Assembly (NCBI GenBank): GCA_038150265.1
Contig: JAYOTF010000004.1
Span: forward strand, 1 to 64,000
Source: Deltaproteobacteria bacterium
Lineage (GTDB): Bacteria > SAR324 > NAC60-12
Length of the DNA stretch: 64,000 nucleotides
Direction of reading: 5' to 3'
The position numbers and the translations under genes were made by a program. Within the stretch, counting starts at the first letter, position 1. Each line of letters opens with the position of its first letter. Shown here piece by piece: positions 1 to 64,000 of the stretch. The notes under the pieces are model-generated. The model was not told the DNA's origin. It ran no database searches and saw only the letters and a program-made list of their open reading frames with translations.

Positions 1-832
1 TGCACGACGCAGCCGGTTCCACTGCACAGCTCCCGTACTCGTAGCTCCCGCTCAGTGTGCCGTTGATGCAGGTCCGGATTTCCGAGCTGCAGGTGCTGCC
101 GAAGGCCACTGTGTCCGTGAAGTAGGCGGTGACGGTATCACCGTTGGCCACGGTCTCGTCATTGAAGCGGCAGGCGTTCTGCTGCTCGGCGAGTGTTTGT
201 TCCAGGTGCCCCTTGGCCGCTGCTTCCGAAGGCACCGTGCGCGGGTTCCCTCCTTCCAGAGGCACGGCCTTCACCGCGGTCAAGACGCTCTGGTTGCGCG
301 TCTCAAACGCGGCGGGGTCAACGGCAAAATCGACCGACCCCGCTTGACTGCGCAGGGCGGTCTTCACGTCCTCCGGAACGGAGATGCCGTTGCTCGGGTC
401 GCCATCGGCATCGAGGGTCTGGAGGAAGCGGGCGATGTTGACGACGGCATCCGAGCTGGTGCTGCCTCCGGGGACGAGGTCGACTGGGGTGACGGTGGCT
501 CCGCCGGTCGCGGCCCCGACGGTGATGCCGGCCACCGAAAAGGTGACGGATTGGCTCTCTTCGTAGAAGAAGGTCCCGGCGCCGTCGGTGGTGCCGCTGG
601 TGCTTCCGGACGTGTAGTCCAGGCCCTCCACTGCCGAGTCGAGGAAGACGCCGGACTGAAGCGACACCCCGGTGGTGAAGCCTTCGGCGACGCTTTCAAT
701 GGACTTCGATTCGGTCTCGGCGTCTTCTGCGGTCATCTGCCCGCAGCTGGTGACGAGCCCCAGCAGGGTCACGCTGACGCAGAGGCTGACGGCCAGCCGG
801 GTTCGGAAACGGAGAGGAGGGAGGGGCGTCAT
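1..832 (-). CDS. Partial surface lipoprotein (runs off window start) with an FLDSAVEGLxY...RFLQTLDxDGDPSNGI domain followed by a Cys-rich repeat
   Basis: Manual translation (not in ORF track): ATG at 832, MTPLPPLRFRTRLAVSLCVSVTLLGLVTSC (lipobox-like), open to base 2; ends CRFNDETVANGDTVTAYFTDTVAFGSTCSSEIRTCINGTLSGSYEYGSCAVEPAASC; starts 10 bp after the stop of the upstream gene. Confidence 0.85.
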   Translation of the reverse strand, partial: MTPLPPLRFRTRLAVSLCVSVTLLGLVTSCGQMTAEDAETESKSIESVAEGFTTGVSLQSGVFLDSAVEGLDYTSGSTSGTTDGAGTFFYEESQSVTFSVAGITVGAATGGATVTPVDLVPGGSTSSDAVVNIARFLQTLDADGDPSNGISVPEDVKTALRSQAGSVDFAVDPAAFETRNQSVLTAVKAVPLEGGNPRTVPSEAAAKGHLEQTLAEQQNACRFNDETVANGDTVTAYFTDTVAFGSTCSSEIRTCINGTLSGSYEYGSCAVEPAASC

Positions 833-842
833 GGTTCAACTC

Positions 843-2165
843 TCAAAAGGGGTGCTGCCACTGCATCCGGAACCCGTGCGGCTGAGGCAGCCAGGCGAAA
901 CGGTCCACCGTCTCTTCGCCCTGACGGGCCTCGGCATCCGGGCTCGAGAGCAGCAGGTAGGCTTCCACGCCCAACCCCAGGTAGGTCACCAGGTCCCAGG
1001 TCTGGTAGGTCGTCTTGAGCGAGGCCATGGACGCCTGATTGCTCTCATACTGGTCCTTCAGGTCATGATCGCCGCTGCTGGCATAGCGCTGGGCGAGGTC
1101 CTGATTCTCGCTTTCGAGCGCGTTGTACTCGTCCGCGGCGCTCCGGGCCTGCAGCATGGACACGCCCGTGAGGCCGAGCGTCACGGCGTGCCAGACCCAA
1201 CGAGGGGTTCCTGAGGAGGCGGAGGGCTCTTCCCGGGTCTGCAGGGGTGGCTCCAGTTGCGGGAGAGGCTTGCGGGCCGCATCCGGTGGAGGGGCGGGAG
1301 GCGGTTGCTCAGCCACAGCGGGAGGCGGTTGAGGCGCAGCAGGGGGGTCGTCTTCCCGGATGGTGACGGTCAGCGTGGGCAGAGCGAGGAAGCCGTAGTT
1401 GAGGTCCGTCACTTCCGTGAGGACCCCGGTCAGGTTGAGGGTCCGGTCTCCGGTCCGCACGGTGTCATCTGTGGCGCGCACCCTCACGGTCTGCGGCACA
1501 CCGGCTTGCTCGGGGGGAAGGGTCAGGGTCGGCGGCGAAAGCGTCACCGCCCCGGCGTCAGAGGCTTCAAACTCCAGGGTCAGTGGCCCCGTCAGCGTCC
1601 CGGTGACCACGAGGGAAAACGAGCCTTCGGCGCCTTCCGTCAGGTCCAGCTGTTCCGGAGTCAGGCGAAAGCCTGGGGGTTCAGGCGCCGGGGGTTCGGC
1701 CTCCTCTGGGAGGTTGCCCAGCACGTTCTCGGCCACCGCCTCCACCGCCTCCAGCAGTTTGGGCAGCCCGCACCCCACGCAGTTCTCGTTCTTGACGACC
1801 CGCTGCTTGCCCTGAATGAGGCTGAGCGAAACCTGGGTGAGGGCGCTTTCCTGATCCTGCAGGAGCTGCAGGCTGAAGATGCGGTTGACGTTGAGCGTTT
1901 CCTGAACCCGGGCGAGGCAGTTTTCCTCGGTGCAGGCTTCTCCGGGCAAGCTCTGAATGGCGTCTTCAAACGCCGACTCCACCTCTGCCTGCGGGACCAG
2001 CAGAAACTGACGGGAGAGGCGTTCCTGAAGCTGATTGAAGAGCACCTGGGTCTGCACCGGAGACATTCCCAGCGAGCTCACCGGCAGCAGCGCCACCCGC
2101 TCCTTGGCCCACCCGTGGGTGAGGCACAGCACCCAAACCAGCAGCAGCAGGACCCCATGCTTCAT
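843..2165 (-). CDS. Secreted envelope protein: N-terminal alpha/beta domain (CTEENC, CxxC), Ig/Calx-beta-like segment, Pro-rich linker, C-terminal hydrophobic helices
   Basis: Start MKHGVLLLLVW (signal peptide) overlaps the caspase stop (ATGA); N-terminal ~270 aa paralogous to 3922-5715. Confidence 0.8.
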   Translation of the reverse strand: MKHGVLLLLVWVLCLTHGWAKERVALLPVSSLGMSPVQTQVLFNQLQERLSRQFLLVPQAEVESAFEDAIQSLPGEACTEENCLARVQETLNVNRIFSLQLLQDQESALTQVSLSLIQGKQRVVKNENCVGCGLPKLLEAVEAVAENVLGNLPEEAEPPAPEPPGFRLTPEQLDLTEGAEGSFSLVVTGTLTGPLTLEFEASDAGAVTLSPPTLTLPPEQAGVPQTVRVRATDDTVRTGDRTLNLTGVLTEVTDLNYGFLALPTLTVTIREDDPPAAPQPPPAVAEQPPPAPPPDAARKPLPQLEPPLQTREEPSASSGTPRWVWHAVTLGLTGVSMLQARSAADEYNALESENQDLAQRYASSGDHDLKDQYESNQASMASLKTTYQTWDLVTYLGLGVEAYLLLSSPDAEARQGEETVDRFAWLPQPHGFRMQWQHPF

Positions 2166-3502
2166 GGCATCAGCTCCGCAAAGAAGTCCGGCGCGCCCTT
2201 CTGCTCCCAAAAGCGGAGGAGCTTCTCGGCCACCTGCTCAAAGGCCACAGCGGCGGCTTCCGGAGAGTCCGGAGGCGTGCGGTAGGGCAGGCGCTCACCC
2301 AGCACCAGCGGCGCTCCTCGTGAAACCAGCTGGGCGCCCCGCAGCTCCCACACCTCCAGCTTGAGGTCGAGGAAGGACATCCCTTTCCAGATCAGGGACG
2401 CCTGTTGCTCCTGCCGGCCTTCGAGGGTCCAGACCACGGCTTGCGTCACTCCCGTCCGGAGCATCTGCCGCCGCAGGGCTTCCGCGTCTCGGACCGGCTC
2501 CGACACCACGTCTCCAAAGGGGCCCTTCAGCTCTTCGCGGATCCGGGCTTCCAGCAACGCCGAGGCGGCCCCCGGAACCAACGGGCCTGACGCCGGGGGC
2601 TTCCGGAACGCGAGGAAGATGCCGGGCTTGGCCTGAGGCCGACGGAGGAAGAAGAACTCCCCGCCCTGGTGCCCCTGATTGCTGATGGCCTGAAACACCG
2701 GCGTCTGGCGACTGCCGGTGGCCGATTGCGTGTCGTTGGAGACGTTCCGGGCGAGGCGCAGCGCCAGCTCGGAGGTGGCCAGATACGGCGCCCGGTTGGC
2801 CTCCAGCTGGCCCAGCAGGTGGTAGGCAAAGATGGAGTTGCCGTTCCAGCGGGCTCCGCCATCGGACACCGGTTCGTTTCCTCCAGAGGTCAGGCCCAGC
2901 ACGGAGCGGAGCCGGTTCTTTTCCTCAAAGTAGCGGTCGTTGAGGGGTTCGCCCGCAGGCGGGTGAACGATTCCGCGGGTGAGCAGGTTTCCGCTGAAGC
3001 AGGAGTCGGAAATGAGCAGCTTGTGCCGGGCGTCAATGGCCCGGATCTGGGTGAGGAGGTCGCTGTTGCTGAGGTGCTGGTAGCGGTTTTCGGTGCTGGC
3101 GTCCACGGGAACCCAGTAGCCATCTTCGCGCTCGTCGTACTCGCCGTGCCCAGCGTAGTAGATCAGCACATGGTCGTCGGGGCCACTGTGCTGCTTGAGC
3201 CAGTCGAAGCCCTTGAGCAGGTCCACCCGGGTGGCATCCAGCAGCAGCCGGACGTGTTCGGGCGCAAAGGTGTACTCCGTCGTCAGGACCTCCTGCAGGC
3301 GCTGGGCGTCGTGCCGAGCGGTTTGCAGCACCGGCCAGTGCTGATACGCATTGTTGCCAATGATCAGGGCGTAGTAGTCCCCGGTTCCGGAGTGTGACGT
3401 TGCCGCAAGGGGCGCCACCCCGCGCTCCTGAGCGCTGACCGAGGTCACCAGCAGGAGCAGCAGGATTCCTGTCAACGTGCGTCTGAGGCAAGAAGCCGCC
3501 AT
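2162..3502 (-). CDS. Secreted caspase-like cysteine protease (peptidase C14) with ~150-aa C-terminal domain
   Basis: YALIIGNNAY, YYAGHG (His), ISDSCFSG (Cys); signal peptide ending VSA-QERG; alternative start 3514. Confidence 0.92.
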   Translation of the reverse strand: MAASCLRRTLTGILLLLLVTSVSAQERGVAPLAATSHSGTGDYYALIIGNNAYQHWPVLQTARHDAQRLQEVLTTEYTFAPEHVRLLLDATRVDLLKGFDWLKQHSGPDDHVLIYYAGHGEYDEREDGYWVPVDASTENRYQHLSNSDLLTQIRAIDARHKLLISDSCFSGNLLTRGIVHPPAGEPLNDRYFEEKNRLRSVLGLTSGGNEPVSDGGARWNGNSIFAYHLLGQLEANRAPYLATSELALRLARNVSNDTQSATGSRQTPVFQAISNQGHQGGEFFFLRRPQAKPGIFLAFRKPPASGPLVPGAASALLEARIREELKGPFGDVVSEPVRDAEALRRQMLRTGVTQAVVWTLEGRQEQQASLIWKGMSFLDLKLEVWELRGAQLVSRGAPLVLGERLPYRTPPDSPEAAAVAFEQVAEKLLRFWEQKGAPDFFAELMP

Positions 3503-3548
3503 TGATTCTTCCATCCTGAGGTTTCGGGTGTGGGGTCTCGTTGGAGAG

Positions 3549-3589
3549 CAACCCTATCGAAGGATGACGGACAGCCTCAAGGTTTTCCA
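3549..3589 (-). promoter_or_regulatory. Conserved upstream motif copy 1 (TTGA-N15-TTCGATAG, sigma28-like)
   Basis: 36/41 identical to 7101-7141; both lie ~50 bp upstream of a caspase start. Confidence 0.6.
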
Positions 3590-3921
3590 GGGGGTCGCCG
3601 CGGGAGTTCGCAGCGGCCTTTCGGGGTTGGGACAAAATGACAGGGGGACGGACCGGATCAGGAGCTGGGGCAGGAGGTCACTTGAAGCCTCGGAGAAGGA
3701 ACCCCGCTCGCCTCCCTTCAAGTCTGAAAAATCAGGGGTTTTGTCAAAATTTCAACTGAAGCCGACCGCCCAGAAGCCCTCTGCTTCAGCACCTGTTTGC
3801 AACGGAGCCGGGCAGGGTTTCGGAAAATTTTACCCAAGCCGCAGCCGCCTTCATTTTTCTACTTGCCTGGAGCGGCTCCGAAACGCTCCGGTGCTGGTTG
3901 AAGCGATGCTGCTGCCGAGGC

Positions 3922-5715
3922 TCAGAAGCGAACCCCCAGGGCCAGGTTGGCTTCCCAGGTGGAACCGTCTCCCACCAGCCGCGGCTCCACCTGCCAGCGT
4001 TTCCCATGAAACGGAATCCCGGCCCCCACCTCGGTGACCGTCTGCACACCACGGTAGCGAGATGACGCGGTTGCAAACTCCCAGACCTGCTGGGCCACCC
4101 CCAGGGTTGCCCGCAGGAAGTGCCACCTCGGTGTCCAGTACCGCACGCCCCACCGGCTCCAGGTGACCCCGGTCACGGCTTCCGACGCGCTGGCCGTTCC
4201 CAGCCAGATCGGACGCGTCACCTGCACCTGAGCCGCCTGGCCATAAAATCCCTCCAGGCTGCCCCAGCGAGCCTGCCCCTCCAGGGTGGCATGGACCGGA
4301 TGCTCGATGGAGACATGACTGGTGGGAAACCGGTCGGGCGTGACCCGGTACGCATTGGCGCTCAGCCCCAGCACCCAACGCACCGCCGGCTCCGGGGGTG
4401 GCTGCAGGCGAGGGGGGTCTGGCCGGCGAACCGGCGCGGGTCCCACTCGGCTCACACGCAGCGTTTCCTCAGCGCCCGCCTTCAGGGTGAGCGTCTGGAC
4501 GGGGCTGGCCTCCGGCCCGTCTTCCAGCTGCAGGCGATAGGTTCCCGCCGGGGCCTCAAAGGTGGCCTCGGTTTGGCCCTGCAGAGGAAGCCGCCGGGTG
4601 CCGTTGACCACAAGGGTCCCGGCTCGGTTATCCGGATGCACCACCACCTTCAGGCGGCCCGGAAGCGGTTCCAGCCGGATGCTGCGGACGCCCATGCGGG
4701 TGTGGGTGACGTCCACGGGAACCGTTTGCGGACGGTACCCCGGAAGCCGCAGCTCCAGCTCCGTGGCGCCTGCGGGCAGCTCCAGTTTGGCTGGCGTCAA
4801 CCGCGGCGCGCCCTGTCCATCAACCAGGGGGTGGCCTTGCTCCCAGATGGCCGCTCCCGGTGGCGTACTGAGCACCTCCAGCCCGCCCACGCGGTCATCA
4901 TCTTCGAGCGTCAGCGCCACTTCGACAGGCGCCACAAATCCGTAGTCCACCTCTTGCGTCTCCGGACTTGGGGCCAGGGTCAGCTGGGCGGTCTGGCGTC
5001 CTTGCAAGCGGAGGTCATCGGGAACCTGGACGGAAACCGCCTGCCAGTCACTCCAGTTGCCCGGATCCACCACCACCGTCGTGGGGTCGATCTGCACCCG
5101 TGGATCGGGACTGCTCAGCTGCAGCGTCACCGACTGCTGCACCACCGAGGTCACGCCCACCTGCAGCAGGGTCGGGCCCTTTCCTTCCCGGAGGGTCAGC
5201 GCCTCCGGTTTCCAGCGGAGTCCGGCGGGCACCTTCCGCTGCCGCTGTTCCTGCTGATACACGAGGAGCAGCGACTCGGTTGCCGCCTCCAGCTCCTGAA
5301 GCAGCGCCTCCAGCTGACACGCCTCACAGTTACGGGTCCGGACCTGGCGGCGGTCGCCTTCCTGCAGCGTCAGGGTCACCTGCACCAGGCCCGAAGCCTC
5401 CTCGCGTAGCACCTGAAGGCTGAGTACCACTTGCACCCGGAGCGAGGCCTGAACGGCCGCAATGCAGTTTTCCTCGGTGCAGGCGGCGCCAGAAAGCGTG
5501 GTCAGGGCGTCTTCGTAGGCCTGAGCCACCTCTGCCTGAGACACCAGGGCAAACTCTCGGGAAAGCTGATCCTGCAGGCGGTTGAAGAGGAAATTGGCCT
5601 GAACGGCAGGCAGGCCCAGAAAACTCACCGGCAGCAAGGCGGCGCGTTCACGCGTCTGGGCCCACAGGGGCAGCGCGGACAGGAAGCAGGCCAGCAGGCC
5701 GATCAGGAGCTTCAT
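3922..5715 (-). CDS. Secreted PEGA-domain protein with N-terminal CTEENC/CxxC domain, Calx-beta-like segment and probable C-terminal beta-barrel
   Basis: Signal peptide; GGLEVLSTPPGA..TPAKLELPAG..ELRLPGY PEGA pattern; amphipathic strands ending WEANLALGVRF. Confidence 0.82.
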   Translation of the reverse strand: MKLLIGLLACFLSALPLWAQTRERAALLPVSFLGLPAVQANFLFNRLQDQLSREFALVSQAEVAQAYEDALTTLSGAACTEENCIAAVQASLRVQVVLSLQVLREEASGLVQVTLTLQEGDRRQVRTRNCEACQLEALLQELEAATESLLLVYQQEQRQRKVPAGLRWKPEALTLREGKGPTLLQVGVTSVVQQSVTLQLSSPDPRVQIDPTTVVVDPGNWSDWQAVSVQVPDDLRLQGRQTAQLTLAPSPETQEVDYGFVAPVEVALTLEDDDRVGGLEVLSTPPGAAIWEQGHPLVDGQGAPRLTPAKLELPAGATELELRLPGYRPQTVPVDVTHTRMGVRSIRLEPLPGRLKVVVHPDNRAGTLVVNGTRRLPLQGQTEATFEAPAGTYRLQLEDGPEASPVQTLTLKAGAEETLRVSRVGPAPVRRPDPPRLQPPPEPAVRWVLGLSANAYRVTPDRFPTSHVSIEHPVHATLEGQARWGSLEGFYGQAAQVQVTRPIWLGTASASEAVTGVTWSRWGVRYWTPRWHFLRATLGVAQQVWEFATASSRYRGVQTVTEVGAGIPFHGKRWQVEPRLVGDGSTWEANLALGVRF

Positions 5716-7050
5716 CTAGTCCAGCACCTGTCGAACAAATGCGGCCAGGCCATTTTCCGGAGCATGTTCCAGAATCTTGGCTGCGACCCGCTGGTACTGT
5801 GCCTCCCAGCCCGCACGATCCTTTGGAGGCGTCTGATAGGGCAGGCGCTCTCCCGTCAGCTCAAACTGGTCGATCGGCTCCAGGCGCCCGTTCTGCAGCG
5901 TGTACACGGTGAGCTGCACCTCCAATCGGGCCAGCCCCTGCCAGAGCAAGGAGGCGGTTTCTTCCTTCCAGCCCTTGAGCTGCCACACCAGCGCCTGCTG
6001 CAGACCGTCTCGGAGCATCTGCCGCCTCAGGGTTTCCAGCGAGTCGAGGGTCGTTGTCACCGCAGGCTCCTGGTGCCCTGCCAGCCAGAACTCCAGGGTC
6101 TCTCGGGCGGCCCCCTGAACGGGCGCAAACTCGGGGGTCCCGGAAGGCAGGTACGCCATCAGGGTCCGGGAGGCCTCTTCCGGTTTGCGGATGAAGAAAA
6201 ATTCCCCGCCCTGGTGGCCCTGATTGCTGATGGCCTGAAAGACCGGAGTCTGCTGGCTTCCGGTTGCAGAAAGGGTGTCGTTTGCCACATGCCGGGTCAG
6301 GCTCAGGGCGAGCTCGGATGCTGAAAGGTAGGGCGCCTGATTGGCCTGAAGCTGCGCCAGCAGGTGGTAGGCAAAGATGCTGTTGCCGCCCCAGCGGGCG
6401 CCTCCGTCGGAGACGGGCTCATTGCCCCCGGAGGTGAGCCCCATGACGGCGTTGAGGCGGCTCTTCTGCTGAAAGTAACGCTCATCGCTCCAGCCGGCCT
6501 CCGGGGCCCGCACCGCGCCTCGGGTGAGGAGGTTGCCGCTGAAGCAGGAGTCGGAGATGAGCAGCTTGTGCCGGGCTTCAATGGCACGGAGCTGGTTGAG
6601 GACATCGCTGTTGCTGAGGTGCGAGTACCGGTTTTCCGTGCTCGCCTCCACCGGCACCCAGTACCCGTCTTCCCGCTCGTCGTACTCGCCATGCCCAGCG
6701 TAGTAGATCAGCACCCGGTCCTGCGCCGTGCTGCGTTCCTTGAGCCAGTCGAACCCCCGGAGCAGGTCCACGCGGGTGGCATTCTTGAGCAGCCGGACGT
6801 GGTCCTCCGGAAAGGTGTAGCGCCGCACCAGCACGTCCCGGAGCTGTTCGGCATCCCGGACGGCTGTCTGCAGCGGACGCCAGTGCTGGTAAGCGTTGTT
6901 GCCAATGATCAGGGCGTAGGAGTCGCCTTCCACTCCGGTGGAGGACGTGTGAAGCGGGGCCACTCCACGGTTCTGGGCCTCAGCCCCGGAAGCGAGAAGG
7001 AGCAGCACCAGGCCCAGCAACAGGGGCCGTGCCAGTGAAAAAACAGCCAT
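5716..7050 (-). CDS. Secreted caspase-like cysteine protease (peptidase C14), paralog of 2162-3502
   Basis: YYAGHG and ISDSCFSG; signal peptide ending AEA-QNRG; catalytic domain very similar to paralog. Confidence 0.92.
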   Translation of the reverse strand: MAVFSLARPLLLGLVLLLLASGAEAQNRGVAPLHTSSTGVEGDSYALIIGNNAYQHWRPLQTAVRDAEQLRDVLVRRYTFPEDHVRLLKNATRVDLLRGFDWLKERSTAQDRVLIYYAGHGEYDEREDGYWVPVEASTENRYSHLSNSDVLNQLRAIEARHKLLISDSCFSGNLLTRGAVRAPEAGWSDERYFQQKSRLNAVMGLTSGGNEPVSDGGARWGGNSIFAYHLLAQLQANQAPYLSASELALSLTRHVANDTLSATGSQQTPVFQAISNQGHQGGEFFFIRKPEEASRTLMAYLPSGTPEFAPVQGAARETLEFWLAGHQEPAVTTTLDSLETLRRQMLRDGLQQALVWQLKGWKEETASLLWQGLARLEVQLTVYTLQNGRLEPIDQFELTGERLPYQTPPKDRAGWEAQYQRVAAKILEHAPENGLAAFVRQVLD

Positions 7051-7100
7051 GAGCGTGTCTGCCGTCTGAAAGGTGTTGACGAAAGTGTGTTCTCAGAAAC

Positions 7101-7141
7101 CAACCCTATCGAAAGGAGACGGACAGCCTCAAGATTTTCAA
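7101..7141 (-). promoter_or_regulatory. Conserved upstream motif copy 2 (TTGA-N15-TTCGATAG, sigma28-like)
   Basis: 36/41 identical to 3549-3589 while the flanks have diverged. Confidence 0.6.
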
Positions 7142-7349
7142 CGGTCCTCCCTGGTCCCTCGACTCCCTTCTGATACGAATGACCGGCAGCAGAGGCCGGG
7201 CCATCGCCTGAAGGGAAGGCCACCGGTTCAAGGGCTGGATCCCGGCCTGCGCTGGGGGGACCACCAAGCGGCCGCCCGCACCCACCGCCACGCCAAGTTC
7301 TGCCAGCCATTTGTTTCAGGCGATTGTCCTGGCAGCTGAGGCCCCTGGC

Positions 7350-7378
7350 TTGCCTCCACAGGTGGGAAGGATTAGACT
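7350..7378 (+). promoter_or_regulatory. Putative sigma70 promoter for the BatA-like gene
   Basis: TTGCCT-N17-TAGACT. Confidence 0.5.
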
Positions 7379-7445
7379 TTTGAAGCGTTTCCGAGTTGCT
7401 TCCTGAACCCAAGCCGGCTCCCTAACCTCTCCCGCGTGGCCTCCA

Positions 7446-9172
7446 TTGATTCAATTCCTCTACCCGCTCTGGTTTTTGGCGCTTCCGCTGATGGCTCTGC
7501 CGTGGCTCTGGCCCATGGTTCAGCACCGCTTCCAGTCTCCGCTGCGCTTTGGCGCCTACTTCCTGCTGCCTCCGGAGAGCCTGCGGCGTCAGCTGCGCCC
7601 CTCCATTGATGACTGGCTCCTCAAGCTGCTGCGGAGCCTGCTGATCCTGTTGCTGATCCTCCTGCTGGCTCATCCGTTCTGGCGCGAGCAGCGGCAGGTT
7701 CAGGACGTCTGGGTGCTGGATGACACCGCCAGCCTGCCGGAAGGGGTCAGCCTGCCCCTGCAGGCCAGCACCTCCGGACAGGCGATCCGTCTTTCAGACC
7801 TGCTGGCAGCAGAGGCCCCCACCCCAGCAGAATCCCTCCCCGGGACGCCCTCGGGGCATCCGGGATCGCCTTCGCTTTCAGAGATTGCCGAAGCCGTGCT
7901 GCAGCCAACCGAAGGCGAGCAGGCGGTTGAGTTTCGGATTTTCAGAAGAGCCAGTACCAGTATTATCCTTCGGCCATCCAGCCCGTTCGCTGGGACCTGC
8001 AGCGTCCGCAGGCCCCACAACGCCGCAACGCCGCCTTGCAGGAGCTGCGTCTGGAAACCCGAGGCTTCCAGCAGTCGATCCTCCACCTCCGTCTCGCTGG
8101 AAACCCAACCGGTCCCGGAAGCCTGGTGTTGCGACAAAACGGCGACGAGTTGGCCCGTCAGGAGTTTTCAGACCTGGCGCAGGTGACCTCGGTGGCCGTG
8201 CCCCTCGGGGAAGCCTTCCAGCGGAACCAGCCCCTGGAAGCGGAGCTGGACATGCCCGGCGACGCCCTGCCCGGCGACAACACCCGGGTCTTTCTGAGGA
8301 ACCGGCAGCAGACGCCCTGGATCGGCGTGGTCAACTTTGAAGGGGAGGCGGGGATGTTCCGGTACGGCCTGCACGCCCTGCGCTCGGCCCTGAATGCCGA
8401 TGAGCGGTACTCGTACCTGCTCGGAGAGGCGGAGGAGCCGCGGGCGGAGGAAGTCGATGTGCTGCTGCTGCTCGGCGATCACCCCATCCGGACCACCGCC
8501 TTCTCGGGCTTTCCGCTGCGGCTGTTTGTTCCCACGCGGCTGGGAGACTGGCAAACCTGGGCCCAGCGCCCTGCCGATGCTCCCGATGCGGCCAACGCCG
8601 AAGCGCCTCGGACGCTGCCTGCCGAACAGTGGCAAGTGGACTGGACCCAGACCCCACTTGCTCAGGAATGGGGCATCACCCGTCAGGAGAACGGCCTGTT
8701 TTATGCGGAAGCGCAGGACCTCTGGCTCGCGCCTACCGGATTGGGCGAAGAGTGGGGGCCGTTTTATCAGGAGCAGCGCTTTCCTGATGAGATCAAGCGC
8801 TGGCTGGATCAGCTGCTGATGCGGCATCCCGTCACCCTCGCGGGGACCTTTGAGTCGGGCTCTCCGCAACTCCGGGCGCTGCTCAACCAGTCTCCGTACC
8901 TTCAGCCCGGCAGCTACGAGGTCCCTGACGCTTCCGGAGCCCAGACCCTGAAGTTTGCGGTGAACGTTCCGGTCCGGGAGAGCGACCTGACGCTGATGAG
9001 CGACGCGGCCTTTGCCGCCATGCAGGACTACCTGGAGCAAGCCGGCCAGCAGCTCAGCGCCGAGAGTCGGTCGGTCTCGAACGACCTGCGGGAGCTCCTG
9101 CTGTGGACCCTGCTCCTGCTGGCGGGGCTTGAGCTGGCCTGGGCCTTCTGGCGCCTCAAGCACCCGGTTTGA
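7446..9172 (+). pseudogene. BatA-domain/VWA-like membrane protein split by a frameshift near 7930 (or sequence error)
   Basis: N-terminus MIQFLYPLWFLALPLMALPWLW..LLKLLRSLLILLLILLLAHP (BatA) and VWVLDDTAS; the VSDFQ motif continues in another frame from 7931 into ORF 8036-9172, ending in TM segment LLLLAGLELAW. Confidence 0.75.
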
Positions 9173-9254
9173 GCGGCAGCGCCTTCGGGTCCCACTCGGT
9201 GGAGGGTCAATCAGGACGGGAGCCCCAGGGAAGAGGGGCCCGAAAGAAAGGCCG

Positions 9255-10316
9255 TTACCAGCGTCCGGTTTGAATGACGCGGCGGGCCTGGGTGATGAGG
9301 GCGACGACCATGCCGTTGAGGTCGGCAAAGCGGGGGTCACTGGTTTGGCCGAGGTGGAAGCGGTAGTAGATCTGCTGCATCACCACTGCCAGCCGGAACA
9401 CGCCAAAGACGTAGGCAAACATCAGGTCCTGGTCCGGAAGCGGGTTGGCCTGAAGGTACTGTTCCGCCATTTCCTGCCGAGAGAGGAACCCGGGCTCAAC
9501 GCTGGGAAGCATCCGGTACTGCTGCAGGTCTTCGGCATCCGAGGCCTCCACCCAGTATCCCAATGAACACCCCAGATCAAGAAGCGGGTCGCCGAGTGTC
9601 GTCATCTCCCAATCCAGCACGCCAATGATGTTCAGCGGCTGCTGAGGGTCCAGCACCACGTTATCGAGCTTGAAGTCGTTGTGAATGAGCGCCGACCGTG
9701 TCTCCTGCGGCAGGTGCTCCCGGAGCCAGGCAATGATGTCTGCCGCCTCAGGGACATCCGGAGTCGGCGCCCCGCCAAGACGCTTCGTCCAGCCTTCCAC
9801 CTGACGCTGCACGTATCCCTCCGGACGCCCCAGGTCACCGAGTCCTGCGGCGGCATAATCGAGCTGATGCAGCTCTGCCTGCACCTGCTGATGCTGCCGG
9901 CACAGCTCCGGACGCTGCTCGGGCGGAATCGGAAAATCCGCGGCAAGGTCCCGACGGACGATGATGCCCTGAATCCGCTCCATCACATAAAACGGAGCCC
10001 CCAGCACCGACTCATCCGCCTCATGATACAGGGGCTTCGGAGCCCGGGGAAAGTGCGGGTGCAGGGCCGACAGCACCCGGAACTCCCGCCCCATGTCGTG
10101 GGCACTCTTGGCCTTTGTGCCAAACGGCGGGCGCCGCAGCACCAACTCGCGCTCCCCCATCCGGAGGAGGTAGGTCAGGTTGGAGTATCCGGATGGAAAC
10201 TGAAGCAGTTCCAGTTCTCCTCCGAGGCCCAGCTGTTCCTGAAGCAAACGCTCCAGCACCTGGCGTTCCAGTTCTTCTCCGGGGCGCACCCCGCGGGCTT
10301 GGTCCTGTAGGGCCAT
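9255..10316 (-). CDS. APH-family phosphotransferase (ACAD10/11 N-terminal-like)
   Basis: GYSNLTY, LVLRRPP, AHDMGRE, HNDFKLDN, VLDWE. Confidence 0.9.
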   Translation of the reverse strand: MALQDQARGVRPGEELERQVLERLLQEQLGLGGELELLQFPSGYSNLTYLLRMGERELVLRRPPFGTKAKSAHDMGREFRVLSALHPHFPRAPKPLYHEADESVLGAPFYVMERIQGIIVRRDLAADFPIPPEQRPELCRQHQQVQAELHQLDYAAAGLGDLGRPEGYVQRQVEGWTKRLGGAPTPDVPEAADIIAWLREHLPQETRSALIHNDFKLDNVVLDPQQPLNIIGVLDWEMTTLGDPLLDLGCSLGYWVEASDAEDLQQYRMLPSVEPGFLSRQEMAEQYLQANPLPDQDLMFAYVFGVFRLAVVMQQIYYRFHLGQTSDPRFADLNGMVVALITQARRVIQTGRW

Positions 10317-10319
10317 GAT

Positions 10320-10736
10320 TCAACGTACCAGCAGTGTTTCCAAATCGGCCAGGGAGGCCTGTTCATCATCCAAATCATCGACGGGCGGACGCTCGCGAGC
10401 GTGCTTGCGCGCCGGTTCGCGGGTCACTTTCCGCTCCACCGGGACCTCGGGCGTGGGCTCCAGAATCGGGGCTTCCGCTGTGGCCTCCTCCGGCTCAGGC
10501 GCCTTTGCCTGAGTCAGAGGCTCCTCCACCAGGTCCGCCACCTGACGGAGTTTGTACGAGTACTGACGCCGCACATCCAGCAGGCGTCCGCCGGGGACAA
10601 AGTCCGGACTCGACTGAAATGCCTCGAAGTCCTCAATCACCATGGCGTGATCCAACGCCTCCGGCTTGAGGTAAATCAGCAACCCGGGCTCTTCTCCACG
10701 AAGCCCCTTCCCTTCGAACTTCAACCAATTGATCAT
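10320..10736 (-). CDS. Hypothetical protein, acidic low-complexity C-terminus
   Basis: 138-aa ORF with AGGAAGGA RBS; ends 3 bp before the phosphotransferase start. Confidence 0.7.
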   Translation of the reverse strand: MINWLKFEGKGLRGEEPGLLIYLKPEALDHAMVIEDFEAFQSSPDFVPGGRLLDVRRQYSYKLRQVADLVEEPLTQAKAPEPEEATAEAPILEPTPEVPVERKVTREPARKHARERPPVDDLDDEQASLADLETLLVR

Positions 10737-10779
10737 CGTTTATCCTTCCTGAAAACAAATGGACGGTCCTGGGAAAAGT

Positions 10780-10795
10780 AGCGAGAAGCATGCCA
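10780..10795 (-). promoter_or_regulatory. Putative sigma54 (-24/-12) promoter
   Basis: TGGCATGcttcTCGCT, GG-N10-GC spacing, ~45 bp upstream of 10736. Confidence 0.55.
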
Positions 10796-10843
10796 CCTCC
10801 GGACCCCGGACACGGCCCTTCTTGCCGGAGCCAAGAAAACTTC

Positions 10844-10902
10844 TTGACATCCGTGGTGGGGTGTCCGATTCTGCTTGCCCGAAACGACTAAATCCTTTTA
10901 GT
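10844..10902 (+). promoter_or_regulatory. sigma70 promoter plus LacI-type operator
   Basis: TTGACA-N17-GATTCT; palindrome ACTAAA-TCCT-TTTAGT at 10887-10902 next to the AGGAG RBS. Confidence 0.6.
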
Positions 10903-10918
10903 TTAGGAGTTTTCCCGA

Positions 10919-11911
10919 ATGACCCTTTCCCTCAAGGAAATTGCCGAAATTGCAGGCGTTTCCAAAACCACGGTCAGCATGGTGGTCAATGGCCGTGGGG
11001 AGCACTACCGAATCAGCGCCGAGACCCGCGAGCACGTGATGCGCCTGGTGGAGGAGTATGGCTACTCGCCCAACGCTCAGGCCCGGAGCCTGCGGCTGCG
11101 CAAGACCCAAACCCTGGGAGTGGTGGTCCCGGGACTCGTCAATCGCTTCTTTGCCGAGTTTGCCGAGCGCTTTGACGGGGCCGCTCGGGCGCAGGGGTAT
11201 CAGGTGTTCCTGACAGCGACCAACGATGACCTGCCGACCGAGATTGAGGTGGTCAAGAACCTGCTGTCCCGCAACATTGACGGGCTCGTCGTTGCCAGTG
11301 CAGACTCTGCGGGACGCTGGACGCCTTCCAACAAGTACCTCGCCATCCCTCGTGTGTACATCGACCGCCTGGTCGCCCGTCCGGAAGCCTCGTGGGTGGT
11401 GAGTGACGACTACGACGGCGCCTACCGGCTGGTGGACGAGCTGTGCCGACGCGGCGCCCGGGAGGTTTATTACATCGGGGGCGGCCCCCGGATTTCCACC
11501 AGCATGGACCGACGGCGCGGGGTGCAGGATGCGCTGCAGACGCACCGCCTGGAGCAACGTCCGGAGCAGATCCTCGAACGCGGGTACGACTTCCGGGACG
11601 GATACGCCATGGCCCAGCAGCTTCATGACCAGCACCCCACCCCTCCGGAGGCCCTGTTTACGGGTTCCATGACCCTCTTCGAGGGGGTGCTTCAGTACCT
11701 GCAGGAGCAGGCGCCGCTCTGGCTGGAGCACACCCGCTTTGCCACATTCGGGAAACAGCCCATGCTGGACTACCTTCCCGGCTCCATCATCTCAGCGCAC
11801 CAGGACGTGGAGAAAATGGTGGAAGCCACCCTGGAGCTGCTGCTCCGACAAATTTCAGGTGATACCGAAATTCAGCAGATCAAGATTCCGCTGAAATTTG
11901 TCTTTCGTTGA
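10919..11911 (+). CDS. LacI-family regulator (FruR/ScrR-like)
   Basis: LKEIAEIAGVSKTTVSMVVNG HTH, YSPNAQARSLR hinge, sugar-binding domain. Confidence 0.93.
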   Translation: MTLSLKEIAEIAGVSKTTVSMVVNGRGEHYRISAETREHVMRLVEEYGYSPNAQARSLRLRKTQTLGVVVPGLVNRFFAEFAERFDGAARAQGYQVFLTATNDDLPTEIEVVKNLLSRNIDGLVVASADSAGRWTPSNKYLAIPRVYIDRLVARPEASWVVSDDYDGAYRLVDELCRRGAREVYYIGGGPRISTSMDRRRGVQDALQTHRLEQRPEQILERGYDFRDGYAMAQQLHDQHPTPPEALFTGSMTLFEGVLQYLQEQAPLWLEHTRFATFGKQPMLDYLPGSIISAHQDVEKMVEATLELLLRQISGDTEIQQIKIPLKFVFR

Positions 11912-11914
11912 TTC

Positions 11915-12418
11915 ATGTCCATTCGCCCCCTCACTGAAGCCGACCTCCCGGAGGTGCAGGCCATTTACGCCCACCATGTTCAGCACGGCACCGGAACCTG
12001 GGAATGGGATCCGCCCGATCTGGCCGAAATGCAGCGCCGTGCGGTCCTCATCCAGGAGGCTCGGCTGCCGTACCTCATTGCCGAAATCCAGGGCGCTGTC
12101 GCCGGGTATGCCTACGCGGGTCCGTTTCGTCCTCGCCGGGGGTACTGCTACACGCTGGAAGATTCCGTCTACGTCCACCCCGACTTTGTGAAACAGGGAA
12201 TCGGGCACCAGTTGCTGCACGCGCTGATTGAGCAGTGCCGAGCGCTGGGGTACCGGCAGCTGGTTGCTGTCATTGGAGACTCCGCCAATGCCCCTTCGAT
12301 TGCGCTGCACCGCAAGCACGGCTTTGAAGCCTGTGGGCTCTTGCCCGGAGTCGGCTTCAAGTTTGGGCGCTTTCTGGATTCCGTCTACATGCAACTCAGC
12401 CTGCAGACGGAGGAGTAA
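11915..12418 (+). CDS. GNAT N-acetyltransferase (phosphinothricin/methionine sulfoximine acetyltransferase family)
   Basis: GYAYAGPFRPRRGY, EDSVYVHP..QGIG, NAPSIALH..GF, VGFKFGRFLD. Confidence 0.9.
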   Translation: MSIRPLTEADLPEVQAIYAHHVQHGTGTWEWDPPDLAEMQRRAVLIQEARLPYLIAEIQGAVAGYAYAGPFRPRRGYCYTLEDSVYVHPDFVKQGIGHQLLHALIEQCRALGYRQLVAVIGDSANAPSIALHRKHGFEACGLLPGVGFKFGRFLDSVYMQLSLQTEE

Positions 12419-12419
12419 G

Positions 12420-13004
12420 TTGAACCCCTCACCGACAGGCGCGCTGTTTTCTGCATGGTGGCGCTTGGGCCTCCTCCAGGCACAGGCCCGCTGGCGTCCG
12501 GCCCAGCTGTTCAATTTGGGAGAGCTGGAGGCGACGTTGCGGAGCGGCGACCCCGTCGTGCTGCTGGTTCCTCCGGAGCAGCTGCTCTACGCGTGGCATC
12601 AGCTTCGGCTCGTGGCCCAGGCAGAATTTCTGGTGTCGTGTCCGGAGTGGGAGCAGGTGAAGGACGCATGGCCGTCCACCCCCCGGCGGGTGTGGCTTCC
12701 GGAAGGAGCAGCGGCTCCGGTTCCAGAGCGTCAGACGGTGACCTGGTTTCCCTGGAGCCCAGACCGTTCCGGCCCTCCACTTCCGCTGGAAGCCTGGAGC
12801 GCGTCCGGTGCCTGGCTCTACCCGCTCTGGGCCCGCGTTCGGGGCCTGACCGAGTCAGGGCAGTCTTGGCCGGGTTGGGGAGAAAAGCCGTCGCTGTTTG
12901 TGGAGGAGCAGGGAATGCGGGTGGGTTCCGAAACCGTTACGGAGCTCCGGAACACCCTTGAGGAGCGTGTACGCCGCTTGCAGCAGGGAGCCGAGCGGGT
13001 TTAG
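12420..13004 (+). CDS. Hypothetical Trp-rich protein
   Basis: TTG after AGGAG immediately after the GNAT stop; fills the gap to the convergent fliW. Confidence 0.5.
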   Translation: MNPSPTGALFSAWWRLGLLQAQARWRPAQLFNLGELEATLRSGDPVVLLVPPEQLLYAWHQLRLVAQAEFLVSCPEWEQVKDAWPSTPRRVWLPEGAAAPVPERQTVTWFPWSPDRSGPPLPLEAWSASGAWLYPLWARVRGLTESGQSWPGWGEKPSLFVEEQGMRVGSETVTELRNTLEERVRRLQQGAERV

Positions 13005-13492
13005 GCAGCAGACTGCGCCTGGTTGGCCGGAGAGGCGTCTTCGGTCGTCTCTTCCGGAATCGGGAGCCGGTCGCCAAAGAGCGGGTGCCGCGTGGTGTAG
13101 CGTCCGTCTGGAATCACCAGCTGCATGCCGAGGCGTTTGGGCATGTTGAAGATCAGCGGGCCCTGCAGGTTGACCGTCGTCTCCCGGAAGTTCCGGGCGA
13201 TGGTGATGAGGACGCGCACCGTGATGTCGCTTTCCTCAGAGGCGTCGATCTTCTTCATCTGCTCTTCCGTCACCTCAAACTCGTAGTCGGAGGTCACAAA
13301 GTTCGGATCGATCATGACAAACGCCAGGCTCGGATTTTCCACGGACTGGAACCACTCGAAAGGCCCACCCGCTTCTTCCTCCAGCAGGACAAAGTGCCGC
13401 TCGGCGGAGAAACCCAACATCCCGTTCGGCATGTTGATGATCTGGCTGTCTGCAATTTCGACCTCACCAAAGCGAGTCGTTTGAATCTTCAT
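13001..13492 (-). CDS. fliW: Flagellar assembly factor FliW
   Basis: MKIQTTRFGEVE, GMLGF, PFEWFQS..LAFVMIDP, TVNLQGPL; adjacent to csrA. Confidence 0.95.
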   Translation of the reverse strand: MKIQTTRFGEVEIADSQIINMPNGMLGFSAERHFVLLEEEAGGPFEWFQSVENPSLAFVMIDPNFVTSDYEFEVTEEQMKKIDASEESDITVRVLITIARNFRETTVNLQGPLIFNMPKRLGMQLVIPDGRYTTRHPLFGDRLPIPEETTEDASPANQAQSAA

Positions 13493-13531
13493 GGCTCCTC
13501 AATGAGACATTAAGGTTGAGGGCTGAGGCAT

Positions 13532-13765
13532 TTAGTCCTTGTGACCGAACAGGCCTCGCAATCCTTTAATCGAGAGGGGGGATTTTTCGGCAGCCAGTCG
13601 GTTTTCTTCCTGGATGCGGATGTACACTTCCTCTCGGTGAATGACGTAGTTCCGAGGTGCATCGATCCCAATGCGCACCTGCTTTCCCTTGACTTCGATG
13701 ACCGTTACCTTGACGTCATCGCCAATTGTGATGCTCTCACCCGACTTCCTTGTCAGTATCAGCAT
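13532..13765 (-). CDS. csrA: Carbon storage regulator CsrA (FliW-type extended C-terminus)
   Basis: [35 protein letters not shown]. Confidence 0.97.
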
Positions 13766-13828
13766 TTTGCCTTGCTGGAACTTTCTGAGCCCGCACTGCG
13801 GTCAGAAGCTGTTGGCCATCTTGAACGG

Positions 13829-15133
13829 CTACCTCAGAAAGTCGGAGAGCGTGGGTTGAATGAGCCGGCTTCCGGAGTCAAGCGCCAGACGGTTGTTCAC
13901 TTCCGCGGTGTTGACATCAATGGAGGCTTTGGCGAGGTCCAGGTCCCGAACTTCTGACAGCCGTTTCTCTTTTTCAAACGCTTGGTCCTCTAACTTCGCT
14001 TGGGCGAGCTCGATCTCCTTCATGAGGTTCCCGATGTCCGCTTGGCGCTTGAGCACCTGATTCTGAGCTTTTTGTAGCTCATCTACACGTTTTGCAAGAG
14101 TAGGACCATCATTCTCAACCAGGGCCCGTTCCAGGGTCGAAAGGAGAGAAAAAACGTCGGTTTTCTCTTCCCCGGCCTCAAGCAGCACCTCCTCAGCCGT
14201 CACTCCAAGGGGCATGGAAATCCCATTTGCAATCAGGACCTCTTTTTTGTCCTCACCTCCCTGGTACGACACCTCCGGGTTCGGCGCATACAGGAACTCC
14301 AGCCCTTCCGGAAAGATGACTTCTCCATCGACGGTGAAGTCGTAGGCGTTGCCCAGGTCGATGTTGAAGTAGTCGGACATCATCTTCCCCAGCCGGCCTT
14401 CCTGGTCGGAGAACTTCAGCTTGACGCGGTCATCCGGTTTGCCATCCGGGTTGACCATTTCAATGACGGGACGCAGCACCTCGGGTTTGGTCCAGGTGCG
14501 GCCTTCATCATCGGAAAGCTGGTAGCGCGCCTGTCCGAACGGCCCCGTCTGGGTGATCCGGAGGCGGTAGTTGTTCGTCGAGTGCCCCTCAAAGTTGGCA
14601 CGGAACTGAGAGACGTCCAAAACGTCCCGGATGTCCTGCTGGATGATGTTCTTGGTCTCCACCTTGGCTGGCTGAATGGGGGAGTTCTTCACCAGCGGTT
14701 CCGTGAGGCTCTTCACGCCCGAAAAGAGGTAGAGCTTCCCCTCCTTGGCGTTTCCGGCGTCAAACATGCTCTCTCGGATCGCCGCCACCTCGCGGGCGGT
14801 CATCTGCCGAGACTCTTCATTGGCGTCACTGCCCGACTGCGAAAGCGCCAGGGTCCGGACCCGAGTCATCAGCTCCTGGATGTGGTTCAGCTCCAGTTCG
14901 CTGCGCTCCAGCCAGTTCCGGTGCTCCTGCAGGTTGAGGATGAGCTGCTCGTTGCTCGAGATCTTGGTCACGATGTCCTGCATCGTCGCGGCGCCAATGG
15001 GGTCGTCAGAGGGACGATTGAGGCGCTGCCCGGTGGCCATCTGCATCTGCGCTTCCTGCAGACGCGAGGACGTCTTCTGGATGTTGTTGAGGACCTGATC
15101 GCGGCGGCTGTTTTCCGTTACTCGCATCGTCAC
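13829..15133 (-). CDS. flgL: Flagellar hook-associated protein 3 FlgL
   Basis: MRVT..QMATGQRLNRPSDDP, YLFSG, C-terminal LIQPTLSDFLR; follows flgK. Confidence 0.92.
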   Translation of the reverse strand: MTMRVTENSRRDQVLNNIQKTSSRLQEAQMQMATGQRLNRPSDDPIGAATMQDIVTKISSNEQLILNLQEHRNWLERSELELNHIQELMTRVRTLALSQSGSDANEESRQMTAREVAAIRESMFDAGNAKEGKLYLFSGVKSLTEPLVKNSPIQPAKVETKNIIQQDIRDVLDVSQFRANFEGHSTNNYRLRITQTGPFGQARYQLSDDEGRTWTKPEVLRPVIEMVNPDGKPDDRVKLKFSDQEGRLGKMMSDYFNIDLGNAYDFTVDGEVIFPEGLEFLYAPNPEVSYQGGEDKKEVLIANGISMPLGVTAEEVLLEAGEEKTDVFSLLSTLERALVENDGPTLAKRVDELQKAQNQVLKRQADIGNLMKEIELAQAKLEDQAFEKEKRLSEVRDLDLAKASIDVNTAEVNNRLALDSGSRLIQPTLSDFLR

Positions 15134-16818
15134 ATATTGATTACGGTGTCCATCATTTCATCCACCGTTTTGATGAACCGGGCGGAGGCTTCGTAGGCTT
15201 TTTGGTACTGCACCATGTTGGTCAGCTCTTCGTCCATGTTGACGCCGCTGATGGAGTTGCGGATCTCCCGGAACTGCCGAACCATGCCCTCTTGTTGCTC
15301 CTGCTCCACCTGATTGCGGCGGATGCGCAGGCCGAGGTCGCCCAAAATGCCGTTGTAGTACTCGTCAAAGGTGATCGTCTCGTCTCTCATCGTCGGTGCC
15401 GTCTGAAGCTTGGCGATGGCCAGGGCGATCTGGTTGTCTCCGGCAATGAGGTCCTTGCCTGACGAGATCGTGTTCGGGTCCTGCAGGATGCGGTCGCTGA
15501 TGCGAATGTCCGCGGCCCCCTTGAGGGACTCGAAGAAGCTGTTGAAGCCCATCACCAGCGTCAGGTTCGTCTGATCTTCCCCGAAGATGAAGTTGTTCCC
15601 GGCTCCGCTTTGAATGAGCATGGAGCCATCGGCTTCAATGCTGGCTCGGAGCAGGTTCGGGTCTCCAACCGTCTGATTGATGCGGTTCACAATGTCGGGA
15701 AGCCGATCGGAACCGGCCTGAACCTCAATCTCGTAGGTTTCCAGGAATTCGTTATCAGGGCCCACCAGGTGCAGTTGCAGCACGCCATCGTTGAGAAACG
15801 GAAGCGGCTGCCCCTGAGCCTCCGGATGCAGCCCGTAGGTGCTCTTCATCAGGTTGGTGGCCGAGTTGATACCGGTTCCGGTCGCATGGAGCTTGTTGAT
15901 CTTGTTCGCCAGCCCAAAGGCCAGCTCGTCCATCTGCTGCATGTACCCGACGATGGTCTCGTCACGCTGCTTGAGCAGCTCCGTCAGGGTACCGGAGCGG
16001 AAGATGCGGGTGATGTCCCGGCGGTTGTTGTTGGTTGCCACGCCATCCAGGCCGACCATGCCCACTTCCCCGCCCTTCAGGGTGGGCTCCACGCCAAAGA
16101 ACTTGTCGCCCTCCACCAGGGTCCAGTCCCGGCCAATGATGACCGACGTCCGGCGGTTCGGGTTCTCAATGACATTGACGTCCACCAGCGTTGCCAGCTC
16201 CTCAATGGCCTGCGTGCGGGCATCCCGGGCATCGTTGGCCAGGCGTCCTCCCACTTCGTAGGAGAAGATCTGCCGGTTCAGTTCCGCGATGCGCTTGCCC
16301 AGGCTGTTGACCTGATCGCTGACGTCCTGAATCTTGGCGTCGGCTTCGTTACGGAGGGAAACCAGCTGGGCGTGCATCTCCCGGATTTTGGTGGCCAGCA
16401 GGTCACCTTGCTCCTGCACACGCTGACGGGCGACATCGAGCTCCGGCTGGCTGGAGAGCTGGCTCCAGGAGTTCCAGAACTCGTTCATGGCATTGCGCAA
16501 CCCCGTGGTGCCCAGGTCACCAAAGACGACTTCCATCTTGTTGAGGAACTCCCCTCGGGTCTTGAAGACCTCGGACTTCGGATTTTCCTGGATGATCTTG
16601 CGCTGAACAAACTGGTCGAAGACGCGTCCCGTGGGTTGCGCTTCCGCCCCGCCTCCGACACCGGTCGGATCCGGAGCCGCGGCTTGGGTGGAGACTTGCT
16701 GACGGGAGAAGCCTTCGGTGTTTTGGTTGGCAATGTTGTGCCCGGAGGTCTGGATCGCCCGTTGCTGGGCGTTCATGGCACGGGCGCCCAGATTGAGGGC
16801 TTGGTTGAGGCTAGGCAT
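15130..16818 (-). CDS. flgK: Flagellar hook-associated protein 1 FlgK
   Basis: GHNIANQNTEGFSRQ; SISGVNMDEELTNMVQYQKAYEASAR. Confidence 0.96.
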   Translation of the reverse strand: MPSLNQALNLGARAMNAQQRAIQTSGHNIANQNTEGFSRQQVSTQAAAPDPTGVGGGAEAQPTGRVFDQFVQRKIIQENPKSEVFKTRGEFLNKMEVVFGDLGTTGLRNAMNEFWNSWSQLSSQPELDVARQRVQEQGDLLATKIREMHAQLVSLRNEADAKIQDVSDQVNSLGKRIAELNRQIFSYEVGGRLANDARDARTQAIEELATLVDVNVIENPNRRTSVIIGRDWTLVEGDKFFGVEPTLKGGEVGMVGLDGVATNNNRRDITRIFRSGTLTELLKQRDETIVGYMQQMDELAFGLANKINKLHATGTGINSATNLMKSTYGLHPEAQGQPLPFLNDGVLQLHLVGPDNEFLETYEIEVQAGSDRLPDIVNRINQTVGDPNLLRASIEADGSMLIQSGAGNNFIFGEDQTNLTLVMGFNSFFESLKGAADIRISDRILQDPNTISSGKDLIAGDNQIALAIAKLQTAPTMRDETITFDEYYNGILGDLGLRIRRNQVEQEQQEGMVRQFREIRNSISGVNMDEELTNMVQYQKAYEASARFIKTVDEMMDTVINM

Positions 16819-16857
16819 GGGACGACGTTTCCGTTTAACCGGAGTGCGTGGAAAAAA

Positions 16858-17352
16858 TCAGACCGAGGAGCGACTGAACTTGCTCTTGCCGCTTTGTAAC
16901 TTCCCGGCCTCGGAATAAGTCTGCTGCAGGCCCTGGGCTTCAGACATGAAGCGGATGGCGGCGTTGACTGACTTCAGGCGCGACTCAGAGAGGCGCCCGT
17001 TGCGTTCCGCGCTCTGGCGAATCTGTTCCAGAAGCGAGGTCAGGCGGTGATGGCAGTCGAACAGGGCTTGCCCACGGGCACCGCCGCAGTGTTCGGCAAT
17101 TTGCCGGAGGCGGAGTTCCGGAACCGGTCGGTTCCAGTAACGGGCCAACCCCTGCACCAGGATGATGCGTTCCTGTTCGAGTTGCTCAATCCGGCGCACA
17201 ACCTGAGATTTGGCGGACTGCAGTTGCAACAGCTCGGCTCCCGAAGCCTTTCCATAGCTCTCTGCCTCTTCGTTGAGCAGGATCAGCAGCTGTTCATGCA
17301 ACTCTGCTTCGCGTTCCAGCAAAGCAGTCAGTTCGTCCAATGACTCTTCCAC
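16858..17352 (-). CDS. flgN: Flagellar export chaperone FlgN
   Basis: Helical 164 aa between flgM and flgK, C-terminal TYSEAG. Confidence 0.8.
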   Translation of the reverse strand: MEESLDELTALLEREAELHEQLLILLNEEAESYGKASGAELLQLQSAKSQVVRRIEQLEQERIILVQGLARYWNRPVPELRLRQIAEHCGGARGQALFDCHHRLTSLLEQIRQSAERNGRLSESRLKSVNAAIRFMSEAQGLQQTYSEAGKLQSGKSKFSRSSV

Positions 17353-17384
17353 AAAGTCCCTTTAAACCTGATCTGGAAGGCGGC

Positions 17385-17678
17385 TCAGGAGGTGCTTTCC
17401 TGGAGCCCTTCCTTCATGAGGTTGAGCGCCAGTTTCCTGGAGTCCACCTGGTACTCGCCGTTGCGGATGCGCTCACGGAGCTCCGCCACCTTGTCAGCAC
17501 GCACTTCCGGCTCAGCCTCAATGCGTACCTTCATCTTGTCCATTGCAAAGGAACCCGCCTTTACAACATCATTCTGCGACTGCTCGCCCCGTCCCTGTCG
17601 GGCGGAATCGGTGCCGTCTTTACGTTGCCCCCCTTTCAGGTCCTGGAGGGCGGAGGTTTGTTGTCCTGTGATCTTCAT
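17385..17678 (-). CDS. flgM: Anti-sigma28 factor FlgM
   Basis: MKI.. and PEVRADKVAELRERIRNGEYQVD. Confidence 0.92.
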   Translation of the reverse strand: MKITGQQTSALQDLKGGQRKDGTDSARQGRGEQSQNDVVKAGSFAMDKMKVRIEAEPEVRADKVAELRERIRNGEYQVDSRKLALNLMKEGLQESTS

Positions 17679-17822
17679 AGGGCCACCTTATCAATCTGCG
17701 GTTTTTCCGGAGTCAGCTCCGGAAACCCAATGTGGGTGCTCTTGGTCCGGTTCCGTCATGGTGACAGGTTCCCGGGGTGGGAGCAAGTGCGGCATCTCGG
17801 GAAGAGACCGCCTCTTGATTCC

Positions 17823-17849
17823 ACATCGGCATCTTTGCAGAAAACTTGA
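17823..17849 (-). promoter_or_regulatory. sigma28 (FliA) promoter for flgM operon
   Basis: TCAA-N15-GCCGATGT versus consensus TAAA-N15-GCCGATAA. Confidence 0.8.
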
Positions 17850-17867
17850 GCGGTTCTTTGCAAATCG

Positions 17868-18203
17868 TTAACTTTTCAGCCGCTCCTGGAGCTGCTGATA
17901 GATCATTTCGCCCAACCCCAGGCTCCCGGATTTGGCCATCTGCAACGAGCGCTGCTCATCCAGCATGGACTGGAAGGCCTTCTCGCCGCTTGATTTCGGC
18001 ATCAGGCCCGACTCCACCGTCGCCTCTCGCATCGCCGAGAGCAGCTGCTGGGTGAAGATGGCCTCAAATTCCTCACAGGCCTCCCGGAGCTTCTCATTCT
18101 GTCCGGGGCCTCCCTTCTGCGAGTTCCCCAGGGCCTCAAGGCGGTGCTGCTGTCCTGCGAGGCGGGCGGTTCCCAGTTGAGCAGTGGCTTTCAGTGAGTT
18201 CAT
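17868..18203 (-). CDS. flgJ: Rod-binding protein FlgJ (single domain, no muramidase)
   Basis: LREACEEFEAIF..MR, FQSMLDEQ, GLGEMIYQQL. Confidence 0.9.
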   Translation of the reverse strand: MNSLKATAQLGTARLAGQQHRLEALGNSQKGGPGQNEKLREACEEFEAIFTQQLLSAMREATVESGLMPKSSGEKAFQSMLDEQRSLQMAKSGSLGLGEMIYQQLQERLKS

Positions 18204-18208
18204 GGCAC

Positions 18209-19297
18209 TTACCGGATGATGAGTTCAGCATGCAGGGCTCCAGCGGTCTTGATCGCCTTGAGCACCTCAATCAGGTCCTTGCTGGAGGCTCCAATCTTGT
18301 TGAAGCCGTCCACGACCTCCTTGAGGTCGGCCCCGCCCTTGAGCAGGAAGACGTTGGAGGAAATCGTTTCTTCGTTGGCGCCTGCCGGAGCATTCGGATC
18401 GGCCGCCGCCTGGGGAAGCTTGACCTGAATGTTCAGGCCATTTTGAGAAATCGCGACCGGAGAGATGCGAACGCTGCCCCCCATCACCACGGTTCCGGAA
18501 CGCTCGTCGAGCACCACCTGGGCCGCACTGTCTGGAGTAATTTCGAGGTTTTCAATGCTGGACACCAGCTCCACGGTGTTGCCCAGGTAGCTGTCGGGCA
18601 CAATCACTTCCACCGTCCCGGCATCTTTTGCTCGGGCGGTGCGCATGCCCAGGGACTGATTGATCAGCTTGGCCAGACGAAAGGCCGTGGTGAAGTCTGG
18701 CTCCTTGAGGTTCATGTACACCCGAGCCCGGCTGTTGAGGTTCAGGTTGATCTCGCGCTCAACAATTGCTCCGCCTGGCACATTCCCAACCGAAGCCACC
18801 ATCCGGGCGCCAATGGGCAGGTTGGCCAGCTCTTCCGGAGGGAGCGCCTCTGCTCGGCTCACCCCTCGGGGGATGCCGGCAATCGGCCCCTGGGCCAACG
18901 CGTACACCTGCCGGTCCGGACCCCGCAGCGGCGCCATCAGCAAGACCCCGCCTCGCAGCGAGATCGAGTCTCCCAACGTGGCCACGGTCACGTCCAGGCG
19001 CTGGCCCGACTTGGCAAACGGCGGCAGGGTGGAGGTGAGCCAAACGGCGGCCACGCTGCGTCCCTGAATGTCCTGACTGCCCAGGCTGAGCCCCATGCGT
19101 TCCAGGGCGTTCACAATGGGCTTGCGCGAAAGCAGGCTCTCTGGCGAATCTCCGGTGCCATCAAGACCCACCACCAGGCCAAAGCCAATGAGCTGATTGT
19201 CCCGCGCGCCTCTCAGAGAGGCAATGTCCTTCACACGGACCCCCCACGCGGTGGAGGTGAGGGCAAGAATCAGAAGCAAACTAAGCAGAGGGCGCAT
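18209..19297 (-). CDS. flgI: Flagellar P-ring protein FlgI
   Basis: RVKDIA..G.RDNQLIGFGLVVGLDGTGD; AGALHAELII. Confidence 0.97.
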   Translation of the reverse strand: MRPLLSLLLILALTSTAWGVRVKDIASLRGARDNQLIGFGLVVGLDGTGDSPESLLSRKPIVNALERMGLSLGSQDIQGRSVAAVWLTSTLPPFAKSGQRLDVTVATLGDSISLRGGVLLMAPLRGPDRQVYALAQGPIAGIPRGVSRAEALPPEELANLPIGARMVASVGNVPGGAIVEREINLNLNSRARVYMNLKEPDFTTAFRLAKLINQSLGMRTARAKDAGTVEVIVPDSYLGNTVELVSSIENLEITPDSAAQVVLDERSGTVVMGGSVRISPVAISQNGLNIQVKLPQAAADPNAPAGANEETISSNVFLLKGGADLKEVVDGFNKIGASSKDLIEVLKAIKTAGALHAELIIR

Positions 19298-19348
19298 GAA
19301 TCATCGAATCAAGAAGGTTCGGGCGACAAACAATTCTTCCGGGAGCAA

Positions 19349-19364
19349 TGCGAATTCGGTGCCA
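19349..19364 (-). promoter_or_regulatory. Putative sigma54 promoter for flgI operon
   Basis: TGGCACCgaatTCGCA, GG-N10-GC, ~50 bp upstream of flgI. Confidence 0.7.
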
Positions 19365-19420
19365 GAAGAACGGGATTCCGTGGGGGGAAGCAGTCGGACG
19401 AGGTCTGTGCGAAGTTGAGA

Positions 19421-20215
19421 TCAGCTGGCCTCCCAGCGTTCCAGTTTCCGGGTCATGCGGACCAGCTCCTGAGGAAGCTGACGCTGCAGGGTCTGCGCCC
19501 GCTGAAGCAACTCCGTCCGTTCGATTTCAGCCCCGGGGTGGCTCCCCAGCAGCAAGACGTTCCCCAGGGTCCGGGTCCGGGCCTGCCACCCGCGTCCAAA
19601 CGCGGCCATCCAGCGCTTCCGGAACTGTGGAAACACCTCGGTGGCACTCCAGGTATTGGCCAGCACCCACCCGTTGGGCTGGAGGCGTTCCAGCAGCAAC
19701 GTCAGGAATTCCGGAGCCTGCAGAGCTGGCGGTGTGCCGTACGAGTCAAAGGCGTCCAGGAGAATCAGGTCATAGGGTTCGGTCAGCTGCGGCACCACCT
19801 CCAGGGCGTCTCCTTCATGGATCCGGAGGTTCGGGTGGTCGGGAAAGTCAAAGTACCCCCGCGCCGCCGCAATGACCTCCGGGTTCAGCTCCACCACATC
19901 GTGCACGCCGTCTGGAAAGTGCCGGTGCAGGTAGGCGGGGATCGTTCCGGCGCCCAAGCCAATGTGGAGGATCCGCTTGGGAGAAGGCGCCACCACCAGC
20001 CCGAGCAGCATGTACCGCGTGTAACGCAGCACCAGGTGTTCCGGATTGAGCAGCGACTGGGCGCTCTGGACCACGCGGTTGCCAAAACGCAGCTCGCGGC
20101 GTCCGGGGCGTTCCCAGACCTCCACTGAGGTCTCGTGCCAGCGGCGCTGCCAGATCAGCTGTTCCGGTTTCGGACGAATTGATTCCACCATCCACGTTAC
20201 CAGGCGGCTCAGCAC
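19421..20215 (-). CDS. Spermidine synthase-like SAM-dependent methyltransferase
   Basis: ILHIGLGAG, VELNPEVI, GDA, YDLILLDAF. Confidence 0.88.
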   Translation of the reverse strand: MLSRLVTWMVESIRPKPEQLIWQRRWHETSVEVWERPGRRELRFGNRVVQSAQSLLNPEHLVLRYTRYMLLGLVVAPSPKRILHIGLGAGTIPAYLHRHFPDGVHDVVELNPEVIAAARGYFDFPDHPNLRIHEGDALEVVPQLTEPYDLILLDAFDSYGTPPALQAPEFLTLLLERLQPNGWVLANTWSATEVFPQFRKRWMAAFGRGWQARTRTLGNVLLLGSHPGAEIERTELLQRAQTLQRQLPQELVRMTRKLERWEAS

Positions 20216-20437
20216 TCAGGAGGCCGTGCGCCGAACCGGATCCGCTTTCAAACGTGCCACGGCGTGCTGAGCGGCCGAAGCAGCAGGAGTTGCTGAGGAG
20301 GTCAATGAAGAGGGGAGGCCCTGGTGCCCGGATCGGCGCCAGGTGTCTCGGAGGCGTTCCATGAATCGCATGAGTCGGTTCCCGTAAGAGTCGTGAGAAG
20401 ATGTCCCCTCCCGAATCTTCAGCAAGACCCACGCCAC
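20216..20437 (-). CDS. Possible small protein (73 aa)
   Basis: Fills the gap between the trkH stop and the methyltransferase start almost exactly; no recognisable motif. Confidence 0.3.
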   Translation of the reverse strand: MAWVLLKIREGTSSHDSYGNRLMRFMERLRDTWRRSGHQGLPSSLTSSATPAASAAQHAVARLKADPVRRTAS

Positions 20438-20441
20438 TGGA

Positions 20442-21893
20442 TCAACTCTTCCAGAATCCTGGAGAAAGGAGGAAGAGCGCGGTGTAAATGTCCAGGCGTC
20501 CGGCCAGCATGAAGAAGGACATCAGCCACTTGGACAGGTCGGAAAAACCCGAGAAGTTGTCCGTTGGGCCCACGTCTCCAAATCCGGGACCAATGTTCCA
20601 GAGGGTCGCCATGGTGGCATTGAGCGCGGTCCAGAAATCGACGGAGTCCAGCAGGGTCAGCAGCAGGGACCCGACCAGCAGAAACAGCACATTGAGGGTA
20701 AAGAAGCCCATCACCCCATGAATGATCTGGGGGGGAAGCGGACGGTTGTTGATGCGGATGGGGTTCACCGCCATCGGCTGCAGCATCGTCCGGGCCGTGT
20801 GGGAGATGGAGCGGAAGATGATCACAAAGTGCAGGATCCGGATGCCGCTGGAGGTGGAGCTGGTGGACCCGCCAATGAAGAGGCAGATGAAGATGACCAT
20901 CTGGGCCGCCTGAGGCCACTGCTCGTAGTCTGCTGTGGCAAACCCGGTGGTGGTCAAAATGGACACCACCTGGAAGAACCCAAACCGAGCCGCCTCAGCA
21001 AAGGACTGATAGGCCCCGTGTCCCCAAAGCACCGCTGAAATGAGGAGCCCCAACCCGATCACAATCAAGAGGTAGGCCTTGATTTCGGTGTTGTGCCGCA
21101 CTTCCTTCCAGTTCCGGGAAATGAGGTGGTAGTGGAGGACAAAGTCCATGCCGCCCAGGAACATGAACACCGTGCCGACCCATTCCAGGTAAGCACTGTC
21201 ATAGGCCCCGTAACTGGCATTGCGGTTCGAGTAGCCGCCTGTGGCCAGGGTGCCAAAGGCATGAATGAGGGCGTCATACAGCGACATCCCTCCCAGCCAG
21301 AGCAGCAGCGTCTGCAGGGCATTGAGGCCAATGTAGATCACCCAGAGCCAGCGCAGGGTTTCCTTGAGCCGTGGCAGCATCTTGGTCCCGCTCAGCCCCT
21401 GTCCGGGAGCCGCTTCTGCCCGGAACAGCTGGACGGCTTCACTGCTGGAAAACAGCGTCAGGTAGAGCACAATCATCCCCATTCCCCCGATGAAGTGCGT
21501 CATGCTCCGCCAGAACAGCAGCCCCTTGGGCAACGACTCAATCTCGTTCAGAATCGTGGACCCCGTCGTCGTGTACCCCGACATCACCTCAAAGAAGGCA
21601 TCGGTGAACGACGGAATGGCACCATGAATCATGAAGGGCAGGGCAGAGACCGCCGAAAAGAGGACCCACCCCAGGGCGACAATGACAATGCCTTCCTTGA
21701 TGCGGACCTCCTGACGCTTGCGGAAGGGCCAGTAAAGGGGGAAGCCCACCACAACGGCAGCGATGATCGTGACGACAAAGGCGTAAAGATCGTCTTGTCC
21801 GTAAATCACCGCACACGCGGCAGGAAAGACCATGAGGCCCCCGCTGACAAGCAGCAGCGCCCCGGTCGTCCGGAGAAAGAGTTGGTAAGACAT
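20442..21893 (-). CDS. trkH: TrkH-family potassium uptake membrane protein
   Basis: FFEVMSGYTTTG, LATGGYS, LTTTGF, LWNIGPG selectivity-filter motifs. Confidence 0.95.
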   Translation of the reverse strand: MSYQLFLRTTGALLLVSGGLMVFPAACAVIYGQDDLYAFVVTIIAAVVVGFPLYWPFRKRQEVRIKEGIVIVALGWVLFSAVSALPFMIHGAIPSFTDAFFEVMSGYTTTGSTILNEIESLPKGLLFWRSMTHFIGGMGMIVLYLTLFSSSEAVQLFRAEAAPGQGLSGTKMLPRLKETLRWLWVIYIGLNALQTLLLWLGGMSLYDALIHAFGTLATGGYSNRNASYGAYDSAYLEWVGTVFMFLGGMDFVLHYHLISRNWKEVRHNTEIKAYLLIVIGLGLLISAVLWGHGAYQSFAEAARFGFFQVVSILTTTGFATADYEQWPQAAQMVIFICLFIGGSTSSTSSGIRILHFVIIFRSISHTARTMLQPMAVNPIRINNRPLPPQIIHGVMGFFTLNVLFLLVGSLLLTLLDSVDFWTALNATMATLWNIGPGFGDVGPTDNFSGFSDLSKWLMSFFMLAGRLDIYTALFLLSPGFWKS

Positions 21894-21933
21894 GTGTTCA
21901 GCCCAGGGGCAGAAGCGGGGTCAGGCGGCGGAA

Positions 21934-24495
21934 TTAGAGGTTCAGCAACCCGCGCAAGTGGTAGGTGATGCGCTCGGGGTTGTCCAGCGAATCCAGGTAG
22001 AGCGGCATGGCCTGCACCTCGCCTGCTTCATTGGTCCGGACTCCCGACAGGTGCCACAGAACCGCCTCATCAGTGGGATCGAGAGACTGCAGGAACTCGG
22101 CAGGGGCATGAAACACCACCGGAACATGCGAGGACCGAGAGCGGTTGCGGTTGCGCAGGAACTGATGCACGACCTCAATGGAGAAGTGGGGCAGGTCCAC
22201 AATGAACAGAGCAAAGCGGAGCTCCTCAAGGTCACGACGCGAAAGGAGGGTGTCAAACTTCTGAACCCGCTTGAAGCCGATCGCCTCCGGGAAGGCGGCA
22301 GTGATGCCGTCCAGAGGGAAGCTCGAATTGAGCGTCATCAGGGCCACCTGGGCCGTCTCCAGAATCTGCTCCACCGGCTCCTTGTAGAGCTGCTGTTCCT
22401 CTTCCAGGAAGCGCCCGGCACGGGTGTTGTCAAGCTGGGCACTGTTCCGGATGGCACACCCCAGCGACATGGCCTCGAGGATCTGCAGCCGGTGCTGCAG
22501 CAGGGGCACAAACCACTCGTCCAGGGTCTCGATCTCAGGGGGCTCGACTTCTTCGTCTCCGGCAGCCTCGGCTTCATTCTCCGGCATCTCGGGAAGCGGA
22601 GCCGCTTCGTCCCCCTCAAACTTCTCTTCCTCGGACTTGAAGCGGTCCAGCAGCTTGTTCATTTCCATGTCGATCTGGAAGAGCCGGTACTGCTTGCCCT
22701 TCTTCACGCCCATGATCTTCGAGAGCGTGTTGAGCCCATCCTTGGTGATCATCGCCTTGATGACCCGCTCCACGCTTTCGCGCTGCTCCTTGAGGGTCTT
22801 GTCCTTGAGCGCTGCCGCCCCCAGGACGCCTTCCAGCAGCTCATCCGGTTTGGTCCGGATCAGCTCATGAAGGTTCCGGCTCGTGAGGGTCACCTCACTG
22901 GGGTCCACCGCCGTCTCCCCCTCTGCCGGCACGGGTGCCAGGCGCAGCTTGACGTTCAGGGTGCCGTCGGTTTCCACGTTCCAGGAGTTGACCAGCACCA
23001 CCTCGAACTGGGAGAAGGTCTCTTCCTGTCGCATGAACTGCTGGTAGGCCTTGGCGGCAGGAAGCTTCGGGTTGTCGCGCTTGAACTTGTTGAAGAGCCG
23101 GAACAGCTCCAGAGACGACATCATCTTGACGCGGGTCCGGGGGAACTTGTGCTCCACCAGGTAGTCCACCAGGTCGGTCCGGAAGTCATCCACAATGAGG
23201 TAGCGGGTCAGGTTCCGCATGATGCCCCCAAAGCGGGTGCCGCTGTGGACGTGCCGGGTCGCCTCCATCAGCGCCATGTGAACCAGCGCATAGTAGGCTT
23301 CCGCGTGTGGGAGCAGGCGCTCCTCAATGGACTCAATCTGCAGGTAGTTGGTGGCCTCTTCCTGCGCCAGCTTCCAGTACTCCTCATACTGGGTGGCACG
23401 GCGCATCATCCACGGCTGTGCGGCTTCCTGCTTGAGCTCCTGCTGCAGCTCCAGGTAGTGCTGCTCCAGCTTGTTCCGGATCTCAAACGGACGCTTCTGC
23501 ACAGGCGGCATCTTCTCCGGAAGCCAGCCGGTGAAGCGGTAGGTCCGCCGGGCAATGTGCTGAACGTGGGCGTCAGGCGCATTGCGGAAGTCTTCCGGGA
23601 AACCACACTGAATCAAGATGAAGAAGTCGTACTCCTTCACCGTCTCAAACTTCAGATCAGTTTGCCGGACCACCTCCACGCTGGAAAAGTGCCAGGGCTT
23701 GAGCTGCTTGACGAGGGCATCCGCGTAGCTGGAGTGCAGCCCCGGATGCGTGATCACCAGGAGTTTGAAGTCGATCTGCTTCTTCTGCAGCGCCTCATAG
23801 TGCCCCTGCAACTCGACCTTCCGGACCTCGCCCGCCAGCTTGTGGGTGGTGTGCCGCCCTTCAATGTAGGCCTTGAGCGTGGCCTTGGAGCTCAGTTGCT
23901 GGGCCACCAGGCGCGTGATGGCGCCTTTCTTCCCAATCCCCGTGGTCTCCACGTTGAGGTCGTTCCACTGCAAGAAGAGCGGATCCTTCTTGAGCCGGAA
24001 GGTGGGGTGCTTGGTGATGGCAATGATCAGCGCCTCCGGATTCGCCCGCCGGTAGAGCCGAAGGATGTTGGTCTGCTGCTCAATGAAGTTGTTCCGCATC
24101 ACTGGGCTCACCCAGCTGGGAACCGTGAAGCTGAGGAAGAGCAGGTCGGCAAAGCGCACCACCTGCTGAATCTCTCGGGCATTGTAGAGCTTCGGCTGAA
24201 TGCCCATCTTGTTCCACACCAGCAGGTCGCTCTTCAGCAACGCCTCAATGTCTTCCAGCTCCCGGCGCCAGGCACGTTCCTGCTGCTCCACCTCATACCC
24301 CTGGTAGTCAAGGTGCCAGGCGCTGGGGTTGTCGCGGTCAAACTTGATCTCGGTCATCAAGTAGACAAACTTTAACTCCAGCCCGGGGAGTCCCTCGCGC
24401 CAAGCCTGTTCTCGCAGTTCCTTGACGCGGGCCTGGAGTTCTTCTTGCTGCTGCTGTTCACTGGGCGGTTCTGAGGCTTGGACGTCAGAGGGCAT
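21934..24495 (-). CDS. Large hypothetical protein (~853 aa) with several degenerate receiver-like segments
   Basis: Long ORF with protein-like composition from MPSDVQ; the upstream extension to 24774 looks non-coding. Confidence 0.8.
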   Translation of the reverse strand: MPSDVQASEPPSEQQQQEELQARVKELREQAWREGLPGLELKFVYLMTEIKFDRDNPSAWHLDYQGYEVEQQERAWRRELEDIEALLKSDLLVWNKMGIQPKLYNAREIQQVVRFADLLFLSFTVPSWVSPVMRNNFIEQQTNILRLYRRANPEALIIAITKHPTFRLKKDPLFLQWNDLNVETTGIGKKGAITRLVAQQLSSKATLKAYIEGRHTTHKLAGEVRKVELQGHYEALQKKQIDFKLLVITHPGLHSSYADALVKQLKPWHFSSVEVVRQTDLKFETVKEYDFFILIQCGFPEDFRNAPDAHVQHIARRTYRFTGWLPEKMPPVQKRPFEIRNKLEQHYLELQQELKQEAAQPWMMRRATQYEEYWKLAQEEATNYLQIESIEERLLPHAEAYYALVHMALMEATRHVHSGTRFGGIMRNLTRYLIVDDFRTDLVDYLVEHKFPRTRVKMMSSLELFRLFNKFKRDNPKLPAAKAYQQFMRQEETFSQFEVVLVNSWNVETDGTLNVKLRLAPVPAEGETAVDPSEVTLTSRNLHELIRTKPDELLEGVLGAAALKDKTLKEQRESVERVIKAMITKDGLNTLSKIMGVKKGKQYRLFQIDMEMNKLLDRFKSEEEKFEGDEAAPLPEMPENEAEAAGDEEVEPPEIETLDEWFVPLLQHRLQILEAMSLGCAIRNSAQLDNTRAGRFLEEEQQLYKEPVEQILETAQVALMTLNSSFPLDGITAAFPEAIGFKRVQKFDTLLSRRDLEELRFALFIVDLPHFSIEVVHQFLRNRNRSRSSHVPVVFHAPAEFLQSLDPTDEAVLWHLSGVRTNEAGEVQAMPLYLDSLDNPERITYHLRGLLNL

Positions 24496-24974
24496 GAAGC
24501 ATTGATGGAGCTGAGTGAAGGGCGAATGCCTGATCGGACTTGAAAAGGTCGATGCTACCAAATGCCCTTGAAAGATGCTACCGCAAAAATGCCCCAGCGG
24601 TGGATGAGGCCCCCGCGTGGCCGTTTTCCCCAGCCCGGGTCCAGATCGCCGGTCCTCTCTCAACCCGGCCCCGGAAGCGGCACAGCCTGTGCAGACCTCC
24701 TCTTTCAGAACACCGACCTGATCCTTTGTCGAAAACCACCTCATGAAGAGCCACTTTTCATCTCCCCTGCGCACCCTCTACCCCCGGCCTCCGGCTGCAA
24801 CCGAGCCTCCGAAGGCTCCAGCCGCCGGAGAGGAAGACTCCCGCGGGCTCTACCTGCTGGCCAACCTTTCTCGCAAGTGCACGCCCTTCCGCTATGATGC
24901 CTCTGGAAAATTCCAGACCCGTCCGACGGAAAGTGGCACCCACCTCACTCGCGAAGCCTGACCCCCACGCCTTC

Positions 24975-25439
24975 ATGGAAGAAGCGGCTGTCCAGAAACT
25001 GGCCCACGACCTCCTCCAGGCCCATGGGCTTTGGCAGCAGGGGTGGCGCTTTGCCTTCGACCGTGCCGTCCGACGCGCCGGCGCCTGCCACTACTCCAGG
25101 CAGGCCATCACCCTCTCTCGTGCCTTTGCTCAGCAGTTGGACGAAGCCGAAATCCGCGAGACGCTGCTTCATGAAATTGCCCACGCCCTGGTGGGGCCCG
25201 GAAAGGGGCACAACGCCGAGTGGCGTGCCCAGGCCCTGGCGATTGGCTGCCGAGCAGAACGGACCCACTCCTTCGAGTTTGCCCAGGCGCCCTGGCTTCT
25301 GGTCTGCACCCGAGGCTGCTTCCAGGTGCCCCGGCACCGGCGACCTTCGCCCCGGCGGCTCAAGTACGCCCAGTGTGCCCGCTGTGGTGCCCCCGTTCAG
25401 GTGATTCCCCATCCGGATCCCCCGGACGCTTCAGAGTAG
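24975..25439 (+). CDS. SprT-like zinc metalloprotease
   Basis: RAGAC, LLHEIAHAL, GHNAEW, C-terminal CxxxC and CxxC. Confidence 0.9.
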   Translation: MEEAAVQKLAHDLLQAHGLWQQGWRFAFDRAVRRAGACHYSRQAITLSRAFAQQLDEAEIRETLLHEIAHALVGPGKGHNAEWRAQALAIGCRAERTHSFEFAQAPWLLVCTRGCFQVPRHRRPSPRRLKYAQCARCGAPVQVIPHPDPPDASE

Positions 25440-26369
25440 CCCCTCCGTCCCCCTGGCCTCCTCCAGCCGGGTTGCGCGCTCCGTCCAGGCCTGCAGCAGA
25501 GCCGCAGGTGAAGCTCCGGCTTCTTCCGGAAGCCCGGACCACTCGGCAAAACGTCGGCGCAGCTCCTGCACCGACCGTCCGGACTCCCGCCACGCCTGCA
25601 ACGAGGGCGCTCCTGCGGTTTTTGACAGCTTCTCGCCAGAGGCATCCCGGACCAACGCATGGTGCTCAAAGGTGGCCTCCTGAAACGAGGTCGCCTCCAG
25701 CACAGTGGCCAGCCACAGCTGCCTCCGGGTCGACTCATAAAGGTCGTGTCCCCGGACCACCCAGTTGATGCCATCGTCCCAGTCATCGGCCAGCGACGCC
25801 ACCTGATACGCGGGTAGCCCCTCCCTCCGCTGAACCACAAAGTCTCCCGAATGCAGCCACTCCTTTTGAACCCCTCCGGTCTCGGTTTTCAGGTGGAGGG
25901 TTCCCGTTTCCGGAATCCGAACCCGCCAGGGCAAGGGGGAATCCAGCGGCCAGTTTTGAGAGCGGCAGGTCCCCGGATACTCCAGTTGCGACTCCGGATG
26001 CGCCTGACGCCACTGCTGAATCTGCTTCCGGGGGCAGCGGCAGGCATACACGGCCCCACGCGTCCGAAGCTGCTCCAGCAGCTCGTGGTAGCGGCCTTGC
26101 CGTAGCTGCTGCGAGTGCTCACGCTGCAGGGCATCCGGCCCCATTGGCCCCGTGTCCCAGTCCAGCTCCAGCCACTCCAGGTCGGCAAACAGCGCCTCGA
26201 TGTAGACGGGCTGACAGCGCAGGGCGTCGAGGTCGTCGACCCGAAGCTTCAGCGTTCCATGGGAGCAGCGGACCTGACACCAGGTGTGCCAGAAGTTGAA
26301 GGCATTCCCCCAATGCAGGAAACCACTGGGGGTCGGCGCGAGCCGGGAGTGTCGAGGAGGCAGAGGCAT
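25431..26369 (-). CDS. gluQ: Glutamyl-Q tRNA(Asp) synthetase-like (truncated GluRS paralog)
   Basis: RLAPTPSGFLHWGN, CRC..YPGTC, VVRGHDL, KLSK; no anticodon-binding domain. Confidence 0.8.
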   Translation of the reverse strand: MPLPPRHSRLAPTPSGFLHWGNAFNFWHTWCQVRCSHGTLKLRVDDLDALRCQPVYIEALFADLEWLELDWDTGPMGPDALQREHSQQLRQGRYHELLEQLRTRGAVYACRCPRKQIQQWRQAHPESQLEYPGTCRSQNWPLDSPLPWRVRIPETGTLHLKTETGGVQKEWLHSGDFVVQRREGLPAYQVASLADDWDDGINWVVRGHDLYESTRRQLWLATVLEATSFQEATFEHHALVRDASGEKLSKTAGAPSLQAWRESGRSVQELRRRFAEWSGLPEEAGASPAALLQAWTERATRLEEARGTEGLL

Positions 26370-26618
26370 GAAGCAGGAAACAGAAAGCGTGCAGCCACAC
26401 GCACCGGAGGAGTGCTTGACTCGCGGTTGTTTTTTGGTAGTTTGCTCGTGCTGCGCCCACAGGAGGGCCCTCAGCACCGTTCCTTATCCTGTAGTAAAGC
26501 TTCACCCAAATCAACCACCACCCCCTGCCTCCGGCATCGCTTGGTCACGCCTCGGCGGTCCCAGAGCCTCCTTCCGGACGCGTGGACGCTTTTCGATTCC
26601 TCAAACTGGAGATGCCTC

Positions 26619-28124
26619 GTGTCTGCCTTCCTCAAGCTTCATGATCAGGACAACGTTGCGCTGGCGCTGGACGACCTGCCTGCAGGTGCAGAGGTCCATG
26701 GCGTCCGGGTGCAGGAGCCGATTCCGGCCGGACACAAAGTGGCGTTGGTCCCACTGGAGCCCGGCGCGCCGATTCGCAAGTATGCGCAGATCATCGGCTT
26801 TGCCAGCACCGCCATTGCGCCCGGAACCCACGTCCACACCCACAACTGTGACGTCCAGACCTTTTCGCGGGACTACGCCTTCGGGTCAGAAGCCCAGGGG
26901 CTGCAGCGGATTGAGCCTCCGGCCACCTTTGACGGCTTTCTACGCGCAGACGGGCGCGCCGGAACCCGCAACTTCATTGCGGTCCTCACCTCTGTCAACT
27001 GCTCCGCAACCGTCGCCAAGGCCATTGCCGCCCAGTTCTCGGATGCGCAGGTGCAGGCCGAGTTTCCCAATGTAGACGGCGTGGTCGCCTTCACCCACGG
27101 CACCGGCTGCGGACAAAACATCAAGGGCGAGGGCCTTGCGCTGCTGCGCCGCGTGCTGTCCGGATATGCCACGCACCCCAATGTGGCAGGGGCCCTCGTG
27201 GTGGGGCTGGGATGCGAGGTGAACCAGATCCCGGACTTCCTCAAGGCCGAAGGGCTCAAAGCCGGCCCGGGGCTCCGGACCCTGGTCATTCAGGAAAGTG
27301 GCGGCACCCGCAAGACCGTTGAAGAAGGCGTCGCGCTGGTCCGGGAGATGCTGCAGGAGGCCAACCAGTGTCAGCGCCAACCCCTTCCGGCCAGCTACCT
27401 CACCTTGGCGTTGCAGTGCGGCGGCTCCGATGCTTACTCCGGCATCACCGCCAATCCGGCTCTCGGCGCCGCTTCCGACCTGCTGGTGCGGCACGGCGGC
27501 ACCACGGTTCTGAGCGAGACCCCGGAAATCTATGGCGCCGAGCACCTGTTGACGCGGCGGGCGGCCAGTGAAGACGTCGGGCGCAAGCTCATTGAGCGCA
27601 TCCACTGGTGGGAAGAGTACACCGCTCGGCACGGCGGTGAAATGGACAACAACCCCTCTCCCGGCAACAAGGCCGGGGGCCTGACCACGATTCTGGAAAA
27701 ATCGCTGGGCGCCGTTGCCAAGGGAGGACGCTCGGACCTCGCCGATGTCGCCCTCTACGCTGAGCGACTCCGGACCCACGGGTTCATCTTCATGGACTCC
27801 CCGGGCTACGATCCCGTTTCCATCACCGGACAGGTGGCCTCCGGATGCAACGTGGTCTGCTTCACCACCGGGCGAGGCTCCGTTTACGGGTGCAAGCCCG
27901 CCCCCAGCCTGAAGCTCGCCACCAACACCCCCATGTTCCAGCGCCTGTTTGAAGACATGGACCTCAATTGCGGCGAGGTCCTTGAAGGCGTCTCCGTGGA
28001 AAAAATGGGAGAGCGCATCTTTCAGCTCATTCTCGAAACCGCCTCCGGCAAACGGACCCGGAGCGAGCAGTTCGGCTTTGGCGACTATGAATTTCTCCCG
28101 TGGCAAATTGGCGCCGTGATGTAG
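26619..28124 (+). CDS. uxaA: UxaA-family dehydratase (altronate/galactarate dehydratase-like) with N-terminal SAF domain
   Basis: DNVALA, GHKVAL, HVHTHN, GTRN, QCGGSD, NPSPGNKAGGLTTILEKSLG, FTTGRG. Confidence 0.9.
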   Translation: MSAFLKLHDQDNVALALDDLPAGAEVHGVRVQEPIPAGHKVALVPLEPGAPIRKYAQIIGFASTAIAPGTHVHTHNCDVQTFSRDYAFGSEAQGLQRIEPPATFDGFLRADGRAGTRNFIAVLTSVNCSATVAKAIAAQFSDAQVQAEFPNVDGVVAFTHGTGCGQNIKGEGLALLRRVLSGYATHPNVAGALVVGLGCEVNQIPDFLKAEGLKAGPGLRTLVIQESGGTRKTVEEGVALVREMLQEANQCQRQPLPASYLTLALQCGGSDAYSGITANPALGAASDLLVRHGGTTVLSETPEIYGAEHLLTRRAASEDVGRKLIERIHWWEEYTARHGGEMDNNPSPGNKAGGLTTILEKSLGAVAKGGRSDLADVALYAERLRTHGFIFMDSPGYDPVSITGQVASGCNVVCFTTGRGSVYGCKPAPSLKLATNTPMFQRLFEDMDLNCGEVLEGVSVEKMGERIFQLILETASGKRTRSEQFGFGDYEFLPWQIGAVM

Positions 28125-28140
28125 TCCCTCCCGTTTGGAC

Positions 28141-28206
28141 ATCGGCCATTCCTATCAAAATCATAAAATCAAACGATTGGACGAATCAGGAGCCGGCCCC
28201 TAGACT
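28141..28206 (+). promoter_or_regulatory. OxyR-type binding site and adjacent promoter
   Basis: ATCG-N7-CTAT-N7-ATAA-N7-CGAT (28141-28177) followed by TGGACG-N17-TAGACT. Confidence 0.78.
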
Positions 28207-28251
28207 AGGATCCATGGTAATTGAGCCATTTGCTTCAACGAATCATGGAGA

Positions 28252-28992
28252 TTGAAAATGAATCCGATCAAAGAAGGACAGCGTGTTCCCGAAGTCAACT
28301 TCCGCTTCCGCGTCAATGGAGAATGGAAGGATGTCAGCACCCAGGACCTGTTTGGCGGCAAGACCGTGGTGGTCTTCAGCCTGCCCGGCGCCTTCACCCC
28401 AACCTGCTCCGGCTCGCATGTGCCGCGCTACAACCAGCTGGTCCCGACCTTTGAGAAGGCGGGTGTGGACGACGTGCTCTGTGTGTCGGTCAACGACGCC
28501 TTTGTGATGGACGCCTGGAAGGCGGAGCAGCAGGCCGACAACGTGACCTTTGTTCCGGATGGCAATGCGGACTTTACCCGGGGAATGGGCCTGCTCGTCA
28601 GCAAGGATGACCTGGGATTTGGGGAGCGGAGCTGGCGTTACTCCATGCTTGTGAAGGATGGGGTGATTGAGAAGCTGTTCATTGAGCCCGACAAGCCGGG
28701 TGACCCGTTTGAGGTGTCAGACGCCGACACCATGCTGGCCTACCTGAACCAGCCGGCTCCGGAGGATGTGATCCTCTTCACCCGCGCCAACTGCGGACAC
28801 TGCCGGCGGGCCAAGGAGCTGCTGAAGGCAAATGGAATGAGCTACTCGGAGGTGCCCGCCACCCCAGGCATGCTCAAGGCCGTTTCCGGACACCAGAGCA
28901 CCCCACAGGTGTTCATTGGCGGCCAACACATCGGAGGCGCCGATGCGCTGGAGCAGTGGTTTCAGGGCCAGAACCTGAAGGCGGCTGCCTGA
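28252..28992 (+). CDS. Hybrid peroxiredoxin 5-glutaredoxin
   Basis: [32 protein letters not shown]; Grx domain [12 protein letters not shown]. Confidence 0.95.
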
Positions 28993-29002
28993 AGGAACCC
29001 GG

Positions 29003-29962
29003 CTAGAGCGGCCAGATCAGGACCAGGTAAATGAGGTACGTCCCGACAAAGAACACGCCTTCTTGTCGGGACAGCTCATAGCCGGTCCACGCCGTGGGGA
29101 GCATGACAAATGCCAGCACCATCATGAAGAGGAAGTCGATCAGGTTGATGCCGACTCCGGCAAGCGGAGCAACGGTGCCTGCCGAACCGATCACGAAGCA
29201 GAGGTTGGCAATGTTGGACCCCACGGCGTTTCCTACCGCCAGGTCGGTTTGCTTGCGCAGCGCGGCGGTGATGGAAGTGGCCAACTCCGGAGAGCTGGTG
29301 CCAATGGAGACAATGGTCAGGCCGATGATCGCTTCGCTGATGCCCAGATTCTGAGCCACATTCACCGATCCGGTCACCAGCCAGTCTGAGCCAAATCCCA
29401 GCAGAATCATACCGATCAGGAGCGCCAGCACATCTCGCTCTGCACTCTTTCCCACCTCAATTTCCTCATCAGGCTCCCCTTCGATCTCCCCCGCCTGTCG
29501 GGCGGCAACGATGTTTCCCACGATGTAGGAGAGCATGCAGAAGAGCAGAAACAGGGACTCGCGCTGTGAGAAGATGCCATCTTCAAAGAAGACGAAGGCC
29601 AGGACCGACAGCAGGATCATGGAAGGGATGTCGGCCTTGACCAGGCGTTTCTGCACCCGAAGGGGCTGAATGAGCGCCGCAATGCCCAGAACCAGAGCGA
29701 TGTTCAGGATGTTGGACCCGAGGACGTTTCCAACGGCCAGCGCCCCCTTTCCGGCCAGAGAGGACTGCACACTCACCACGGCTTCGGGCATGCTGGTGCC
29801 TGCCGCGACAATCGTCAGCCCCACCATGACCGGGGGAATGCCCATGCGGACGGCGAGGGAGCAACTGGAGCCAACCATCCACTCTGCTCCGTAGTAGAGT
29901 GCCATCAGGCCGGCAATGATCAGGACGTAACTGTTGATGCTACTCAGAATGGATTCGTACAT
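29003..29962 (-). CDS. Calcium/sodium antiporter (YrbG family)
   Basis: Two alpha repeats GTSMPE..GNVLGSN and GTSSPE..GNAVGSN. Confidence 0.93.
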   Translation of the reverse strand: MYESILSSINSYVLIIAGLMALYYGAEWMVGSSCSLAVRMGIPPVMVGLTIVAAGTSMPEAVVSVQSSLAGKGALAVGNVLGSNILNIALVLGIAALIQPLRVQKRLVKADIPSMILLSVLAFVFFEDGIFSQRESLFLLFCMLSYIVGNIVAARQAGEIEGEPDEEIEVGKSAERDVLALLIGMILLGFGSDWLVTGSVNVAQNLGISEAIIGLTIVSIGTSSPELATSITAALRKQTDLAVGNAVGSNIANLCFVIGSAGTVAPLAGVGINLIDFLFMMVLAFVMLPTAWTGYELSRQEGVFFVGTYLIYLVLIWPL

Positions 29963-30099
29963 CGCGGGTCGATGAGGGGCGGGAAGGGGCCTCCAAGGAA
30001 GTTGAGGGGGATGCGTCCGCTTCATGCCGGTGTCCGCACCGGCCACTCCAAAGGGGACGCTTCGATTTCAGTCTCCTTCCCGAGACTGAAAAATATGGT

Positions 30100-30690
30100 T
30101 TACTTCAGGGCACTAAAGCGCACCCCCACCACGAGAACACCGATGGCTTTTCCAGCGTCCATGACGGGGACCGAGATCTGTACCAGCATGGCTCTTGAAC
30201 TGTCATCCAATTCAGGTTCGCCATAGTATACTTTTCCCGATCCATCTGCAAAGGATTCTAGCCATTTTTCTTCGTCTCCCTGCCAGTAATCCGAGGTCGT
30301 CTTGCTCATCGCAATATTGGCCCCTTGATTTCCCGTCAGGAACGCTTCCGGGTAACGTCCACGACCTTCCTTGTTTTTTGTGCTCAGCCACTCACCGAGT
30401 GGGTGAGTGAGGCAGGCCTTCATGAGCGCCGTTTCCTGCTTTGAGGAAGCCGCCTGGATCCACGCAGCGTCGCGTTGCTTGATTTCCCCAAGGGACAGGC
30501 CCTGTGCATTGTGAGCCTTCACCGCGTCAATGAATTGAGGCTGTGCCACCCACTGCTGGATCACCTTTGCCTCAGCATCCATCTGGGCCTGCACCTCGGG
30601 GGTAATGCTGGGGCCTGCCGCCTGAAGCGAAGCCGTCAGACTGGCCAACAGGCCAAGGGACAGGAGCACCAAAGCGATTCGTTTCATCAT
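30100..30690 (-). CDS. Stand-alone periplasmic PDC/Cache-like sensor protein
   Basis: Signal peptide; EAFLTGNQGANIA..TSDYWQGDEEKW..ELDDSS..VQISVPV.D.GKAIGVLVVG; no TM or output domain. Confidence 0.8.
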   Translation of the reverse strand: MMKRIALVLLSLGLLASLTASLQAAGPSITPEVQAQMDAEAKVIQQWVAQPQFIDAVKAHNAQGLSLGEIKQRDAAWIQAASSKQETALMKACLTHPLGEWLSTKNKEGRGRYPEAFLTGNQGANIAMSKTTSDYWQGDEEKWLESFADGSGKVYYGEPELDDSSRAMLVQISVPVMDAGKAIGVLVVGVRFSALK

Positions 30691-30732
30691 ACTCTCTCTC
30701 GTTGGTTCTTGAAGGAAGCAGCCACCGCTGCC

Positions 30733-32328
30733 TCAGTTGGAAGAAGCCCCCAGCAGTTTCCTGAGGGGCGGCACGGAGTTCCGCTCTGGGGAAGCAGAGC
30801 GGGTGGAGAACCCCAGGGCAGAAGACGTATCCGTGATCAACTCACGAATCCGTGCGGCCTGGAGTGAAAGATCCGAGGCGAATCCTGTCACCTCTTCTGA
30901 TTGATTCGCATTCTGCTGAGTGGTCTGTTCAATGGTCGTGAGGCTCGTGCCCACCTGGCGGATGCCCTCGTCTTGCTCACCAGAAGCGGCGCTGATGCCA
31001 CTGACGAGGCGCTCAATGTTTTCCGCCCGCTGCGTCTGTTCCCGGGCAAACCGGGCGACCTCTTCCATCAGGTTCGCGGCAGAGGCGACTTCCTGCAGCA
31101 TGTCCCGGAGCACCGCCTCTCCGTTCACGGCAATTTCATTTCCGGAGTCGGCCTTCTCTGCGGTTTCCTTGATCAGGGCGCCAATTTCCTTCGCAGCCTC
31201 CTTTGAGTTTTCTGCCAGCTTGGACACCTCATCGGCCACCACGGCAAAGCCCTTCCCCTGCTCCCCGGCCCGTGCCGCCTCAATGGCGGCGTTGGTGGCC
31301 AGCATCTTCGTCTGGTGGGTGATCTCATTGATCGTGTCAATGATGGAGGAGATGCGCATGCCACTTTCATGAATGGACCGCATGGCCTGAAGCAGGGCTC
31401 CCACCACATCGACTCCTCGCTCAGCGGCAGACGACGCATCCTTCGTGATCTTTGCCACCTCCAGGGAACGTTCGCTGGATTGGGAAATGAAGGAGGCCAT
31501 TTCCTGAGTCGCCTGCAGGGCATCGCGGGAACTTTCAGCGTTCTGGCGAGTCTGCGAGGCCAACTCCGTGATGGTGGAGGTCGTTTCCTCCAGGCTGGAC
31601 GCCTGAGAAGACGCCCCCGACGAAAGAGAGTGAGCGCTCGACTCCAGGTTATGGGCCACCCGGACCAACTCCTCAACCGCCAGCCCCAGCTGCTCGGTGA
31701 GCTTCCCCAGCTCCTGCATGATGTTCCGGGTCGACAGCCACCCGGCCACGATAATCAGCACCCCCAACCCGGCCACCAGAGCCAGCAGCACTGTCACCGC
31801 CTGATGCCGAAGGTCTTCAGCTTCTTTCTCAAGCCGATCAATCTGGGTCCGGTGGTACTTCAGCGCCTCACTGAAGTGCCCGAGGGTCGCATCGTAGCGG
31901 TTCCGTCCCTCTCCCATCAACAGGGCGTAGGCCTCTTCCTTCGCGTATTCGTTGCTGAGATCCAGGGACTGTCGCGCCACCTCCTCAAAGCCCATCCAGG
32001 CGTCTGTTCCCTGCGCTTCGAGCTTGTAGTGCTCCTCATGCTGCTGAATCGCCTTCAGGACGGCTCCCTTTGCCTCCATTGCCTGCTGCTCCAGCGTCGC
32101 CATCTGATCCGGATCCTGCGCGCCAACGTGTGAGATCAGCAGCAGCAGCGTCCGCTGAGCCTGTTGCTGAATCCGTTCCACCTCAAAAACGGGGGCGGCG
32201 TGATCTTCTACCAAACGTTCTGAGATATCAGCGACTCCTTTGGTGTAGTAATACCCCATGCTTCCTAAAATCAGGAAACACACCAACGTAAATGCGGAGG
32301 TTAGGTAGAGCTTTGTCCGGACAGTCAT
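30733..32328 (-). CDS. Methyl-accepting chemotaxis protein with four-helix-bundle sensor
   Basis: Two TM helices, [23 protein letters not shown]. Confidence 0.93.
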
Positions 32329-32340
32329 AGTTCCTCAAGG

Positions 32341-32430
32341 TAATAAATTATGATGACATTAAAAATAATTTATAAAATTATTTTTCGGACATTAAAATTT
32401 GATTAGATTCATGAAACCATGAATCGATGA
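32341..32430. promoter_or_regulatory. AT-rich regulatory region upstream of the MCP with inverted and direct repeats
   Basis: AAAAATAATTT-ATA-AAATTATTTTT, GATTCATG-AAAC-CATGAATC, GACATTAAAA twice. Confidence 0.65.
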
Positions 32431-32482
32431 ATTTGGTTCCTACGGTCCGAAACGTTAGGAAACGGAAGCGTCAAACAAGGGT

Positions 32483-33472
32483 TTAGACCACCGTCAGCAA
32501 CACGGTCAACGTGACCACGCTAAAGAGCGTCGAAAAGAGGACCGTTGTGGTCACAAAGCTGGGAATGAGCTGGTACTCCAATGCAATGATTGACACCAGC
32601 ACGGCTGCTGGCATCGCTGCCTGCAGAATCCCAGTCGCCCGCTCCAGTCCCACCAACCCAAAAAAGGGGACCACGAGCAGCGCCACCAGTGGTCCTCCCA
32701 GCAAGCGGAGTCCAGTTGCCACCCAGACGTTGAAGTCAATCGTGATGTCCCGGACTTCAGAGAGCTGCACCCCCAGCGTCACCAACATCACGGGGACCAT
32801 CGCCTGGGCCAGCAGCCCAGTCATGCGCTCCGCAAAGATCGGCACCGGCGTTTCGGTCAGCGTGAATGCCAGGGCCGGTAGCAGAGCCAGCAGCGCCGGG
32901 GTCTTGAACACCTCCAGCGTGGCCCGGAGCCCACCACGACGTCCCCAGTTTGCCACACTGACACAAATGATAAAGGACGAGATCATGATGGCGAGAAAAA
33001 AGACCGTCGCCGGGAGGCGTGACTCCACACCAAAGCGGAATTCGATCAGCGACAGGCCGAAGTTGCCGACGTTCCCAAACACGGCAATCATCATGAAGGC
33101 TGCCGTCATCTCCGAAGAGCGCCGGAGCAGCTTTCCACTCAACCACGCCAGCAACGTGACCCCGGCCTGAATCCCCAGGGCGGCGCCCACCATCCGCAGC
33201 AGCGTCCCCGCCTCCACCGCAGAGGTGCTGATGATGTTGAAGACAAAGGACGGAACAAAGAGGAAGTACGCCACCCGGGAAAGGGTCCGGGCTTCCAGCG
33301 CCAGCCGAGGTCCTGCCAGGTAACCGATGAGGACCAGCAGAAAGACCGGGGTCACCACATCCACAAACACCCCCAGCAGGGGGCCCAGGGCGTGTCCGGT
33401 CAGCTGGTTGTAAAGCAGAACCGCTCCCAGGAGGAACCCGAGGAGTCCGAGGTACTGAGCCACCTTTCGCAC
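32483..33472 (-). CDS. AEC-family transporter
   Basis: About 10 TM segments, FGNVGNFG, PVMLVTLGVQL, ILQAAMPAAV. Confidence 0.88.
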   Translation of the reverse strand: MRKVAQYLGLLGFLLGAVLLYNQLTGHALGPLLGVFVDVVTPVFLLVLIGYLAGPRLALEARTLSRVAYFLFVPSFVFNIISTSAVEAGTLLRMVGAALGIQAGVTLLAWLSGKLLRRSSEMTAAFMMIAVFGNVGNFGLSLIEFRFGVESRLPATVFFLAIMISSFIICVSVANWGRRGGLRATLEVFKTPALLALLPALAFTLTETPVPIFAERMTGLLAQAMVPVMLVTLGVQLSEVRDITIDFNVWVATGLRLLGGPLVALLVVPFFGLVGLERATGILQAAMPAAVLVSIIALEYQLIPSFVTTTVLFSTLFSVVTLTVLLTVV

Positions 33473-33479
33473 ATCGGCC

Positions 33480-33842
33480 TCAGACCAGGCGTTTGACCGT
33501 GTCCAGCAGCTGCTGACTCTGAAAAGGCTTCTCCAGGGTCGCATCCACGCCCAGGTCCTCGGTCATGCGCAGGTAGTCGACCCCATTGATGTTGCCGCCT
33601 CCGGAGATGGCAATGATCTTCACCGCCTGACTCTTCTGCCGGATCCCGACGATCACACTGATGCCATCCTGCTGCGGCATGATCAGGTCGGTGATGATCA
33701 CGTCAAAGGAGTGCCTGGAGAAGAGGGTCATGCCCTCCCGTCCGTCTTGAGCCGAAGTCACCTGGTGCCCGTGCAGTTCCAGCATCTCGGCAATGGTTTC
33801 ACGGAACTCGGGGTGATCTTCAATGAGGAGAATCTTTGCCAT
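33480..33842 (-). CDS. Single-domain response regulator
   Basis: MAKILLIED, IITDLIMP, IIAISGGG, LEKPF. Confidence 0.92.
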   Translation of the reverse strand: MAKILLIEDHPEFRETIAEMLELHGHQVTSAQDGREGMTLFSRHSFDVIITDLIMPQQDGISVIVGIRQKSQAVKIIAISGGGNINGVDYLRMTEDLGVDATLEKPFQSQQLLDTVKRLV

Positions 33843-33861
33843 GAAGGGGTACCAAGGCCTT

Positions 33862-35163
33862 TTAAGAAAGGGTGTGTTGCAGGGCCTGATCGAGGTCACT
33901 GATGAGGTCGTCAACCCGTTCCAGTCCCACAGACAGACGGATGACTTCGGCGCCAGCGCCGGCAGCGGCACGCTGCTCATCCGTCAGCTGCCGGTGCGTG
34001 GTGGAGGCGGGGTGGATGATCAGGGAGCGGGTGTCTCCAATGTTGGCAACATGGCTGAGCAGCTCCACTGATTCGACCAACTGGACTCCGGCGTCAAAGC
34101 CGCCCTTGAGACCAAAGGTAAACACAGACCCCGCCCCGTGCGGGAGGTAGGTTTGGGCCAGGGAGTAGAAGGCGTTTTCGGGAAGCCCCGCGTAGGAGAC
34201 CCAGTCCACGGCCGGGTGCGTCTCCAGGAATTCCGCCACCTTCTGAGCATTCTCACAGTGCCGCTCCATGCGCAGCGCCAGCGTCTCAATGCCATTCAGC
34301 GTCAGCCAGGCATGAAACGGCGACAGCGTTGCCCCCAGGTCCCGGAGGCTCACCGCATGGCTGTACAGGGTGAACGCCAGGTCGTTTCCAAAGGTTTCGG
34401 CAAAGGTGATGCCGCTGTATTCGGAGGCGGGTGTGCTGAGGCTCGGAAACTTCGGGTTGTTGAGCCACGGAAAGGTGCCGGCGTCCACCACCACGCCTCC
34501 CACGGCATTGCCCTGCCCGGAGAGGAACTTGGTGGTGGAGTGGGTCACCAGGTCAGCGCCCCACTCAATGGGACGGCAAAGGGCAGGAGTCGCCATCGTG
34601 TTGTCCACAATCAGCGGCACCCCCGCTTCCTGAGCCACCTTCGCAATGGCTTCCAGGTCCATCACCACGCCTCCCGGATTCGCCAGGCTCTCAATGAAGA
34701 TCGCCCTCGTCTTTTCCGTGACCGCGCGGCGGAAGGCCTCCGGGTCGGTGGCTTCGACAAACACCGCCTGCCAGTCGAACTTCTGGAAGCTCTTTCCCAT
34801 CAGGTTGATGCTGCCGCCGTAGAGCTTGTTGGCCACAATCACCTCCATGCCTGGCGACATGAGGGCAAACAGGGCCAGCACCTCGGCGGCGTGTCCGGAC
34901 GCCGTACAGGTGGCGCCCCGGCCTCCTTCCAGAGTCGCCAGGCGCTCTTCCAAAGCGGCAACGGTTGGATTCGTCAGACGCGAGTAGATGAACCCGGGAG
35001 ACTGCAAATTGAAGAGCGACGCGGCATGATCGGCATCTTCAAAAACATAGGACGTCGTCTGATAGATCGGAAACGAACGGGCGCCGGTAACCGGGTCCGG
35101 AGGCGTTCCGGCATGGATGGCCAGGGTTTCAAAACCATACTGCGGGTGAAGGGGCTGCTTCAT
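33862..35163 (-). CDS. metY: O-acetylhomoserine aminocarboxypropyltransferase (sulfhydrylase)
   Basis: PIYQTTSY, YSRLTNPT, HSTTKF PLP lysine, HVANIGD, IHPASTTH. Confidence 0.95.
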   Translation of the reverse strand: MKQPLHPQYGFETLAIHAGTPPDPVTGARSFPIYQTTSYVFEDADHAASLFNLQSPGFIYSRLTNPTVAALEERLATLEGGRGATCTASGHAAEVLALFALMSPGMEVIVANKLYGGSINLMGKSFQKFDWQAVFVEATDPEAFRRAVTEKTRAIFIESLANPGGVVMDLEAIAKVAQEAGVPLIVDNTMATPALCRPIEWGADLVTHSTTKFLSGQGNAVGGVVVDAGTFPWLNNPKFPSLSTPASEYSGITFAETFGNDLAFTLYSHAVSLRDLGATLSPFHAWLTLNGIETLALRMERHCENAQKVAEFLETHPAVDWVSYAGLPENAFYSLAQTYLPHGAGSVFTFGLKGGFDAGVQLVESVELLSHVANIGDTRSLIIHPASTTHRQLTDEQRAAAGAGAEVIRLSVGLERVDDLISDLDQALQHTLS

Positions 35164-35636
35164 GCTCGTCTCCTGCGACTGGAAATCACTCCGGTGTTGA
35201 TGCCCTGCCAGCCCAGCTCCCCCCAGAGGCGCGAGTACTCGATCTTCGGGCAGCGGTTCATGACGACGGTCAGACCACCCGCCTCGGCAATCTCTCGAGC
35301 CTCTTCACTGACCACACCAATCTGGAGCCACAGCACCTTGGCGCCACAGCGGACGGCTTCCCGGGCAATTGCAGGGGCCTCCTCACTGCGCCGGAACACC
35401 TCCACCATGTCCACGGGCCCCACCTCGGCCAGCTCGGCCCGGACGGTTTCTCCGAGCAGCACCTGTCCGGCGGCTCCCGGATTGACGGGCAGCATGCGGT
35501 ATCCCTTCTGGGCGAGGTACTTCATCACAAAGAAGCTGGGTCGCTTCCAGTTGGTGGAGGCTCCGACCACCGCAATGCTCCGGACGTCGCGCAAGATGGT
35601 ACGGATCTCTCGATCGCTTAAGGCAGGTGGTGTCAC
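35160..35636 (-). CDS. CoA-binding protein (YccU-like)
   Basis: IAVVGAS, PVNP, VFRRS, LWLQIG, VMNRCPKIE. Confidence 0.92.
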   Translation of the reverse strand: MTPPALSDREIRTILRDVRSIAVVGASTNWKRPSFFVMKYLAQKGYRMLPVNPGAAGQVLLGETVRAELAEVGPVDMVEVFRRSEEAPAIAREAVRCGAKVLWLQIGVVSEEAREIAEAGGLTVVMNRCPKIEYSRLWGELGWQGINTGVISSRRRRA

Positions 35637-35893
35637 TCTTTTACTTCAGGATAGATGACCTTGGGGTACACCTCACGGCGCGGGATGAATTCGAGGGTCT
35701 TCCCCTCCTCACCATACCGGTAATACGGAATCAGCGAGGAGTGCTCCCGGTTCGGCAGGGTCCGGTGCGCTTCTTCAAGCCGGAGGGCGGCTTCCTGAGT
35801 GGGCGAGAGGGGCGGCGGCGGTTCTGACGAGGCGCACCCCAGCAGAGCCAGCCCAGCCAACGCCCCCCACATCCGGGACTTGAGCATAAGCAT
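35633..35893 (-). CDS. Small putative lipoprotein
   Basis: LALLGC lipobox; 4-bp overlap with the downstream gene. Confidence 0.6.
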   Translation of the reverse strand: MLMLKSRMWGALAGLALLGCASSEPPPPLSPTQEAALRLEEAHRTLPNREHSSLIPYYRYGEEGKTLEFIPRREVYPKVIYPEVKE

Positions 35894-35950
35894 CCAAAAG
35901 CGGAGAAGGCAGTTCAAACGGTGCAAGTATCAAAAAGCTCAGGGAAAAGC

Positions 35951-36667
35951 TCAAGTGGTTATCGGACGGTAGGCCACATGAACCGTGGAGGCGCCAAACA
36001 CGAAATCCTCAATCAAGACATTGCAAAAACCGGATTCCAGCAAAATCCGCCGCAGCGTCTCCTGATCCGGATAGGCCCGAGACGATTCAGGCAGGTACGT
36101 GAACATCTCCTGCCCAGGCATCAGCAGCTCCCCAATCTTCGGGACCACCTTGAAGAAGAAGAACCGGCTCAGGGCATCCACCACTGGCATCCGGACCTTT
36201 CCGACATCGAGGCTGACCAGGGTGCCGCCTGGCTTGAGAACCCGGTGGACCTCGGCCAGCGCGCCCTGGAGGTCGGGCACATTCCGGAGCCCATACCCCA
36301 CCGTGACGGCATCAAAGTGTGCGTCTGGAAACGGCAAGGCCATGGCATCGCCCCGGACGTAGGTGATTCCGGAGGCGGTTCGCTGCTCAGCGAGATCCAG
36401 CATCTCCTTCGCAAAGTCGAGCCCGATGATCTCGGCGCCGGGGTGCTGACGCTGGACGGCTCGGGCAATGTCCCCTGTTCCGCAACACAGGTCCAGGCAG
36501 CGCTCTCCGTCTCGCAGCCCCACCTGCCGGGCCACAAACCGCTTCCAGTAGCGGTGCAGGCCAAAGGTGATCAGGTCATTGAACCGGTCATACTGCTGGG
36601 CGATTTCGTCAAACTTCCGTTCAACGTATGCCGATTTTTCCGTGGCATCAGGGAGGCGGTAGTTCAT
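35951..36667 (-). CDS. ubiE: Ubiquinone/menaquinone C-methyltransferase UbiE/MenG
   Basis: FDEIAQQYDRFND..HRYWK, LDLCCGTGD, YGLRNV, YLPES. Confidence 0.9.
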   Translation of the reverse strand: MNYRLPDATEKSAYVERKFDEIAQQYDRFNDLITFGLHRYWKRFVARQVGLRDGERCLDLCCGTGDIARAVQRQHPGAEIIGLDFAKEMLDLAEQRTASGITYVRGDAMALPFPDAHFDAVTVGYGLRNVPDLQGALAEVHRVLKPGGTLVSLDVGKVRMPVVDALSRFFFFKVVPKIGELLMPGQEMFTYLPESSRAYPDQETLRRILLESGFCNVLIEDFVFGASTVHVAYRPITT

Positions 36668-37021
36668 GAGACTCAGGGAGAGAGAAAGGCGGCAACCTCG
36701 CTTCCGGGAGGCGTCCATCCCGGAATGGGACGGCTTTTCAGGGTACGGGAGCCTCTGGGAAGCCTAAAGTTTTTTCCACTGCGTCTTCGGTGCGAAACGC
36801 CTCGGTTTTCTGAACTCATTGAAATCGTTCAATCAAGCGTCCGGATTTTCCGGAATCGTCTGGTGAATGGGGGATTTCTCTGGGGAGAAGTTTGGGTTGC
36901 GGTTTCCACCAAGCCTTGTTAGCTTATCGCAGTTTTTGTGTGCTCACTAAGAGCGTCACCAGGCAGATGTGTCTGGCCCCCTGACTCCCAACCCTGACTG
37001 TCCATCACCATGGAAATCACA

Positions 37022-38956
37022 ATGAAACGTTTGCTGGTCGCGAGCTTACTGCTTGTAGCGGGTTCCTGGATCGCTCCAACGGTATTTGCTGCAGGAGACA
37101 TCCAGCGGGGATCCGTGCTTTATTACAACTGTGTGAACTGCCACGGAAAAAACGGGGAAGGCAAGGAACTTTCCTCCGCTCCCGCCATTGCTGGTCAGCA
37201 CAGCTGGTACCTCCTCCGGCAACTGCAGAACTTCAAGAGTGGAGTCCGAGGCACCCATGCCGATGATGTGACCGGACAGCAGATGAAGGCCTTTGCACTG
37301 ACGCTGGCCACTCCGGCTGAAATGGAGAGCGTGGTGGCCTACATCGGCACCCTCAAGCCTCAGCCCCTGCCCGCCACGGTTCCGGGGGATCCGGTTGCCG
37401 GAAAGACCGCTTACGGCACCTGCATGGCTTGCCACGGCGCTCAGGGTGAGGGCAATCAGGCGCTCAATGCGCCCAAGCTGGCCGGACTTCCGGACTGGTA
37501 CATCGTGACCCAGCTCAACAGCTTCCAGAAGGGGTACCGCGGAGTTCACAAGAAAGACACCTACGGGCAGCAGATGCGTCCCATGTCTCTGGCCCTCACG
37601 CCTCAGAGCATGAACGACATTGCCGCCTACGTGGCGACCATGAGCGGACTCACGCCACCGAAGCCGACCGCTGAAGAGCTGATGGCGGCCACCCCAGCGC
37701 CGGCCGCTGAAGCCGCGGCTCCGGCCCCGATGACCGCTCTGACCACGGGACAGGTCACCGGGCAGTACGTTCCTTACGACAACCCGCTGGAAGCCGATGC
37801 CAGCTTTGCCGTCTGTGCCTCCTGCCACGGCAACAACGCCCAGGGCAATGAGCGCCTCAATGCTCCCCGCCTGGCAGGTCAGCATGACTGGTACCTTGCT
37901 CGCCAGTTGCAGAACTGGAAAGACGGCATCCGGGGCACGCACCCGACCGACCTCTATGGCATGCAGATGCGTCCGCTTGCCATAGCGCTCACTGACGCGG
38001 AAGTCCAAAGCCTGGCCACCCAGGCGGCCAACTATCAGGCTCCTTACCCACGTACCACCCTTGCTGGTGACATGAACGCCGGACGCGCCGCCTATGGCGT
38101 GTGTGCCTCCTGCCACGGCCCGGATGGAGCCGGAAACCAGGCCCTCAACGCCCCCAAGCTGGCCGGACTTCCGGACTGGTATGTGGCTCGGCAGCTGTCC
38201 CACTTCCGAGATGGTGCTCGGGGTCGAAACCCGAAGGACACCTACGGCCAGCAAATGGCGCCCATGGCAGCCGGACTGAGCGACCAGGGCATTGTTGACC
38301 TCGCGACCTACATCGCCACTCTGCGCGAAGGTGAAATCGACACCACCCCAGTGGTGGCTGCGGCTCCGGCCGCAACGGGAACCGACACGGCAGCGGCGGC
38401 CACCGCCTCTGCTTCCAACGGGCAAGCCCTCTATGGCACCTGTGCAGGCTGTCACGGTCCAGATGGAGCCGGCAACCAGGCCCTCAATGCCCCTCACCTC
38501 GCTGGACAGGCACCGTGGTACATTGCTCGCCAGCTGGCCAACTTCAAGGCGGGCATCCGGGGGGGACATGCCGATGACATGTACGGCAAGCAAATGGCCC
38601 CCATGGCCATGGCCCTCAGTGACGCCGACATGCAGGCCCTCGGCGAGTACGTCAGTGGCCTCACCGGAGCCCCGCTCCCGGCAACCCTGGATGGCGACGC
38701 GGCTGCGGGGCAAGGCGCCTATGCCACCTGTGCAGGCTGTCACGGTGCCGATGGCGCTGGAAACCAGGCCCTCAATGCCCCCAAGCTCGCAGGTCTGCCT
38801 GACTGGTACATCGTCCGGCAGCTGGCCAACTTCAAGGGCGGCATCCGCGGAAGCCACCCGGATGACATGTACGGCAAGCAAATGGCCCCCATGTCAATGG
38901 CTCTTGACGAAGCCGGCATGAAGAACATTGCGGCTTACATCCTGACCCTTCAGTAA
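37022..38956 (+). CDS. Hexaheme c-type cytochrome made of six c4/c553-like domains
   Basis: Signal peptide; CVNCH, CMACH, CASCH, CASCH, CAGCH, CAGCH, each followed by an APxLAG-like motif, WY..QL and a QM motif. Confidence 0.95.
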   Translation: MKRLLVASLLLVAGSWIAPTVFAAGDIQRGSVLYYNCVNCHGKNGEGKELSSAPAIAGQHSWYLLRQLQNFKSGVRGTHADDVTGQQMKAFALTLATPAEMESVVAYIGTLKPQPLPATVPGDPVAGKTAYGTCMACHGAQGEGNQALNAPKLAGLPDWYIVTQLNSFQKGYRGVHKKDTYGQQMRPMSLALTPQSMNDIAAYVATMSGLTPPKPTAEELMAATPAPAAEAAAPAPMTALTTGQVTGQYVPYDNPLEADASFAVCASCHGNNAQGNERLNAPRLAGQHDWYLARQLQNWKDGIRGTHPTDLYGMQMRPLAIALTDAEVQSLATQAANYQAPYPRTTLAGDMNAGRAAYGVCASCHGPDGAGNQALNAPKLAGLPDWYVARQLSHFRDGARGRNPKDTYGQQMAPMAAGLSDQGIVDLATYIATLREGEIDTTPVVAAAPAATGTDTAAAATASASNGQALYGTCAGCHGPDGAGNQALNAPHLAGQAPWYIARQLANFKAGIRGGHADDMYGKQMAPMAMALSDADMQALGEYVSGLTGAPLPATLDGDAAAGQGAYATCAGCHGADGAGNQALNAPKLAGLPDWYIVRQLANFKGGIRGSHPDDMYGKQMAPMSMALDEAGMKNIAAYILTLQ

Positions 38957-38958
38957 GT

Positions 38959-38984
38959 AAAAGGGGGCCCTGCGCCCCCTTTTT
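38959..38984 (+). terminator. Rho-independent terminator
   Basis: AAAAGGGGGC-cctgc-GCCCCCTTTTT right after the cytochrome stop. Confidence 0.85.
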
Positions 38985-39012
38985 CCTCTCCCCGCAGTCA
39001 TTCCTTTCCGCC

Positions 39013-39735
39013 ATGATGACGGTCTTGCTCGTCGAAGACGACGATGTCCTCCGCGATTCCTTGACCTCGGCGATCCGCTCTCTGGGCCATGAGCCCCAGC
39101 CCTACGACCGCGCCATCCCTGCGCTCGCGGCCATGCTGCAAGACGCCTTTGACGTCATTGTCACCGACCTCAAGCTTCCCGATCTCGACGGCATTGAGAT
39201 GATCCGCCAGGCCCGTGCAGAAGGCGTGGTCAGCCCCTTCATCATCATTACCGGACACGCCAGCCTCGACGTGGCCCTTGACTCCATTGACCTCGGCGTC
39301 AAGGCTTTCCTCCGCAAGCCCTTCACCCTCACCGAGCTGGAAAACGCCTTTGAGAAAATCAGTGGGGCGGCTGAAGCCGAGGAGCTTTCCGATGACGAGG
39401 CTGCGGCCCTGGCCGATTCCGAGCTCACCCAGCTTCAGCAGCAAATCGTGGTGGTCGCCCAGCTGAGCCTCACCTACTGGGAACGCCACCTTCTGAAAAC
39501 GAAGGTGCAGCTTGCCTCCGAAAGCGGACTCTGGTCGGTGTACATGGACCGCAGCACCGAACGCACCCGCACGCTCGACCGCTACCTGCAACTCGACCGC
39601 GTTCCCCTCCACCCCAAGCCCTATCGGGTCATCCGGACCGCCCAGTTTGTTCTGAGTAAGCTTCCCAGCGAGGCCAATACGCTGGAGCTGGAGACCGAGC
39701 TGTTCAAGCTCAAGCGCCTCGCTCGCATGAGGTAG
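39013..39735 (+). CDS. Response regulator with ChiS-type C-terminal DNA-binding domain
   Basis: REC: VLLVEDD, VTDLKLP, IIITG, RKPF; C-terminus YWE..KTK..LA.ESGLWSVYMDRSTERTRTLDRYL. Confidence 0.85.
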   Translation: MMTVLLVEDDDVLRDSLTSAIRSLGHEPQPYDRAIPALAAMLQDAFDVIVTDLKLPDLDGIEMIRQARAEGVVSPFIIITGHASLDVALDSIDLGVKAFLRKPFTLTELENAFEKISGAAEAEELSDDEAAALADSELTQLQQQIVVVAQLSLTYWERHLLKTKVQLASESGLWSVYMDRSTERTRTLDRYLQLDRVPLHPKPYRVIRTAQFVLSKLPSEANTLELETELFKLKRLARMR

Positions 39736-39831
39736 CTCGCCTCAAGCAGCAATCCACTTGCACCTGCCTGCAGTCTTTCCGAGACTGGTGTGTTACCGCT
39801 TACTTGCTCAACACACCACAAATCGGCCTTC

Positions 39832-40953
39832 ATGCTTGTTATCCTCCATCCCAACACGGATGAATCCTCAGAAGCCTACACCCAGACCTGGGAATACCTG
39901 CAGGCCCTCCCTGACATTCAACTTCGCCTGAACCAGGTCCAGGGGCAAGGACAGCGCCTCACGGAAATCTACCTCATTGGCAACACCCGTGCGCTCTCCC
40001 TGGAGTCTGTGGAAGCCCTCCCGGCAGTGGAGCGAGTGGTCCGGATTTCCCACGAGTTCCGCATCCTGGGACGCCATGCCTCCGGAACGCCGTCCCTTGA
40101 TTTTGAATACAACGGCGTCCGCTTCAGCCAAGACACCCTCAACCTGTTCCCCGGCCTGTGCGCCGTCGACAACCCGAAAAACGTCGAGCGCATGATGCAG
40201 GCCCTCCAGGCCCATGGCCTGACCTGCACCCGCATGGGCGCCTACAAGCCCCGAACCAGCCCCTACGCCTTTCAGGGACATGGCAAGGACTGCCTGCCCT
40301 ACGTTTTTGAGCTGGCTGGAAAATACGGCATCAAGGTCATTGCCATGGAAGTCACACACGACAGCCATGTGGAAGAGATTGACGAGGTCCTGGAAAAGCT
40401 CGGACGCCCCACGGGCGTGATGCTCCAGATCGGTACCCGCAACACCCAGAACTTCGAGTTGCTCAAGGTCATCGGCCGGCAGCAGACCTACCCCGTGCTG
40501 CTCAAGCGAGGCTTTGGCATCTCTCTGAACGAGTCCCTCAACGCCGCGGAGTACCTGGCCAGCGAGGGCAACAGCAACATCATCTTCTGCCTCCGTGGCA
40601 TGAAGACCGGGTTTGGCGCGCCCCACCGCAACATGGTGGACTTCCCACACGTCCCGGTTGTTCGCCGACAGACCCGGATGCCCGTCTGCATCGACCCCTC
40701 TCACTCGGTTGGAACCCGTGAGGAAGGCCCGGAAGGCATCATGGACGTCCTCCATGCCATGGCTCAGGGCATCATTGCAGGAGCCAACATGGTCCTGATC
40801 GACTTCCACCCAGAGCCCACCGAGGCCCTTGTGGACGGTCCCCAGGCGCTGCGCCTTGAGGAACTCCCGCTGTTTCTGGAAGACGTCCGGATCGCACGCG
40901 AGGCCTTCCTGAAGCGTCAGGAGCTTTATCAGAATCACCCCACAGCCCCCTAA
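39832..40953 (+). CDS. DAHP synthase, type I-beta with N-terminal regulatory domain
   Basis: GLCAVD, GAYKPRTSPYAFQG, QIGTRN.QNF.LL, LLKRG, DPSH. Confidence 0.92.
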   Translation: MLVILHPNTDESSEAYTQTWEYLQALPDIQLRLNQVQGQGQRLTEIYLIGNTRALSLESVEALPAVERVVRISHEFRILGRHASGTPSLDFEYNGVRFSQDTLNLFPGLCAVDNPKNVERMMQALQAHGLTCTRMGAYKPRTSPYAFQGHGKDCLPYVFELAGKYGIKVIAMEVTHDSHVEEIDEVLEKLGRPTGVMLQIGTRNTQNFELLKVIGRQQTYPVLLKRGFGISLNESLNAAEYLASEGNSNIIFCLRGMKTGFGAPHRNMVDFPHVPVVRRQTRMPVCIDPSHSVGTREEGPEGIMDVLHAMAQGIIAGANMVLIDFHPEPTEALVDGPQALRLEELPLFLEDVRIAREAFLKRQELYQNHPTAP

Positions 40954-40958
40954 CGCCC

Positions 40959-41156
40959 ATGCCGCTCTACGACTACCACTGTGAGAACTGCCGAACCGAC
41001 TTCACCGAGCTGCGGAAGTCTTCGGAAATGGATCAACCCATCGCCTGTCCCGAATGCGGCTCCGCACACACCCACCGCGAACTCAGTGGCTTCGCGGTCG
41101 CCGGTGGAAGCGCCAAGGGCGGCTGCTCCGGAGGCGGCAACAGCCCCTTCCGCTGA
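40959..41156 (+). CDS. FmdB-family zinc ribbon protein
   Basis: MPLYDYHCENC..CPECGS. Confidence 0.9.
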   Translation: MPLYDYHCENCRTDFTELRKSSEMDQPIACPECGSAHTHRELSGFAVAGGSAKGGCSGGGNSPFR

Positions 41157-41269
41157 GCGTCCTGACGCCACCAGGATGGTCATCCTGGACCCACCCCGAG
41201 TTCCCGGCATTCCGTGAGGAGCCCTGCTCCTCCGGAACTTCTCCTCAAACCCCCTTGTGAGGCCCCTGC

Positions 41270-42682
41270 ATGTCTGCTTTTACCGCCGAAGCCCCTGTTC
41301 CCAGCACCACGAAGAAGGTCCGCATCAAACCGGAAGGCGCCCTGGACTTCCTCTCGTTGCGGGAGATCCAGAAGCTTCGGGACAGCAACGAAGGGGGCCT
41401 GTACAACGTCTTCCGCCGCTGCGCCCTTGCGGTGCTCAATACGGGAAACGAAACCGACAGCGGCGCCGAGTTGCTCCGGATGTTTCCGGACTTCGACATC
41501 CAGATTGTTCCTCAGGCCCGAGGCGTCCGCCTGGAAGTGGAAGGGGCTCCGGACACCGCGTTTGTCGATGACGTCATGCTGCAGGGCATCCGGGAGCACC
41601 TGTTTTCGGTCCTGCGCGACATCATCTACGTCAGCAACCAGCTCGAAGCCTCCGACCGCTTTGACCTTGGCACCTCAGACGGCATCACGGACTTCATCTT
41701 TCACATCCTGCGCAACGCAGGGGTGCTCGAGCACCTGATCCCCTTCAACCTCATCGTCTGCTGGGGGGGACACTCCATCAACTACACGGAGTATCAGTAC
41801 ACCAAGGAAGTGGGCTACCACCTCGGCCTGCGGGGCTTCAACATCTGCACCGGCTGCGGCCCGGGTGCCATGAAGGGGCCCATGAAGGGGGCCGCCGTCG
41901 GACACGCCAAGCAGCGCAACCGCCACGGACGCTACATCGGCCTCACCGAACCCGGCATCATTGCCTCCGAGGCTCCGAATCCGATGGTCAACACGCTGGT
42001 GATCATGCCCGACATCGAGAAGCGACTGGAGTCCTTTGTCCGCATGGGCCACGGTTTCATCATCTTCCCCGGAGGGGCAGGGACCGCTGAAGAAATCCTC
42101 TACCTGCTCGGCATCCTCATGCACCCGGAAAACCAGGGCGTGCCCTTTCCCCTCATCCTCACGGGTCCCAAGGAAAGCGAGGCGTACTTTGAGCAGATCG
42201 ACCGCTTCATCGTCTCCATCCTCGGGGAGGAGGTCCGGAAGCACTACCAGATCATTGTCGGAGATCCGGAGGAGGTCGCCCGGCAGATGCAGAAGACCGT
42301 CCCGCGAGTCCGGGAGTTCCGGCGCTCACGACGCGACGCCTACTACTTCAACTGGACGCTGCACATCGACCCGATCTTCCAGCAGCCCTTCGTGCCCACG
42401 CATGAAAACATGGCCGCGCTCAACCTGAACCCCGGGCAGCCGCCGCATGAACTTGCCGCCCAACTCCGGCGCATGTTCTCCGGAATCGTCTCAGGCAACA
42501 TCAAGGATGACGGCGTGGCCGCCGTGGCAGCACATGGGCCATTTGTCATCAACGGCAAGCGCGAGTGGATGGAACAGCTTGACGTCCTCCTGCGATCGTT
42601 CTGCGACCAGCACCGCATGAAGCTTCCGGGCATGGGCGAGTACCAGCCCTGCTACCGCGTGGGGTCCGGAGCCGACGCATGA
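41270..42682 (+). CDS. ppnN: Pyrimidine/purine nucleotide 5'-monophosphate nucleosidase PpnN
   Basis: VCWGGHSI, CTGCGPGAMKGPMKGA, MPDIEKRLE.FVR, FPGGAGTAEE. Confidence 0.95.
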   Translation: MSAFTAEAPVPSTTKKVRIKPEGALDFLSLREIQKLRDSNEGGLYNVFRRCALAVLNTGNETDSGAELLRMFPDFDIQIVPQARGVRLEVEGAPDTAFVDDVMLQGIREHLFSVLRDIIYVSNQLEASDRFDLGTSDGITDFIFHILRNAGVLEHLIPFNLIVCWGGHSINYTEYQYTKEVGYHLGLRGFNICTGCGPGAMKGPMKGAAVGHAKQRNRHGRYIGLTEPGIIASEAPNPMVNTLVIMPDIEKRLESFVRMGHGFIIFPGGAGTAEEILYLLGILMHPENQGVPFPLILTGPKESEAYFEQIDRFIVSILGEEVRKHYQIIVGDPEEVARQMQKTVPRVREFRRSRRDAYYFNWTLHIDPIFQQPFVPTHENMAALNLNPGQPPHELAAQLRRMFSGIVSGNIKDDGVAAVAAHGPFVINGKREWMEQLDVLLRSFCDQHRMKLPGMGEYQPCYRVGSGADA

Positions 42683-43293
42683 ACCTCAAGGAGCAGTTCC
42701 GGCTGAGGGGAGAACCCGAGCTGCGCGCCTCCATCGCTGCCACCCTGCAGGGACATGATGTCACAGAGGGCGTCTGGATCTTTGGCTACGGCTCGCTCAT
42801 CTGGAACCCGGGGTTTCGGCACACCACGGCTCGTGACGCCCAGCTGAAGGGTTACCACCGGCGCCTCTGTGTGGAGTCCAAGGTCTACCGGGGCACTCCG
42901 GAGGCTCCGGGCCTGGTGCTGGGGCTCGACCAGGGAGGGTGCTGCCACGGACGCGTGTTTCACATTGCACCGGACGACCTGGATTCGGAGCTGCTGGAAG
43001 TCTGGGAACGCGAAATGTTTGACGAAAGCTACCTCCCGGCATGGGTCCATCCGGAAACGCCAGCAGGCCCGGTGGAGGCCCTCACCTTCGTGGTCAACCG
43101 CGACACCGACCTGTACATTCCGGAACGCAGCCTCGCCGAGATGACGGACGTTGTGACCCAGGCTGCTGGAGAGCGAGGCACCTGTGAGGAGTACCTCCGC
43201 AACACCGTCGAAGCCCTCCGGCACCATGAGCTTCCCGATCCAGACCTCGAAGCCATTCTTGCGGCAGTGGATGCCCACCGGGGCCCTTCATGA
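42679..43293 (+). CDS. chaC: Glutathione-specific gamma-glutamylcyclotransferase ChaC
   Basis: WIFGYGSLIWNP, YRGTPEAPGLVLGLD, WEREM. Confidence 0.92.
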   Translation: MNLKEQFRLRGEPELRASIAATLQGHDVTEGVWIFGYGSLIWNPGFRHTTARDAQLKGYHRRLCVESKVYRGTPEAPGLVLGLDQGGCCHGRVFHIAPDDLDSELLEVWEREMFDESYLPAWVHPETPAGPVEALTFVVNRDTDLYIPERSLAEMTDVVTQAAGERGTCEEYLRNTVEALRHHELPDPDLEAILAAVDAHRGPS

Positions 43294-44252
43294 AACGCCT
43301 GCTGGTTTTCTTTTTCTGGGTGCTGCTGCTGTTTGGGCTCGGCGGGACCGCTGGGTGGCGGCTTCATGAAGAGGCCATCCGCAAGGGGTGCATCAACCCG
43401 CAGGATCCGATTGTCACTGCGCCCCTGCAACAGCAGGAGGGGCGACTCGTTCTGAAGCCTCAGGCCGCCGAAACGCTGCGTCTGCTGGCCGTCGGTGATA
43501 CGGGAAGCGGCGATGCCGACCAGCGTCAGGTTGCTCAGGCCATGCAGCAGGTGTGCGCCCAAAACGGCTGTGACGCGGTCCTCTACCTGGGGGACAACCT
43601 CTACCCAGATGGCGCCTCCTCCACCGTGGACCCGCTCTTCCAGAGTCACTTCGAGTCGGTTTATGCCGGCCTCGATCTGCCCTTTCTCGCGGTGCTTGGC
43701 AACCATGACGTCCACCTCCCTGCCCTCCACGAAGTCAACTACACCGCCCAGTCCAGCAAGTGGCAGCTCCCGGCTCCGGAGTACAGCGTGGAAGCGGGCC
43801 CAGTGGAGCTGCATGCCCTCAACACCAACTGCCCAGCCGCCTGGACGCTGGCACAAAAAGTAAGGGAAGCGCCCCGGACCCCGTGGACCCTCGTGTTTGC
43901 ACACCACCCCGTCTACTCCGCTGGCACTCACGGAGATGCCGACCCACTCACCCGGGTGCTCGCCAACTCGCTGCTTTCCAACCGGGTGGATTTTTACCTT
44001 TCCGGACACGATCACCACCTGGCTCACCTGCAGTTTCCCGGGGTCACCACCGACTTCATCGTCAGCGGAGCCGGGGGCAAGCACTACCGAGACACCCCTC
44101 CGGACGACCTGCAGACCAGTCAGGCGCGCCTGCGCTTTCAGCACCTTGATACCGGATTCGTCTGGCTGCAGTTTGACGTCCGGCAGGCACGTGTGGAATT
44201 CTATGACGGAAACGCCCGCCTGCTTTACCAGTTTACCAAAGACGCCTTATGA
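43290..44252 (+). CDS. Exported metallophosphoesterase (purple acid phosphatase-like)
   Basis: GDTG, GDNLY, GNHD, FAHH, GHDH; N-terminal hydrophobic segment. Confidence 0.9.
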   Translation: MKRLLVFFFWVLLLFGLGGTAGWRLHEEAIRKGCINPQDPIVTAPLQQQEGRLVLKPQAAETLRLLAVGDTGSGDADQRQVAQAMQQVCAQNGCDAVLYLGDNLYPDGASSTVDPLFQSHFESVYAGLDLPFLAVLGNHDVHLPALHEVNYTAQSSKWQLPAPEYSVEAGPVELHALNTNCPAAWTLAQKVREAPRTPWTLVFAHHPVYSAGTHGDADPLTRVLANSLLSNRVDFYLSGHDHHLAHLQFPGVTTDFIVSGAGGKHYRDTPPDDLQTSQARLRFQHLDTGFVWLQFDVRQARVEFYDGNARLLYQFTKDAL

Positions 44253-45049
44253 CAGAACCGTTGCTGGTCTTTGCCCACGCCAACGGGTTTCCCGGGCAGT
44301 GCTACACCGAGCTGTTTGAAGCCCTCACGCCGTGGGAAGTTCAGGCCCTGCCTTGCATGGGAGACGGTCACCGGGCGGAGGACGTACGCTGGGAGTTCTT
44401 TGCCGACGAGGTGCTGGAGGTGCTGGTTTCGCTGAAGCGCCCTTTGGTGGGGCTGGGGCACTCATTGGGAGGAGTGGTGATGCTCATGGCTGCGGCCAAG
44501 CGTCCGGACCTGTTTGTCCACCTGATCACGCTGGATCCGCCGCTGATCGCCCGCTGGAAACGGGAGTTGCACTGGGGCCTCCAGAAGGTGCGGCTGGGAG
44601 ATCGCTTCACCCCAGCCTGGAAGTCCCGGAACCGCCGGGAGCACTTTTCCAGCCGCGAGGAGGCCCTGAACTACTTCCGGGGACGTGGGCTCTTCAAGCA
44701 CTTCTCGGAGCGAGCCCTTCAGCTTTATGTGGAACACGGGCTGCGGGAAAACGAGTCAGGCGTGACTCTGACGATTCCCCGAGAGGTGGAGGTCCAGATC
44801 TTCCGGACGCTTCCGGCGCGGCTGCCCCGAGGCGTGCGGGAGTTAGAGGGGACGTTGATTCATGCGACTGCGCCTTCGCTCCTGACGCCGCAGGACCTGC
44901 GGTGGTGGAACCGGACCCTGCCCCACTTTGAGCAGATCCCCCTTGCGGCAGGGCACCTCTTTCCGCTGGACCAGCCGGATGCCACCGGCGCCCTCATTGC
45001 TGAGGTGCTTCAGCGGCAAGTCAAGCGTGAGGGCGTTCAGGCAAGCTGA
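44249..45049 (+). CDS. Alpha/beta hydrolase
   Basis: FAHANGF, GHSLGG, GHLFP. Confidence 0.9.
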   Translation: MTEPLLVFAHANGFPGQCYTELFEALTPWEVQALPCMGDGHRAEDVRWEFFADEVLEVLVSLKRPLVGLGHSLGGVVMLMAAAKRPDLFVHLITLDPPLIARWKRELHWGLQKVRLGDRFTPAWKSRNRREHFSSREEALNYFRGRGLFKHFSERALQLYVEHGLRENESGVTLTIPREVEVQIFRTLPARLPRGVRELEGTLIHATAPSLLTPQDLRWWNRTLPHFEQIPLAAGHLFPLDQPDATGALIAEVLQRQVKREGVQAS

Positions 45050-45594
45050 GGAGAGGCGCTGGGGGCCGACGCCTGAAGGAGGTCGGGATACGCGGCGGCA
45101 CGGTCGATGTACACCTGTGCCACCAGGCGGTTGCGCTCCAGGATGCGTTCGTCGTAGGTCTTGCGGACCTGTCCGGGGGATCCCACCACGAGGGAGAACG
45201 GCGGAATGATGGTGTTTTCCAGGACCACGGCGCCTGCCCCCACAATGCTGCCACGCCCAATCCGGGCCCCATTCATCACCACCGCGCCCATTCCAATCAG
45301 GCAGTCGTCTTCCACCACACAGCCGTGCATGATGCACCGATGCCCCACGGTGACGCGGTCTCCCAGAATCAGGGGGGTTCCGGGGTCGGCATGTCCCACC
45401 GAAAGGTCCTGCAGGTTCGTCCCGGCTCCAATGGTGATCCATTCCGTATCCCCGCGCAGGACCGTGTTGAACCAGACGGACGACTGAGCGCCCATCCGGA
45501 CGCCTCCGATGACCTGGGCGCCCGGCGCCACAAAAACCGACTCATGCAGATCCGGATGCCGGTCTCCCAGCGTCCAGGTTCCGGAGTCCCTCAT
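45037..45594 (-). CDS. Gamma carbonic anhydrase-family protein
   Basis: Hexapeptide repeats, LRGD, NLQD..H, VTVGH..HGC. Confidence 0.93.
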   Translation of the reverse strand: MRDSGTWTLGDRHPDLHESVFVAPGAQVIGGVRMGAQSSVWFNTVLRGDTEWITIGAGTNLQDLSVGHADPGTPLILGDRVTVGHRCIMHGCVVEDDCLIGMGAVVMNGARIGRGSIVGAGAVVLENTIIPPFSLVVGSPGQVRKTYDERILERNRLVAQVYIDRAAAYPDLLQASAPSASPQLA

Positions 45595-45848
45595 GGAAGC
45601 TGCCCCTTGCGGAAGGCCGCCCCAATGTTCGCCCAGATTTGCAGAATTTCCCGGATCGCCTCTTCCTCAAGCCCCGTTTCCTGGAGCAAAAAGGGCATGG
45701 TGGCCTTGACATCCGTGCAGTGATCCCGGACCCCTTTGGCACAGTACACGGCCCACACCTGATGCTCGGCAGCAGTGCGGTTCGGGCGCTGGGCCATGAC
45801 TTCTGCCGGGTTGACCTCCCAGATTTCTTCCAATTCGATGAACTGCAT
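45591..45848 (-). CDS. Small hypothetical protein (85 aa)
   Basis: MQFIELEE..; 4-bp overlap with the gamma-CA start. Confidence 0.6.
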   Translation of the reverse strand: MQFIELEEIWEVNPAEVMAQRPNRTAAEHQVWAVYCAKGVRDHCTDVKATMPFLLQETGLEEEAIREILQIWANIGAAFRKGQLP

Positions 45849-45963
45849 GGCGCTTGTCTCATGAGATGTTGAAGGAACCACACCGCTCGACTTTCTGGCG
45901 AACGCGGCTGGACAGGCAAGAACCTCAGACAGCATGCAGTCTGTCCGGACTGAACCGCAAGTA

Positions 45964-45995
45964 CAAGTAAAGTTTCGTTTCAAAGTGAACGAAAC
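45964..45995 (-). terminator. Probable terminator of the LacI gene
   Basis: Minus strand GTTTCGTT..AACGAAAC stem followed by TTTACTT. Confidence 0.5.
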
Positions 45996-46012
45996 CGGCC
46001 CCAGTCCCGGGT

Positions 46013-47014
46013 TCAGATGGAGTGTCGCATCACCACCGGGCACTCCAGCTTGATCTTGCTCGGCGTCCGGGCTCCCAGCACCAGCTGCTCCACCGCCCAG
46101 CGTCCCATCTCAAGGTGGGGGAGGAGGACGGTCGAAAGGGCAGGAGAGAGGTGCTGGGCCACTTCCTGATCATCATACCCCATCACGGCCACGTCCTGCG
46201 GAATCTGCAGTCCGGCTTCCTTCAGGGCCTCGTAGCACCCGAGCGCCATCAGGTCGTTGGCACAGAAGATGGCGGTGGGCCGCACCTTCAGGGCCAGAAG
46301 GTGGCACGTCGCTTCATAGCCACCGCTGGGCAGGAAGTTGCCCGTCCGCGAGTAGTCGGGCTGAAAGGGAATGTCATGCGTGGCCAACGCCTGCCGGTAT
46401 CCGGCAAAGCGGTCCCGGGCGGCCTCCATCCAGGGCTCACCATGAATGAAGGCAATGCGCCGGTGTCCGGACTGAATGAGGGCTTCTGTTGCCGCAAAGC
46501 CGCCCATCACCTCTGAAGGCACCACCGCCGGAAAGCGCGGGGTCGCCTCGTAGCAGTTGAGCAGAACCGTCGGAATGGAGTCGAGCGCCGGGGGCAGCGT
46601 CACTTCCCGCGTGAGGATCGACGCATAAATGACCCCCTCCACCTGCATGGCCTTCCAGTGCTCCAGGGTGGCCTCCTCGCGATCGGCCTTTCCTCCGGTT
46701 TTTGCGGAAACCAGCAGCCGGCCATGCTCCCACGCCGCCTCCTGGGCGCCTTCCACGGAAAGCGCCGCAAAGGGGCTGGTCATGATCTCGTCCACGAGCA
46801 TGCCAATCCACGAGTGACGCTGCCCCTTCTGGGGCGCTCCTCCGGACCGGCGAGCGTACCCCATCCGGTCGGCCACCTCCAGCACCCGCTGCCGGGTGGC
46901 CTCTGCAATGCGCACCCCCTCCACACCATTCAGGACAAACGAGACGGTGGACTGCGACACCCCGGCCTCGTGTGCCACATCCTGCATGGTCAATCGACGC
47001 TTTTCTTCAGTCAT
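46013..47014 (-). CDS. LacI-family regulator
   Basis: TMQDVAHEAGVSQSTVSFVLNG; PTAIFCAND, VMGYDD. Confidence 0.94.
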   Translation of the reverse strand: MTEEKRRLTMQDVAHEAGVSQSTVSFVLNGVEGVRIAEATRQRVLEVADRMGYARRSGGAPQKGQRHSWIGMLVDEIMTSPFAALSVEGAQEAAWEHGRLLVSAKTGGKADREEATLEHWKAMQVEGVIYASILTREVTLPPALDSIPTVLLNCYEATPRFPAVVPSEVMGGFAATEALIQSGHRRIAFIHGEPWMEAARDRFAGYRQALATHDIPFQPDYSRTGNFLPSGGYEATCHLLALKVRPTAIFCANDLMALGCYEALKEAGLQIPQDVAVMGYDDQEVAQHLSPALSTVLLPHLEMGRWAVEQLVLGARTPSKIKLECPVVMRHSI

Positions 47015-47056
47015 GCCTCTACTTGGAACTCAAATCGTCAGAGGGAAAATTTCTAC

Positions 47057-47119
47057 TTGAATCTCTGCTCAGACTCAAGTAATAATCGTTTACTAATATT
47101 TGCTAATAATTAGCAAATA
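47057..47119 (+). promoter_or_regulatory. Promoter and LacI operator of the sugar ABC operon
   Basis: TTGAAT-N18-AATAAT; palindrome TATTTGCTAAT-A-ATTAGCAAATA at 47097-47119. Confidence 0.75.
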
Positions 47120-47149
47120 GCCAAAAACCGCTGGTTTACCGAGCCCCTG

Positions 47150-48064
47150 ATGGCAGCACCGACCCTCACCCCACCCTTTTGGATTCGGCACCGAGACACC
47201 CTGGAGGGTTATGCCTTCCTGTTCCCGTTTCTGGTGGTCTATGCGGTCTTTCTGCTCTTTCCCTTCTTCAAGGGCATCTGGATCAGCCTTCATTCCTGGA
47301 ACCTGCTGGAAGTCGCCTTCAACCCGGAGGCAAAGACCTGGATCGGGCTGGCGAACTTCCTGGACCTGTTGACGCTGGACCGGCGTTTTTGGGACATCGT
47401 GCTCCACACCCTGGAGTTCGTCTTCCTCACGGTGCCGACCATCACGATCATCGGTTTGCTCCTCGCTGTTGCCCTGAACCGCGAAACGCGGGCAATGGCG
47501 ATCCTCCGGACGCTGTTTTTCCTCTCACAGGTGCTGTCGGTCACCGTCGTGACCCTGATCTGGCAGTTGCTGTACAGTCCGCAACAGGGGCTGATCGGGA
47601 AGGTTCTTGAGGCGTTGGGGCTGGAGGCGCTGGACTGGGTCACCTCGCCCGACCGGGCCATGCCGTCCCTGGTAATTGTGACGGTGTGGTGGTCCATCGG
47701 GTTTGCGATGATCCTCTTCCTCGCGGGGCTCCAGGAAATTCCGCAGGAGCGTTACGAGGCTGCGCGGCTGGATGGGGCTTCGCGCTGGAGGCTGCTCTGG
47801 CACATCACGCTTCCAGGCATCCGACGCACGACCACGCTGGTGGTCATCTTCGAAATCATCCTGCACTTTCAGGTCTTTGGACAGTCGCACCTGATCACCC
47901 GAGGGGGACCCAACGATCAGACGCAGGTGCTCGTCCGCTACATTTACCAAACGGCCTTCCGGGACTCGGAGCTGGGATACGCTTCCGCGTTAGCGATGGT
48001 GCTGTTTTTCCTGATGCTCGGCTTTTCGGTGCTTCAGCTTCGCCTCAACCGGGAGGATTCATGA
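47150..48064 (+). CDS. Carbohydrate ABC transporter permease
   Basis: LAGLQEIPQERYEAARLDGA EAA motif. Confidence 0.95.
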   Translation: MAAPTLTPPFWIRHRDTLEGYAFLFPFLVVYAVFLLFPFFKGIWISLHSWNLLEVAFNPEAKTWIGLANFLDLLTLDRRFWDIVLHTLEFVFLTVPTITIIGLLLAVALNRETRAMAILRTLFFLSQVLSVTVVTLIWQLLYSPQQGLIGKVLEALGLEALDWVTSPDRAMPSLVIVTVWWSIGFAMILFLAGLQEIPQERYEAARLDGASRWRLLWHITLPGIRRTTTLVVIFEIILHFQVFGQSHLITRGGPNDQTQVLVRYIYQTAFRDSELGYASALAMVLFFLMLGFSVLQLRLNREDS

Positions 48065-48900
48065 GCCGCGCCCGTCGCCAGTACTGGCTGCTGACTTCTT
48101 TCCTGGGCGCCTTGGCGTTCCTGTGGCTGGTTCCCACGCTGTGGATGCTGTCGCTGTCCTTTCAGCCCAACGACCTCCTGGCCCGGACGACCTCGAACTT
48201 TGCGTTTGGCCTCATTCCGTTTCCGTTTACCGGGGAAAACTACGTCCGGCTGCTCAACTATGGCCTCACGCCTCGCTGGTTCCTGAACAGCTTCATCGTT
48301 GCCGGAGGCATGACGGTGCTGGTGCTGGCGCTCTCTTCCACAGCCGGATACGCCCTGGCCCGGATTCCCTTCAAGGGGCGCTCGGTGGTGTACGCCCTCA
48401 TTGTGGCCGGGTTGGTGATTCCGGAGCAAGCGGTCTTCATTCCCCTCTACACGCAGTTTGCTGACTGGAAGCTGCACAACACCTACTTTGCGCTGATCAC
48501 CCCACGACTGGCAGTGCCGATTGGGGTGTTCCTGATGACTCAGTTCTTCCGGGGCATTCCAGCCGAGGTGGAGGAAGCCGCCCAGCTCGATGGCGCCAAC
48601 CGATGGGTCATCTTTACCCGCATCATGCTGCCGCTGTCGTGGCCGGCCCTGACGACGCTGGCGATCCTGACCTTTCTGTATGCCTGGAACGACTACCTGT
48701 GTCCACTCGTCTCGGCGCAGCGCAAGGAGATGTTTACCATCACCCTGGGGCTGGCAAGCCTGCAGAGCAACTTTGCGCAGTCGGAAGGACTCGGCCGGAT
48801 CATGGCCTCCGGCGTCTTTGCCAGCCTGCCGGTCATTCTCCTTTTCATCGCCTTTCAACGTTTCATCGTGCGCGGCATTGCCCTGGGAGGAAGCAAATGA
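48061..48900 (+). CDS. Carbohydrate ABC transporter permease
   Basis: IPAEVEEAAQLDGA, WNDYL. Confidence 0.95.
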   Translation: MSRARRQYWLLTSFLGALAFLWLVPTLWMLSLSFQPNDLLARTTSNFAFGLIPFPFTGENYVRLLNYGLTPRWFLNSFIVAGGMTVLVLALSSTAGYALARIPFKGRSVVYALIVAGLVIPEQAVFIPLYTQFADWKLHNTYFALITPRLAVPIGVFLMTQFFRGIPAEVEEAAQLDGANRWVIFTRIMLPLSWPALTTLAILTFLYAWNDYLCPLVSAQRKEMFTITLGLASLQSNFAQSEGLGRIMASGVFASLPVILLFIAFQRFIVRGIALGGSK

Positions 48901-48979
48901 TGCCGATTGTGTACGTCCTGCCCGCGTTGGCGCAGGGGCTTCCTTCCACTTATTCTGAATCTCACTACGGGAGTGAACT

Positions 48980-50275
48980 ATGAAAACTCTGCTTCGCTGG
49001 GGAGCCGTCTGCCTGCTGGGTCTGGCCCCTCTGTCTTCTGCATCCGCCCAAACGGAAATCACCCTGGGCCGCTTCTTTGGAGCCTGTGAAAATGCGGGCA
49101 CCAACATTTCGGAAGCCGTTGGGGAGGCCTGCATCATCCAGACGATCATCAACGCCTTCGACGCGGAAAAGTCACAGATCTCCGTGAACACGTTGCCGAC
49201 AGACTGGGGCAACTACTACGATCAGATCAAGGCCAGCTACGCCGGTGGCAATCCTCCGGACATCCACGTCATGCACCGGCACCGCATTCCGGAATTCGCC
49301 GGGCTGGGTGCCATCTCGGCCCTGACGCCCGCAGAGCTGCAGTCGGTGGGGGTGGACGTCAACGACTGGTCCGATTCCGCCCGTGAGGCCGTGAGCTACA
49401 ACGGCCAGATCTACGGCGTGCCCCTGGACTTCCATGCAAACCTGTGGCACCTCAACATGGACCTCTTCAAGAAGGCCGGCCTGATCAACCCGGACGGCAC
49501 CCCGATGCTGCCCTCCAACCCGCAGGAAATGCTGGAGCATGCCCAGAAGGTGAAGGCCGCCACAGGCAAGAACTACCTCGCCGCCGACTTTGCCGAGTTC
49601 CCCATTGGCGTCCGGCTCGTGCTGGCGCTGCTCTGGCAGCAGAACAGCAACGTGTTTGACGGCAAGCAGGCCACGATCAACACGCCCGAAGCCCAAAAGG
49701 CGGTCAAGGCCATCACCGACCTGTTTGCTCAGGGGTACGCCAACCCGAAGCTCAACTATGCCGACTCCCAGCAGTCGTTCCTGAACGGAGAAGCAGCGGT
49801 GCTGGTGAACGGAACCTGGGTGGTGGACTTCTACACCGCAGAAGCCGCCAAGCCGGAGGTGGCCCTGGGGAACTACTACGTCGCCGATTTCCCGACCCTG
49901 TTCAGCACGGGCGCGACCTGGGCCGATTCCCACATGTGGGCCATTCCAGCTTCGCTCAAGGGGCAGGATCCGGACAAGTTCCAGGCCTCGCTTGAGCTGC
50001 TCGGCTGGATCAATGCCCACAACCTCGACTGGGCCCGCACCGGACACATGGCCGTCCGGAAGTCCGTCCTGGCCAGCTCCGAGTACGCGAACCTGCCGCA
50101 CCGCAGCGAGTATGCGCACACCGGACAAATCGCCCGAGACGTGCCGCCGGCCCGCAAGTATGGCGCCATCCAGGATGTCCTCAACCGCGAGCTCCAGGCC
50201 ATCTGGCTCACCGACAAGCCGGTGGAAAGCGCCCTCGCCGATGCGGAAGCTGAAGTGCAGCGCCTCCTTCGCTAA
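48980..50275 (+). CDS. Carbohydrate ABC transporter substrate-binding protein
   Basis: Signal peptide, GNPPDI, YNGQIYGVP, NGTW. Confidence 0.93.
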   Translation: MKTLLRWGAVCLLGLAPLSSASAQTEITLGRFFGACENAGTNISEAVGEACIIQTIINAFDAEKSQISVNTLPTDWGNYYDQIKASYAGGNPPDIHVMHRHRIPEFAGLGAISALTPAELQSVGVDVNDWSDSAREAVSYNGQIYGVPLDFHANLWHLNMDLFKKAGLINPDGTPMLPSNPQEMLEHAQKVKAATGKNYLAADFAEFPIGVRLVLALLWQQNSNVFDGKQATINTPEAQKAVKAITDLFAQGYANPKLNYADSQQSFLNGEAAVLVNGTWVVDFYTAEAAKPEVALGNYYVADFPTLFSTGATWADSHMWAIPASLKGQDPDKFQASLELLGWINAHNLDWARTGHMAVRKSVLASSEYANLPHRSEYAHTGQIARDVPPARKYGAIQDVLNRELQAIWLTDKPVESALADAEAEVQRLLR

Positions 50276-50286
50276 CCCTCTTGTCG

Positions 50287-50311
50287 CCTGACCTCTCCGG
50301 AGGTCAGGTTT
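50287..50311 (+). terminator. Intergenic hairpin after the binding-protein gene
   Basis: CCTGACCTC-TCCG-GAGGTCAGG-TTT. Confidence 0.6.
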
Positions 50312-50333
50312 CCCCCTTGCGTCACCGGCCCTT

Positions 50334-52067
50334 ATGTCCCTTCCGCGTTCCGAATACCCGCGTCCTCAACTGCGCCGCTCCCGCTGGCTTTGCCTCAATG
50401 GCGAGTGGACGTATGCCTTTGACTTTGCCTGTTCCGGAGCGGAGCAGGGCTGGGCGCATTCTCAGGGATTTGACCAAACCATTCAGGTTCCTTTTTGTCC
50501 AGAAAGCGAACGTTCCGGAGTGGGCTACACGGACTTCATTCCGTCCCTTTGGTATCACCGCACCGTGGAGGTGCCAGAAGCCTGGGAAGGCTCTCGCATT
50601 CACCTGAACTTCGGGGGCGTGGACCATCACTGTGTCGTCTACCTCGATGGTGTTCGGATGGGCGAGCACTGGGGCGGCAGCGTCGGCTTCACCGTCGACC
50701 TCAGCCCGCAGGTTCGTTGCGGCACCACGCATCACCTGGTAGTTCAGGTGGAGGACCACCCACGGACCCGGCAGCAGCCATGCGGCAAGCAGAGCCTCAA
50801 GTGGAACTCCCACGGGTGCTACTACACGCGTGTGACCGGTATCTGGCAAACCGTCTGGCTCGAGCCGGTGGCGCCGTGCGGCGTTGAAAGCCTTCAGGTG
50901 CTGCCCGACTGGGATCAGGGGCAGTTTCACTGGATTCCCCGTTTTTGGGAAACCCCACTGGGCGCCACCGCTCATTACAAGCTGCTGAGTCAGGGAAGGC
51001 TGCTTGCCGAAACACGGGCCCCGCTGCAATCGGGCCTGCCGGTTTCGCTGCATCCGCCCGAGCCCCGGGCGTGGTCTCCCGACGACCCCTTTCTGTATGA
51101 CTGGGAGCTGGACCTCTATGATCCGGACGGGGAGTTGGTCGAAACCGTGAGCGGGTACGCCGGGCTGCGGAAGATTCACTGGCAGGACGGCAAGCTGTTC
51201 CTCAACAACGAGCCCCTCTACCTGCGGCTGGTGCTCGATCAGGGCTACTTTCCGGAAGGGCTCTGGACCGCGCCCACCGACGATGACCTGCGACGCGACA
51301 TTGAACTCGGACAGGCCGCAGGCTTCCACGGCGCCCGCCTGCACCAGAAGGTGTTTGAGGCACGCTACCACTACTGGGCCGACCGCCTGGGCTACCTGAC
51401 GTGGGCAGAAGCCCCGAGCTGGGGCCTTGAGGAAACCGACCCGGTTGCAGCCCGGAACTTCCTGAGCGAGTGGCAGGGCATTGTGGAGCAGGTCCGGAAC
51501 CACCCCTCCATCATCGCGTGGACGCCTCTGAACGAAACTCAGTTTCAGCAGGCCAGTCCGGAGCAGCGACGCTTCACCGAAGACGCCTATGCCCTCACCC
51601 GACAGCTGGACCCCACCCGTCCCATCAACGATGCCAGCGGCTGGGTTCACGTCAAGACCGACCTCTGGACCGTTCACTGCTACCAGCAGAATCCGGCCGA
51701 GGTGCAGGCGCTGCTGGAGCAGGAGCCACGCTTCCGCAACTACCCGGACCTCGAGCCCGCCTACGCGGGGCAGCCTTACCTCGTTGATGAATTCGGGGGC
51801 ATCTTCTGGAAAACGGAAGGCATTCCGGAGGGGTCCTGGGGCTACGGCGAAGCGCCTCAGACCCTGGCAGAATTCTATGAACGCCTGGAGGGACTCCTCC
51901 GGGTGATCCTCCAGCAGCGGCATGTGGTCGGGTACTGCTACACGCAACTCACGGATGTCGAGCAGGAGTGCAACGGGCTGTACACCTACCACCGGACCCC
52001 CAAGTTTGACCTCGACCGGATCGCCCGCCTCTTCCAGCAGCTTCCGGCCTCAGACGACGCGTCCTGA
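50334..52067 (+). CDS. Glycoside hydrolase family 2 (beta-galactosidase/glucuronidase-like)
   Basis: PRSEYPRPQ, LNGEW, TGIWQTVWLE, LDQGY, NHPSIIAW..LNE, DEFGG, YTQLTDVEQE. Confidence 0.93.
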   Translation: MSLPRSEYPRPQLRRSRWLCLNGEWTYAFDFACSGAEQGWAHSQGFDQTIQVPFCPESERSGVGYTDFIPSLWYHRTVEVPEAWEGSRIHLNFGGVDHHCVVYLDGVRMGEHWGGSVGFTVDLSPQVRCGTTHHLVVQVEDHPRTRQQPCGKQSLKWNSHGCYYTRVTGIWQTVWLEPVAPCGVESLQVLPDWDQGQFHWIPRFWETPLGATAHYKLLSQGRLLAETRAPLQSGLPVSLHPPEPRAWSPDDPFLYDWELDLYDPDGELVETVSGYAGLRKIHWQDGKLFLNNEPLYLRLVLDQGYFPEGLWTAPTDDDLRRDIELGQAAGFHGARLHQKVFEARYHYWADRLGYLTWAEAPSWGLEETDPVAARNFLSEWQGIVEQVRNHPSIIAWTPLNETQFQQASPEQRRFTEDAYALTRQLDPTRPINDASGWVHVKTDLWTVHCYQQNPAEVQALLEQEPRFRNYPDLEPAYAGQPYLVDEFGGIFWKTEGIPEGSWGYGEAPQTLAEFYERLEGLLRVILQQRHVVGYCYTQLTDVEQECNGLYTYHRTPKFDLDRIARLFQQLPASDDAS

Positions 52068-52319
52068 CGTCATGGGCTCGCCGGCCCCCGGTGAGCCGAC
52101 GTCCCCTCCAACCGGGTCGACCTCCTCGGCCCTCCGGTTTGGTGCGGCTCACTGCTGTTGTTCTTCTCGAGCCCATCCCTTCATGTTACGCTGAAGGCCA
52201 GCCCGGCATTCCGCTCCCTCCGGACGTCCCGGGGCGCCACAGCGGAAACAGGCCAAACGTCCCTGAATCCTCACGCTTGCGAACCCGACCCAGGCGTCTG
52301 TTCCCGAAAGCCCATCACC

Positions 52320-52670
52320 ATGCACCTGACTGTCAGCGCCAACGGCATCACCGTCGCCTATGCCCTCAACCGCAGTGGAGCCGCCAGCGACCTCCTCGCC
52401 CAGCTGCCCCTGTCCTCTCCGGTGAAGGATTATGGCGGCATCGAAAAGATCTTCTACCCCCCTCAGAAGCTCACCACCGCCCACACCCCACTCGTTCAGC
52501 AAGCCATGCCGGGAACGCTCGCGTACTATGCTCCCTGGGGGAACGTTGTGCTGTTTTACGGGAATTTCGGGGCGGCGGCCGGTCTGTATGAACTCGGACA
52601 CGCGGTGTCCGGGACAGACTGGATTCCCCGGCTTCAGGGGACCCTCCGCGTGGAAGCCCACGAGGAGTGA
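52320..52670 (+). CDS. Cyclophilin-like fold protein
   Basis: LLAQLPL, DYGGIEK, LAYYAPWGNVVLFY. Confidence 0.85.
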   Translation: MHLTVSANGITVAYALNRSGAASDLLAQLPLSSPVKDYGGIEKIFYPPQKLTTAHTPLVQQAMPGTLAYYAPWGNVVLFYGNFGAAAGLYELGHAVSGTDWIPRLQGTLRVEAHEE

Positions 52671-52687
52671 GGGCTGTGGGGGAGGGG

Positions 52688-54169
52688 CTACAGCGTCGTG
52701 TCCTTGAAGCGGGAACGACGGTGGACAAACGCCGGCCAGGGCTCGCCCTGTGACGTGTAGGCCTGCAGCAGGGTGAGGGCCTCCTGAACGCTCGGCTGCT
52801 GCTCCAGTGGCGGCACCGTATCCGCCTCCGGATCCAGCTCCTCCTTCACCAGCACATCCGGAAGCAGGCCCTTCTCATGGAGCGAGGTCCCATCCGGAAG
52901 CCGGTACTCGCCAATCGTCACCTTCACACCGGCGCCCGACTCGGTTTCCCAGGCCGACTGAATCGTGCCCTTCCCATAGGTCTTCTCTCCCAGCACCAGT
53001 GCCCGCTGATGCTGCTGAAGCGCGGAGGCGAGGATTTCTGAGGCGGAGGCACTGTTCCGGTTCACGAGCACCACAACGGGAACCGTGTTCCAGCGTTCCG
53101 GGAGGAACAGGCTCTGGGAGCGGTGCTGCTGCGAAGAAATGGTCGTGGACGCCTCCACAATCAGCTGGTCACGCGGAAGGAAGAGGTCACTGATTTCCAC
53201 AGCCGTCTCCAGCAGGCCTCCGGGGTTGTCACGCAGGTCGAGGATCACGGCCTCGCTGCCTTCCAGATCTCCGAGCTTCCGGACCAACTCCTGCGCCGAC
53301 CCCTGCTGAAAGGTGTCGAGGTGCGCAAACTGGACCGTACCGGTCGCCGTCTGCAGCGCACTCATCTGCAGGCTGTCCGCCTGCACCAGCTCGCGCCGCA
53401 GCTGCAGCACCAGGGCCTTCTCTCGCCCTTCGCGTTCCAGGGTCAGGGTCAGCAGCGTCCCGGGCTCTCCCTTGAGCTCTTCAAGGATGCGCTCCACGGT
53501 TTCAGCAGTGACGGCTTCACCATCCACCCGCAGGATGCGGTCGTCTGCCTGAACGCCCGCTTTTTCTGCAGGCGAGTCCGGAAAGATGTCCACCACCAGC
53601 AGCCTTCCGTCTTCCTCTCGAACCAGAATGCCCACCCCGGCGTAACGCCCGATGACGCTGTTCCGGAAGGCCTCAAACTCGTTGGGGGCAAACACGACGG
53701 TATGCGGGTCCAGCGCCGAAGTCAGGCCTGTTGCCAGCGCCAGTTCCAGCGGTTCCGAGTCCGGCGCCGCCTGCTGGTACCGCCCAACGGCTTCCTGCAG
53801 AAAGTCGTTCAGGTCTTCCAGTGACTGCAAGCGCCCGGAGGTCAGCAACGTGGCGCCCTCCGCATCCTGCAGCACGCGGGTCCGGCCTGCTTCCACGAGG
53901 GTCCAGCGCAGCTCGGGGAGGTCTTCGGCAACCTGCTTGAATGCGCCTTGCAGCAGCTGGTCCGGCTTCAGGTTGGGCCAGCGGTAGTAGTCGGCTTCCA
54001 GGTGCATGAGGACTTCTGCCAGCAGACGCGAGGGAACGTGTTCGTGGCGGGGCTCCAGCTGATCGGGAGAGTACACGCCCACGCATCCTCCCAACCCGAG
54101 CAGCAGGGTCAGGACCAGCGCGAGGAGGACCCGGGAGAGCGAGGAAAAGCGGAGGTTACGTTGCATCAC
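52688..54169 (-). CDS. S41 carboxy-terminal processing protease (CtpA-like) with PDZ domain
   Basis: LDPHT, GVGI, LDLRDNPGG, SASASE, KTYGKG; lipobox-like LGGC. Confidence 0.92.
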   Translation of the reverse strand: MMQRNLRFSSLSRVLLALVLTLLLGLGGCVGVYSPDQLEPRHEHVPSRLLAEVLMHLEADYYRWPNLKPDQLLQGAFKQVAEDLPELRWTLVEAGRTRVLQDAEGATLLTSGRLQSLEDLNDFLQEAVGRYQQAAPDSEPLELALATGLTSALDPHTVVFAPNEFEAFRNSVIGRYAGVGILVREEDGRLLVVDIFPDSPAEKAGVQADDRILRVDGEAVTAETVERILEELKGEPGTLLTLTLEREGREKALVLQLRRELVQADSLQMSALQTATGTVQFAHLDTFQQGSAQELVRKLGDLEGSEAVILDLRDNPGGLLETAVEISDLFLPRDQLIVEASTTISSQQHRSQSLFLPERWNTVPVVVLVNRNSASASEILASALQQHQRALVLGEKTYGKGTIQSAWETESGAGVKVTIGEYRLPDGTSLHEKGLLPDVLVKEELDPEADTVPPLEQQPSVQEALTLLQAYTSQGEPWPAFVHRRSRFKDTTL

Positions 54170-55835
54170 GAATCATCAGTTGAACCTTGCGTTGACCCCG
54201 GAACTCGTTGATTCCCAGCGTCACCGCCAGTTGGTTGGGCAGGGCATGCTCAAACGCCTCCGCCAGGTTCCACCCCAGCAGCTCCAGGCTCTGTCCAAGC
54301 TGCCACTTGACGTGACGGTCCTTGAGCGTCTGGAACGGCAGCGTGGGCACCGGGCAGGCGAACACGGGCTCCGGATTGGCCGCCCCAAAGGGTTCCAGCC
54401 GCAGCAGCTGCTGCACCAGCGGCAAGCTGAGTTGGTCGGGCTCCACCTGGCCATCAAGCTCCAGCTTGGGCGTGAGCTGGTTGGGCAGGCGGCTGGCGCA
54501 CACCTCGGCAAACTGGTTCTGGAACTCAAGGAGGTGGTCCGGATGCACCGAGCACCCGGCGGCGGCGGCGTGTCCACCGTAACGGACCAACCACTCGGCA
54601 CACGCGTCAAAGGCCTCCTTGAGGTGCAGCTCCGGAATCGACCGTCCAGACCCCTTGAGGAGGCCGTTGCTTTCGCTGAACACGACCACCGGTTTGTGCA
54701 GGCGTTCCACCAGCCGGGCTGCCACAATGCCATTGACGCCCTCATGAAATTCTGGATGAAACACGACCACGCCCCGCTGGTTCCGCTGTCCGGAAGCCAT
54801 CTGGGTGGCCGCAGCGAGCATTTCGTCGCCCAGCTCCCGCCGGCGCAGATTGATCTCATCCAGCTCCTCCGCAAGCCCCAGGGCCTCGTCTTCGTCCTGA
54901 CTCAGCAGCAGATTCACCGCCGGCGCGGCATCCTGCAGGCGTCCCACGGCGTTGATCATTGGGCCATACTTCCACCCCAGCGTCTGGGCGGTCACGGTCT
55001 GAACCTCCTTCAGGCGCTGCAGCACCCGGAAGGAAAGCCGGTGGCCTTCATTGAGCACCTTGAGGCCGTGGTGAACAATCACACGGTTTTCATCAATGAG
55101 CGGCACCACATCCGCAACGGTTCCCAGCGCAGCCAGGTCGAGCAGCAGGCGCAGGTTGGGCTCCGGACGGTCAGCGGTCCACCAGCCCTCTTCTCGCAAG
55201 GCGCGGCGCAGGGCCATCGCCAGCTTGAGCGCCACGCCACATCCGGAAATCTTCTTGAAGGGGTAGGCGCACTCGGGGTGATTCGGGTTGAGCACCAGTC
55301 CCTGGGGCAGCTTCTCCGGATCCGCCAGGTGGTGATCGGTGACCAGGACGGTCATCCCCTGTGCTTCCAGGTCTGCGGTCTCCGGACCAGCGGTGATGCC
55401 ATTGTCCACCGTCACCACCAGGTCGGGCTTCATGGCGGCCACCTCTGCCGCACTGGCCGGCGTGAGGCCATAGCCGTGGTCCACCCGATTGGGAATGAAG
55501 AAGCCCAGGTCGCGGAAGCCACAGGACTGGAAGAAGTCGAGCAGCAGCGCGGTGCCGGTCACGCCGTCCACGTCGTAGTCTCCGAGGATGACGATCCGCT
55601 TCTGCTGGTGCAGGGCATCGCGGAGCAAGCGAATGGCTTCCGGCATGTGCCGCATCAGCAGCGGATCATGCAGCTCGGAGAAGTCAGGGGCCAGAAACCG
55701 CCCTGCCGCCTCCGGAGAGGCATACCCGCGACGGAGCAGCAGCTGAGCGATCAGGGGCTCCAGCCGGTGGGCCTCCATCAGGGCCTGAACCTGGCTGGTG
55801 TCGGATTGGCCGGGGAGGACCCATTCTTTGCGCAT
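54156..55835 (-). CDS. recJ: ssDNA exonuclease RecJ
   Basis: GDYDVDG, VDNG, TDHH, GTVADV, GSGRS, GGHAAAAG. Confidence 0.96.
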   Translation of the reverse strand: MRKEWVLPGQSDTSQVQALMEAHRLEPLIAQLLLRRGYASPEAAGRFLAPDFSELHDPLLMRHMPEAIRLLRDALHQQKRIVILGDYDVDGVTGTALLLDFFQSCGFRDLGFFIPNRVDHGYGLTPASAAEVAAMKPDLVVTVDNGITAGPETADLEAQGMTVLVTDHHLADPEKLPQGLVLNPNHPECAYPFKKISGCGVALKLAMALRRALREEGWWTADRPEPNLRLLLDLAALGTVADVVPLIDENRVIVHHGLKVLNEGHRLSFRVLQRLKEVQTVTAQTLGWKYGPMINAVGRLQDAAPAVNLLLSQDEDEALGLAEELDEINLRRRELGDEMLAAATQMASGQRNQRGVVVFHPEFHEGVNGIVAARLVERLHKPVVVFSESNGLLKGSGRSIPELHLKEAFDACAEWLVRYGGHAAAAGCSVHPDHLLEFQNQFAEVCASRLPNQLTPKLELDGQVEPDQLSLPLVQQLLRLEPFGAANPEPVFACPVPTLPFQTLKDRHVKWQLGQSLELLGWNLAEAFEHALPNQLAVTLGINEFRGQRKVQLMIRDAT

Positions 55836-56476
55836 CAGGGGCTCTTCTGACGGAACGCCCGAGGCAACAGGTTGCGCTGAGAGAGGGTTCGGTACATCTG
55901 CAGGCAGATCCAGGCATCGGTTGCCGCATAGCTCTGCTGCGAGTCGTCCAGCTCCGGTTTTTCCCAGTTGGACAGCTGCGCCTTTTTGGAAATCCGGACC
56001 CCCAGCCAGATGGCGGCAAGGTTCCGGAGCCCCCGGGTGACAATCTTCATGCTTTCAGCAATATCTGCCAGCTCCACAAATCCCTGCGGTTGGAACATCT
56101 TCAGCTTCTGCAAGGTCCGGATGTCGTCTCGGATGGCAACACCGACTTTCAGAATCTGCGGATCTGCCAACACATCAATGACGGCATCGGGCAGGCCCAG
56201 GGTATTGAGGCGAAAGAGAAAGGCATCATTGACGGTGGACAGCTGCAGCAGGGCCACCGGATAGGACTCGCCCCGCTGAAAGGCCGGACGCGTCTCGGTG
56301 TCAAACCCCAGGCGGCGCTCGTACCGCATCTTCCGGACCGCCGCCTCAACCTGCTCGGGAGACTCAATGATGTGGATGGTTCCGGGAAAGGCAGCCACAG
56401 GGAGTTCCTGAAGCTCTTCTTTGGCAATCCGCTCCGGGTAAGGGGGGGAAGGGGGGGAAGGAAAAGATGTTCGCAA
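55835..56476 (-). CDS. DEDDy 3'-5' exonuclease (WRN/RNase D-like)
   Basis: GFDTETRP, LLQL, LSNWE, YAATDAW. Confidence 0.92.
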   Translation of the reverse strand: MRTSFPSPPSPPYPERIAKEELQELPVAAFPGTIHIIESPEQVEAAVRKMRYERRLGFDTETRPAFQRGESYPVALLQLSTVNDAFLFRLNTLGLPDAVIDVLADPQILKVGVAIRDDIRTLQKLKMFQPQGFVELADIAESMKIVTRGLRNLAAIWLGVRISKKAQLSNWEKPELDDSQQSYAATDAWICLQMYRTLSQRNLLPRAFRQKSP

Positions 56477-56786
56477 CAGTGGCCCCAGAGTTGAGGTGAT
56501 GAAGGTAAAGGAGGCAAGACCGCCGCAGGGCCGCCCTGTTCCTTGGTTTCAGTCGTGGCAGGATGCTCTCAATTGTGTTGGTCTGGAGGCGAAAGTGGCT
56601 CCGGAGGTCGGGGATCCGGCCAAAAACGCAACTCATCATAATCACTTGCCTGGCTTTGCGCAAGCCTCGGAAACACGCAGGTTTGTCCCCTCCAGACGCA
56701 TTCGCGCATTGCTCGAATGCCCAGGAATCGCTAGGATATGAGGTCAGATTCTAATGCACTCCGGCTCACGGCCCTCAAATCCCAGC

Positions 56787-57881
56787 ATGCTCCTCTTTCG
56801 TTCGCTGTTCCTTCAGCTGCTCCCAGCGTTTCTGCTGTCCACTGGGGTGCTGACGTTTATCCTGTCGATCGATACCGTCTACAAGCTCATCAACCTCATT
56901 GTGGAGCGGGGCGTCGGCGTCGGAAGCGTGGTGCTCATGCTGCTGTACCGCCTGCCGCAGTTCCTCTCGGTGACGCTGCCTCTGGCCATTGTGGTCTCCG
57001 TCTCCCTCCTCATCGTCCGGCTTTCGGCAGACCTCGAGCTGACCGCGCTGAAGGCCTCGGGCTACAGCCTCTGGCGCATTGGGCAGCCCATCTTCGCCTT
57101 CGGGTTGCTGACCACCAGCCTGGCCCTCGTCATCACCCTCTGGCTGCAACCGGCAGGCTATGCCGCCTTTGAAGCCGAGAAGCTCCGGATCCTCAAGAGC
57201 CAGACGGCCCGGACCATTCAGCCCAAGATCCTCAGCTACGACTTTCCGGGGAAGGTCCTGTACGTTCAGGGACGCTCGGAAAACGATCAGCTCTCCGGCG
57301 TCTTCATTGCCGACCGGGACCTGCGCTCCGATTCCATGGTCACGGTTGCCGAAACCGGACGGGTCGAAATTGACGAAAAGGAGCAGGGCCTGTCCCTCAA
57401 CCTCGCCAACGGCACCATCCACCTGGAAGGCACCGAAGGGTCCTACCGGATGATCGACTTCGAGACCTTCCGGTACACCTTCCGCCCCCCCCGGATTGAT
57501 GATGCGGAACAGAACGGACACATCTGGGGGGTCCCCACTGCGCAGCTGCTGCTTCAGTCCAACCAGACCAGCCAGATGGAACTGCTGCTCCGCCTCACCA
57601 CCCCCTGGGCCTGCTTTGCCTTTGCGCTGGCGATGGTGCCCCTGGGCGTCAGCAACCCGCGTCATGGTCGCACCGGAGCCTACCTCCGGGCCCTGATTCT
57701 GGTGCTCGGACACTACATCCTCTGGCTCGGATCCAAGGAGTTGGTGTCTGGCATGAAGCAGACGCCCCATACCCTCTGGTTGCCCCCGCTGGCGATCTCG
57801 CTGTTTGGCCTGTATCAGTTGGTCAAAATCGACCAAAACTCTCGTTCCTTGTTGGAGACCGTTCGTGACTTCTTTCGCTAA
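56787..57881 (+). CDS. lptF: LptF/LptG-family LPS export permease
   Basis: LP.FL.VTLP, RLSADLELTALKASG, periplasmic domain, 3 C-terminal TM segments. Confidence 0.85.
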   Translation: MLLFRSLFLQLLPAFLLSTGVLTFILSIDTVYKLINLIVERGVGVGSVVLMLLYRLPQFLSVTLPLAIVVSVSLLIVRLSADLELTALKASGYSLWRIGQPIFAFGLLTTSLALVITLWLQPAGYAAFEAEKLRILKSQTARTIQPKILSYDFPGKVLYVQGRSENDQLSGVFIADRDLRSDSMVTVAETGRVEIDEKEQGLSLNLANGTIHLEGTEGSYRMIDFETFRYTFRPPRIDDAEQNGHIWGVPTAQLLLQSNQTSQMELLLRLTTPWACFAFALAMVPLGVSNPRHGRTGAYLRALILVLGHYILWLGSKELVSGMKQTPHTLWLPPLAISLFGLYQLVKIDQNSRSLLETVRDFFR

Positions 57882-58521
57882 GCACGTCAAGCCCCTGGTG
57901 CTGGCGCTCGCGCTGCTGGTGCCCCTCCCCCTTCTGGCTCAAAGCACCGAAGAGCTGCTGCAGGCGGTGCAGCAACGCTACCTCGCCACCTCGAGCTTCA
58001 CGGCTCACTTTGCACAACGGGACCGCCGGACCGGAAGCGCCCCGCGCGAAGCCGAGGGGCTGCTCAAGTACAAACGCGGCATGATGCGCTGGCAGTATGA
58101 AGCCCCGGAGGAGCAGCTCATTGTCACCAATGGCGACACCCTCTGGCTCTACGATCCGCTGCTGGAAAACGTCACCATTCAGCCGCTGAACAACGTGGCC
58201 ACCGGAACCGCCCTCGCCTTTTTGCTCGGACTCGGAGACCTCGGTCAGGACTTTCAGGTTCAGGAGGTCAGCCAGACCCTCTTCACGCAAGAGCGCGGGA
58301 TGGTGCTGGAGCTCAAGCCCCGGGAGCCTCTGGCCAACCTGGAGCTGATGCAACTGGAGGTCAACCCCGACACCCTGGAGCTGCAGGCGCTTGCCCTGGC
58401 AGATGCGCAGGGAAACGTCCGGGAGATCCGTTTGTCAGAGGTGGCGCGCGAGGTGGAACTGGCTGATGAGGAGTTCCAGTTCGACGTCACGCCGGACATG
58501 GAAGTCATTCAAACCGAATGA
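57865..58521 (+). CDS. lolA: Outer-membrane lipoprotein carrier LolA
   Basis: FTAHFAQ, MRWQYEAPEEQLIVTNGDTLWLYDP. Confidence 0.9.
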   Translation: MTSFAKHVKPLVLALALLVPLPLLAQSTEELLQAVQQRYLATSSFTAHFAQRDRRTGSAPREAEGLLKYKRGMMRWQYEAPEEQLIVTNGDTLWLYDPLLENVTIQPLNNVATGTALAFLLGLGDLGQDFQVQEVSQTLFTQERGMVLELKPREPLANLELMQLEVNPDTLELQALALADAQGNVREIRLSEVAREVELADEEFQFDVTPDMEVIQTE

Positions 58522-58528
58522 GGCACCA

Positions 58529-60643
58529 ATGAGTGGTCGACCCGCCATGCGGAAGGAGCTGACGCTCCTCAACGTCTATGCCATTGCCACCGGAACCACG
58601 CTGAGCGCGGGGTTCTTTCTGCTTCCGGGCATTGCCTTCCGGGAAGCAGGACCCGCCATGGTGCTGAGCTACCTGATTGCCGCCATCCCGCTGATTCCAG
58701 CCATGTTCAGCGTTGTGGAACTCTCAACAGCCATGCCTCGAGCCGGAGGCGCCTACTACTTCCTCGACCGCAGCCTGGGCCCGCTGGTTGGCACCATTGG
58801 CGGGCTCGGGACCTGGTTTGCCCTGAACCTGAAAACGGCCTTCTCCCTCATTGGCATCGGGGCCTACCTGAGCATCTTCTGGCCAGAGCTGCCCACCCTG
58901 TGGGTGGCCACTGGGCTGGCCCTTGCCTTTGGGGTGATGAACCTGTTCGGCTCCAAAAAGAGCGGGTCGCTGCAGGTGTGGATGGTCGCCGGCTTGCTCA
59001 CCATCCTCTTCCTCTTCCTCGGAAGCGGGGTGCCGCAGATTCAGCCCCAGCGCTTTGAGGGCTTCTTTGACAAAGGCACCCTCGCCGTGTTTTCCACCGC
59101 CGGACTGGTTTACGTCAGCTACGTCGGGGTCACCAAGATTGCCAGCGTCTCCGAGGAAATCCGGAACCCCGAACGGAACCTGCCCCTTGGCATCTTCCTG
59201 GCCATTGGGACCGCCCTCACGGTGTACGGCGTTGGCGCGCTGGTGATTGTGGGCCTCCTGCCTGGCGAGGAATTGCAAAATGACCTCACTCCCGTGGCCT
59301 CGGCGGCAGGCGTGCTGTTTGGGCCTCCAGGCAAGATCCTCCTGACCTTTGCAGCGCTCCTGGCCTTCTCTTCCGTGGCCAATGCCGGCATCCTCAGCGC
59401 CTCGCGGTACCCCCTGGCCATGAGCCGCGATCACCTCCTGCCCCGTAAATTTGCCCGGGTTGGACGCTCCGGAGCCCCCATTGTGGGCATCTGGGTCACG
59501 GTGTTCGCGATCATTGCGATGATCTGGGCCTTTGATGTGACCAAGATCGCCAAACTCGCCAGCGCGTTTCAGCTCCTCATGTTCTCCCTGCTGTGCCTCG
59601 CGGTGGTCGTCATGCGGGAAAGCGGGCTGGAGTCGTATGACGCCGGATACCGCTCCCCGCTGTACCCATGGATGCAGATCTTTGGGGCCTTTGCTCCGCT
59701 GGTGCTGATTGCTGAAATGGGGCTGCTGCCAATCCTCTTCACCCTGGCCCTGATTGCCTCCGGAGTGGTCTGGTACGTGGCTTATGCCCGCAAGCAGGTC
59801 ATCCGGACCGGGGCCATCTACCACCTGTTTGCCCGCCTGGGCGAATTCCGGGACGTGGGGCTCGACCGCGAACTGCGGGGCATCATGAAGGAAAAGGGCG
59901 CCCGGCTGGAAGATCCCTTCGATGAGGTCGTCGCGCGCGCCACGGTTCTCGACCGGACCACCGGCGAGCCCTTTGAAAAGCTGGCCACGCGAGCCGCCCA
60001 GAACCTGGGCTTCCGCCTCAACCTCGCAGAAGACGAGCTGCTCCGGGAGTTCCTGGAAGGCAGCCGCATTGGCGCCACCCCGATCTCCGGAGGCGCGGCG
60101 CTGCCCCATGCGCGGCGTCCTGGGCTGACTCAGGCCGAGATGGTCATGGTGCGCTGTCAACCCGGAGCCTCCGTCGAGACGCCTGGCCCCAATGGCGAGC
60201 TTCAGGAGACGGGCCCCATCCACGCCTTCTTCTTCTTTGTCAGCCCCAGCGACAACCCCGGGCAGCACCTGCGGATTTTGGCCCAGGTTGCCAACCGGGT
60301 CGATGAAGAGCACTTCCTTGAGGAGTGGCTCTCTGCCACCAACGACCAGGAGCTCAAGGAGGTGCTGCTCCGCAACGAACGCTTCCTCTCCCTGAGGCTC
60401 CAAACCGCCACCCCCACCGCTGACCTCATTGGGCGCGAGTTGCGGGAGGTTCAGCTTCCGGAAGGCTGCCTCGTTGCCCTCATCCGCCGTGGGAGCATCA
60501 CGCTCGTGCCTCAGGGACACACGCAGCTCCGTGAAGGAGACCGCCTGACGCTCATTGGAGACAGCAAAGGCATCCGTACCCTGCAAAATCACTACGGCTC
60601 CGGTGCCTCCACCGGCCAACCCTTCTCCCGACAGGTTCCATGA
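58529..60643 (+). CDS. APC amino-acid permease fused to PTS EIIA-like and RCK_C (TrkA-C) domains
   Basis: [73 protein letters not shown]. Confidence 0.9.
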
Positions 60644-61392
60644 CCCCTCGTACCGATGGACGCACCTCCGACCAGGCGCGTCCCCTGACCCTCACCCCGA
60701 ACTACCTCCTGCATGCCGAAGGCTCGGTGCTGGTGGAATGCGGCCTCACCAAGGTCATCTGCACTGCGTCTGTGGAGCGTGAGGCCCCGTCGTGGCTCCG
60801 AGGCCCTGATGGCCAGCCCCGGCATGGCTGGGTCACGGCTGAATACGGCATGCTCCCCCGCTCCACAGGCACCCGGAAGCGCCGCGAAACCGGAAAGGTG
60901 GATGGCCGGACCCAGGAGATTCAACGGCTCATCGGACGCTCCCTCCGTTCGGTCACGGACCTGGATGCGCTCAAACCCCACGCCATCTGGATCGACTGTG
61001 ATGTCATCCAGGCGGATGGCGGCACCCGGACGGCTTCCATTACCGGAGCCTTTGTGGCCCTGGTCCTCGCGCTCCGGACCCTGCAGGAGAAGGGGCAGCT
61101 GGACACCTTTCCCATTCAGCAGCACCTTGCTGCCATTAGCGTTGGCCTTGTGGCCGGGACCCCCTTGCTGGATCTGAAGTATGATGAAGACCGAGACGCC
61201 GAGGTGGACATGAACGTGGTGATGCTGGAAGACGGGACCTTTGTCGAAGTTCAGGGCACGGCCGAGGGCAAGACCTTCAGCCGAGCCCAGCTCACGGCTT
61301 TCCTCGACCTCGCCGAGGCCGGGATCCGCTCTCACATCTCGGTACAACGCGCCGCCCTGGCCAACACCCTTGCCCTTCCCACGACTTCCTGA
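60640..61392 (+). CDS. rph: Ribonuclease PH
   Basis: [46 protein letters not shown]. Confidence 0.97.
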
Positions 61393-62225
61393 TGTTTCCC
61401 ACCATTTTTTCCCTTGAGCTTCCCTTCCTCGGCATCACCCTGGAGCCCCGATTCTACGGGCTGTTTTATGCGATCTCCGTCCTGATTGGCTCCAAGATTG
61501 TGCTGCACGAGGTGGAGCGGCGCCGGATTCGCCTGACTGAGGATGAAGCCATGAACTGCACCCTGATCATCTTCATGGCAGGGCTGTTCGGAGGGCGGAC
61601 GTATGAGGTGGTGATGGAGTGGCCCAACTACTACGCCCATCAGGAGTGGTGGAAGGTGTTTGCCGTCTGGGAAGGCGGGCTGGCCATTCACGGGGCCATC
61701 GTCTTTGGCCCCTTGGCGCTGTTGGCCTACTGTCGCTGGAAGCGCATCTCGCTCTCAGCCATGCTCGACATTGCCACCCTTTGCATCATCCAGGGGCAGG
61801 CCATTGGCCGGTGGGGAAACTTTACCAATGGAGAAGCGGCAGGCCCCGTCACTGACGCCTGGACGGGGGTGGTCTTTCCGGAAGGAACCGTGGTGGACCG
61901 CTACGCCCAGGGGCAACCGGTGCATCCGACCATGATTTACGAGTCCCTTGCCAACGCCCTGCTGTTTGTGCTGCTGTGGCGACTCCGGCGTCAGAACTAC
62001 CGTCCGGGGATGCTTTCGGCGCTCTACCTGATCGGATACGCGGTCATCCGCTCTTCCCTGACCCCCTTCCGGATGGACAACCAGTTCCTCACCTTTGGTG
62101 ACACCGTCATCCTGGCACCGTATGGCATCAGCGCGATCATGATCCTTGCCGCGCTGCTCTGGATTCGTGGAGGCAAGCTCTGGCAACCGGACCCAACGCT
62201 GGCTGGGGCTCAGGCGTCACGCTGA
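61392..62225 (+). CDS. lgt: Prolipoprotein diacylglyceryl transferase
   Basis: FYGLF, WEGGLAIHG, QAIGRWGNF.N.E, HPTMIYE. Confidence 0.96.
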   Translation: MFPTIFSLELPFLGITLEPRFYGLFYAISVLIGSKIVLHEVERRRIRLTEDEAMNCTLIIFMAGLFGGRTYEVVMEWPNYYAHQEWWKVFAVWEGGLAIHGAIVFGPLALLAYCRWKRISLSAMLDIATLCIIQGQAIGRWGNFTNGEAAGPVTDAWTGVVFPEGTVVDRYAQGQPVHPTMIYESLANALLFVLLWRLRRQNYRPGMLSALYLIGYAVIRSSLTPFRMDNQFLTFGDTVILAPYGISAIMILAALLWIRGGKLWQPDPTLAGAQASR

Positions 62226-64000
62226 GCGGACTCAGTAAACACGGGGAGCCGAATCACGATGCGCGTTCCGGTGCCTTCCTGAGACTGGCAGTCGATGCTT
62301 CCGTGATGACTGGCGACCAGGCCATAGGCCATGGCCAGGCCGAGCCCCTGTCCCTGCCCCACGGCTTTTGTGGTGAAGAAGGGATCGAAGACCTTCGAAA
62401 GCACCGCCTCCGGAATCCCCACTCCTGTATCTTCCACCACCAGCTCCACACACGACGTCCCTGCTTTCACCCCTCCGGAAGCCGTCAGGACCCGGACGTC
62501 ACTGGTGTCCATCGAATCCAGGGCGTTCAGGATCAGGGCATGGAGCATCTGAATGAGCCGCAGGGCATCTCCTGCGACCGGAGGCAGGTCAGCCGGAAGC
62601 TCGTTCTGCACGCGGACCTGCTGCTCCGAGATGCGAGTCAGGGAAAGCGTCACGGCCTCTTCCCACAGCTCGGAGAGGGAGCAAGGCTCCAGCTCCAGCC
62701 CTCGTTCCTGTCCCAGGGAACGCAGCTGCCGAATGATGCGGGTGATGCGCTGAACCTGCTGCTGCGCCTCGTGCAGGATCTTCCGTGAAGCCTCCTCTTC
62801 CAGGTTTCCGGCTGCCAGGTCTTCTTCCAACTCGTACAGCACGCCATTGATGTAGGAGAGGGGCTGGTTGATTTCGTGGGCCATCCCGGTGCCCATCAGG
62901 GCCAGGGACGAGAGCTTGGCCGATTGCAGCAGGCGCTCCTGAGCCTGCTTGAGCTCCTGCGTCCGGGCGTCCACCAGCTGCTCGAGGTGCCGCCGGTGCT
63001 GAGTCAGCTCCTCCTCCAGCGCCTTGCGCTGAGTGATGTCTTCCTTGATGGCAATGTAGTTGATGATCTCTCCCCCGCGGTTCCGGACCGGTGTAATGGT
63101 CGCGTCTTCCCAAAACAGGGAGCCATCCTTGTGTCGGTTGCACAGCTCTCCGCGCCAGGTTGCCCCCTGCGAGATGGTTTCCCACAGGTCCCGGTAGTAC
63201 TCCTCGGTGTGCCTTCCGGAGCGCAGAGCCCGGGGGTTCTGATGAAGGACCTCCTCAGCGGTGTATCCGGAGATGGTACAGAAGTATGGGTTGACGTACT
63301 CAATGTGGCCCTCCACATCTGTGATGACCACCGAGGCCCGGCTCTGCTCAATGGCCCGGCTGAGCTTGAGCTGCTCCCGCTGGGCGTTCCGGAGGTCCGA
63401 CACGTCCTTGGCCACAATCACTGCTGCCGGAGGCTCCCGATGCTCATCGCGTCCTGCCGGCAACGGAGCCCCTGACACCAGCACCGGAATGCGCTGCCCG
63501 GTTTGGGTGAGCAGAAAATCCGTCCGCTCGAGCTGATCAAACGTGGCCCCCTGGCCAAACAGCCGGGAAATCGGGCACCCCTGCAGCTCCTCGTCTCGGT
63601 AGCCCAGAAGCCGCACGGCCGCCTGATTCCAGCGCAGGATCCGGGACTCTGCCGAGACCACAAACAGCGGGTCCGTCAACGATTCCAGGATGCGATCGAC
63701 CTGCGCTTTTTCCTCGCGCATCTGCTCCCATGCCGCCTGAAGGTTCGATGCCATCAGATTCAGCGTGGCCGCCAGCCGGTCTTCGGAAGAACGACACGGG
63801 ACCCGAAAGCTGAGGTTGCCGGCCAGCACCTGCTTGGCTTGCTGCGTCAGCAACAAGAGGCTCCGATCCAGGGTCTGGAGGGCCTCAATGATCGCCTCAA
63901 ACTCATCGGACTCCCCCTCCGGAATCTGCGGAAGCGGCTTTCCCTGAGCCACCAGCTGCGCCCACCGCACCACCTGCAGGACGCGCTTCCGGGAGCGCTG
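62210..64000 (-). CDS. Partial sensor histidine kinase (HAMP-like, 2 PAS, HisKA, HATPase)
   Basis: GMAHEINQP, LILNALD, DTGVGI, FDPFFTTK, GQGLGL; frame stays open to the window end. Confidence 0.93.
   Translation of the reverse strand, partial: QRSRKRVLQVVRWAQLVAQGKPLPQIPEGESDEFEAIIEALQTLDRSLLLLTQQAKQVLAGNLSFRVPCRSSEDRLAATLNLMASNLQAAWEQMREEKAQVDRILESLTDPLFVVSAESRILRWNQAAVRLLGYRDEELQGCPISRLFGQGATFDQLERTDFLLTQTGQRIPVLVSGAPLPAGRDEHREPPAAVIVAKDVSDLRNAQREQLKLSRAIEQSRASVVITDVEGHIEYVNPYFCTISGYTAEEVLHQNPRALRSGRHTEEYYRDLWETISQGATWRGELCNRHKDGSLFWEDATITPVRNRGGEIINYIAIKEDITQRKALEEELTQHRRHLEQLVDARTQELKQAQERLLQSAKLSSLALMGTGMAHEINQPLSYINGVLYELEEDLAAGNLEEEASRKILHEAQQQVQRITRIIRQLRSLGQERGLELEPCSLSELWEEAVTLSLTRISEQQVRVQNELPADLPPVAGDALRLIQMLHALILNALDSMDTSDVRVLTASGGVKAGTSCVELVVEDTGVGIPEAVLSKVFDPFFTTKAVGQGQGLGLAMAYGLVASHHGSIDCQSQEGTGTRIVIRLPVFTESAQRDA

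Follow-up and report, generated by a model that had tools for sequence, protein, structure and literature searches.

To our knowledge, the exported caspase homologues of bacteria, on record since 2012, have neither known partners nor known substrates. Bacterial members of peptidase family C14 with probable signal peptides, as well as operons holding several caspases, have been reported (accessible part of PMC3501461). The accessible text of three further reports describes systems close to the one presented here. PorU of type IX secretion is an essential caspase-fold cysteine protease of the envelope which belongs to family C25 and works on the C-terminal signal of non-lipoprotein cargo (PMC4560394). 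DdvA of Myxococcus xanthus, whose caspase-fold His/Cys domain also lies outside the cytoplasm, is a periplasmic TPR-CHAT anti-sigma factor for which regulated proteolysis has been proposed as the trigger of signalling (PMC11506125). In Slam or type XI secretion, the gene of an outer-membrane protein is followed by that of its cognate lipoprotein (PMC5449769), an arrangement also found in the locus described here. A search of the literature, made mostly outside subscription journals, found no paper on the module itself.

The window analysed, i.e. the whole stretch of 64,000 nt from base 1 of contig C4 onward, holds five open reading frames at positions 1 to 7141, all on the minus strand. The features are as follows:

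7096 to 7144, minus strand: upstream motif copy 1, a 49-bp repeat
5716 to 7050, minus strand: C14 protease copy 1, 444 aa
3922 to 5715, minus strand: partner 1, 597 aa
3544 to 3592, minus strand: upstream motif copy 2, a 49-bp repeat
2162 to 3514, minus strand: C14 protease copy 2, 450 aa
843 to 2165, minus strand: partner 2, 440 aa
1686 to 2105, minus strand: Y domain in partner 2, with a TolB-N/CsgG-like fold
846 to 1223, minus strand: anchor region of partner 2, a helical hairpin and a beta-hairpin ending in Phe
1 to 832, minus strand: lipoprotein, 277 aa visible, gene cut by the contig end
692 to 745, minus strand: tether, a conserved stretch of 18 residues just past the lipidated Cys

The stop of the first protease gene abuts the start of partner 1, protease 2 and partner 2 overlap by 4 bases, and the lipoprotein gene begins after a gap of 10 bases behind partner 2. 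The sister species (G002) carries the same five genes in identical order, so that the tandem is no assembly artefact. A preliminary description of this DNA had proposed that a unit of exported C14 protease and partner occurs twice, which the reading frames and the sister species confirm, and that the downstream unit runs into a lipoprotein gene 10 bp later, which agrees with the coordinates. The export signals that it had assumed are tentatively supported by a hydrophobicity heuristic, by which four of the five proteins show a hydrophobic core with an Ala-type cleavage site and the fifth, the lipoprotein, a lipobox with Cys30.

Both proteases consist of a predicted signal peptide, a C14 domain and a C-terminal domain, here called X, with no internal hydrophobic segment. 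They match Pfam Peptidase_C14 (PF00656) at E-values of 3e-23 and 4e-21 (83 and 76 bits against a cut-off of 21.4), and no C25 family is listed for them at E-values up to 1. The catalytic His and Cys, already noted as intact in the preliminary description, are conserved without exception in the 57 aligned homologues, as are two Asp residues which align with those of Yca1 and AtMC4, positions which we take to form the S1 pocket of metacaspase-type C14 enzymes. The C14 fold is closest to AtMC4 (Z 23.5, rmsd 2.3, 213 residues aligned) and MALT1 (Z 22.4). Judged from sequence, the exported protease appears catalytically intact, and we infer that it cuts after Arg or Lys. In 52 of 56 proteases the mature N-terminus carries a motif of Arg/Lys-Gly/Ala-hydrophobic, as compared to 524 of 2,894 genes. 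Fold, dyad and Asp residues are thus like those of metacaspases, orthocaspases and MALT1 (family C14, clan CD); unlike these relatives, the enzymes described here carry X, a TolB-N-like domain that has no name, and go together with a thioredoxin and with outer-membrane-type partners. Caspases with signal peptides are common in this genome and have already been noted in print; nine other C14 genes are present, with varied tails and, by eye, signal-like N-termini. The two copies are 76% identical in the C14 domain and 35% in X. X matches occur in 24 of 88 genomes. Fusions of X and C14 exist in either order and involve two different C14 subfamilies, and in about 12 X proteins a non-protease head replaces C14. 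In the ESM Atlas the best X match, at 0.83, is a lead only.

The partners begin alike, with a predicted signal peptide, a Y domain with four invariant Cys and an Ig domain of Calx-beta-like type, and neither has a lipobox. Partner 1 continues with a PEGA domain recognised by Pfam and a tail which, by its sequence pattern, is probably a small beta-barrel ending in Phe, and partner 2 with a Pro-rich linker and a C-terminal anchor. Since the two align only up to about residue 274, their tails are unrelated. These C-termini, the PEGA domain and the Calx-beta-like segment, the latter backed by fold searches, are as the preliminary description had them. Fold searches with Y retrieved TolB (Z 11.3, rmsd 2.6, 115 residues aligned), FlgT (Z 10.2), PelC (Z 9.7) and CsgG (6lqh; Z 10.2, rmsd 5.9, 120 aligned), and the X domain likewise models as a TolB-N/FlgT/PelC-like fold. 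PelC, CsgG and FlgT are proteins that assemble into rings at the outer membrane. Protease tail and partner head would thus both adopt the TolB-N/CsgG/PelC fold, an observation which, as far as the models go, appears to be new. Compared with the TolB-N/CsgG/PelC/FlgT-M proteins, with which X and Y share their fold, Y has its four invariant Cys and the likeness is known here from fold models: neither X nor Y matches these families by sequence, Y has no sequence match among solved structures, there is no CsgG Pfam match, and no curli genes were seen near the locus. Sequence homology between X and Y themselves was rejected (probability 0.3%).

A complex predicted for protease 2 with the Y and Ig domains of partner 2 scored 0.54 against 0.00 for the best control; the runs share at least 88% of their contacts, with a partner pLDDT of at least 82, and no interface was returned. 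The mark used was reached by 116 of 157 solved pairs and 2 of 215 mismatched pairs. At scores of 0.60 or less it was reached by 18 of the 157 solved pairs and by both mismatches, so a pass at 0.54 is more often wrong than right unless binding was likely beforehand. The model may thus faintly suggest that protease and partner bind directly.

By hand tally, 11 of the 19 proteases of this kind have a Y partner within the next two genes, and 6 of the 14 outside the genus do, which bears out the expectation of a conserved linkage in other genomes; the remaining 8 of 19 have no Y within this distance. In relatives, the tightest neighbour of X is a ResA/TlpA-like thioredoxin, which follows X in 21 of 25 cases and precedes Y in 12 of 25, giving a gene order of X, thioredoxin and Y that is kept across two families. 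Among the genomes with this thioredoxin, 19 of 20 also have X. As the genomes compared are kin, such counts overstate independence. The thioredoxins match ResA best, at E-values of 6e-6 to 1e-5 and under the NCBIfam cut-offs, and AhpC-TSA lies above its cut-off for one of the two. An Arg-x-Trp motif in X was considered as a mark of an adjacent thioredoxin; this is true of most rows, with exceptions, and was given up. The thioredoxin is absent from the locus in the window, so that the preliminary description could not take it into account, and one is present elsewhere in the genome (contig C7), and X and Y remain adjacent after its loss and were duplicated as a pair. The window appears to hold a recent duplication of a form without thioredoxin between protease and partner.

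The anchor of partner 2 models as a long helical hairpin with hydrophobic ends followed by a beta-hairpin ending in Phe, with no TPR and no closed barrel. The hydrophobic pattern, from which its topology was read, suggests an outer-membrane-type tail. A fold search retrieved generic helical hairpins only (Z up to 11.4) and was uninformative, and the sequence comparison with solved structures gave one row at chance level. Anchor matches are found in 37 of 88 genomes, and unnamed ESM Atlas clusters matching at 0.92–0.94, for which the few members on record belong to Gemmatimonadota and Myxococcota, are a lead to a wider distribution. At 21 of 29 loci the gene after the anchor gene encodes a lipoprotein, as compared to 97 of 2,894 in the background, and by the same rule this is so at 9 of 14 later loci. 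Direct fusions of C14 to the anchor exist in this genome, in the sister species and in four further genomes of another family, and there too a lipoprotein gene comes next. As 23 of the 37 anchor genomes, which are incomplete assemblies, have no X match, the protease does not seem to be needed for the anchor-lipoprotein pair. The proposal that the partner scaffolds the protease at the envelope is borne out in part, by the linkage and by the weak predicted binding, and qualified by this dispensability.

The visible lipoprotein comprises the lipobox, the tether, an N-terminal domain and a first Cys-rich repeat; its orthologue in the sister species, of 792 aa, contains four such repeats and ends in a zinc metalloprotease domain. 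A zinc-protease gene on contig C69 was rejected as the missing end, being a separate lipoprotein. The tether is common to lipoproteins which follow the same anchor type. Indeed, a tether profile built from other genomes and run on the 98 lipoproteins of this genome picked exactly the two anchor-adjacent ones (27.5 and 19.8 bits; best of the other 96, -5.9). Beyond the tether, the lipoproteins carry domains such as Big_5, Calx-beta, Kelch, LRR, cadherin, LamG or M43.

The preliminary description had noted a 41-bp motif before each unit. The repeat is indeed present before both and measures 49 bp, with 84% identity, and is most simply explained as a duplicated promoter. It has two copies only in the whole genome, which rules out a regulon site, and in the two relatives G002 and G001 only its TTGA and TAG..T boxes persist, 16–18 bases apart. 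A strict sigma-70 consensus scan gave 0 sites above threshold in both motif regions, so the reading as a promoter of sigma-70 type, copied along when the unit was duplicated, which is probable, rests on the conservation pattern. A riboswitch or structured RNA was rejected, as four Rfam matches (E 0.3–4.5) lie far under the gathering score and none falls on the motif.

The two gene pairs are part of a larger cassette seen in relatives, in which the partner is matched to its own lipoprotein; the latter would probably keep the protease beneath the cell surface, where envelope proteins would be cut. Rather than an export machine, we tentatively favour, with somewhat less than even confidence, a periplasmic Arg/Lys protease which docks under outer-membrane pairs of anchor and lipoprotein and has a tie to CHASE2/DUF4384 signalling in the envelope; with the same reserve, it may be seen as an envelope proteolysis system specific to this lineage. 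The partner would sit in the outer membrane and expose Y and Ig on the periplasmic side, and the protease would dock on this head. The lipoprotein would bind the anchor via its tether and present a domain for binding or hydrolysis, of variable type. The protease would be switched on when clustered on the anchor and would then cut after Arg or Lys in itself and in envelope proteins. The thioredoxin would either maintain the catalytic Cys in its reduced state or look after the disulfides of Y. Among possible substrates, the likeliest would be DUF4384 proteins encoded in CHASE2/adenylate-cyclase clusters nearby, and the system would then provide a surface-to-cAMP signalling input. Genes for CHASE2 cyclases, DUF4384 or LPP20-like proteins lie beside X or C14-anchor genes in four genomes (G005, G010, G052, G084) and on contig C67 of this genome, which encodes a FlgO-DUF4384 protein, and 6 of 7 DUF4384 neighbours hold a motif similar to that of the proteases, a short and chance-prone one counted without a matched control.

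This reading is based on the invariant dyad and Asp residues, the folds of X and Y, the order of X, thioredoxin and Y, the C14-anchor fusions, the adjacency of anchor and lipoprotein, the tether profile, the complex score, the CHASE2/DUF4384 neighbours and the motif counts. It is weakened by the anchor genomes without X, the proteases without Y, the non-protease heads of X and the chance-prone DUF4384 motifs, and by the window itself, where no cyclase or DUF4384 gene was found by eye among the reading frames of positions 1–16,000. A bolder version, which we regard as rather improbable, is a receptor-adaptor-caspase platform spanning the outer membrane, with exchangeable surface lipoproteins as receptors, oligomeric anchors of a new helix-hairpin/beta-hairpin kind to which the tethers lock them, X and Y as adaptors that cluster the caspase, and a redox-guarded periplasmic caspase cutting DUF4384 proteins so as to switch CHASE2 cyclases; its logic would resemble that of animal death-receptor complexes.

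It is unlikely, yet worth weighing, that two loosely coupled cassettes, anchor with lipoprotein and X with thioredoxin, were brought together by shuffling and duplication of genes for exported proteins in the same islands, the protease acting alone in periplasmic turnover or nutrition. The other C14 genes of the genome would fit, as would the proteases without a following Y, the many Y genes without X nearby, and the promiscuity of Y, which heads at least 764 clusters, their tails being numerous and unrelated. Against this stand the X-Y adjacency that outlasts thioredoxin loss and was duplicated as a pair, the gene order maintained in two families, the C14-anchor fusions in two lineages and, weakly, the predicted binding.

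Improbable, too, and set below the docked protease, is the reading of the preliminary description, a dedicated export or display of surface lipoproteins, in which an anchor oligomer would pass or hold its cognate lipoprotein in a Slam-like manner and the protease would trim, release or re-attach the cargo like PorU. The adjacency of 21 of 29 is comparable to the 52% reported for Slam in the accessible part of PMC5449769, the tether is specific to the anchor, the passengers are typical surface domains, Y has a CsgG fold, and a caspase-fold C25 enzyme processes type IX cargo (PMC4560394, accessible part). However, no lipoprotein gene comes after partner 1, and the anchor offers two beta-strands per chain with no pore in the model. 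Neither partner matches the Slam family in Pfam or NCBIfam, and whereas Slam cargo is commonly an eight-stranded barrel, the cargo here has none and the anchor pairs a helix hairpin with a beta-hairpin. Unlike PorU, the protease belongs to C14 and is dispensable for the anchor-lipoprotein pair. In addition, the Arg/Lys-Gly-hydrophobic motif of the proteases is absent from partner 2 and from the visible lipoprotein, which argues against the suggested processing of the latter.

Defence against phages or predators, with a lipoprotein sensing the attacker and a protease triggering envelope damage or a defence regulon, would suit the polymorphic passengers, the patchy distribution of X and the DdvA precedent of a periplasmic CHAT domain (PMC11506125, accessible part) but is very unlikely, as PADLOC matched only its generic caspase model and left 5 of 7 proteins, including partners, lipoprotein and thioredoxin, unmatched, no gasdermin, sigma factor (by eye) or effector lies next to the locus, and DdvA resides in the inner membrane and binds its sigma factor through a cytoplasmic part, as opposed to the soluble C14 enzyme, outer-membrane-type anchors and lipoproteins found here.

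The docked-protease reading would give exported caspases named candidates for a docking partner, a dedicated thioredoxin and an outer-membrane-type anchor. The anchor has had no name so far, and its lipoprotein may be predicted from the 18-residue tether. Two questions, what exported caspases do and how lipoproteins are held at the envelope, would become approachable with small soluble domains, in a lineage of uncultured aquatic bacteria that may hold varied lipoproteins at their envelope in this way.

Our analysis showed that the window carries a real and conserved module which is undescribed in the literature searched. The five minus-strand genes in tandem units that the preliminary description had claimed are all present, and their recurrence as a set of five in the sister species G002 shows the tandem to be genuine:

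5716–7050, minus strand, protease 1 (Peptidase_C14)
3922–5715, minus strand, partner 1, carrying PEGA
2162–3514, minus strand, protease 2 (Peptidase_C14)
843–2165, minus strand, partner 2 (Y head, Ig domain, Pro linker, anchor)
832 to the contig end (window start, base 1 of contig C4), minus strand, lipoprotein, the gene running off the contig

Here X is the C-terminal domain of the exported C14 proteases, Y the N-terminal head of the partners, Ig their Calx-beta-like domain, the anchor the C-terminal tail of partner 2 and the tether a conserved stretch just after the lipidated Cys of the lipoprotein. In unit 1 the protease stop abuts the partner start, in unit 2 the two overlap, and 10 bases separate partner 2 from the lipoprotein. 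Identity between the copies is 76% for the C14 domains, 35% for the X tails, 52% for the Y heads and 31% for the Ig domains, and the partners cease to align near residue 274, in agreement with the claim that their C-termini are unrelated. The run of protease, partner and lipoprotein is complete in the own genome, G001, G002 and, by eye, G005. The source names given for homologues assign the lineage to SAR324.

The motif before each unit, originally given as 41 bp, is indeed repeated twice, its length being 49 bp (84% identity between copies), and the whole genome holds only these two copies. Two short boxes 16–18 bases apart are kept in G002 and G001, with a drifting spacer. The motif does not pass a strict sigma-70 scan and an Rfam search gave no relevant match; we read it as probably a promoter carried along in the duplication. 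Nearby, 7186–7345 holds a dispersed repeat of ~125 bp, MITE- or REP-like in appearance (a blastn search of the genome gave 40 rows, query included, 17 of them at most 400 bases from a contig end), 7446–9172 a BatA-type gene (PF07584) seemingly split into two overlapping frames (7446–8186 and 8036–9172), and 13001–16818 flagellar genes like fliW, the csrA region, flgL and flgK, judged by eye from translations.

The claimed intact His/Cys dyad is, together with two aspartates, invariant in 57 aligned full-length protease homologues. In an alignment with Yca1 and AtMC4 both aspartates fall on Asp residues, at positions which we take to govern Arg/Lys specificity, and this suggests that the protease cuts after Arg or Lys. 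That enzymes of this type prefer basic residues is stated in PMC8283722. The protease model (pLDDT 87.8) matches metacaspases and MALT1 at Z 22–23, and the predicted X tail resembles FlgT (Z 9.1, rmsd 3.7, 144 aligned), HpaA (8.9) and PelC (8.5), values that barely exceed those from common folds. The window is not unusual in having C14 proteins with export signals: all eleven C14 genes of the genome have N-termini that look signal-peptide-like by eye, and a 2012 paper already described multi-caspase operons and probable signal peptides among bacterial C14 proteins (PMC3501461).

The model of partner 2 (pLDDT 86.1) gives the Y head a fold resembling TolB-N (Z 11.3, rmsd 2.6, 115 aligned), CsgG and FlgT (both 10.2) and PelC (9.7), followed by a predicted Calx-beta/PapD-like Ig domain, in keeping with the Calx-beta-like segment proposed earlier. 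Beyond it, a disordered Pro linker leads to a long helical hairpin, and the chain ends in a beta-hairpin. Four Cys of Y are invariant in 50 of 50 rows. The Y profile matches at least 764 clusters at 50% identity; among the best 150 of these, Y heads many different tails and 72 proteins end in Trp, Phe or Tyr. Partner 1 probably ends in a small beta-barrel, judging from its sequence pattern. Minimal Y proteins (L046, L047, L049, L060, L075) finish with a single hydrophobic helix and, after a Gly/Ser linker, a lone terminal strand whose end is aromatic; a lipoprotein gene comes next for two of them. In L094 Y is joined to a TonB C-terminal domain, an architecture assigned by likeness to L095 and G000:C13:57281-58300, and in L056, L073 and L088 Y proteins with Sel1 tails precede lipoproteins sharing another tether (two further Cys, Gly-rich helix).

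Of the phylum's 88 genomes, 24 contain X. A distinct ResA/TlpA-like thioredoxin is encoded in 20, of which 19 also have X; in the exception the protease gene meets a contig end. As the thioredoxin gene follows an X gene in 21/25 cases and precedes a Y gene in 12/25, the genes usually run X, thioredoxin, Y; the window's form lacks the middle one. Y lies within the next two genes for 11/19 C14-X genes, 6/14 outside the genus (hand tally that excludes two genes whose contig ends before X is reached). X follows an N-terminal C14, precedes a different, C-terminal C14 (G010, G079) or is joined to a Cys-rich head that is not a protease. The own genome retains a thioredoxin of this kind on contig C7, after an X protein without protease (L124, G000:C7:72241-73607, with a Cys-rich head); the G002 equivalent of this pair runs on into Y-anchor and lipoprotein genes.

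The anchor family was found in 37 of the 88 genomes. A lipobox gene follows the anchor gene in 21/29 loci (3 more dropped as truncated) versus 97/2,894 own-genome genes by the same rule; it follows the Y gene in 21/50 (6 dropped). In the 14 later loci the rule gave 9, with two more by eye. The passengers are unrelated (Big_5, Calx-beta, Kelch, cadherin, Lcl_C, LamG, LRR), and in G002 the orthologue of the window's lipoprotein has at its C-terminus a zinc protease domain resembling M43, with scores under the family cut-offs. The tether is common to 11 of 16 lipoproteins compared by eye. With a matrix trained on 8 of these, picked by eye from other genomes (one from G002), the window's lipoprotein ranked first of 98 in the own genome (27.5 bits) and that of contig C67 second (19.8; next −5.9), and these two follow the genome's only two anchor genes. 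Of 19 further lipoproteins, only the two orthologues from G002 had positive scores; scores were negative for lipoproteins that follow barrels or other anchor subtypes. Direct C14-anchor fusions occur on C67, in G002 and in four genomes that belong to another family, and a lipoprotein comes next every time. Very large proteins (L110, L159, L171) have the anchor region twice in tandem, and a lipoprotein gene follows in each case.

The composition, folds and gene order of the module are shown by sequence or model; we infer the location, docking, activation and substrates of the protease as follows. The best reading, held tentatively, is a periplasmic Arg/Lys protease platform: the protease would dock on the head of its partner, under anchor-lipoprotein pairs of the outer membrane, and would cut itself as well as envelope proteins, and cleavage would probably feed cAMP signalling. 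The predicted complex of protease 2 with Y and Ig of partner 2 scored 0.54 versus 0.00 for the best control, with contacts agreeing to at least 88% between runs and partner pLDDT of at least 82. This is weak support, as the mark is reached by 116/157 solved and 2/215 mismatched pairs and passing scores up to 0.60 comprise only 18 of the 157 solved pairs and both mismatched passes; the prediction yielded no interface. Docking was a likely guess beforehand because gene adjacency is conserved, and the prediction raises its odds modestly.

An Arg/Lys-Gly/Ala-hydrophobic motif lies near the mature N-terminus of 52/56 proteases, 9/150 Y proteins and 524/2,894 genes. A similar one occurs in 6/7 DUF4384 neighbours (counted without matched control) and once in partner 1; none was found in partner 2 or the visible part of the lipoprotein. 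Genes for CHASE2 adenylate cyclase, DUF4384 or LPP20-like proteins lie beside X or C14-anchor genes in G005, G010, G052, G084 and on the own C67, many other contigs being too short to tell; inspection around the window's locus revealed none. The C67 operon (L172, G000:C67:1-9084) encodes LPP20-like lipoproteins, a trypsin-like protease, FlgO-DUF4384, a 135-aa protein (two helices and a beta-hairpin), an adenylate cyclase, a C14 with a lectin domain fused to the anchor and a LamG lipoprotein, in identical order in G002.

A core role for the protease is counted against by the 23 of 37 anchor genomes without an X match. Loosely coupled cassettes are an unlikely alternative to the protease platform. 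Next, and likewise doubtful, is a display system akin to Slam in which processing would be of the PorU kind. Among known systems, the likeness lies in gene logic for Slam (PMC5449769), in a caspase-fold enzyme in the envelope for PorU (PMC4560394) and in possible signalling for DdvA (PMC11506125), whereas by their defining features the module is not Slam, CsgG, PorU or DdvA. The window proteases are members of family C14. Defence is an improbable reading.

The literature searched held no description of an X-thioredoxin-Y-anchor-lipoprotein module. Among exported caspase cassettes the module is a variant specific to this lineage, and its firmest new points are the pairing of anchor and tether and the thioredoxin link.
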